Assembly: GCA_964500205.1 (NCBI GenBank)
Contig: CAZCNS010000016.1
Coordinates: 6,665 to 38,664, forward strand
DNA length: 32,000 bases
Source: an uncultured Chryseobacterium sp.
GTDB taxonomy: Bacteria > Bacteroidota > Bacteroidia > UBA10329
Direction: 5' to 3'
Positions 1 through 32,000 of the stretch are shown piece after piece (within the stretch, counting starts at the first letter, position 1; the number at the start of each line of letters is the position of its first letter). The translations under genes and the position numbers were made by a program. The notes under the pieces were generated by a model. The model worked only from the letters and a program-made list of their open reading frames with translations, was not told where the DNA came from and searched no databases.

Positions 1-1
1 G

Positions 2-898
2 CTGTGCAACAGTTTTTCGGGGGAGATAAGGGTGTATGTGAACGGCTCGGTGGTGAGTTCATGGACAGACCCCAACCCCCTGACCACGGGCAACAGCATC
101 TCCTTGCGCAGTGCGGGCTGTACGGCCGAGTATGACGACATCCGTGTGTACAAGAACCGCATCGCTGCACAGTATCTGAACATCGGCACGGTAAACGACC
201 CCGTGCGCTATCAGAATCCGAACCCCTCCACCCCTTCATGCGAGATCCGGAGCATCATCTTCGACAACGCAGGCAATATGAGCGCGGAGGATGTCCGTCA
301 GGTGAATATCGACTGGACCCCGCCCTCGGTGCCAGCTTTCGTGCATGATGGCACGGGCGAGGACATCGACCTCACCGCATCGCTCACCGAGCTGTCGGCC
401 AACTGGGGCGGATCCACAGACCAGCATTCGGGGCTGGCACGCTACGAGTGGAGCATCGGCACGGCTGCGGGCCTTACGGACGTGACAGGCTGGACGGACA
501 ACTCCACCGCCACCGCAGTGACGGCCAGCGGGCTCCCGCTCACACCGGGGCAGTGGTACTATTTCAACATCCGCGCTGATAACGGGGCTGGACTGACCTC
601 CGCCCCCGAGAGCAGCAACGGGCAACTGGTGGATTTCGCCACTTCCGCTTTTCTCCCCGACAACGGTTCGTTGAACATTTTCCCCAACCCCACCACGGGC
701 ATCGTCTTCCTTCCGAATGCGAACGGCTCCATGCTGGAAGTGCTGGATGCCAGAGGGCGGAGAGTGGCTATGAGGGTGCTGACATCCGAGAGCGTTGACC
801 TGCGGGGCATGGGGGTTGCGGATGGCATGTATCTTTTGAGAATTTCAGATGGAAATAGAAAAGCAGGAACAGCGCGGGTGATTCTCACCCATCCATGA
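2..898 (+). CDS. Secreted T9SS cargo protein, 5'-truncated at the window edge (LamG/lectin-like end, FN3-like middle, T9SS C-terminal sorting domain)
   Basis: The frame is open from nt 2, with no stop before the ATG at 32, so the gene starts upstream of the window. The C-terminus FPNPTTGIVFLPNANGSMLEVLDARGRRV...YLLRISDGNRKAGTARVILTHP fits the Por/T9SS CTD pattern. YEWSIGTAAGLTDVTGWTD...YYFNIRADNGAGL looks like an FN3/Ig-like module. Confidence 0.75.
   Translation: MCNSFSGEIRVYVNGSVVSSWTDPNPLTTGNSISLRSAGCTAEYDDIRVYKNRIAAQYLNIGTVNDPVRYQNPNPSTPSCEIRSIIFDNAGNMSAEDVRQVNIDWTPPSVPAFVHDGTGEDIDLTASLTELSANWGGSTDQHSGLARYEWSIGTAAGLTDVTGWTDNSTATAVTASGLPLTPGQWYYFNIRADNGAGLTSAPESSNGQLVDFATSAFLPDNGSLNIFPNPTTGIVFLPNANGSMLEVLDARGRRVAMRVLTSESVDLRGMGVADGMYLLRISDGNRKAGTARVILTHP
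683..752 (+). repeat. Copy 1 of a 70-nt near-identical segment (1 mismatch) that encodes the start of the T9SS CTD
   Basis: cccaaccccaccacgggcatcgtcttcct[t/c]ccgaatgcgaacggctccatgctggaagtgctggatgcca occurs at 683-752 and at 2403-2472. The only difference is position 712 (t) versus 2432 (c). Confidence 0.9.
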
Positions 899-919
899 AC
901 CCCGAAAAACCATAAGGCC

Positions 920-1369
920 ATGAGAAGGGACTTGCTCAGAATGATAATTCCTGTTGTGTGGGGATTCCTGCTTCCGACCATCAGTTTCGGTCAGACCGTG
1001 ATTGACAGGATGCATCAGCACACGGATATCGTGCATTATGATGAGGTCTTTCCATTGGGTGAGGATGCGTGGCTATTTGCAGGTCGTGGCAATATTCACG
1101 GAGGTCAACCTTCGGCCAGATATTTCCTGAATGCACGAACGGATGATGGGGAACTGCTCTGGGAATTCATGCACCACCTCGCATCAGCGTCAGATATGTG
1201 GAATCTTCCCGGTCCTGTTCGTCACAGGCATTTCACCGCACTTCCTGACAATGGGGTACTGCTTATCGGTGCTTGGGATTGTGATGTGATTATGGAAGAA
1301 ACCCACCTGACAAGGGTTGATGCACTTGGGAACGAACTGTGGCATCTTCCCTTTCACCTCATGGGGTGA
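920..1369 (+). CDS. Signal-peptide-bearing N-terminal fragment of a repeat (beta-propeller-like) secreted protein, probably the 5' half of a frameshifted T9SS cargo gene
   Basis: It has an N-terminal signal peptide, MRRDLLRMIIPVVWGFLLPTISFGQ. The motif LTRVDALGNELWHLPF resembles the 'xDxxGnxlW' repeats of Bacteroidota secreted proteins. The ORF stops at TGA 1367-1369 while the frame +1 relative to it continues. Confidence 0.6.
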   Translation: MRRDLLRMIIPVVWGFLLPTISFGQTVIDRMHQHTDIVHYDEVFPLGEDAWLFAGRGNIHGGQPSARYFLNARTDDGELLWEFMHHLASASDMWNLPGPVRHRHFTALPDNGVLLIGAWDCDVIMEETHLTRVDALGNELWHLPFHLMG

Positions 1370-2615
1370 AAATGCCACAACGCCTTACGATAAGGTGGCT
1401 GACGGATTGGGCCTGAACCATGCGATCGCCTCACAGGACAGTATTCTCACATTGAACGATGAGGGTGAGATTCTGCACCGCTGGCCTGCACCGTCCCAGC
1501 CCGTCCACTGCATGAGGTGGGAGAACGACACCACTTTGCTCGTGGGTGCGGGAAACGGAATCTTCCGAATCCATATGGACGGCACAATTCTGATTTCAGT
1601 GAGCCTTGACAACACGGAGTACATCCAGGATTTCCGAAGGGAAGGAGAAAGAGTACTTGCACTGACACCCTCGCAGATAGCGGTGCTTTCGGACGGATTG
1701 GAGTTCTCCCATTGGATTCCGACACCCGCTGAGACATACGGTTTCGTTGATGCCGATGACGAGGTGTGGCTGTCTGCAGGCGGTGCGCTTCATGGGATTG
1801 ATGAAAATGGGTTGACGCAGCTTCTCGAAACCGGCAAGGAAGCCATGGCTTACAAAGACGGCCTTGTGATGACCGCCAGTTCCGTAGGGCATCATGGCCG
1901 GTCAGGAGGAAGGATGAAAAGCTACCTGATGGACGGCATCACCGTGAGCCATGAGGATGATGTGGAACTGCTCGCCACAGTGGACTCCACATCAGTGACA
2001 AGTCACTCCTCTTCGCCACCATACGGCCCGTTTTACACCTTCTATGCACATTCAACCGTGAGGGTGGTCAATCATTCGGAGAGCACCCTTGACAAGGTAC
2101 TACTTTCATTCTTCGCAGAATACTCCATGGCACTTTGCGGGATTCCCGGACAGACCATTGTTGCAGAAAATCTGAACCTTGCCCCCGGTGACACGGCAAC
2201 GGTACCATTTCAAGACCTGTACACATTGTACACACCGTTCACTGGCGACAGCATCCTCACAGTCGAACTCTGCCTCGTGGCCGTCAGCCCCAACGACCAC
2301 TTGGACATTTTCCCCGATGACAACCAGTGGTGCGGGGAAGTTACCTTCACCGTGCCTGTTGGAATCGAGGAGGCAGATGCCCCGCAAAAGCTGAAAGTCT
2401 ATCCCAACCCCACCACGGGCATCGTCTTCCTCCCGAATGCGAACGGCTCCATGCTGGAAGTGCTGGATGCCACAGGACGTAGAATCGCTCTTTCCCAACT
2501 CACCTCAGACAGGGTTGACCTGCGGGGGATGGGGGTTTCGGAGGGGGTGTATGTTCTCCGTGTCTCCGATCATTCGCGATCCTCAGCACTGCGGGTCATC
2601 CTGACCCAACCTTGA
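1317..2615 (+). CDS. T9SS C-terminal-domain protein lacking its own signal peptide, probably the 3' part of the frameshifted gene that starts at 920
   Basis: This frame opens only at 1311, after the stop TGA at 1308-1310. The listed start is TTG 1317, followed by ATG 1320. No signal peptide is present (MMHLGTNCGIFPFTSWGEN). The C-terminus YPNPTTGIVFLPNANGSMLEVLDATGRRI...VYVLRVSDHSRSSALRVILTQP is a T9SS CTD. Confidence 0.6.
   Translation: MMHLGTNCGIFPFTSWGENATTPYDKVADGLGLNHAIASQDSILTLNDEGEILHRWPAPSQPVHCMRWENDTTLLVGAGNGIFRIHMDGTILISVSLDNTEYIQDFRREGERVLALTPSQIAVLSDGLEFSHWIPTPAETYGFVDADDEVWLSAGGALHGIDENGLTQLLETGKEAMAYKDGLVMTASSVGHHGRSGGRMKSYLMDGITVSHEDDVELLATVDSTSVTSHSSSPPYGPFYTFYAHSTVRVVNHSESTLDKVLLSFFAEYSMALCGIPGQTIVAENLNLAPGDTATVPFQDLYTLYTPFTGDSILTVELCLVAVSPNDHLDIFPDDNQWCGEVTFTVPVGIEEADAPQKLKVYPNPTTGIVFLPNANGSMLEVLDATGRRIALSQLTSDRVDLRGMGVSEGVYVLRVSDHSRSSALRVILTQP
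2403..2472 (+). repeat. Copy 2 of the 70-nt CTD-encoding repeat
   Basis: Same comparison as for 683-752. A second shared block, gttgacctgcgggg, lies at 794-807 and 2514-2527. Confidence 0.9.
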
Positions 2616-2636
2616 AGCCATGGTTATCTTTACACC

Positions 2637-3185
2637 GTGAAGGCTTTGAACTACATACCCCTCTACACCTACGAGGACTACCGCCAGTGGGAGGGTGAGT
2701 GGGAGCTTATCGGTGGGCATCCCCATGCGATGAGTCCTTCACCCAAGAGGAAGCATCAGTATTTCAGCGGGGAACTGACCTTCAGCCTCAAGGAATACCT
2801 CAAAAGGCTGATGGACAGCTGTGGCAGTTGCAGGGTCTATCAGGACCTGGACTGGATTGTGGACGACAGCACCGTTGTGCGACCCGACATCATGGTGGTC
2901 TGCGGTGAGTTCAAAGATGATTTCCTGCAATCCCCGCCCGCACTCATCGTGGAGATCCTCAGTCCAAGCACGGCACTGAAGGACAAGAACATCAAGTACA
3001 ACCTCTACGAGGCGCAGGGTGTGCGCTACTACCTGCTCGTAGAACCCGACTCCCGCTCGGTGCAGATCCTAGAGCTTGTTGACGGTGCGTATGCCGAGAA
3101 CAACAGTTTGTCGGAGTTCCGGCTCACCGATGGCTGCGTCATCCCGTGGAAGGTTCAGGAGGTGCTCTCCTCCATCGAGGACTGA
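2637..3185 (+). CDS. Uma2-family (DUF820) PD-(D/E)XK-like endonuclease
   Basis: GTG start at 2637. YTYEDYRQWEG.WELIGG...RPDIMVVCG...PPALIVEILSPST..KDKN.KYNLYEAQGVRYYLLVEP matches the Uma2 pattern (D...E-[IV]-x-S-x-S...K...Y...GV.EYW). Confidence 0.8.
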   Translation: MKALNYIPLYTYEDYRQWEGEWELIGGHPHAMSPSPKRKHQYFSGELTFSLKEYLKRLMDSCGSCRVYQDLDWIVDDSTVVRPDIMVVCGEFKDDFLQSPPALIVEILSPSTALKDKNIKYNLYEAQGVRYYLLVEPDSRSVQILELVDGAYAENNSLSEFRLTDGCVIPWKVQEVLSSIED

Positions 3186-3192
3186 GCCCCGC

Positions 3193-4467
3193 TCAACTGC
3201 TGCGGTAGATCAGGCAGGAGAAATCCTGCTCATTCAGCATCTCGTTGGCGATACGAAGCAGTTCCGAGGAAGTGATAGCCTCGATGCGCTGTGCCGTCTC
3301 GGCCAGGGTGTGGATACGGTCGAAGAGCAGGATGCTACGCCCGAAGCCCAACATCTGACTGGCGTTGTGCTCCTCAGCGATGGCCACCTGACCGAGCAAC
3401 TGCTGCTTCGCCTTGTGCAGTTGCAGTGAACCGAGGGCAGTGTCGCGCATCTGTTTCAGCTCGCGTTTCACCAGCTTCATGCATTTCTCCAGATACTGTG
3501 CGTCCGTGCCGAAATAGATGGAGAACATCCCCGTGTCGGAGAACGTGGAATACCCCGATTCCACGCTGTAGGTATAGCCGTGCTTCTCGCGCAGCGACAT
3601 GTTGAGCCGCGCGTTGAGGCCCGGCCCACCGAGGATGTTGCTGAGCATGTACAGCCCGATGCGGTCCTCGTGGTCGGCAGCGTAGGCAATGTTGCCCATC
3701 AACACGTGCTCCTGAAAGTTGCTGCGGGTCTCGGTGCGAGTCTGCGGACGGTAACCGCTGAAAGGTATGCGCTGGTCCGTGCCACTGGATGGCGGCACGA
3801 GGCCGAAAGTCCGCTCCACCATGCGTTGCAGCTTACGGATGTCAATCCTCCCCACCGAACTCAGCACCATGCGGTCGGTGTGATAGCCGCGGCTGATGAA
3901 CTCCCGCACCGATCCGGCCGTGAAGCTGCGCACGCTCTCAGGCGTGCCGAGGCTGTTGCGCCCGATGGGGTCATCATTGAAAAGCAGCTCCTCGAACTCA
4001 TCGAAGATCATGTCCGAGGGCGAGTCGAGGTACGAGTTGATCTCATCTATGATGACGGCCTTCTCCTTCTCCAGCTCCTTAGGCGGAAAGGTGGAGTTGA
4101 ACGCGATGTCGTGAAAAAGCTCAATGGAGCGGTCGTAATGCGGGCTCAGGAACGAGGCATGGATAACGGTCTCCTCCTTGGTGGTGTAGGCGTTGAGCTC
4201 ACCGCCCACGTCCTCCAGGCGGCTCAGGATGTGGTATGCCTTACGATGAGTCGTACCCTTGAAGATGGTGTGCTCGATGAAATGCGCGAGGCCGTGCTCA
4301 TGCAGCAGTTCATCGCGCGAGCCGACATTGATGAAGAACCCGAGGTGCGCCACGGGCGAGTCCACCTGCTTTTGCACACAGCGGATGCCGTTGGGCAATG
4401 TCCACCTGATCAACCCCTCCTCGTCTGTCATGGGCGGCAAAGGTACTTCTGCACCGATGCGGTTCAT
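3193..4467 (-). CDS. M16-family (pitrilysin/insulinase-like) zinc peptidase
   Basis: It has the inverted zinc motif HxxEH (HFIEHTIFKGT), the downstream LNAYTTKEETV glutamate region, and a length of about 420 aa. Its ATG overlaps the stop of the upstream gene as ATGA (4464-4467). An alternative start is Met13 at 4431. Confidence 0.85.
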   Translation of the reverse strand: MNRIGAEVPLPPMTDEEGLIRWTLPNGIRCVQKQVDSPVAHLGFFINVGSRDELLHEHGLAHFIEHTIFKGTTHRKAYHILSRLEDVGGELNAYTTKEETVIHASFLSPHYDRSIELFHDIAFNSTFPPKELEKEKAVIIDEINSYLDSPSDMIFDEFEELLFNDDPIGRNSLGTPESVRSFTAGSVREFISRGYHTDRMVLSSVGRIDIRKLQRMVERTFGLVPPSSGTDQRIPFSGYRPQTRTETRSNFQEHVLMGNIAYAADHEDRIGLYMLSNILGGPGLNARLNMSLREKHGYTYSVESGYSTFSDTGMFSIYFGTDAQYLEKCMKLVKRELKQMRDTALGSLQLHKAKQQLLGQVAIAEEHNASQMLGFGRSILLFDRIHTLAETAQRIEAITSSELLRIANEMLNEQDFSCLIYRSS

Positions 4468-5615
4468 GGTGTGATGAAATCGAGATAGTTCTCCAAGGTG
4501 ATGACCTCAAAAGTGGTATCGGGGTAAGCCCTCTTCCAACCTCCGGGGACACGTGCCGTCTTCTTGTCCGACCACTTGAACTCGAATGCCCGCAGCTCCG
4601 TGCCCTCCTCCTCCACCAGGTCGAGTTCCTGCTGGTCGTAGGTGCGCCAGAAGTAGCGGTTCACATATCTGCGACTGTAGGAAAGGTATTTCATGCGCTC
4701 GGCCATGAGGTAGTTCTCCCACAGCTCGCCCCTGTCCATGCGCATGTCCAGACGGTTGAAATTGCCGATGATGGCGTTGCGGATGCCGTTATCATAGAAA
4801 TACCAGCGGCCCGTCTTGGTCACCTCCTTGCGCAGGTTGCGGCTGAAACCGCGGACATTGTAAATGACGAACACCTTGGACAGCAGGTCGAGGTAGGTCT
4901 CCACCGTATTTCGGCTGATGCCCTTGAGGCCGTTTGCCAGCTCATCGAGGCTGACCTCCTTCCCTATCTGGAATGCGATGAGCCGTAGCAGGTCCATCAG
5001 CTTGTCAGACCGCCTCACCCCGTCATACTCCAGCAGGTCGCGGAGCAGATAGGCATCGACCACCTCGCGCAGATAGTCTTCCTTATCATGCCAATCGGGG
5101 TACTGCCCCAGTTCGGGATAACTGCCGAAGATGAGCCGTTCCTCCCTGCGTTCCAAGGTCTCCGGATAGCTCTCCAGGGTGCTGAACTCCATCTGTGCCA
5201 ATGGGAAAAGATGCAGTGTGTTGGAGCGGCCCACCAGCGGCTCTCCGAGCCTGTTGCTGAGATCGAACATGGAGGAGCCGGTGGCTATGACGGCCACGTC
5301 CTTCATGTGGTCCACGATGAGCTTGAGTTTCAGCCCGGCCTCCGGTATGTGCTGCGCCTCATCGATCACCAGCAGCTTGCGGTCGCCCATCAGCCGCTTG
5401 TAGCCCGCCACCGAACGCTCGGCCAGCAGATCGACCGTCTGCTGCTCCTCACCATTGAGGAACAGGTAGGTGGACGGGTCGCGGTCGCGGAGATAGCGGG
5501 CGATCAGCTCGGACTTGCCGACCCGTCTGGCCCCCAGCAGGATGAGCACTTTGCCCGGCCGCACCTTGTCCAAAAAGCGGTGGAGCAATGCCCTCGGGAT
5601 GTGGGTCGTTTCCAT
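4464..5615 (-). CDS. AAA-type ATPase with a C-terminal DUF4143 (PD-(D/E)XK-like) domain, COG1373-like
   Basis: Walker A is LGARRVGKS and Walker B is LLVIDEAQHIP. The C-terminal ELDLVEEEGTELRAFEFKWS resembles a D...E-x-K nuclease core. The architecture is typical of DUF4143 ATPases. Confidence 0.8.
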   Translation of the reverse strand: METTHIPRALLHRFLDKVRPGKVLILLGARRVGKSELIARYLRDRDPSTYLFLNGEEQQTVDLLAERSVAGYKRLMGDRKLLVIDEAQHIPEAGLKLKLIVDHMKDVAVIATGSSMFDLSNRLGEPLVGRSNTLHLFPLAQMEFSTLESYPETLERREERLIFGSYPELGQYPDWHDKEDYLREVVDAYLLRDLLEYDGVRRSDKLMDLLRLIAFQIGKEVSLDELANGLKGISRNTVETYLDLLSKVFVIYNVRGFSRNLRKEVTKTGRWYFYDNGIRNAIIGNFNRLDMRMDRGELWENYLMAERMKYLSYSRRYVNRYFWRTYDQQELDLVEEEGTELRAFEFKWSDKKTARVPGGWKRAYPDTTFEVITLENYLDFITP

Positions 5616-5643
5616 GCGCGTCTTCCTTTTACTGACGCAAATA

Positions 5644-5723
5644 ACGTGAATTGCTTCAATACATTGAAAGTATTTTCGTTAATTCCTTCAACACAATGAA
5701 TAATTTCACGTTAATTCCTTCAA
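5644..5723. promoter_or_regulatory. Three 16-nt boxes ACGT[GT]AATT[GC]CTTCAA on an exact 32-bp period in the AT-rich spacer upstream of the DUF4143 ATPase gene
   Basis: The copies are at 5644-5659 (acgtgaattgcttcaa), 5676-5691 (tcgttaattccttcaa) and 5708-5723 (acgttaattccttcaa). Copies 2 and 3 share 15 identical nt. A small palindrome, ttcaat-ac-attgaa, lies at 5655-5668. Confidence 0.55.
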
Positions 5724-5735
5724 AATAAAGGTGAG

Positions 5736-7682
5736 TCAAGCCTCCACTCCCTCCGCCTCCACCCAGTCGCCATGCTGGCGGATGAGTTCGATGAGCTCGT
5801 CCAACGCGTGTTCGGATGGGATACTCTTCTTCACCACCTCGCGGCCTTTGTAGAGGGTGATCTTTCCCTTGCCCACGCCCACGTAGCCGTAGTCGGCATC
5901 GGCCATCTCGCCCGGCCCGTTCACGATGCAGCCCATAATGCCGATCTTGATACCCTTGAGGTGCTGGGTGCGGCTGCGGATCATTGCGGTGGTCTCCTGC
6001 AGGTCGAAGAGGGTGCGGCCACAACTCGGGCAGCTGATATACTCCGTCTTGGAGATGCGCACCCGTGCCGCCTGAAGGATGCCGAAGGCGGTGCTGTTCA
6101 CCATTCGGTCACCACCACAGTTTTCCGTGCTGATGAACACCCCGTCACCCAGACCATCAACCAAAAGCCCCCCCATATCAGTGGCACTGTAAAGTTGCAG
6201 TCTGTCCTCGGTCAGGTTCTCGTAGTAGCGGCCAATGATGACAGGCACATCGCAGCCTTCCTCCAAAAGCTTGAAAAAGAGCCTGCGCTGCTCCGCCATA
6301 CCGTGCGGATGCCATGTGTCGATGAGAAGCACGGCCGTGGGGTCGCCTTTCAGCTTCGCGATGAGGTCATCTGTCAGGTCTGCCAGCGTGCAACACACCA
6401 AGTTCAGTTGCGGATGGAGTTCGGCTTCAGTGAGGTATTCCTGAGGCTGAAGGTGCGGATACCTGCGCGGACGGTTAGCTTCCTTGCGCCATGTCTTCAG
6501 GTCATGGAAAAGGCCGAGCGTGCCGGGAATCTCGAAATCCGCCACGCGGTCGCCCAGATAGATGTAATCGCAGGCCTGATCGGTGAGGTTCCACTTATCG
6601 AGTGGCACCGAATAGTTGTAGCCCAGTGCAAAGAACGATGCGGGGGTGATGCGTTCACGTCCGCTGAGGTCTGCCATCACGCGGGGCACATTGCCCCCAC
6701 CGATGTTCAGCACCTCCCTGGATTGTCTTTTTGAGTAATCGAACGGGTTGATGAGCAACTTGTCGGTTGGTGGGATGGGGTTCCCTCCCACTCGGCTCGC
6801 ATTGTAGCGGTCCACAAGGGCCCGTGCCACGGGGATCTCGAACTCGGGGTCCTCGGTAAGGCTCACACGCACGGTGTCACCCAGCCCATCCTCCAGCAGC
6901 GTGCCGATGCCCACCGCAGATTTGATACGACCGTCCTCGCCCTCGCCCGCCTCGGTGACCCCGAGGTGCAGCGGATAATCCATCCCCTCGGCCATCATTT
7001 TGGAGACCAGCAACCGATACGCCTGCACCATCACCTGCGTGCTGCTCGATTTCATGGAAAGCACGATCTCATGGAAATCCTCCTCGCGGCAGATGCGGAG
7101 AAACTCCAGCGCGCTCTCCACCATGCCGAGGGCAGTATCACCATAGCGGCTCATGATGCGGTCGGAGAGAGAGCCGTGGTTGGTGCCTATGCGCATAGCG
7201 GTGCCGTGCTGCTTGCACAGTTTCACCAAAGGCAGGAAACGCTCTCGGATACGCTCCAGCTCCAAGGCGTAGGAAGCATCGGTATATTCTATCTCCTCGA
7301 ATTTCTTGCGGTCTGCGTAATTGCCCGGGTTCACACGCACCTTTTCCACGATGCGGGCAGCGACCTCTGCGGCATTGGGCGTGAAATGGATATCGGCACA
7401 GATGGGCGTGTCGTAGCCCCGCTTGAGCAGCTCGGCCTTGATGTTGGCAAGGTTCTGCGCCTCCTTGATGCTGGGCGCGGTGATCCGCACCAGCTCGCAA
7501 CCGGCCTCTATCATGCGGATGCTCTGCGCCACGGTGGCCTCGGTGTCCATCGTGTCGGTCGTGGTCATGCTCTGCACCCGGATGGGATTACCGCCACCCA
7601 TCTTCAATCCACCGATGCTCACCTCACGGGTCTTGAAGCGGCTATACTCGAAAAGGCTGTTGCAGTAGGGGGAAAACGACAT
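5736..7682 (-). CDS. ispG: 4-hydroxy-3-methylbut-2-enyl diphosphate synthase (flavodoxin), long form with an inserted domain
   Basis: IGGLKMGGGNPIRVQSMTTTDT is present at the N-terminus. The C-terminal 4Fe-4S motifs are CPSCGRT...GCIVNGPGE. I chose the start ATG at 7682 (MSFSPY...) because a TAnnTTTG box at 7703-7710 lies inside the 7724 extension. Confidence 0.93.
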   Translation of the reverse strand: MSFSPYCNSLFEYSRFKTREVSIGGLKMGGGNPIRVQSMTTTDTMDTEATVAQSIRMIEAGCELVRITAPSIKEAQNLANIKAELLKRGYDTPICADIHFTPNAAEVAARIVEKVRVNPGNYADRKKFEEIEYTDASYALELERIRERFLPLVKLCKQHGTAMRIGTNHGSLSDRIMSRYGDTALGMVESALEFLRICREEDFHEIVLSMKSSSTQVMVQAYRLLVSKMMAEGMDYPLHLGVTEAGEGEDGRIKSAVGIGTLLEDGLGDTVRVSLTEDPEFEIPVARALVDRYNASRVGGNPIPPTDKLLINPFDYSKRQSREVLNIGGGNVPRVMADLSGRERITPASFFALGYNYSVPLDKWNLTDQACDYIYLGDRVADFEIPGTLGLFHDLKTWRKEANRPRRYPHLQPQEYLTEAELHPQLNLVCCTLADLTDDLIAKLKGDPTAVLLIDTWHPHGMAEQRRLFFKLLEEGCDVPVIIGRYYENLTEDRLQLYSATDMGGLLVDGLGDGVFISTENCGGDRMVNSTAFGILQAARVRISKTEYISCPSCGRTLFDLQETTAMIRSRTQHLKGIKIGIMGCIVNGPGEMADADYGYVGVGKGKITLYKGREVVKKSIPSEHALDELIELIRQHGDWVEAEGVEA

Positions 7683-7702
7683 TGGTTGAGAGATGGTCCG
7701 GG

Positions 7703-7710
7703 CAAAGGTA
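7703..7710 (-). promoter_or_regulatory. Bacteroidota-type -7 promoter box (TACCTTTG) for ispG
   Basis: The minus strand reads tacctttg, a match to TAnnTTTG, 20 nt upstream of ATG 7682. Confidence 0.45.
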
Positions 7711-7742
7711 ATCTGCCACAACACCCGACCGGTTCATTTGGT

Positions 7743-8447
7743 TCACCTCACGGACAGCCTGCCTCGGTACACCTCACCGGAGGAGCACTGCACAGTCACG
7801 GTGTACAATCCCGAGGGCAGCATCCGGATGCTCAGCAACTCCTGCCGCCCGGCCACCAGCACCACACGACCCAGCGCATCGATCACCTCCGCGTGCGCCA
7901 GCTCCTCATGAACAGGAAGAGCCAGCCTTACCTCATCTTGTGCGGGATTGGGGTACATCGTCAACGGCCTGACAGTAACTTTCTCCCTGTCCTGAACACT
8001 CAACGGTTCCACCAGATAAAAAGATGTGGTGAAGAACTTGGTCACCTCTTGGGCAGGTTCAGCAGGCCCAGCCGCGATCTTGGGCCAGACCACCACCACG
8101 TTATCGCCTATCACCATGGCATTGTTGTCTTCAGTGGTGAACTGATGCGTCACAAAGACCTGGGTCTGCGACTGCGGGGCGAGAAACCCGTTCCCAAGCG
8201 CAGCGGAATCGGCCATGAGGCTATCCGAAGTGCCCGGAAACTCAAGGATGACATCAACTCCGCCCTGAAAAACCAATGTGCTCTGATTGGTCAGAAACAT
8301 GGTGAATGACACCACCTGCCCATTGACAATAGTGTCGGGGATGCCGACCACTGAATCGACACTCAGGAAATAGGTCTGCGACCATGCGCTGGTGACATTG
8401 ACCCCCAATGCCAGCACCAATATCAGCTTAAGAAGTGTGCTTCTCAT
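7743..8447 (-). CDS. Small secreted protein with a T9SS C-terminal sorting domain
   Basis: The signal peptide MRSTLLKLILVLALGVNVTSAWSQ starts at ATG 8447. The CTD is MYPNPAQDEVRLALP...GLYTVTVQCSSGEVYRGRLSVR. The 8726 extension of the ORF track lacks a signal peptide and overlaps the divergent promoter region. Confidence 0.75.
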   Translation of the reverse strand: MRSTLLKLILVLALGVNVTSAWSQTYFLSVDSVVGIPDTIVNGQVVSFTMFLTNQSTLVFQGGVDVILEFPGTSDSLMADSAALGNGFLAPQSQTQVFVTHQFTTEDNNAMVIGDNVVVVWPKIAAGPAEPAQEVTKFFTTSFYLVEPLSVQDREKVTVRPLTMYPNPAQDEVRLALPVHEELAHAEVIDALGRVVLVAGRQELLSIRMLPSGLYTVTVQCSSGEVYRGRLSVR

Positions 8448-8462
8448 CTTTTTCGTTTTGGT

Positions 8463-8470
8463 CAAAGGTA
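8463..8470 (-). promoter_or_regulatory. -7 promoter box (TACCTTTG) for the 7743-8447 gene
   Basis: The minus strand reads tacctttg, 15 nt upstream of ATG 8447. Confidence 0.4.
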
Positions 8471-8535
8471 TAATGGCCGAAATGCTGTCGAACAACGTAC
8501 TTTTCCGAAATCTTACGCGTTCAACCAACACAACA

Positions 8536-9996
8536 ATGGATATCGTTGAGCAGATGATCGCCCGCATGGGTAAGGATGAGCTGCGGTTTTTCCGGATGTA
8601 CGCCTCGCGTATGGAGGTGAAGGGCCCTCGCAAGGACATGCAGCTTTTCGACCGCATCCGGACAGAAGGGACAGCATTCAGTGACGAGACCGCCTCCGAT
8701 GAACTGTACACGGACGGGAATCGCAACGCGTATTATCGACTCAAGAACCGCCTCAAGACGGAGCTTGCAAAAAGTCTGCTGCTCCAACACATCGAAAGTG
8801 AGGAAACCTCACAGGTGCTTCACCTGCTTCTGCTGGCAAGGCATTACCAGTCAAGGAATGCCTACGCACTTGCCGAGCATTTCCTCAATAAAGCAGAACG
8901 AAGGGCGGGTGCGGCAGAGAGCCATGAACTGCTCGACCTGATCTACACCGAGTTCATCCGTCTCTCTCAGGAAGTGGTGACCATCGACCCCGAGACCTAC
9001 ATCGCAAAGCGCAGGGAGAATTCGGCACAGTTGCACATGCTTCGGCAAATGGACGAGATACTGGCCACGGTGAAATACCGGCTCAAAGTGACCCAGAACT
9101 TTTCTCCGGTGAACAATCCTGTGATCGACATGCTGCTCGAAACCGTACAACGATTGTCGTCCGATGAGCGGGTAAGGCATGGAACACAGCTACGATTCAA
9201 GATGTACCATGCGGTAAGTCAGATTCTCCTGCAGCAGCACGATTATCCCAACCTGGAGGACTTTCTGCTGAAGACCTTCTCGCAGTTTGAGGAAGAGCGG
9301 CTATTCAACCGCGCCAACCACCAGACCAAGCTTCAAATGTTGACGTACATCGTCAATGCCCTGTTCAAGAACGGCAAAACGGCACAATCGCTCGAGTGGG
9401 CCGAACGACTCCATGATGCCATGAACGAGCACGATCGGCTGCTCTACGACCGATTCCTTTTCTTCTACTACAACTCACTGGTCATCAATTACACCAAGAC
9501 CGATCTTGATCGCGCCATCGCGCTGCTGCTCGACCTGGAAAATCACCCTAAACTCCGAGACACGCAGTACTACCTCATTTTCGTGCATCTGAACCTGTCC
9601 ATCTTCTTTTTTCAGAAAGGAGATCACAGGCAAGCAATACGAAGACTCAATCAGCTGTATCACCACGAACGATTCGCGCTCACAGCAACACCACTGAGAT
9701 TACGCATCGCAATGTTCGAACTGATGGTGCGCACCGAGCTCGGTGACATGGATGTAGTCGAACAGCGTTTGAAGCAAGTGAGACAGACTTTTGCGGAGCA
9801 ATTGAAACAAGGGGAAAACAGACGCGAGGCCGAACTTCTCACCATTATTGAAAAGTTGTTCTTGAAAGGCATATCTCCACGGGAGCGTGAGATGGCGGCA
9901 CTTCTGAAAGCTTTCACAACCAGCACCAGTCCTGAGGAGCAGGACGCGGAACTTTTGAACTACAACGGGTGGTTGGTCAGCAAAGTGAAAGTCTGA
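8536..9996 (+). CDS. Hypothetical all-alpha, TPR-like helical-repeat protein
   Basis: This is a long ORF with normal composition. I recognised no catalytic motif and no signal peptide or transmembrane segment. The start is uncertain: ATG 8536 is preferred, with in-frame alternatives at 8473 and 8392. Confidence 0.6.
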   Translation: MDIVEQMIARMGKDELRFFRMYASRMEVKGPRKDMQLFDRIRTEGTAFSDETASDELYTDGNRNAYYRLKNRLKTELAKSLLLQHIESEETSQVLHLLLLARHYQSRNAYALAEHFLNKAERRAGAAESHELLDLIYTEFIRLSQEVVTIDPETYIAKRRENSAQLHMLRQMDEILATVKYRLKVTQNFSPVNNPVIDMLLETVQRLSSDERVRHGTQLRFKMYHAVSQILLQQHDYPNLEDFLLKTFSQFEEERLFNRANHQTKLQMLTYIVNALFKNGKTAQSLEWAERLHDAMNEHDRLLYDRFLFFYYNSLVINYTKTDLDRAIALLLDLENHPKLRDTQYYLIFVHLNLSIFFFQKGDHRQAIRRLNQLYHHERFALTATPLRLRIAMFELMVRTELGDMDVVEQRLKQVRQTFAEQLKQGENRREAELLTIIEKLFLKGISPREREMAALLKAFTTSTSPEEQDAELLNYNGWLVSKVKV

Positions 9997-10079
9997 ACAG
10001 GACCGACATACTATGAACAACCCGCCACATCTTCTTAACAATTGCGAGAGCAGAGATCAACCACCGCTGCACGGTCATT

Positions 10080-10087
10080 TACCTTTG
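10080..10087 (+). promoter_or_regulatory. -7 promoter box (TACCTTTG) for purQ
   Basis: tacctttg matches TAnnTTTG and lies 17 nt upstream of ATG 10105. Confidence 0.45.
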
Positions 10088-10104
10088 CCACAAACAGAAA
10101 GAAG

Positions 10105-10797
10105 ATGAAATTCGGTGTAGTGGTTTTTCCCGGTTCTAACTGCGATCAGGACATGATCTATGTGCTTCGCGACATCATGGGTCAAGAAGTTGTGGAACTC
10201 TGGCACAAGGACCACGACCTTCAGGGCTGCGACATGGTGGTGCTGCCGGGCGGGTTCTCCTATGGTGACTACCTGAGGTCGGGAGCCATAGCCCGTTTCT
10301 CACCCATCATGACCGAGGTGATTACCCATGCCGGACGAGGTGGCTACGTCTTTGGCGTCTGCAACGGGTTTCAGGTACTGTGCGAGGCTGGTCTCGTGCC
10401 AGGCGCACTGCTGCATAACGACACTCAGAAATTCATCTGCCGCAATGTGACCATCCGTTGTGAGACCTCGAAATCGCTGATTACGCAAGGGATAGAACCG
10501 GGGGCTGTGCTCACGGTTCCGATAGCACACGGTGAGGGTCGCTATTTCGCTGACCCGGATACGTTGTCCGAATTGCAGGCGAACGACCAAGTACTTTTCC
10601 GTTACTGTGACCCTACTGGCAAGCTGTCTGACGAATCGAATCCCAACGGGTCTGTTACATCCATAGCCGGAGTTTGCAACAAAGGGCGCAACGTTTTCGG
10701 AATGATGCCTCATCCCGAGAGAGCCTCCGATGCCGACCTTGGCAACACCTCTGGCAAGGCCATCTTCGAGTCGATGCTCGGGGCGGTGCTGGCCTGA
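10105..10797 (+). CDS. purQ: Phosphoribosylformylglycinamidine synthase subunit PurQ (glutaminase)
   Basis: MKFGVVVFPGSNCDQD, GGFSYGDYLR, the nucleophile elbow GVCNGFQVL and HGEGRY are all present. The 10042 extension is not PurQ-like. Confidence 0.92.
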   Translation: MKFGVVVFPGSNCDQDMIYVLRDIMGQEVVELWHKDHDLQGCDMVVLPGGFSYGDYLRSGAIARFSPIMTEVITHAGRGGYVFGVCNGFQVLCEAGLVPGALLHNDTQKFICRNVTIRCETSKSLITQGIEPGAVLTVPIAHGEGRYFADPDTLSELQANDQVLFRYCDPTGKLSDESNPNGSVTSIAGVCNKGRNVFGMMPHPERASDADLGNTSGKAIFESMLGAVLA

Positions 10798-10835
10798 GTG
10801 GCCTTTTTTAATTTCTCAAATGGTGTAAATGCAAC

Positions 10836-10868
10836 GCGCCAGTGTCGGGACAACCCTGACACTGGCGC
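10836..10868. terminator. Perfect 11-bp stem hairpin between convergent purQ and the CBS gene (candidate bidirectional terminator)
   Basis: gcgccagtgtc-gggacaaccct-gacactggcgc. It is followed by tt on the plus strand. A second 7-bp hairpin, tcacgct/agcgtga, lies at 10876-10900. Confidence 0.55.
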
Positions 10869-10910
10869 TTACCATTCACGCTAAACCCCCTAAAGCGTGA
10901 GGTATGTTGC

Positions 10911-11330
10911 TCAGTACTGTTCGAGCAGGTACTTGATCAGGTCTGTTGTGGTGACGATGCCCACCAGCTTGTCACCCTCGGTCACTGGCAGTGCGTGAAA
11001 CTCACGTGTGGCAAGTATCTCGGCAACCTCTTTAATGGAGAGCTCTGCAGCCACTGCGACCGGCTTGGATACCATTACCTGCTCCACAGAAAGCATGTTG
11101 TACACAGCTGTGTCAACAGTACCCTCATCATCACCATAGTTATCTACAAAGCTGATGCGTAGCAGATCGGTCAGACTCAACATTCCGATGAGCTTCTCAC
11201 CGCTCACCACAGGGATATGACGAATCTTGTGCTTGTTGAACAAAGCCTCTGCCTCGCTGAGGGAGTTCGTGAGGTTGATGGTGACCACCTGAGCGGTCAT
11301 GATCTTACTTACCGGTTCTCTTTTTTTCAT
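10911..11330 (-). CDS. CBS-domain pair protein
   Basis: The 139-aa product has two CBS repeats (IRHIPVV.GEKLIGMLSLTDL and FHALPVTEGDKLVGIVTTTDL). Confidence 0.85.
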   Translation of the reverse strand: MKKREPVSKIMTAQVVTINLTNSLSEAEALFNKHKIRHIPVVSGEKLIGMLSLTDLLRISFVDNYGDDEGTVDTAVYNMLSVEQVMVSKPVAVAAELSIKEVAEILATREFHALPVTEGDKLVGIVTTTDLIKYLLEQY

Positions 11331-11431
11331 GATGTTGTTGTTTTGCTATGACGCAAAGGAGCATCTGCACAACAACACAGGAGCAGACTTAAATCATACG
11401 GAAAGCTGATCTTCGACAGTTTTTCACCGTC

Positions 11432-13504
11432 TTACTTCCCAACGAGGAGCCTACGAACCTCACGGTGCGAGGAGGTCTGAACCACCACAAGGTAAACCCC
11501 TGAGGCTCCAAGCGCGGAAACGTCCACACGGAAGTTGTGGTCACCGGGAGCCAGCGACCCCTTGTGCAGCGATGCCACCTCGCGGCCCATGATGTCCATC
11601 ACAGCGATGGAAGTCGGCTCTGCGGTGAAGGTGGTCATTCGCAGGTCAGCAAAGTCCGTTGCAGGATTAGGTGCGAGGGTCAAGTCGGGTGCATTGATGG
11701 CACGGTCACCGATAGACAGAGGGCCCGATATGCGGATGTCGTCCACATAAATGTTATTCCCCTCATCGCTTCTGCTCTGGAATTTGACCAACATGTGCTC
11801 AGCACTGGCGAAATTCGAGAGATTGACCTCCTCTTCCTTCCATTGCTCCTGTCCTGAGGGCGTGAAGGGGCTTCCTTGGTTACCCGACACAGATGAAAGG
11901 TTACTTCCGGACCTGTTATATCGCATGGACCAGGTCTGTCCACAGTTGGTGCTTATAAACACACGGAGTTGATCGCTTTGACCACTCTTGGTGCGGTACG
12001 CCAGCTTGAAGAACAGCCTCGGATTGTTGATGTTGCGCATGTCCACCGATGGTAGCACGAATTCATCCACACTGCCCGCAGGGTTGCCGGAATGGTTGTT
12101 GATGAAAATGGAATGGTCACCTGTGTAGCCCACGTTTGTACGCTCCCATCGGTTGCCGAAATCGCTGAGGGTGAAGAACTGCTCATCTGCACTCTCAAAG
12201 TCCTCTTGCAGGTAGTAACTCTGCACTTCGGCCGTGGCAGGAAGCACCCGGATATACTCGGTCTTGGAATGCGTGTCGCTGCCCTGTGCATTACCAGCAG
12301 TGAGGGTTACAGCATATACACCCGGAGTGTTGTAGGTCACCTGAGGGTTAGCGGCAGAGGATGCAGCTGGCGATCCTCCCGGAAATTCCCAAGAACGGGT
12401 TGTCACCGTGCCATTGTACGAATCATCGGTGAACATGACCTGCTCGCCTGTACAAACCAAGTTACTATTGGCGTAGAACATGGCCTTGGGTGCGCAGTTT
12501 GATGGAGTGGGATCATTCACACCAGTGAACTGCAAGTTGGCTGCTGAATGAATCTGAGAACGCGAACCCGCTAAAACCCCATCCATCCTGGCCTTCTGAC
12601 CTAAGGTGAAAGTGTTCATACATGAGCCGTTGGCATAGTCCATGTAATTTTCAATCATATCGGGAAGGTCCGGAGAGTCGTTGGTGCAACTATTGGCATT
12701 CTGACTACAAGAGTAATTGGCCTCAGCCACAGGCGGTGTATCCTCAATGTTCTCTCCAAAGAAACCGCCACCGCATCCACCTTGAAAGGTATGCAGCAAT
12801 CCAAGCCAATGACCGATCTCGTGGGTCAGTGTGCGACCACGGTCTCCGGGCACTGCATAGCCGATGCTACCGATACGGTCTGCACGGACCACAACACCAT
12901 CCGTTGCCGCGCTACCAAAGTTGGGAAACTGCGCGTAGCCGAGTATAATGCCAGGCTGATCATCGCTTGCCGCAATAGTGTTCACCACCCAGACGTTGAG
13001 GTAGCGACTGCTGTTCCAATAACTGAGTGCTTTCACAGCATCATCAGCATTGTTGGTCAATGGAGAAAACACCCGGTTGATCCCCTCCGTGCAATTCCCA
13101 TCAGGGTCCTTTTTAGCCAGTCTGAACTCCACAAGCGCATCTGTGGCCACAGGTTTGAAGATATCGCGCGTATTGACGGTATCAGCATTGAGCCTGCGAT
13201 AATCCTCGTTGATGATGCGCATCTGATCCTCAATCTGCTCCTTGCTGATATTCTCAGGACCACCAGTGTGGATGACATGGAAAACCACCGGAATGATGCG
13301 AGGTTCACCATTGCGCTGAGTCTCCCCAGCCTCCAGCTCAGCAGAAAACCGCACGAGGTCATCGTACGTCTGGGCGAGTGAAGGGTCTCTATCCAGCGCA
13401 GCCTGCATGTGCTGGTCCGAGCCGCACCAATGATTGTGCTGGGCGGAGGCCAGAGAAATGGTCAAAGAGATAGGGAGAAAAAGAAGGTACTTGATCGGAT
13501 TCAT
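11432..13504 (-). CDS. Secreted M43-family (pappalysin/cytophagalysin-like) zinc metalloprotease with a PKD domain and a T9SS C-terminal domain
   Basis: The signal peptide MNPIKYLLFLPISLTISLASAQ starts at ATG 13504. The zinc motif is HEIGHWLGLLHTF, with ENYMDY downstream. A PKD-like block is FTDDS..WEFPGG...PGVYAVTLTAGNAQG. The CTD is LAPNPATDFADLRM...GVYLVVVQTSSHREVRRLLVGK. Confidence 0.88.
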   Translation of the reverse strand: MNPIKYLLFLPISLTISLASAQHNHWCGSDQHMQAALDRDPSLAQTYDDLVRFSAELEAGETQRNGEPRIIPVVFHVIHTGGPENISKEQIEDQMRIINEDYRRLNADTVNTRDIFKPVATDALVEFRLAKKDPDGNCTEGINRVFSPLTNNADDAVKALSYWNSSRYLNVWVVNTIAASDDQPGIILGYAQFPNFGSAATDGVVVRADRIGSIGYAVPGDRGRTLTHEIGHWLGLLHTFQGGCGGGFFGENIEDTPPVAEANYSCSQNANSCTNDSPDLPDMIENYMDYANGSCMNTFTLGQKARMDGVLAGSRSQIHSAANLQFTGVNDPTPSNCAPKAMFYANSNLVCTGEQVMFTDDSYNGTVTTRSWEFPGGSPAASSAANPQVTYNTPGVYAVTLTAGNAQGSDTHSKTEYIRVLPATAEVQSYYLQEDFESADEQFFTLSDFGNRWERTNVGYTGDHSIFINNHSGNPAGSVDEFVLPSVDMRNINNPRLFFKLAYRTKSGQSDQLRVFISTNCGQTWSMRYNRSGSNLSSVSGNQGSPFTPSGQEQWKEEEVNLSNFASAEHMLVKFQSRSDEGNNIYVDDIRISGPLSIGDRAINAPDLTLAPNPATDFADLRMTTFTAEPTSIAVMDIMGREVASLHKGSLAPGDHNFRVDVSALGASGVYLVVVQTSSHREVRRLLVGK

Positions 13505-13625
13505 GAGATGGTTGAAAAGAGTAACAGGGGCACAAGGTAAGACTTGTATCAATGACTAATTGTGACACAGCACACCTTTCAGCATTCAACGACACAAGAG
13601 CTTACCTTGCGACCGCAGCATCAGA

Positions 13626-14114
13626 ATGGGTACAGCGCCAGAGATAACGGTTTACACGGATGGTTCCGCCCTCGGCAACCCTGGCCCGGGCGGCTACGGC
13701 ATAGTGCTGATGTCCGGGCGTTTCCGTAAGGAAGTAAATGCGGGGTACCGTCTTACCACCAACAATCGCATGGAGCTGTTGAGCGTCATTGTGGCGCTGG
13801 AGATGCTGAAGAATCCAGACTCAGACGTCACCATATACTCCGATTCCAAATATGTGGTGGACTCCATAGATAAACGATGGGTCTTCGGCTGGGCGAAAAA
13901 AGGATTTGCGGGAAAGAAGAACGCAGACCTCTGGCGCAGGTTTCTTGCCATCTACCCCAAGCACCGCGTGCAGCTTGTCTGGGTCAAAGGCCACGCAGAC
14001 AATTTGGAGAACGAGCGCTGCGACAGGCTTGCGGTGGCCGCAGCCCACGATAGGGCAAAACACATGGTGGACGAAGGCTACGAGGCAGCCCGCAATGATG
14101 GTGGCTTGCTTTGA
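13626..14114 (+). CDS. rnhA: Ribonuclease HI
   Basis: VYTDGSALGNPGPGGYG, TNNRMEL, YSDSKYV and KGHA..LENERCDRLA match the RNase H DEDD core. Confidence 0.92.
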   Translation: MGTAPEITVYTDGSALGNPGPGGYGIVLMSGRFRKEVNAGYRLTTNNRMELLSVIVALEMLKNPDSDVTIYSDSKYVVDSIDKRWVFGWAKKGFAGKKNADLWRRFLAIYPKHRVQLVWVKGHADNLENERCDRLAVAAAHDRAKHMVDEGYEAARNDGGLL

Positions 14115-14160
14115 CCATTCCGTTTGTCGGTTAATGCACCCTCGACCAGACTGATAATTC

Positions 14161-14168
14161 TATTTTTG
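14161..14168 (+). promoter_or_regulatory. -7 promoter box (TATTTTTG) for the membrane glycosyltransferase-like gene
   Basis: tatttttg matches TAnnTTTG and lies 21 nt upstream of ATG 14190. Confidence 0.4.
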
Positions 14169-14189
14169 ACGGAGTTCAATCCATGAACC

Positions 14190-15485
14190 ATGCGCGTCCG
14201 CTTCCTTCATACTGAGGCCAAATGGTTGTACGCGCTGTTCGGGGCAGCGATTTGCACATTGCTGGTGCTAATGCCCGATTCGGGTTTCGACAAGTACTAT
14301 TGGATCACTTGGACACAACACATCATCGAGCAGGGGCTGGGAAGCATCTACACCAACCCTGAGGTCAATAATCATCCCCTTATTCTTTATGTGCTCAAGC
14401 TCTTCTCCTTACTTTTTGAAGACGCTGAGTCAGTCACCTACTCTACAGTGAACTGCCTGAAAGCGCTGGTGCTACCGTTCGACCTGCTGACGCTGCTGGC
14501 AGTGGTTCACATCCTCAAACGGACAGGCAGGCCGATATGGGGTGTGCTGGTTTTTTTCCTGAACCCTTCATTCTGGTACAACACGGTGATCTGGGGCCAG
14601 GTGGATACCATCCACACTTTTTTCGTGCTCGGAGCATTGATCTTCGCAGAGCGCGGCCAATGGCGATGGGCAGGCGTCTCCCTGCTCGTAGCCATCAACT
14701 TCAAGCTGCAGGCCATCATCTTCACCCCATTGGTGCTGGTGTTCATCATGCCGTTCATCCGCAAGCGGGGTTGGGCGGCCGCATCTCTTCAGATTTTCAT
14801 TCTGGCGGGAGTGCAGATGCTGGTTTTCATGCCGTTCTGGTTTGTCGGTAAGCTACCGGAGACCCTTGCCGCCCTCAGCATGCGCAGCATAGATCATTTT
14901 CCCGTTCTATCCAGAAATGCCTACAACTTCTGGCATTTCGTGGTGGCCGACCCCTATAACTTCCCCGACAGTAGAACCGTGCTCGGAATACCGCTAAAGG
15001 TGTGGGGACTGGTGCAGTTCTGGTCAGCATCTGCCATGGTGATGATGCCCATGGTACTGGCCGTGGGCAACGGTGCCTTCGACAACCTCAGCAGGGACCA
15101 GCGACTGGGCACCATTTTTCAGGTATCAGCCCTGGTCACCACGGCATTCTTCCTCTTCAACACACAGATGCACGAACGGTACATACACCCTGCCCTGCTC
15201 TTCTCAGGTCTGTTCGCACTGCTCACCGGTCGGGGCATCGTATTCGGCTTGATCACCACTGGTTACCTCCTCAACATGGAGGCCGTGATGCGCTACCTAC
15301 GCTACTTTGATGAGCAATGGTTGGGCTTCAAAATAGATTATGACCGGATATTTCTTTTCGAGCCGAAGCTCATCGCTGGCATCTTCATCTTCGCATTTCT
15401 CTACGGTGCAGTGGAGTTCTACCGCACCTTTTTCTCATTCAAAACGTCCGATATCATAGCTGCCGACAGTGCGCACAGCGGTTGA
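14190..15485 (+). CDS. Polytopic membrane protein, GT-C-fold glycosyltransferase-like (family assignment tentative)
   Basis: Many hydrophobic helices span the 431-aa product. An early loop, DSGFDKYYWITWTQH, resembles the acidic first-loop motif of GT-C enzymes. No closer family could be assigned by eye. Confidence 0.5.
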   Translation: MRVRFLHTEAKWLYALFGAAICTLLVLMPDSGFDKYYWITWTQHIIEQGLGSIYTNPEVNNHPLILYVLKLFSLLFEDAESVTYSTVNCLKALVLPFDLLTLLAVVHILKRTGRPIWGVLVFFLNPSFWYNTVIWGQVDTIHTFFVLGALIFAERGQWRWAGVSLLVAINFKLQAIIFTPLVLVFIMPFIRKRGWAAASLQIFILAGVQMLVFMPFWFVGKLPETLAALSMRSIDHFPVLSRNAYNFWHFVVADPYNFPDSRTVLGIPLKVWGLVQFWSASAMVMMPMVLAVGNGAFDNLSRDQRLGTIFQVSALVTTAFFLFNTQMHERYIHPALLFSGLFALLTGRGIVFGLITTGYLLNMEAVMRYLRYFDEQWLGFKIDYDRIFLFEPKLIAGIFIFAFLYGAVEFYRTFFSFKTSDIIAADSAHSG

Positions 15486-15516
15486 CCACAACCATCACTT
15501 GATGCGCTGTTTGCAC

Positions 15517-15524
15517 TACATTTG
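15517..15524 (+). promoter_or_regulatory. -7 promoter box (TACATTTG) for the response regulator gene
   Basis: tacatttg matches TAnnTTTG and lies 29 nt upstream of GTG 15554. The adjacent direct repeat tttgcact occurs twice. Confidence 0.4.
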
Positions 15525-15553
15525 CACTCAGTTTAGAATCTGTCTAAATAAAG

Positions 15554-16192
15554 GTGGTCGACCGTATCCGAATAGGAATTGCAGATGCTCACTTCGTGGT
15601 GCGCGAAGGCTTCAAGGCCGTTTTGGCGCGCGACCCGGAGTTTGAGGTGGTGGGCGAATGCGTTTCCGGTGACTGCATTCCGAATCTGCTCCGCAAAGGC
15701 GTTGATGTTCTGCTTTTCGACTTCGACACTGAGGGCAGCATCACATTAGATGACCTTGCCAAGGTTCACAGGATCGACCCCAAAGTTCAGGTGATCATGG
15801 TCTCCTCCAATCAGGATCCCACGATGGTCAACCGCACTGTTCGACAGGGCGTCTCCGGCTACCTTTTCAAGGAATGTGACGAAAGCGAGATCATAAACGC
15901 GGTCAAGTTCGCTTGCCGTGGCGACCGCTTTTTCTGTAATCGCGTGCTGGACATCCTGCTTGACAAGAAAAAAGCGGGCGAAGAGAGTGATTGCCTTCCA
16001 ACCCGACTCTCCAAGCGCGAGCTGGAAATCGTAGAGCTGATCACCGAAGGCCTGACTGCAAATGAGATAGCCGATAAGCTCTGTCTATCGGCCCATACGG
16101 TAAGCACCCATCGCAAGAACATCTTCCGCAAGCTGGGCGTACGCTCCACAGCTGAGCTGGTGCGCCATGCCGTGAGTGCGGCACTGGTCTGA
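15554..16192 (+). CDS. NarL/FixJ(LuxR)-family response regulator (receiver plus LuxR-type HTH)
   Basis: The receiver carries a phospho-acceptor context VDVLLFDFD, VIMVSS and the conserved Lys in GYLFKEC. The C-terminal HTH is LSKRELEIVELITEGLTANEIADKLCLSAHTVSTHRKNIFRKLGV. GTG start. Confidence 0.85.
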   Translation: MVDRIRIGIADAHFVVREGFKAVLARDPEFEVVGECVSGDCIPNLLRKGVDVLLFDFDTEGSITLDDLAKVHRIDPKVQVIMVSSNQDPTMVNRTVRQGVSGYLFKECDESEIINAVKFACRGDRFFCNRVLDILLDKKKAGEESDCLPTRLSKRELEIVELITEGLTANEIADKLCLSAHTVSTHRKNIFRKLGVRSTAELVRHAVSAALV

Positions 16193-16204
16193 CCGACCAG
16201 TGCC
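16180..16204. terminator. 10-bp perfect hairpin spanning the response-regulator stop codon, between convergent genes
   Basis: ggcactggtc-tgacc-gaccagtgcc. There is no clear U-tract, so terminator function is tentative. Confidence 0.4.
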
Positions 16205-16214
16205 ACCTTCAATC

Positions 16215-17462
16215 TCAAATTCCGAGCAGCACCTCCTCGGCCGTTTTCCCTCCGAAGAGCATGGACGCGGGGTTCTCCAGCATCTCCTTCACCTTCACAA
16301 GGAAGCTGACGGATTCCTTGCCATCAATGATGCGGTGGTCGTAGCTCAGCGCGAGATACATCATGGGACGGGCCACAATCTGGCCGTTCTCCACCACTGC
16401 GCGCTCCACGATGTTGTGCATACCGAGGATCGCACTCTGAGGCGGATTCAGGATGGGGGTGCTCATCATCGAGCCGAACACGCCACCGTTGGTGATGGTG
16501 AATGTGCCACCCGTCATTTCCTCCACAGAAATCTTGCCGTCACGCACCTTGATTGCCAGGTCTTTGATACCTGACTCTATCTGCGCGAGGCTCATCTGCT
16601 CTGCATTGCGAAGTACGGGCACCATCAGTCCTTTCGGGCCGCTCACCGCCACACCTATATCGCAGTAGTCATGAAAAACAATGTCCTGCCCATCGATCAT
16701 GGCATTAACGGCCGGATAATGATATAGGGCTTCGGTCACGGCCTTGGTGAAGAAGCTCATGAAGCCGACATTCACCCCGTGGGTCTCCGAGAACTTCTGC
16801 TTGTACTTGGTGCGCATATCCATGATGGGCTTCATATTCACCTCGTTGAAGGTGGTGAGCATGGCCGTGTCGTTCTTAACAGAAACGAGACGCTCCGCGA
16901 TCTTGCGTCTGAGCATGCTCATCTTCTCCGAACGGACTTCACGTCCGCCCGCCCAGCTCTGACCTGCATCCCCTAAAGAAAATCCTGATGACATCGCTGT
17001 GAGCACATCGCCCTTGGTGATGCGTCCGTCTTTGCCAGATGCCTTCACCTGACTGGCGGAGACGTTGTTCTCGGCCATCAGCTTCTTGGCTGCGGGCGAA
17101 GGTGTGCCAGCGGCATAGCCTGCTTCCTGCTTCTTCTCGGCCAAGGGCGCGGGCGCAGCCTCTTTCTTGGGTGCAGCTTCAGCTTTCGGGGCTTCTTCCT
17201 TCTTCGGTGCGGGCGCATCGGCTGGGGCCTCTGCACTGGTGTCGATGGTGCAGATGACATCACCCACATTCACCGTTCCTTCCTGCACCTTGATGCTCAC
17301 GATGCCCGCCTGTTCGGCATTGATGGTGAGCGTGGCCTTGTCGGAGTCTATCTCGCAGAGCTCCGCATCCTGCTGTACGTAATCGCCATCGGACACGAGC
17401 CAAGATGCTATCTCAACTTCCGTGATGGATTCTCCTGGACTGGGGACTTTTACTTCAAACAT
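16215..17462 (-). CDS. sucB: 2-oxoglutarate dehydrogenase E2, dihydrolipoyllysine-residue succinyltransferase
   Basis: It has a lipoyl domain ([12 protein letters not shown]), an Ala/Pro/Lys-rich linker and the catalytic motif [11 protein letters not shown]. Confidence 0.93.
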
Positions 17463-17477
17463 GTTGTTGTATGATTT

Positions 17478-17626
17478 TTAACCGCCAAGGCGATTTTGGT
17501 TTAACCACAAAGGCGCACAAAGTTCAATTCACAAAGGAACACGAAGATGTTTTGTTTGACCGCCAAGGCGGGGATGTTTTAACCACGAAGGCACACAAAG
17601 TTCAAGTTCACAAAGGAACACAAAGG
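17478..17626 (+). repeat. Tandem duplication (78-bp period) of a ~70-nt unit built from CAC[AG]AAG heptamers (copies A1 and A2)
   Basis: A1 at 17478-17546 is ttaaccgccaaggcg...aaccacaaaggcgcacaaagttcaattcacaaaggaacacgaag. A2 at 17556-17626 is ttgaccgccaaggcg...aaccacgaaggcacacaaagttcaagttcacaaaggaacacaaag. By hand alignment they are about 85 percent identical. Confidence 0.85.
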
Positions 17627-17709
17627 GAAAACTCGTACTTAATGGCTAATGTTCTTCTCTAATTGACTTTGAGCGACTTCGTGAAAAACCCTTTGTGCGC
17701 CTTTGTGGT
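17504..17709. repeat. Long hairpin closed by a perfect 19-bp inverted repeat in the sucB-proximal flank of the GxxExxY gene
   Basis: accacaaaggcgcacaaag (17504-17522) is the exact reverse complement of ctttgtgcgcctttgtggt (17691-17709). Confidence 0.85.
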
Positions 17710-17747
17710 AAGAATTGTGGTGAAAACACAATGCTTGTGGTTCGTGT

Positions 17748-18122
17748 TCAGAAGATTACTCGTTGGAAGCCGTTGTTGAATTGGCGGACGTTGAAGTTGG
17801 CGAGGAGGCCGAGTTTGCAACCTGAGAGTTTCAGATAGGTCAGTATCTGCGCCATGTGAACATCATTCAGCTTTTCCACCGATTTAACCTCCACAATCAC
17901 GCAGTCATTGACCAACAGGTCGAGACGGTAACCCGCATCCAATTGTATTTCATTGTAATTCAGTGGCATCACCTTCTGCCGTTCTACTATCAGACCCGCC
18001 TCACTCATTTCATACGCGTGACATTCCTCATAAGCACTCTCTAACAGGCCTGGGCCGAGTGCCGTATGAACCGCGAACGAACAATCCAAGACCTTTTTGA
18101 AAACTTCTTCCCTGTTCAGCAT
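17748..18122 (-). CDS. GxxExxY-family protein (PD-(D/E)XK-like fold, of the kind found in 23S rRNA intervening sequences)
   Basis: The 124-aa product carries the signature G-LL-E-SA-Y (GPGLLESAYEEC), then RLDLLVNDCVIVEVKS (D...E-x-K) and TYLKLSGCKLGLLANF. These match my recollection of the GxxExxY family. Confidence 0.8.
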   Translation of the reverse strand: MLNREEVFKKVLDCSFAVHTALGPGLLESAYEECHAYEMSEAGLIVERQKVMPLNYNEIQLDAGYRLDLLVNDCVIVEVKSVEKLNDVHMAQILTYLKLSGCKLGLLANFNVRQFNNGFQRVIF

Positions 18123-18132
18123 CTCTCTGATG

Positions 18133-18303
18133 TTTAACCACGAAGGCGACTTTTATTCAACCACAAAGCCGCACGAAGTTCAAGGTCACAAAGGCACACG
18201 AAGTGTTCTTTCTCATGTAAACCAATCCAAAAAAACCTTCTTTCCCTTTGTGCTCCTTCGTGAATCCCGCATGTGCGGGACTTCGTGTTCCTTCGTGGTT
18301 AAA
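18133..18303. repeat. Long hairpin closed by a perfect 14-bp inverted repeat in the sucA-proximal flank: a third direct unit (A3) plus a full inverted unit
   Basis: tttaaccacgaagg (18133-18146) is the exact reverse complement of ccttcgtggttaaa (18290-18303). A3 at 18134-18203 aligns with A1 and A2. The inverted unit at 18244-18305 contains a small inner hairpin, cccgca-tg-tgcggg. Confidence 0.85.
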
Positions 18304-18338
18304 ACTTTCCGCGTCAGCGGCCCATAATTCCTTCGCGG

Positions 18339-21071
18339 TCAAACAGCCATTTCCTTCTCAAAAACCTTACTTATCAACCTCGCCTGAACCGCCCTGTGTC
18401 TCGTGCCTGAACCCGTGGCGGGAGTTCCGCTCGGTGGACGGCAGATGACATCCAGATCCACATCGCGCCACACTCGCAGCAGGTGACTCCATGCGCCCAT
18501 ATTCTCGGGCTCTTCTTGCACCCAAGTCCACTTCTTGGCGTTGGTGTACTTGCCGATGAGCGCCTTGAGCTGCTTGCGCGGCAGCGGTTCTATCTGTTCC
18601 AAGCGGAGCAACGCTACGCTTGTATCTCCAATGCGCTCCTTCTCATCCAGCAGCTCGTAGTAGATCTTGCCCTGACAAACCACCACACGCTCCACGGCCT
18701 TCGGGTCGGCAGTGGCATCGTCTATCACCTCTTGGAATCGGCCCGTGGCGAGTTCCTTCATCGAGCTGACGCAGCGCGGGTGGCGCAACAGGCTCTTAGG
18801 GGTGAAGATGACGAGCGGCTTGCGGAAATCGCGCTTCATCTGTCTGCGCAGCACGTGAAAGAAATTGGCGGGTGTGGTGCAGTTCACCACTTGGATGTTG
18901 TAGCCGGCATACACGTTGAGGAAACGCTCCATCCGCGCACTGCTGTGCTCCGCGCCCTGCCCCTCATAGCCGTGTGGCAGCAACAGTACGAGACCATTCA
19001 TCGCCTTCCATTTCTCCTCTGCCGAGCAGATGAACTGGTCGATGATGATCTGCGCACCGTTCACGAAATCACCGAACTGCGCCTCCCACATGGTGAGTGC
19101 GGCAGGGTTTCCGAAGGCGTGGCCATAATCAAAGCCCATCACTGCGTATTCCGACAGCAGTGAATTATACACGCTGAACTCGGCCTGCCCTTCTTTCAGG
19201 TCGTTGAGCGGCACATACTCCTGCTCGCTGTCCTCGACCTTGAGCACAGAATGGCGGTGGCTGAAGGTGCCGCGCTCACAGTCCTGACCGCTGAGGCGCA
19301 CAGGATGTCCCTCCACCAGCAGCGATGCGAACGCCAGATGCTCGGCCATGCCCCAGTCCAGGCGGTCGGTCTTCAACACCATATCGCGCCTGTCCTGGAG
19401 TATCTTCTCCATCTTGCGGAAGAACTTCCAACCATCGGGCACTGTAGTCAAGCGGTCGGCAAGGTCCTTCAACGTCTTCTCACTCACGCCCGTTTCGGGA
19501 CTCTGGTCGAAATCCTCAGGCTTCGCGAAGCGGAATCCTTCCCACGTGTCGGCCAAGAACTGCGTGATCTTGGCCTTCTCGATCTCCTTGGATTCATCAA
19601 GCCGCTCTTGCAACATCTGCTTGAACTGCTCCTCCATCTCCATAACCATCTCCTTCTCCACCACGCCCTGCTCGGTCAGCTGCTTGCGGTAGATCTCCAA
19701 CGGATTGGGGTGCTTTGCGATGAGATTGTAGAGGATGGGCTGGGTGAAGCGCGGCTCATCGCCCTCGTTGTGTCCGTATTTGCGGTAGCAGAGCAGATCC
19801 ACGAACACATCGCCCTTGAAAGCCTGACGGAACTCCATGGCCAGTTTCATGGTACGGGCCACGGCCTCCACATCGTCACCGTTCACATGGAACACGGGCG
19901 AAAGCGTTGTCTTACCCACATCGGTGCAGTAGATGCTGCTACGGGCATCGAGGTAGTTGGTGGTGAATCCCACCTGATTGTTGATGACGATATGGATGGT
20001 GCCTCCCGTGCGATAGCCATCAAGCTTCGCCATCTGCACAGTCTCATACACCACTCCCTGACCAGCTATGGCCGCATCGCCATGTATGATGACCGAGCAC
20101 AACTTGGCGTCATCGCCCTTGTACTTGCGGTCTATCTTGGCCCTTGAGATACCCTGCACCACGGGGCCGACAGCCTCCAAATGTGAGGGGTTGGGGCAAA
20201 GGTTCATTTTCACCTCTTTGCCATTGTCACATTTTGCGAAGCTGGTGGAACCGAGGTGATACTTCACATCACCCTCCACATCAGCATCCTCATAATCGTG
20301 CCCTGCGAACTCGGTGAAGATGTCCTTGTAGGTCTTGTTGAAGATGTTGGCCATCACGTTCAGGCGGCCACGATGCGCCATTCCGAACACAAACTCCTCG
20401 ATGCCCAGTTCACTGCCCACCTCCACGGCCACGTCCAACGCGGGGATCAGTGCCTCGGCACCTTCCAGCGAGAAACGTTTCTGTCCAGGGAATTTCCTGT
20501 CGAGGAACTGCTCGAACACCACGGCCTGATTCAGTTTGCGCAGGATGGCCTTCTTGTCCTCCATGGAGAAACGCGGCTGGTTGCGGTCGGTCTCAAGTCG
20601 CTTCTGCATCCACTCCAGCACCTCTGGTCTGCGGATATACATGTACTCCACCCCGATGCTCTGGCAGTACGTGGCCTTAAGGTGAGCAACGATGTTCTCC
20701 AAAGTGGCGGGGCCGATACCCAGCACGGAACCCGCTTGGAACACGGTCTTCAGGTCGGCATCACTAAGGTTGAAGTTCCCGATTTCGAGCGTGGGGGTGT
20801 ACTGCCTGCGCTCGCGAACAGGATTTGTCTTTGTGAAAAGATGTCCGTTCTTGCGATAAGCGTTAATGAGGTTGATAACATCAAATTCCTTCTGGAAATT
20901 GGCCGGGATGCCATCGGCACTCTCCAGATCGTAAGTCGTCCGTGCAAACTCGAAACCCGCAAAGAACCGCTGCCAATCGTCATTGACGGACTTCGGGTCT
21001 TTGATGAACTGCTGGTAGAGATGCTCCGCAGCGGAGACATCCATGTTGGAGAGGAAAGAGTAGTTGTCCAT
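18339..21071 (-). CDS. sucA: 2-oxoglutarate dehydrogenase E1 component
   Basis: The product is about 910 aa from ATG 21071 (MDNYSFLSNMDVSAAEHLYQQF). It carries the ThDP-binding region GDAAIAGQGVVYE and RKYGHNEGDEP. The 21344 extension is not SucA-like and contains the promoter box. Confidence 0.93.
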   Translation of the reverse strand: MDNYSFLSNMDVSAAEHLYQQFIKDPKSVNDDWQRFFAGFEFARTTYDLESADGIPANFQKEFDVINLINAYRKNGHLFTKTNPVRERRQYTPTLEIGNFNLSDADLKTVFQAGSVLGIGPATLENIVAHLKATYCQSIGVEYMYIRRPEVLEWMQKRLETDRNQPRFSMEDKKAILRKLNQAVVFEQFLDRKFPGQKRFSLEGAEALIPALDVAVEVGSELGIEEFVFGMAHRGRLNVMANIFNKTYKDIFTEFAGHDYEDADVEGDVKYHLGSTSFAKCDNGKEVKMNLCPNPSHLEAVGPVVQGISRAKIDRKYKGDDAKLCSVIIHGDAAIAGQGVVYETVQMAKLDGYRTGGTIHIVINNQVGFTTNYLDARSSIYCTDVGKTTLSPVFHVNGDDVEAVARTMKLAMEFRQAFKGDVFVDLLCYRKYGHNEGDEPRFTQPILYNLIAKHPNPLEIYRKQLTEQGVVEKEMVMEMEEQFKQMLQERLDESKEIEKAKITQFLADTWEGFRFAKPEDFDQSPETGVSEKTLKDLADRLTTVPDGWKFFRKMEKILQDRRDMVLKTDRLDWGMAEHLAFASLLVEGHPVRLSGQDCERGTFSHRHSVLKVEDSEQEYVPLNDLKEGQAEFSVYNSLLSEYAVMGFDYGHAFGNPAALTMWEAQFGDFVNGAQIIIDQFICSAEEKWKAMNGLVLLLPHGYEGQGAEHSSARMERFLNVYAGYNIQVVNCTTPANFFHVLRRQMKRDFRKPLVIFTPKSLLRHPRCVSSMKELATGRFQEVIDDATADPKAVERVVVCQGKIYYELLDEKERIGDTSVALLRLEQIEPLPRKQLKALIGKYTNAKKWTWVQEEPENMGAWSHLLRVWRDVDLDVICRPPSGTPATGSGTRHRAVQARLISKVFEKEMAV

Positions 21072-21108
21072 GAAAGAAAGAGACGCTTGAAGCCCGAGAA
21101 AGTTCGGA

Positions 21109-21116
21109 CAAAGATA
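21109..21116 (-). promoter_or_regulatory. -7 promoter box (TATCTTTG) for sucA
   Basis: The minus strand reads tatctttg, 37 nt upstream of ATG 21071. Confidence 0.4.
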
Positions 21117-21165
21117 AGTCAGCCTGCGGGGTCTTATCCTCGATGCAAGAGGCTTTTGCACTGTC

Positions 21166-21597
21166 TCAGAGCCTGCCTGCGTAGTGTTTTCTAATGACGA
21201 CCTTTTGCAACTCCCGCTTGAGAATGAGGTCGGTGAGTCGCTGAAGGCTATCTGTGTCCTCTCCGAAAAGTGCCTTGCGTACCTGAGCCTCATTAAGGTC
21301 GATGCCATAGAGCAGACTCCAGAACCGTTCGGTCTGGTGTTCAAGCATGTAATCTATCACTGGGATGAGCTGATCTGACAGTTCCCGATAGGCATTATCC
21401 TCATTCCCGGTGAAATTGACATCGAATCCATTGAGCTGAAAGTCCTTGTTAAGTTGAGCAACCACCTCTTGCAGCAGATCGAGCCTCCTTGAGAAACGAT
21501 CGAGGTGCGCAGGGGTGACAGGAAGGTCATTCCCCAGGCTCGTATCTGATGGGAACAAGGCGTCCTCCATAGAGGTCTGACCCTTATCAGTGCTCAC
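21166..21597 (-). CDS. Hypothetical protein with no recognised domain
   Basis: The ORF has normal composition. The GTG start at 21597 overlaps the upstream stop by 11 nt. An alternative ATG at 21570 (MEDALF...) leaves a 16-nt gap. Confidence 0.55.
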   Translation of the reverse strand: MSTDKGQTSMEDALFPSDTSLGNDLPVTPAHLDRFSRRLDLLQEVVAQLNKDFQLNGFDVNFTGNEDNAYRELSDQLIPVIDYMLEHQTERFWSLLYGIDLNEAQVRKALFGEDTDSLQRLTDLILKRELQKVVIRKHYAGRL

Positions 21598-22582
21598 GGT
21601 GCATCAGGCTATCTGTGAACTCTCGTAGAATGGCGGTCGACCGAGTGTCACCATTCACCATGTCGAGGTGCTGCTGTGCCGCAGCGTGGAAATGCCACAT
21701 GCGCTGCTCGGCCAACTGTCTGATGCCAAGACGGTCGTAAATGGCTGTGACCGCCCGAACCTTGTCCTCGGGAAGGTCGCTGCTGTTGCCGATCCATCGA
21801 TGCAATTCCTCGCTGTCGGCATGTTGGGCCGTTTCTATTGCCTTGAGCAGCAGGTAAGTCTTCTTGTCTGAGATGATGTCACCGCCTTGCTGCTTGCCGA
21901 CCTTGCCTGTGTCACCGAACACATCGAGTATATCGTCCTGCAACTGGAAAGCTATGCCAGCATTGAGCCCGAAATCATAAAGATACTGCGCCTGCTCGGC
22001 CGATGCACCGCCCACCAGCGCCCCCATCTTGAGACTGGCAGCAAGGAGCACTGCGGTCTTGAGCCTTATCATCTCCTCGTACTCCGCGATGGTGACATCA
22101 TCGCGCTGCTCGAAATCCATATCAAACTGCTGTCCTTCGCAGATCTCGAGTGCGGTGGCATTGAAAACCGGAAGCAGCTTAGGCAGCACTGTAGGTTCGG
22201 TCCGTGCCAGTGCTTCGTAAGCGAGCACCATCATGGCATCTCCGGACAGAATAGCAACGTTGGGACTCCACTTACAATGCACTGTGGGCTTGCCGCGTCT
22301 CAGTGGTGCATTGTCCATGATATCATCATGCAGTAGGGTGAAGTTGTGAAATACTTCCACTGCCAAGGCGGGGCCTATTGCCGGCCTCACATCGTCCCTG
22401 AAAAGCCGGCAGCCCAGCAGCACCAGTGTAGGGCGCATGCGCTTCCCTCCGAGGGAGAACATGTAGCGCACAGGTGAGTACAGGTCAACAGGTTTCTCTG
22501 GTAGCGACCACTGCTTGAGTTCATCTTCAACAAGAGAAGAGAATTCCTTGAGCACTTGTTTCAATAGACCTTCGCCAGTCAT
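21587..22582 (-). CDS. Polyprenyl diphosphate synthase (trans-isoprenyl, GGPP/FPP/longer-chain synthase family)
   Basis: The first Asp-rich motif is LLHDDIMDN and the second is QLQDDILDVFGD. Confidence 0.88.
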   Translation of the reverse strand: MTGEGLLKQVLKEFSSLVEDELKQWSLPEKPVDLYSPVRYMFSLGGKRMRPTLVLLGCRLFRDDVRPAIGPALAVEVFHNFTLLHDDIMDNAPLRRGKPTVHCKWSPNVAILSGDAMMVLAYEALARTEPTVLPKLLPVFNATALEICEGQQFDMDFEQRDDVTIAEYEEMIRLKTAVLLAASLKMGALVGGASAEQAQYLYDFGLNAGIAFQLQDDILDVFGDTGKVGKQQGGDIISDKKTYLLLKAIETAQHADSEELHRWIGNSSDLPEDKVRAVTAIYDRLGIRQLAEQRMWHFHAAAQQHLDMVNGDTRSTAILREFTDSLMHREH

Positions 22583-22608
22583 CAGCCCTCAACGTTGTAT
22601 GCAGCGGT

Positions 22609-23550
22609 TCAGTTCACGGTTACGAACTGACCTTTCTCGATGACAACCGCGAGGCCATCCTCGAGTGAGCGTGGCTCACGTCTTAGCAGCTCTTGCATTT
22701 TCGCGGTGTCGGGCAACCTGCGGGTCATATCACCTTCTTCCAATGCGGGAAGATAGATCAGCTTAGATGACGACCGAGTAACCTTGATGATGGTTTCTGC
22801 CAGCTCGAGTATGGTGACCTCCTTGTCTCCCCCGATGTTGACCACATCATTTACATGCAGGTCCTCGTAAAAGGCAGTGAGACAAGCATCTACATTATCA
22901 TCGATGAAACAGAAGGTGCGTGTCTGCAGGCCGTCACCGTAAATGGTGATGTCCTGATTGGTGAGTGCGAGATGGAGGAAGCGCGAAATGACGAACTCCT
23001 TACTCTGCTTCGGTCCGTACGTATTGAAGAAGCGGAAGATCGTGAACTCCAGCCCGAACTCCTTCTGATAACTGCGCAGGTAGGCCTCGCCCACATTCTT
23101 CACTATGGCGTACGGCAGGCGGGAGTTGAGCGGAGTGGTGTGCTCATTCTGCGGAAACTCCACTGGTTCTCCGTACACTTCCGAAGAGCTGCTGTAGTAC
23201 ACGCGTCTCACGCCAGTATTTTTACTGAGCTGAAGCACGTTCTCCAGACCATGCAAATCATTGAGCACCAACACTGGATGATTCAGGGTTCGCTTCACCC
23301 CTACCACAGCCGCGTAGTGGAACACATAGTCGAAGGTGTAGGCGTAGAACACACTGCTGATGTCCTTGTAGTCATTGACATCGCATTTGATGAAGCGCAG
23401 GTTGCCATGTGGAGAATCAGGCACTTTGACCATCGACCCTGTCAGCAGATTGTCCACTATCACCACGTAATTCTCGGGATTCTGGGCCAGTTTCTCTGCT
23501 ACAGCACTACCTACGAAACCAGCACCTCCCGTCACCAGTATCTTTCTCAT
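22609..23550 (-). CDS. SDR-family NAD-dependent sugar-nucleotide epimerase/dehydratase
   Basis: The Rossmann motif is ILVTGGAGFVGS. The catalytic S...YxxxK elements are SSSSEVYG and PYAIVKNVGE. I chose the start ATG at 23550 (MRKILVTGG). Confidence 0.85.
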   Translation of the reverse strand: MRKILVTGGAGFVGSAVAEKLAQNPENYVVIVDNLLTGSMVKVPDSPHGNLRFIKCDVNDYKDISSVFYAYTFDYVFHYAAVVGVKRTLNHPVLVLNDLHGLENVLQLSKNTGVRRVYYSSSSEVYGEPVEFPQNEHTTPLNSRLPYAIVKNVGEAYLRSYQKEFGLEFTIFRFFNTYGPKQSKEFVISRFLHLALTNQDITIYGDGLQTRTFCFIDDNVDACLTAFYEDLHVNDVVNIGGDKEVTILELAETIIKVTRSSSKLIYLPALEEGDMTRRLPDTAKMQELLRREPRSLEDGLAVVIEKGQFVTVN

Positions 23551-23646
23551 GATGTGTGGTTGTGTGTGCATTCTGCGGGAGATATGGTCAAGAGGGCTGC
23601 GAAGGTACGCGAATCACGTAAGGCGACAAATTTCATCAGTACCGTA

Positions 23647-24507
23647 TCACTTGACAAGGCGCAGCAGGTACTCCCCGTAGCCGCTCTTCTTAAGCGGTTC
23701 GGCCACGGCCCGCAGCCGATCGGCATTGATGAAACCCTGACGGAAGGCGATCTCCTCGATGCAGCCGATCTTCAGTCCCTGCCGTTCCTCAATCACTTGA
23801 ACAAACTGCCCGGCCTGCATCAGTGAGGCGAAAGTGCCCGTGTCAAGCCAAGCAGTGCCGCGGCCCAGCTGCGCCACTTTCAGGTTCCCGGCTTGGAGAT
23901 AATACTTGTTCACATCTGTGATCTCGTATTCGCCCCTTGCGCTTGGTTTAAGGTTCTTGGCGATCTGCACCACGGTGTTGTCATAGAAGTAAAGGCCCGG
24001 CACCGCGTAGTTCGACTTGGGCTGTGCGGGTTTCTCCTCAATGGAAATAGCCTTGAAATCCTTGTCGAACTCCACCACACCGTAGCGTTCAGGGTCGGAC
24101 ACGTGGTAGGCGAACACCACCCCGCCATCGGGGTCGTTGTTCTCCTTCAAAAGCTTCTCCATGCCATGACCATAAAAGATATTATCGCCCAGCACCAGGG
24201 CCACCTTGTCGCTGCCGATGAACTCCTCGCCCAGCACGAAGGCTTGCGCCAGTCCGTTGGGCACTTTCTGCTCCACATAGCTGAACTTGCAGCCGATCTG
24301 CTCGCCAGTGCCCAGCAAACGCTCAAAGTGCGGCAGGTCGTGCGGGGTGCTGATGATGAGGATGTCGCGGATGCCCGCGAGCATGAGGATGCTAAGCGGG
24401 TAATAGACCATAGGCTTGTCGTACACAGGCATAAGCTGCTTGCTGACGGCCAATGTGAGCGGGTGTAGACGGGTTCCCGACCCGCCTGCAAGGATGATTC
24501 CTTTCAT
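23647..24507 (-). CDS. rfbA: Glucose-1-phosphate thymidylyltransferase
   Basis: [47 protein letters not shown] is classic RmlA. The start is ATG 24507. Confidence 0.92.
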
Positions 24508-24548
24508 CTCAGAATGTGGTTTTCGGTTAAGCGTCCGACCTTGATGAA

Positions 24549-26888
24549 TCACTCCTCCCAATCATCGGTCTTGAACTCAGATGTCGTCAAAGATTTCTCA
24601 AACGTAAGCAACAGCGCTGGAAGTATCAGCAGGTTGGAGAACATCGCCACCAGCAGCGTGATGCTCACCAATAGACCGAGTGCCTGCGTGCCACCGAACG
24701 CGCTGGCAGTGAATATCGCGAAGCCGAAGAACAGCACCACACTGGTGTAGATCATACTGACTCCGACCTCGCGCAAGGCCTTCATCACAGATTTCCTGAT
24801 GCTCCAGCCTGTTAGCTCCAATTCCTGCCGGTACTTGGCGAGAAAGTGGATGGTGTCATCGACCGAGATGCCAAGCGCTATGCTGAAAACGAGGATGGTT
24901 GATGGCTTGATGGTGATGCCGAAATAGCCCATCAGCGCGGCTGTGACGATAAGGGGGAAAAGGTTGGGTACAAGTGACACCAGCACCATGCGCCATGACC
25001 GGAACATCCGCAACATGATTAGCGCGATGATGACAATGGCTATACCAAGGCTTACGAGCAGATTCTTGACCAGATACTCGGTGCCTTTGGTGAACACGAC
25101 CGAGGTGCCGGTGAGCAGCACTTCATAGCGGTCATGCGGGAAAATGGAATCGACCATAGGCCGGACCCTGTCCAGCAGTGCTGCCATATCTTCGGTGCCG
25201 ATGTCCCTCATCTGCACGCTGACACGGGTCACCTGCCTCGCACTGTCTATAAAAGTGTGAAGCAGGCCAGCACCTTCCTCCTCACCTTCTCCATAGCTGA
25301 GTATGAAACCTCTCTCGCTGTTGTTGGGCAGGGCATATTTCGTGGTCATTCCACCATAGTAGCCCTGCTTGATGAACTTGATGACCTCGACCATACTCAC
25401 CGGCCGAGCAAACTCCTCAAACACCGCCAACGAATCCTGCAATCGGTCTATCCGCCTCAGCGTGGCTGCCGACACGGCCCGGTCGGGCTTCAGGGCATCG
25501 ACCCGCAACTCGAAAGGCATCACCCCACCGAACTGGCTCTCGAACCAACGGAGGTCGGTCAGAACAGGGTTGTCGTCCGGCAGGTCATCAACCAGATTGC
25601 CGGTGGTGCGCACCTTGGTTATACCATTGATGGCGACCAAGAACATGATGGCCGTCACCCAATAGATGGCTGCCCGCTGCGACTGTACGATCTGGATGAA
25701 ACGGGTAACTATGACCCTGCTCGTCCTCCTGTCGAGGTGGCGTATGTGACGGCTCTTCGGATTTGGCAGGTAACTGAACACCACAGGGATAAGCAAAAGC
25801 GATGCGAGGAACACCCCCATGATGCTCAAGGACGCCACAATGCCAAACTCACGCATGACCTGACTTTCCAGAATGGCGAAAGTGACGAAGCCTGATGCCG
25901 TGGTGGCATTGGTAAGCAGGGTGGCATTGCCCACCTTTCGCACCATGCGCTGCAATGCCTTGATCTTGTTGCCATGGGCACGGAACTCACTGTGGTATTT
26001 GTTGAGCAGAAAAATGCAGTTGGCAATGCCCAGCACGATAAGCACGGGAGGAATCAATCCTGTCAGCACGCTAAGCTTATAGCCCAGCAGACTGATGATG
26101 CCGAATGCCCAGACCACAGCGATGCCCACCACCAGCATGCTGAAAAAAACCACCTTGAACGAACGGAAGAACAGCAGCATGATGAGTGCCGTAACAGCCG
26201 CAGCGAGGAACATGAACATCCGCAGCTCGGTCTGCACCATCTGCGCGATAACGCTGCGGATGAACGGCAGCCCAGAGAAATGCAGCTCGGCACCCAGCCT
26301 CTGCTCAAATCCCAAAGCCAAGCTGCGCACCTTCTCTGAGAGTTCGATGCGCTTCTTGTTGTCGAGATAGTCAGGACTGATGGTCACTGCCATCACGAAG
26401 CTCATGCTATCAGGATTCCACAGTACGTGCTGATAGAACGGCAACCCCTCGAGCACCACGCGGATGCTATCCACCGTGACCTGTGAAGCAGGGCGTTCCG
26501 CAACCACCGTAAGGAAATCGAATTTTCGCAACTCATCATTCCTGTGGATGTTCATGCATCGCGCCACCGAGATCACCTGATCGATGCCCTCCACGCCCTT
26601 CAACTCTTGGCCCAGGTCATACCATGCGTTGAAAACGCCCATATCGAACATGTGCGGCTGATGGATGCCGATGACCATCATGGCACCATCCTCCCCAAAC
26701 TGTTCCTTGAACTCCTGGTATGCCAGCAAGTCCGGGTCGTCCGCTGGCAGCAGTGACGCGAAGTCATAGCGCACCTGCACAGTGGTAGCCCGTTGCGCCA
26801 TGAAAGCCGTCACCACTGCGATGAGCAGCAGAATGAACGGCCTGTTTCTAAGTATGATACGGGCAATGGTCTGCCACATGGCAAGCAT
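24549..26888 (-). CDS. MMPL/RND-superfamily exporter (two 6-TM bundles with two large extracytoplasmic loops, HpnN-like architecture)
   Basis: The 779-aa product is an internally duplicated polytopic protein, with hydrophobic blocks around aa 220-380 and 620-760. [14 protein letters not shown] is typical of MMPL/SSD-type transporters. Confidence 0.8.
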
Positions 26889-26938
26889 CCCGCGCTTTGA
26901 ATGCAGGCGGGGGCCGCGAAACTAACCAATCGCAGGCA

Positions 26939-27057
26939 GGGGTGAAATGAAGGAATCTGAACATGTGGGGTTCCCATTTCGGAAGGTCTTGTGGGACACA
27001 CGGTGCTACAACCGACCGAAGGGAGTTCACTGCTTTTCGCAGTAATCATTTCACCCC
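26939..27057. repeat. Perfect 12-bp long-range inverted repeat enclosing 95 nt in the MMPL-upstream intergenic region
   Basis: ggggtgaaatga (26939-26950) is the reverse complement of tcatttcacccc (27046-27057). Confidence 0.8.
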
Positions 27058-27251
27058 GCTGGGGTTCAATCGCGACCATGGCCATGGATGACGGAAGCAC
27101 CGAAACACCTCACCCCTCCCCAAAATCCCGTTAGGCCAGTCTGCCGACAGGCAGGGATGACATGACTGCAGAAACGGACGGTGGTGATGAATGCCGTTCC
27201 AACCCCGTTAGGGGCTCCCACCTCGGCAGGTTTTGTTGGGGAAACGGTGCT
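26965..27251 (+). repeat. Two imperfect ~43-45-nt direct repeats, 242 nt apart, in non-coding DNA
   Basis: The first copy at 26965-27007 is gtggggttcccatttcggaaggtcttgtgggacacacggtgct. The second at 27207-27251 is gttaggggctcccacctcggcaggttttgttggggaaacggtgct. They are about 80 percent identical by eye. Each has an internal tccca/tggg[ag] stem. The block cccgttagg also recurs at 27127 and 27204. Confidence 0.7.
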
Positions 27252-27270
27252 TTCCTTCAAATAGAATCTA

Positions 27271-28575
27271 TCAGTCACCAAAATATCGGAAAGCCCTTCG
27301 GAAACCACGATTTACAGCTTCCTCCACAGTAAATGCCCGAAAATCTCCCTTGCGGTCAATCTTGGTTCTATCATATTGCTGATCGAAAGGAAGATGGTAG
27401 ATTTTTGTTTCTAATCCATATTCATCTCGATTAACGTTACACTTGATTCTTGGAAAATCCAAAAAAGGATAATTTTCGAATGCCTTAACACCAAGACGTT
27501 CAGCGAACTTCTTTGCTGTCTCTGATAGGCCAATATTCGTAACAAACACAGGCTCAACCTTGATGTCCTCATTCAAGGACATCTCATACTCTATCGTGGT
27601 GCCATAGAGTTGAGCGATGTGTTTTTCGTGAATCAGCTTTTCCTGTGCCCAATACTTGCATTGGACTACCCAGTGGCAATCAGGTTTTCTGCCTATCAGA
27701 TCACGACCCAAGTCAGAGAGTTTTTGCTCTATTCCGATATACTCAACTTCCCAACCGTGCTTTTCCATCTGATACCCGCAGGACATCTCATAGTCGCGGC
27801 CAATTTGCCACTTGGTCTTGCGTCCTTGAACATATCTGTCCAATGCAAGCTGATTTCTTTCATTCTCACTCAGATTCTCATACTCTGATTTTGAGAGGAA
27901 AAATCGGGTTCTATCATAATCATCTTGAAACTCCTCTAAGGTCTTCTCATTCTCCAGTTCCTTCAAGCTCTCGAAGTCATCAACGTAGTTAGATAACTCG
28001 GGGAAAGTTTGAAGCAGGAACTCATACTTGTAGAGCATCTGTCTATATCGCTCAATGTGTCCTTTCGCGTCCTGTTTGAGCTCCATTATTCTTTTCGCCT
28101 CACCATGGGCAGGATGCGGTTTGGTTTTCAAATATGTCGCAGAGTAATTGTATTGAACAAGAAGAAAGTCTGCATACATCGAGGTGATTTTGCTTACCGA
28201 CTGGTTGTCCTTGCTTTTTACCGCCTCAAATAGCTCATTCTGCTTATTGATGATTTGAGTCAGTTCAAGGACTTCCTCTTCATGCTCTGGCTGTCGAGCA
28301 TCGAGAGCATCTCGCAGTTGCGCATTTTCCCGCTTCAACAGAGAAATCGTCTCACTTGTTGATCCCTCTACACTGGCTAATTCAACTCGTTGTCGTTCCA
28401 ATAGACGTGCTGCCTCTTTCTTGTACTGATTGAACTTCTTCTTGGCTGCCTCAAGATTGTACTCTAAACTTCTAATTCTGCCAAGTAACATATACTTCTG
28501 TCGGTGCAGATTTCTAATCCAAATGGCAAAAGCCAAAACCAGTAAGGCACCACCAATCAAAAGCAGATTTAACAT
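27271..28575 (-). CDS. Membrane-anchored coiled-coil protein with a C-terminal Mrr-like (PF04471-type) restriction endonuclease domain and a K-C-N-x...IYH-x-P terminal motif
   Basis: An N-terminal transmembrane helix is MLNLLLIGGALLVLAFAIWI. Residues ~30-250 are helical, heptad-rich sequence. Residues ~255-367 (nt 27475-27813) read GWEVEYIG...LGRDLIGRK...WVVQCKYW...HIAQLYG, matching the Mrr_cat D...QxK core. Residues 377-430 read IKCNVNRDEYGLETKIYHLPFDQQYDRTKI..GDFRAFTVEEAVNRGFRRA. Hand counts give about 30-45 percent GC per 60-nt line, against about 60 percent in flanking genes. Confidence 0.75.
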   Translation of the reverse strand: MLNLLLIGGALLVLAFAIWIRNLHRQKYMLLGRIRSLEYNLEAAKKKFNQYKKEAARLLERQRVELASVEGSTSETISLLKRENAQLRDALDARQPEHEEEVLELTQIINKQNELFEAVKSKDNQSVSKITSMYADFLLVQYNYSATYLKTKPHPAHGEAKRIMELKQDAKGHIERYRQMLYKYEFLLQTFPELSNYVDDFESLKELENEKTLEEFQDDYDRTRFFLSKSEYENLSENERNQLALDRYVQGRKTKWQIGRDYEMSCGYQMEKHGWEVEYIGIEQKLSDLGRDLIGRKPDCHWVVQCKYWAQEKLIHEKHIAQLYGTTIEYEMSLNEDIKVEPVFVTNIGLSETAKKFAERLGVKAFENYPFLDFPRIKCNVNRDEYGLETKIYHLPFDQQYDRTKIDRKGDFRAFTVEEAVNRGFRRAFRYFGD

Positions 28576-28588
28576 CTCAAGCTACTTT

Positions 28589-31500
28589 TCACTTCAACCC
28601 CACCTTGTACCCCATCTGCTCCTGAATGCCGTAGATCAGTTCCTGATTGGGTTTGACGGTGACGGAACGTGAGCGCAGGATGACGCGGTCGCCCTCTTGA
28701 TCGGTGATGCGGAACGCCACCTTGCACGGCCCGGGGTGCGCGCTGAACAGCGTCTCCAACTCGGCCACCTGCTGTGGCAGCACGTCCGACAACGGCAGGT
28801 CTATCGTGATGCCCTGCACCTTCTTGTCCATCAGCGAGGGGAGCAGTTCTATGCTCACGATCTTCAGTTCCTTCTCGGGCGGGCGGGCATCGTCCTTGCC
28901 GCGCCAGCGCTCCTTCCACATGGCGCGCACGTAGAGGAAGAACCCATCGCTGAAGAACTCGCGCCATTTGGTGTAATCCTCTCCGAAGAGGCGGATCTCC
29001 AACGTGCCCTCGTGGTCCTCCAGCTCGAAGATGCCGAAGGGGTTACCGTTCTTGCTCATGCGGTGCTGCACGCCCGTGACGATGCCCGCGAACTTCCACT
29101 CCTGGGAAATGGCCTGCGCTTCGGGGGTCTGCACGTGGAGGAGGTTGGAGTTGCACCAGGTCTTGATGGCCAGTTTGTGCTCGTCCAGCGGATGGCCGCT
29201 GATGTAAACGCCCACCACCTCACGCTCGGCCTTCAGGGCCTGGATGTTGCCCCACGGCTCACAGACGGGCGCGGTGGGTTCGGCCAACTGCACGGATGAC
29301 TCGTCACCGAAGAGCGACACCTGTGCCGAGTTGATGCTCTCTTGATGGCTCTGCCCGAACTTGATGGCCTTCTCAATGAATGTGGATGTGCCATCGTTGT
29401 GGAAATACATTGCGCGGTGGCTGCCCGCGAACGAGTCGAACGCGCCCGCTACTGCAAGGCTTTCCAGCGCCTTCTTGTTGGCCGCCCGCAGGTCGATGCG
29501 CTTGCTGAGGTCGAAGATGCTGATGTAGGGGCCGTTGGCCTCACGCTCGTTGACGATGGCCTCCACCGCGCCCTCGCCCACGCCCTTCACCGCACCGAGG
29601 CCGAAACGCACCTCGCCCTTGGCATTCACCGCGAACTTGTAGCGGCTCTCGTTGATGTCTGGGCCGAGCACGGGAACGCCCATCCTGCGGCATTCGTCCA
29701 TGAAGAACGTGACCTTCTTCAGGTCGTTCATGTTGTGCGTGAGCACCGAGGCCATGTATTCCGCAGGGTAGTTCGCCTTGAGGTAGCCTGTGTGGTAGGC
29801 CACCACGCTGTAGCACGTGCTGTGGCTCTTGTTGAAGGCGTACTGCGCAAACGCCTCCCAGTCGGTCCAGATCTTCTCCAGCTTGTCCTGCGGATGGCCC
29901 TTTGCCATGGCCCGCTCGATGAACATCGGCTTCATCTTGTCCAGCTTTTCGCGGATCTTCTTGCCCATCGCCTTACGGAGGTCATCCGCCTCGCCCTTGG
30001 TGAAATCGGCCAGCTTCTGCGACAGCAGCATCACCTGCTCCTGATAGACCGTGATGCCGTAGGTCTCGGACAGGTACTCCTCCAGTTCGGGCAGGTCGTA
30101 GCTGATGGGCTCGCGGCCATGCTTCCGTGCGATGAAGTTGGGGATGTATTCCAACGGGCCGGGGCGGTAAAGCGCGTTCATGGCGATGAGATCCTCGAAC
30201 GCATCTGGCATCAGGTTGCGCAGGTGCTTCTGCATGCCTGCCGACTCGAACTGGAACGTGCCGTTGGTCATGCCCTTCTGATAGAGCTCGTAGGTCTTGG
30301 CATCGTCCAGCGGAATGGTGTCGGGGTCGATGTCGATGCCGTGCCGCTGCTTTACGAGGATGATAGCATCCTTGATGATGGAAAGCGTTTTCAGCCCGAG
30401 GAAGTCCATTTTGAGCAGGCCCGCGCTCTCCACCACGCTATTGTCGAACTGCGTTAGGGCAAGGTCGGAGTCCTTGGCGGTGGTCACGGGCACGTGCTGC
30501 GTGATGTCGCTGGGCGTGATAATGACCCCGCAGGCATGGACGCCTGTGTTGCGCAGCGAACCCTCCAGCACGCGCGCCTGCTGAATGACCTGCGCCATCG
30601 GGTCGTTGCCCTCGGCCAGCTTTTTCAGCTCATTCACCATCTGCAACTTATCCCCGTCCCCGTTCAGCTTCTCCTTAAGCTTTTTCTCTTCGAAAGAGAA
30701 GATCTGCGCCAGCGAAATGAAATCGGGGATGAGCTTCGCGATGCGGTCGGCATCGGGCAGCGGGAGGTTCATCACACGGGCCGTGTCGCGGATGGCCGAT
30801 TTGGCCGCCATGCTGCCGTAGGTGATGATCTGCGCCACCTGATTCTTGCCGTACTTGTTCACCACCCATTCTATGACCTTGCCGCGTCCCTCATCATCAA
30901 AATCGATGTCGATATCGGGAAGCGACACGCGGCTGGGGTTCAGGAATCTCTCGAACAGCAGATCGTACTTGATGGGGTCCACATTGGTGATACCGATACA
31001 ATAAGCCACCACGGATCCCGCTGCCGAACCACGCCCCGGCCCCACGCTCACGCCCATTTTCCGCGCCTCATCGCAGAAATCCTGCACAATGAGGAAATAG
31101 CCAGGATAGCCCGTGAAGTCAATGGTCTTCAGCTCGAAATCGAGGCGTTCCTTTATCTCTTCCGTTATCTCCCCGTACCGCTTTTTCGCCCCTTCGTAGG
31201 TCAGGTGTGTGAGGTAAGCCATCTCGCCCCGTTTGCCGCCATCATTGGCGTCCTCTGGGTCTATGAACTCCTGCGGGATGTCGAAGCGTGGCAGCAGCAC
31301 GTCCTGTTTCAGCTTGAAGTTCTCCACCTTGCCCAGTATCTCGGTGATGGTGGCGAACGCCTCGGGCACCTCCGCGAAGAGCGCCTTCATCTCCTTCTGA
31401 TTCTTGAAGAAGAACTGGTCGTTGGGGAACTGACGGTCGATGTATTCCAGCCCCCGCGATGGCTCGTTGATGCGCACGCCCTCCTTCACGCACTGGAGGA

Positions 31501-32000
31501 TCTTCTGTGCCTGCGCATCGCCCTGCTTCATGTAATAGACATTGTTCGCAGGGAAATACTTGACCCCGTGCCGCTTCGCGAAACCGATGAGCACCTGATT
31601 CAGCTTGCGCTCTTCGGGCAGGCCGTGGTCGATGAGTTCCACGTAGAAATCGTCCCCGAACTGCTCCTTCCACCAGAGGAACGCCTCCTCGGCCTGTTTC
31701 TCGCCCACGTTCAGGATGAGGTTCGGCACCTCGCCCCCCAGCCCGCCCGTGGTGGCGATCAGACCTTCCTTGTATTGCAACAGCACCTCGCGGTCGATGC
31801 GCGGCACGTAATAAAATCCCTCGCTGAACGAGATGGAACTCAGCTTCGCGAGGTTGTGGTACGCGGCCTTGTCCTTGGTCAGGAGCACGGTCTGATGGCC
31901 GTTGTTCTGACGGCTGCGGTCGTGGCGGTCGTCCGTCAGGTAGAACTCGCAGCCCACCACGCCCTTGAACTCCTCGCGCGGCACCCCGATGGCCTCCCCC
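28589..32000 (-). CDS. dnaE: DNA polymerase III alpha subunit, N-terminus beyond the window edge
   Basis: The frame is open to the window end. It shows the end of the PHP domain (GCEFYL), the Pol III alpha core (GYPGYFLIVQDF, GPGRGSAAGS, LPDIDIDFD, GLLKMDFLGLK), HhH and OB regions. Confidence 0.93.
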   Translation of the reverse strand, partial: GEAIGVPREEFKGVVGCEFYLTDDRHDRSRQNNGHQTVLLTKDKAAYHNLAKLSSISFSEGFYYVPRIDREVLLQYKEGLIATTGGLGGEVPNLILNVGEKQAEEAFLWWKEQFGDDFYVELIDHGLPEERKLNQVLIGFAKRHGVKYFPANNVYYMKQGDAQAQKILQCVKEGVRINEPSRGLEYIDRQFPNDQFFFKNQKEMKALFAEVPEAFATITEILGKVENFKLKQDVLLPRFDIPQEFIDPEDANDGGKRGEMAYLTHLTYEGAKKRYGEITEEIKERLDFELKTIDFTGYPGYFLIVQDFCDEARKMGVSVGPGRGSAAGSVVAYCIGITNVDPIKYDLLFERFLNPSRVSLPDIDIDFDDEGRGKVIEWVVNKYGKNQVAQIITYGSMAAKSAIRDTARVMNLPLPDADRIAKLIPDFISLAQIFSFEEKKLKEKLNGDGDKLQMVNELKKLAEGNDPMAQVIQQARVLEGSLRNTGVHACGVIITPSDITQHVPVTTAKDSDLALTQFDNSVVESAGLLKMDFLGLKTLSIIKDAIILVKQRHGIDIDPDTIPLDDAKTYELYQKGMTNGTFQFESAGMQKHLRNLMPDAFEDLIAMNALYRPGPLEYIPNFIARKHGREPISYDLPELEEYLSETYGITVYQEQVMLLSQKLADFTKGEADDLRKAMGKKIREKLDKMKPMFIERAMAKGHPQDKLEKIWTDWEAFAQYAFNKSHSTCYSVVAYHTGYLKANYPAEYMASVLTHNMNDLKKVTFFMDECRRMGVPVLGPDINESRYKFAVNAKGEVRFGLGAVKGVGEGAVEAIVNEREANGPYISIFDLSKRIDLRAANKKALESLAVAGAFDSFAGSHRAMYFHNDGTSTFIEKAIKFGQSHQESINSAQVSLFGDESSVQLAEPTAPVCEPWGNIQALKAEREVVGVYISGHPLDEHKLAIKTWCNSNLLHVQTPEAQAISQEWKFAGIVTGVQHRMSKNGNPFGIFELEDHEGTLEIRLFGEDYTKWREFFSDGFFLYVRAMWKERWRGKDDARPPEKELKIVSIELLPSLMDKKVQGITIDLPLSDVLPQQVAELETLFSAHPGPCKVAFRITDQEGDRVILRSRSVTVKPNQELIYGIQEQMGYKVGLK

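What the first reader, a model, noticed from the sequence alone, without database searches (positions are those of the whole stretch)
27271..28575. Low-GC single-gene island after dnaE: membrane-tethered coiled-coil Mrr-like nuclease
The ORF boundaries coincide with an abrupt compositional drop. Sampled 60-nt lines inside it are about 30-45 percent GC, against about 60 percent in dnaE and the MMPL gene on either side, which argues for horizontal acquisition. The protein combines one N-terminal transmembrane helix, roughly 230 aa of coiled-coil-like sequence, an Mrr-type PD-(D/E)XK domain (D292...Q305-C-K307) and a terminal K-C-N...IYH-L-P...Y...T...F..EEA...GFRR motif. I recall that last motif from the ends of other bacterial nucleases and DNA-uptake proteins, where I think it is annotated as a 'sunset' domain, though I am unsure of the name. 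No methyltransferase, specificity subunit or partner gene is adjacent. It therefore does not look like a classical R-M system and may be a stand-alone, membrane-located nuclease effector. That function is inference only. The gene starts 13 nt after the dnaE stop and could be read through from dnaE.
Basis: partly seen in the sequence, partly recalled or inferred. Interest (0 to 1): 0.72.

Follow-up and report, generated by a model that had tools for sequence, protein, structure and literature searches.

The report
Membrane-tethered Mrr nuclease gene cassette
A foreign, AT-rich single gene sits directly behind the DNA polymerase gene dnaE of a Flavobacteriales bacterium; it encodes a membrane-anchored DNA-cutting enzyme from a large unstudied family that travels on prophages, plasmids and conjugative elements and most likely destroys invading DNA at the cell membrane.

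Summary
Window 27271-28575 (minus strand) is an intact 434-aa ORF with GC 0.43 against 0.55 elsewhere. Its GC3 is 0.45 against 0.64-0.85 in neighbouring genes. It starts 13 nt after the dnaE stop.

The island reading also holds. In relatives with about 88-89% identical dnaE DNA, this slot is either empty (L006) or holds a different low-GC 216-aa gene (L005, L056). L056 has the same dnaE and MMPL flanks as the window.

The protein has five parts:
- an N-terminal TM helix, predicted N-out/C-in;
- a coiled-coil stalk of about 100 aa, whose length varies across the family;
- a conserved helical domain of about 130 aa;
- an Mrr_cat PD-(D/E)XK core with E263, D292 and Q305-x-K307;
- a divergent C-terminal 'sunset' domain (hhalign 98.8%).

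The family is large: 981 clusters at 50% identity. It is always stand-alone, has no PADLOC model, and I found no paper describing it. Members occur in prophage lysogeny modules between repressor and integrase, on a conjugative element, on plasmids and in defence islands.

My best reading is a single-gene anti-invader nuclease acting at the inner membrane, convergent with SNIPE (PD-lambda-1). It fails every SNIPE membership test, so I rate it a new variant of a known kind. The function is inferred, not shown.

The parts
27271..28575 (-). Complete ORF, 434 aa plus stop: membrane-anchored coiled-coil Mrr-type nuclease with a C-terminal sunset domain. This is the low-GC cassette.
   Evidence: GC 0.426 vs 0.553, z -4.8, GC3 0.45; 100% identical in four Logan assemblies
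28513..28572 (-). Residues 2-21, N-terminal transmembrane helix (LNLLLIGGALLVLAFAIWIR). Predicted N-out/C-in.
   Evidence: 111 of 121 homologues have a TM starting near residue 3. K/R count is 0.12 in the 15 aa before it and 4.1 in the 15 aa after it; 135 of 147 representatives at 50% identity have it. The public gene call P0001 starts at Met29 and misses it.
28216..28512 (-). Residues 22-120, coiled-coil stalk. It is one continuous helix with the TM segment.
   Evidence: AF2 model helix 2-119 in model numbering, which is protein numbering minus 1, with pLDDT about 85-93. Spacer length varies from 50 to 230 aa among close homologues. TM-to-nuclease distance is 181-474 aa among representatives.
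27820..28206 (-). Residues 124-252, family-specific conserved helical domain: a long helical hairpin plus short helices. It matches no known family.
   Evidence: Invariant and near-invariant columns. Fixed 127-aa distance to GRDYE. AF2 helices 123-150 and 156-189. No DUF4041 or other Pfam hit in 45 members.
27478..27813 (-). Residues 255-366, Mrr_cat PD-(D/E)XK nuclease core. Catalytic codons: E263 = 27787-27789, D292 = 27700-27702, Q305 = 27661-27663, K307 = 27655-27657.
   Evidence: Pfam PF04471 31.1 bits over cut-off 21. Residues invariant in 45 sequences (numbering +1). Foldseek hits 1y88 at E 1e-5, plus MspJI, EndoMS and Hjc.
27292..27456 (-). Residues 374-428, divergent sunset domain (FPRIKCN...IYHLPFDQQYDRTKI...EEAV..GFRRA).
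   Evidence: NF051437 20.8 bits, below cut-off 27. 42 of 45 members hit it. hhalign against canonical sunset proteins 98.8%, E 5e-17. It lacks the two Cys of canonical members and has a loop insertion.
28576..28588 (-). 13-nt spacer between the dnaE stop and the cassette ATG; left junction of the insertion.
   Evidence: Homology to relatives' dnaE ends at 28589-28591. No terminator-like site. No TAnnTTTG motif within 300 nt upstream.
28589..32000 (-). 3' three-quarters of dnaE (DNA polymerase III alpha), cut by the window end; conserved left flank of the slot.
   Evidence: Pfam DNA_pol3_alpha, finger, HHH_6, PHP and OB domains. 88-89% nt identity to L005, L006 and L056.
27155..27216 (-). Conserved element A of about 62 nt, 55 nt after the cassette stop. 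In relatives it lies directly after the slot, so it marks the right side of the insertion.
   Evidence: 87-90% identical in L006 (22 nt after the dnaE stop) and in L005 (44 nt after the 216-aa gene). Single copy in the window. No Rfam family.
27001..27070 (-). Conserved element B of about 70 nt, upstream of the MMPL gene. It follows the alternative cassette directly in L056.
   Evidence: 97% identity to L056 1665-1734.
24549..26888 (-). MMPL/RND-type transporter gene; conserved right flank, shared with L056.
   Evidence: Pfam MMPL and Sterol-sensing. 85% nt identity to L056 1877-4082.

Best explanation
The ORF is a horizontally acquired single-gene cassette. It occupies an exchangeable slot that begins at the dnaE stop codon of a high-GC Flavobacteriales genome.

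It encodes a member of a large, mobile, uncharacterised protein family. [quoted passage not shown] A coiled-coil stalk of variable length probably dimerises it. A constant module of about 305 aa follows: a family-specific helical domain, an Mrr-type PD-(D/E)XK nuclease and a sunset domain.

I propose that it is a stand-alone defence nuclease that cuts incoming foreign DNA, from phage injection or conjugation, at the inner face of the membrane. Tethering, and probably auto-inhibition by the helical domain, would keep it off the chromosome. This is functionally convergent with SNIPE.

In this genome it is most simply expressed by read-through from dnaE.

Shown: the insertion, the domain architecture, the intact catalytic motif, and the mobility and solitary state of the family. 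Inferred: the topology, dimerisation, the defence role, the site of action and co-transcription.
For: Insertion:
- GC and GC3 drop sharply, with a matching tetranucleotide outlier.
- The slot is empty in L006 and holds a different low-GC 216-aa gene in L005 and L056. L056 shares both flanks with the window.
- A homologue of that other cassette gene lies directly after an MmeI-type R-M gene.

Nuclease:
- Mrr_cat scores above threshold.
- E263, D292, Q305 and K307 are invariant.
- The AF2 model has pLDDT 84, and Foldseek matches Mrr-like nucleases in the PDB and 'restriction endonuclease' proteins of uncultured siphoviruses.

Membrane anchor and topology: an N-terminal TM is present in 111 of 121 homologues and 135 of 147 representatives, with a strong positive-inside bias.

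Sunset domain.

Selfish or defence-type behaviour:
- 981 clusters at 50% identity with E <= 1e-30.
- The gene has lower GC than its flanks in 25 of 26 loci.
- 39 IMG/VR viral contigs carry it. In 11 of 26 distinct loci it lies next to the integrase (8 tyrosine-type, 3 serine-type), and in 11 of 26 downstream of an HTH_3 (CI-type) repressor gene (two neighbour clusters, 6 and 5 loci), so that in these prophages it lies between repressor and integrase. Elsewhere it lies next to terminase, or between tail-fibre and Ant genes.
- It also occurs on a conjugative element with relaxase, T4CP and ArdC and on four Hymenobacter plasmids.
- In one island it sits with PD-T7-4, HEPN, PIN and CdiI genes. Elsewhere it sits next to a DUF4238-Pers candidate or next to ImmA plus DUF4411.
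- No partner gene is conserved.

Precedent for the mechanism:
- SNIPE has a TM (N-out), a central domain and a C-terminal nuclease, and it cleaves phage DNA during injection. Removing its TM makes it toxic (PMC13190303).
- Epona, a validated integron cassette, fuses Mrr_cat to two TM helices (bioRxiv 10.1101/2024.07.02.601686).
Against: - There is no experimental evidence for any member.
- PADLOC 2.0 has no model that matches, and I found no paper on the family.
- Some members sit among housekeeping genes with no defence neighbours (L008-L010, L014), as does the window copy.
- A 100-aa stalk would hold the nuclease about 15 nm from the membrane. That is not obviously ideal for cutting DNA at an entry pore.
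- Canonical sunset proteins look secreted, several with lipoprotein-like signals. The domain's role inside the cytoplasm is therefore unclear.
- GenBank phage genomes (INPHARED) have no homologue.
- The low GC partly reflects the K/E/N/I-rich composition of a coiled-coil protein.
- Expression in this host is untested. No promoter or terminator was recognisable.
Confidence: 0.6

Rival explanations
1. It is a membrane-tethered Type IV (modification-dependent) restriction enzyme. Like E. coli Mrr or MspJI, it would cut only DNA carrying particular base modifications. The sunset domain or the helical domain would act as the reader, and the membrane anchor would be secondary.
For: Mrr_cat family membership and MspJI/AspBHI structural matches. 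It is solitary, with no methyltransferase, which is the hallmark of Type IV enzymes. This reading does not exclude action at the membrane.
Against: No Mrr_N, SRA, YTH or other known modification-reader domain was found in 45 members. The strictly conserved TM plus stalk is unexplained by a soluble Type IV logic.
Confidence: 0.2
2. It is an abortive-infection or toxin-type effector. The nuclease would be held inactive at the membrane. It would be released or activated by proteolysis, membrane depolarisation or envelope damage during infection, and would then degrade the host chromosome and kill the cell.
For: A tethered nuclease is potentially toxic. SNIPE lacking its TM kills cells. Epona fuses Mrr_cat to a holin-like membrane part. 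Placement in the prophage lysogeny module is also typical of Abi genes such as rexAB (established knowledge). Neighbours such as ImmA/IrrE proteases occur in some loci.
Against: No conserved protease, sensor or antitoxin partner exists. No cleavage-site-like conserved linker is evident. The stalk length varies freely.
Confidence: 0.12
3. It is not a defence gene. Instead it would be a membrane-associated nuclease used by mobile elements or the cell for DNA processing, such as DNA uptake, processing of conjugative DNA at entry, entry exclusion, or prophage or host DNA turnover. Alternatively, in this host it is an unexpressed passenger.
For: It sits immediately after the T4CP gene on a conjugative element. 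One sunset protein carries a 'micrococcal nuclease' label. No own promoter is recognisable and the codon usage is unadapted.
Against: Contexts are too diverse for one housekeeping role. The gene is absent from close relatives. High conservation across phyla (45-72% identity) with an intact active site argues for a selected, portable, self-contained function.
Confidence: 0.08

Closest known systems
SNIPE (PD-lambda-1), E. coli membrane-bound anti-phage nuclease (PMC13190303; first found in PMC9519451)
   Same: Single-gene system. N-terminal TM with the N-terminus out and the rest cytoplasmic. An N-terminal region that varies in length and is poorly conserved. A central non-catalytic domain followed by a C-terminal nuclease. 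Wide phyletic spread and occurrence on mobile elements.
   Different: The nuclease is Mrr-type PD-(D/E)XK, not GIY-YIG. The central domain is not DUF4041 (0 of 45 members). There is no PADLOC hit. A sunset domain follows the nuclease. There is no experimental evidence. The resemblance is therefore convergent architecture, not homology.
Epona (Vibrio chromosomal-integron cassette; bioRxiv 10.1101/2024.07.02.601686)
   Same: A validated single-gene anti-phage cassette that joins Mrr_cat to a membrane part. It is carried as a compact single-gene cassette.
   Different: Epona has a holin-like domain with two TM helices. The present family has one TM, a long coiled coil, a conserved helical domain and a sunset domain. 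I made no sequence comparison because I held no Epona sequence.
Mrr / MspJI-type Type IV restriction endonucleases (Pfam Mrr_cat PF04471; PDB 1y88, 4f0p)
   Same: The same catalytic fold and E...D...(Q/E)xK motif. Solitary, with no methyltransferase.
   Different: No Mrr_N or SRA-like reader domain. Membrane-anchored, with a coiled coil. Extra helical and sunset domains.
Sunset domain proteins (NCBIfam NF051437 / Pfam PF27542)
   Same: The C-terminal 55 aa are homologous: hhalign 98.8%, with shared IKxN...IYHLP...Y..T.I...EEA..GFRR.
   Different: The canonical members I retrieved are proteins of about 50-80 aa; several have a lipoprotein-like signal and a conserved Cys pair. Here the domain is a cytoplasmic C-terminal appendage without those Cys, has a loop insertion, and scores below the curated cut-off. 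The function of the domain is unknown in either setting.
Prophage lysogeny-module exclusion genes (lambda rexAB, P22 sieA; PMC10883804)
   Same: In 11 of 26 distinct loci the gene lies next to the integrase, downstream of a CI-type repressor gene in the prophage loci, the position of genes expressed from the prophage to exclude other phages.
   Different: There is no sequence relationship. SieA and Rex are not nucleases.

Membership tests
PD-(D/E)XK nuclease, Mrr_cat family (PF04471) | Profile HMM score above the curated gathering threshold | tested here: met
   31.1 bits against cut-off 21, residues 260-363. 35 of 45 members hit Mrr_cat and 44 of 45 hit Mrr_cat_2.
PD-(D/E)XK nuclease, Mrr_cat family (PF04471) | Catalytic E ... 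D ... (E/Q)xK residues present and conserved | tested here: met
   E263, D292, Q305 and K307 are invariant in the 45-sequence alignment (numbering +1).
PD-(D/E)XK nuclease, Mrr_cat family (PF04471) | alpha-beta-beta-beta-alpha-beta core fold resembling solved members | tested here: met
   AF2 pLDDT about 90 over the core. Foldseek: 1y88 at E 1e-5, MspJI at 2e-5, EndoMS at 5e-4, Hjc at 3e-3.
E. coli Mrr-type Type IV restriction enzyme | N-terminal winged-helix (Mrr_N) or other modified-base reader domain | tested here: not met
   No such Pfam hit in the protein or in 45 relatives. The N-terminus is a TM plus coiled coil.
E. coli Mrr-type Type IV restriction enzyme | Cleavage dependent on DNA modification | not testable with these tools
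   Needs biochemistry.
SNIPE / PD-lambda-1 | Central DUF4041 domain | tested here: not met
   No DUF4041 hit at E <= 0.1 in any of 45 members. No PADLOC model hit at E <= 1.
SNIPE / PD-lambda-1 | C-terminal GIY-YIG (T5orf172) nuclease | tested here: not met
   The nuclease is Mrr_cat.
SNIPE / PD-lambda-1 | Single N-terminal TM, N-out, cytoplasmic nuclease | tested here: met
   Prediction only. TM at residues 2-21. K/R count is 0.12 before and 4.1 after the TM across 111 homologues.
SNIPE / PD-lambda-1 | Cleaves phage DNA during injection | not testable with these tools
   Needs labelled-phage injection assays as in PMC13190303.
Sunset domain (NF051437 / PF27542) | HMM score above the curated cut-off | tested here: inconclusive
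   20.8 bits against cut-off 27 for this protein. 42 of 45 relatives hit at E <= 0.01, best 2.4e-6.
Sunset domain (NF051437 / PF27542) | Profile-level homology to canonical members | tested here: met
   hhalign probability 98.8%, E 5e-17, 53 columns.
Sunset domain (NF051437 / PF27542) | Conserved Cys pair (C.IKGN ... WFCSE) | tested here: not met
   Both positions are replaced in the family (P/R...FYAFT). A different Cys (C378) is invariant.
Classical restriction-modification system | Adjacent methyltransferase and/or specificity subunit | tested here: not met
   The neighbours are dnaE and an MMPL transporter. No MTase was found in the annotated ORFs of the window. No conserved neighbour across 26 loci.
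Shedu (DUF4263 nuclease) | DUF4263/SduA profile match | tested here: not met
   No Pfam or PADLOC hit.
Integron gene cassette | attC site after the ORF and an intI integrase or attC array nearby | tested here: inconclusive
   No integrase was found among the window ORFs scanned. By eye, the conserved element after the ORF has hairpins but no canonical RYYYAAC/GTTRRRY cores. No dedicated attC model was run.

The most novel reading that the evidence does not exclude
This family would be a second, evolutionarily independent solution to 'self versus non-self by location'. It would be a membrane-tethered Mrr/sunset nuclease that cuts DNA as it enters the cell. Its coiled-coil stalk, which varies from about 50 to more than 300 aa, would act as an adjustable spacer. 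Its conserved helical domain would act as the sensor or gate that recognises entry machinery, playing the role DUF4041 plays in SNIPE.

In addition, the position immediately after the dnaE stop codon in this Flavobacteriales lineage would be a recombinase-free single-gene exchange slot for defence cargo. A relic dnaE 3' end in L006 would record earlier exchanges.
Probability: 0.35. Interest if true: 0.75.

Novelty: new variant of a known kind. Interest (0 to 1): 0.6.

Why it matters
SNIPE (Nature 2026) showed that a bacterium can tell foreign DNA from its own simply by where the DNA is. If an unrelated nuclease fold has been recruited into the same membrane-anchor, spacer, adaptor and nuclease layout, that strategy is general and has evolved repeatedly. 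The family here comprises nearly a thousand 50%-identity clusters across Bacteroidota, Firmicutes and Proteobacteria, and is often carried by prophages next to their integrase.

The family is missing from PADLOC 2.0 and is annotated only as 'restriction endonuclease'. It would therefore be overlooked in defence censuses, especially when it sits alone among housekeeping genes, as it does here.

The dnaE-downstream slot, with alternative single-gene cargo and identical flanks, also offers a clean natural example of gene-sized defence turnover outside classical islands.

Tried and rejected
- Rfam scan of 26700-28700 at E <= 1: nothing.
- Terminator scan: none. Sigma-70 promoter-like sites: no more than chance. 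Bacteroidetes TAnnTTTG motif: none upstream of the gene or in the intergenic region.
- PADLOC and PHROGs on the protein: no significant hit.
- PDB search by sequence profile: only coiled-coil noise.
- GenBank phage genomes and E. coli complete genomes: no homologue.
- Metagenome-contig scans with the dnaE C-terminus and with the element-A pattern: both empty. The slot comparison therefore rests on L005, L006 and L056 only.
- The closest homologue, P0002 (72% identity), also starts 14 nt after an upstream same-strand gene. Its DNA could not be fetched, so I could not tell whether that gene is dnaE.
- AF2 of the sunset domain alone gave pLDDT 52.8. That is too poor for a fold search, so none was run.
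- Flanking direct repeats that would mark a transposon or site-specific insertion: none convincing.
- I considered an integron-cassette reading and set it aside: no integrase and no canonical attC cores.
- I considered Shedu and SNIPE membership and rejected both on profile searches.
- Literature searches for 'sunset domain' and for a TM/coiled-coil Mrr defence protein found no description of this family.
Full report
**1. The observation**

The window carries an intact ORF at 27271..28575 on the minus strand, 434 aa with an ATG start. It begins 13 nt after the stop codon of a gene that Pfam identifies as dnaE (DNA_pol3_alpha, finger, HHH_6, PHP and OB domains). A 382-nt non-coding stretch and an MMPL/RND transporter gene follow it.

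The ORF has GC 0.426 against 0.553 for the rest of the window. No other 1305-nt window falls below 0.489, giving z = -4.8. Third-codon-position GC is 0.45 against 0.85 in dnaE, 0.73 in the MMPL gene and 0.64-0.73 in four further neighbours. The ORF is also the strongest tetranucleotide outlier in the 32 kb. In 200-nt windows GC changes from 0.63 to 0.395 across the dnaE/ORF junction and from 0.38 to 0.54 at the other end.

Four independent Logan assemblies contain the same arrangement at 100% identity across both junctions, so it is not a chimera of one assembly.

**2. Is it an island?**

The dnaE C-terminus identifies the host as a high-GC Flavobacteriales lineage. The two closest genomes in GTDB are MAGs, with 96% (L006) and 91% (L005) amino-acid identity. 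T9SS sorting domains elsewhere in the window agree with Bacteroidota.

DNA homology between the window and these relatives stops exactly at the dnaE stop codon. I found four arrangements of what follows:
- **L006.** The stop is followed after 22 nt by a conserved element of about 62 nt, element A. In the window, element A lies 55 nt after the ORF stop, at 27155-27216.
- **L005.** A different gene of 216 aa sits between the dnaE stop and element A. It has GC 0.39-0.45 and a TM plus coiled coil, with no Pfam, PADLOC or significant PHROGs match.
- **L056.** This metagenome contig has dnaE (89% nt), the same 216-aa gene, then a 70-nt element B that is 97% identical to window 27001-27070, then the MMPL gene (85% nt). 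These are the window's own two flanks with the other cargo.
- **The window.** dnaE, the 434-aa ORF, element A, element B and the MMPL gene.

The stop codon itself travels with the cargo. It is TAG with the 216-aa gene and TGA otherwise.

A 42%-identical homologue of the 216-aa gene lies directly after an MmeI-type R-M gene. L006 also keeps a 134-nt relic copy of the dnaE 3' end, 330 nt downstream of the real one. The dnaE 3' end has therefore served as a recombination junction before.

The island reading stands. I found no integrase, transposase or flanking repeats, so the insertion mechanism is unknown. Homologous exchange through the conserved flanks is the simplest guess.

**3. The protein**

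Pfam Mrr_cat matches residues 260-363 at 31.1 bits against a gathering score of 21. The motifs are GRDYE (259-263), GRD292 and Q305-C-K307. These residues are invariant in an alignment of 45 relatives. That alignment and the AF2 model lack Met1, so their numbers are one lower.

An AlphaFold2 model has mean pLDDT 84. In model numbering it shows:
- one uninterrupted helix from residue 2 to 119, comprising the TM segment and the stalk;
- a long helical hairpin (123-150 and 156-189) followed by short helices;
- a typical PD-(D/E)XK core (254-365);
- a small beta-hairpin-plus-helix module (376-421).

Foldseek against the PDB returns AF1548 (1y88, E 1e-5), MspJI, EndoMS/NucS, Cdn1 and Hjc. Against BFVD it returns 'restriction endonuclease' proteins of uncultured siphoviruses. 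The nuclease call is therefore supported at three levels: profile, motif and fold.

**4. The sunset domain**

NCBIfam NF051437 ('sunset') matches residues 382-428 at 20.8 bits, below its cut-off of 27. However, 42 of 45 relatives match it at E <= 0.01.

I wrote a probe sequence from the remembered consensus. It retrieved 21 proteins carrying Pfam PF27542, several named 'sunset domain-containing protein' by NCBI or UniRef. A profile-profile comparison of the family's C-terminus with these proteins gives 98.8% probability and E 5e-17.

The canonical proteins retrieved are about 50-80 aa long; several have a lipoprotein-type signal, and most have two conserved cysteines. The family's version lacks both cysteines and has a loop insertion of 4-8 residues. 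That fits a cytoplasmic location. What the domain does is unknown. A model of the domain alone was too poor to search with (pLDDT 52.8).

**5. The family**

The word-indexed search found more than 4300 relatives at 90% clustering. The exhaustive search found 981 clusters at 50% identity with E <= 1e-30. Source names place members in Clostridia, Bacteroidota (Labilibacter, Polaribacter) and Gammaproteobacteria (Thiodiazotropha). Identity to the window protein is 45-72%.

The architecture is uniform:
- An N-terminal TM starts near residue 3 in 111 of 121 close homologues and in 135 of 147 representatives.
- K/R residues average 0.12 in the 15 aa before the TM and 4.1 in the 15 aa after it, which predicts N-out/C-in.
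- The spacer from the TM to the conserved helical domain varies from 50 to 230 aa, and the TM-to-nuclease distance reaches 474 aa.
- The distance from the helical domain to GRDYE is fixed at 127 aa, and from GRDYE to the C-terminus at 171-188 aa.

The public gene call for the window protein (P0001, 406 aa) starts at Met29 and so misses the anchor. The conserved helical domain (residues 124-252) matches no Pfam family. In particular it does not match DUF4041 in any of 45 members.

**6. Genomic contexts of the family**

I compared 26 distinct loci, defined by 85% clustering of the target protein, and found no conserved partner gene. The only recurrent neighbours are lysogeny-module genes:
- a tyrosine integrase immediately downstream in 8 loci;
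- a large serine recombinase in 3 loci;
- an HTH_3 repressor upstream in 11 loci (two clusters, 6 and 5), sometimes with an ImmA/IrrE protease.

That places the gene between repressor and integrase at prophage ends. By established knowledge, this is where exclusion and defence genes expressed from the prophage sit, as with lambda rex or the mycobacteriophage defence genes.

Other contexts are as follows:
- Viral contigs place it next to the terminase genes, or between a tail-fibre-like gene and an anti-repressor.
- In Thiodiazotropha it follows the T4CP gene of a conjugative element that also carries relaxase and ArdC.
- Four Hymenobacter plasmids carry a 39%-identical copy annotated 'restriction endonuclease'.
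- In Polaribacter it lies in an island with a PD-T7-4 homologue (E 1e-83), HEPN, PIN, CdiI and a transposase.
- In Labilibacter it lies next to a DUF4238-Pers candidate.
- In another genome it lies next to ImmA plus DUF4411.
- Elsewhere it sits alone among housekeeping genes, beside purC or the sdh genes, as in the window.

The gene has lower GC than its flanks in 25 of 26 loci, by 7 points on average. This pattern points to a self-contained, portable conflict gene.

**7. Mechanism**

The closest worked-out precedent is SNIPE (PD-lambda-1). It has an N-terminal TM (N-out), a central DUF4041 that binds DNA and phage tape-measure protein, and a C-terminal GIY-YIG nuclease. It sits in the inner membrane and cuts phage DNA during injection. 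Removing its TM makes it toxic. Its N-terminal region is poorly conserved and variable in length (PMC13190303).

The present family repeats this layout with unrelated parts. I therefore propose the same logic: a dimeric, membrane-tethered nuclease that is kept from the chromosome and acts on DNA entering the cell. Epona, a validated integron cassette that joins Mrr_cat to two TM helices, shows that membrane-bound Mrr nucleases can defend.

The steps that are shown are architecture, an intact active site, mobility and solitariness. The steps that are inferred are topology (positive-inside rule), dimerisation, target and site of action.

The rival readings are:
- a Type IV modification-dependent enzyme, which is compatible with tethering;
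- an abortive-infection effector released from the membrane;
- a non-defence DNA-processing role, or a silent passenger.

In this genome, co-transcription with dnaE is the simplest reading. The gap is 13 nt, there is no terminator-like site, and no sigma-70-like or Bacteroidetes-type promoter motif lies upstream. This is untested.

**8. Comparison and membership**

The protein is a member of the Mrr_cat PD-(D/E)XK family, with all three features tested and met. It carries a divergent sunset domain.

It is not a member of the following:
- SNIPE: the DUF4041, GIY-YIG and PADLOC model tests were all not met.
- Shedu: no profile match.
- The E. coli Mrr type: no reader domain.
- A classical R-M system: no methyltransferase.

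It works like SNIPE only by inference from layout.

**9. Novelty and verdict**

I found no paper describing this family and no model for it in PADLOC 2.0. Databases call it 'restriction endonuclease' or 'hypothetical'. The principle, a membrane-bound stand-alone nuclease, is known.

I rate it a new variant of a known kind, with interest 0.6. The added value is threefold: the demonstration of an exchangeable slot at the dnaE stop codon, the family's prophage and MGE lifestyle, and the convergence with SNIPE.

The main weaknesses are the absence of any experiment, only three relatives' loci (L005, L006, L056) for the slot comparison, and the unknown roles of the helical and sunset domains.

Noticed in passing
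L005 8567-9217 and L056 1009-1659: A different low-GC (0.39-0.45) 216-aa gene, with a mid-protein TM helix and coiled coil and no Pfam or PADLOC match, occupies the same slot after the dnaE stop in two relatives. Its family is rare, with 6 hits. One 42%-identical homologue sits directly after an MmeI-type R-M gene (L057). It may be another unrecognised defence gene.
   Followed up: partly
L006 8877-9010: A 134-nt relic copy of the dnaE 3' end, 110/134 identical to the genome's own dnaE end and still readable as ...ILRSRSVTIKPDQELIFGILEQMGYKVGLK*. It lies 330 nt downstream of the real dnaE stop. It suggests a past insertion or replacement that brought its own dnaE 3' end.
   Followed up: partly
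window 26889-27270: The intergenic region between the cassette and the MMPL gene contains two diverged copies of one module: 27148-27251 and 26933-27007, sharing a 41-nt stretch at 78% and an 18-nt stretch at 89%. It also contains two elements conserved in relatives, A at 27155-27216 and B at 27001-27070. In the window, element A carries a 20-nt insertion absent from L005 and L006. There is no Rfam hit, and the RNA fold z-score is -2.4. The function (terminator, 5' UTR of the MMPL gene, or recombination site) is unknown.
   Followed up: partly
window 28492-28575 (codons 1-28): The public gene call for this protein (P0001, 406 aa) starts at Met29 and omits the transmembrane helix. Ten of 121 homologues look similarly truncated. 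Automated annotation therefore hides the membrane anchor in part of the family.
   Followed up: yes
P0127-P0147 (canonical sunset proteins): The stand-alone sunset-domain proteins retrieved (PF27542) are about 50-80 aa long. Several have lipoprotein-like signals (LSAC), and most have two conserved cysteines. Source names include Bacillus, Neobacillus, Gottfriedia and Thermoanaerobacter. The domain's function appears undescribed in the searchable literature.
   Followed up: partly
L005 9400-10045: A small ORF plus a PIN-domain gene, a likely toxin-antitoxin pair, lies between element A and the M28 peptidase gene in L005 only. This is further variable cargo downstream of dnaE.
   Followed up: no
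window 2637-3185 and 4464-5615: A Uma2-family (putative restriction-endonuclease-like) gene and an AAA_14 + DUF4143 ATPase gene lie elsewhere in the window. Several T9SS-sorted (Por_Secre_tail) proteins are also present. None is linked to the finding.
   Followed up: no
window 17300-18500: This is the second strongest compositional outlier of the window, with GC about 0.48-0.51 and tetranucleotide deviation 0.42-0.44. It lies between the sucB-like and sucA-like genes.
   Followed up: no
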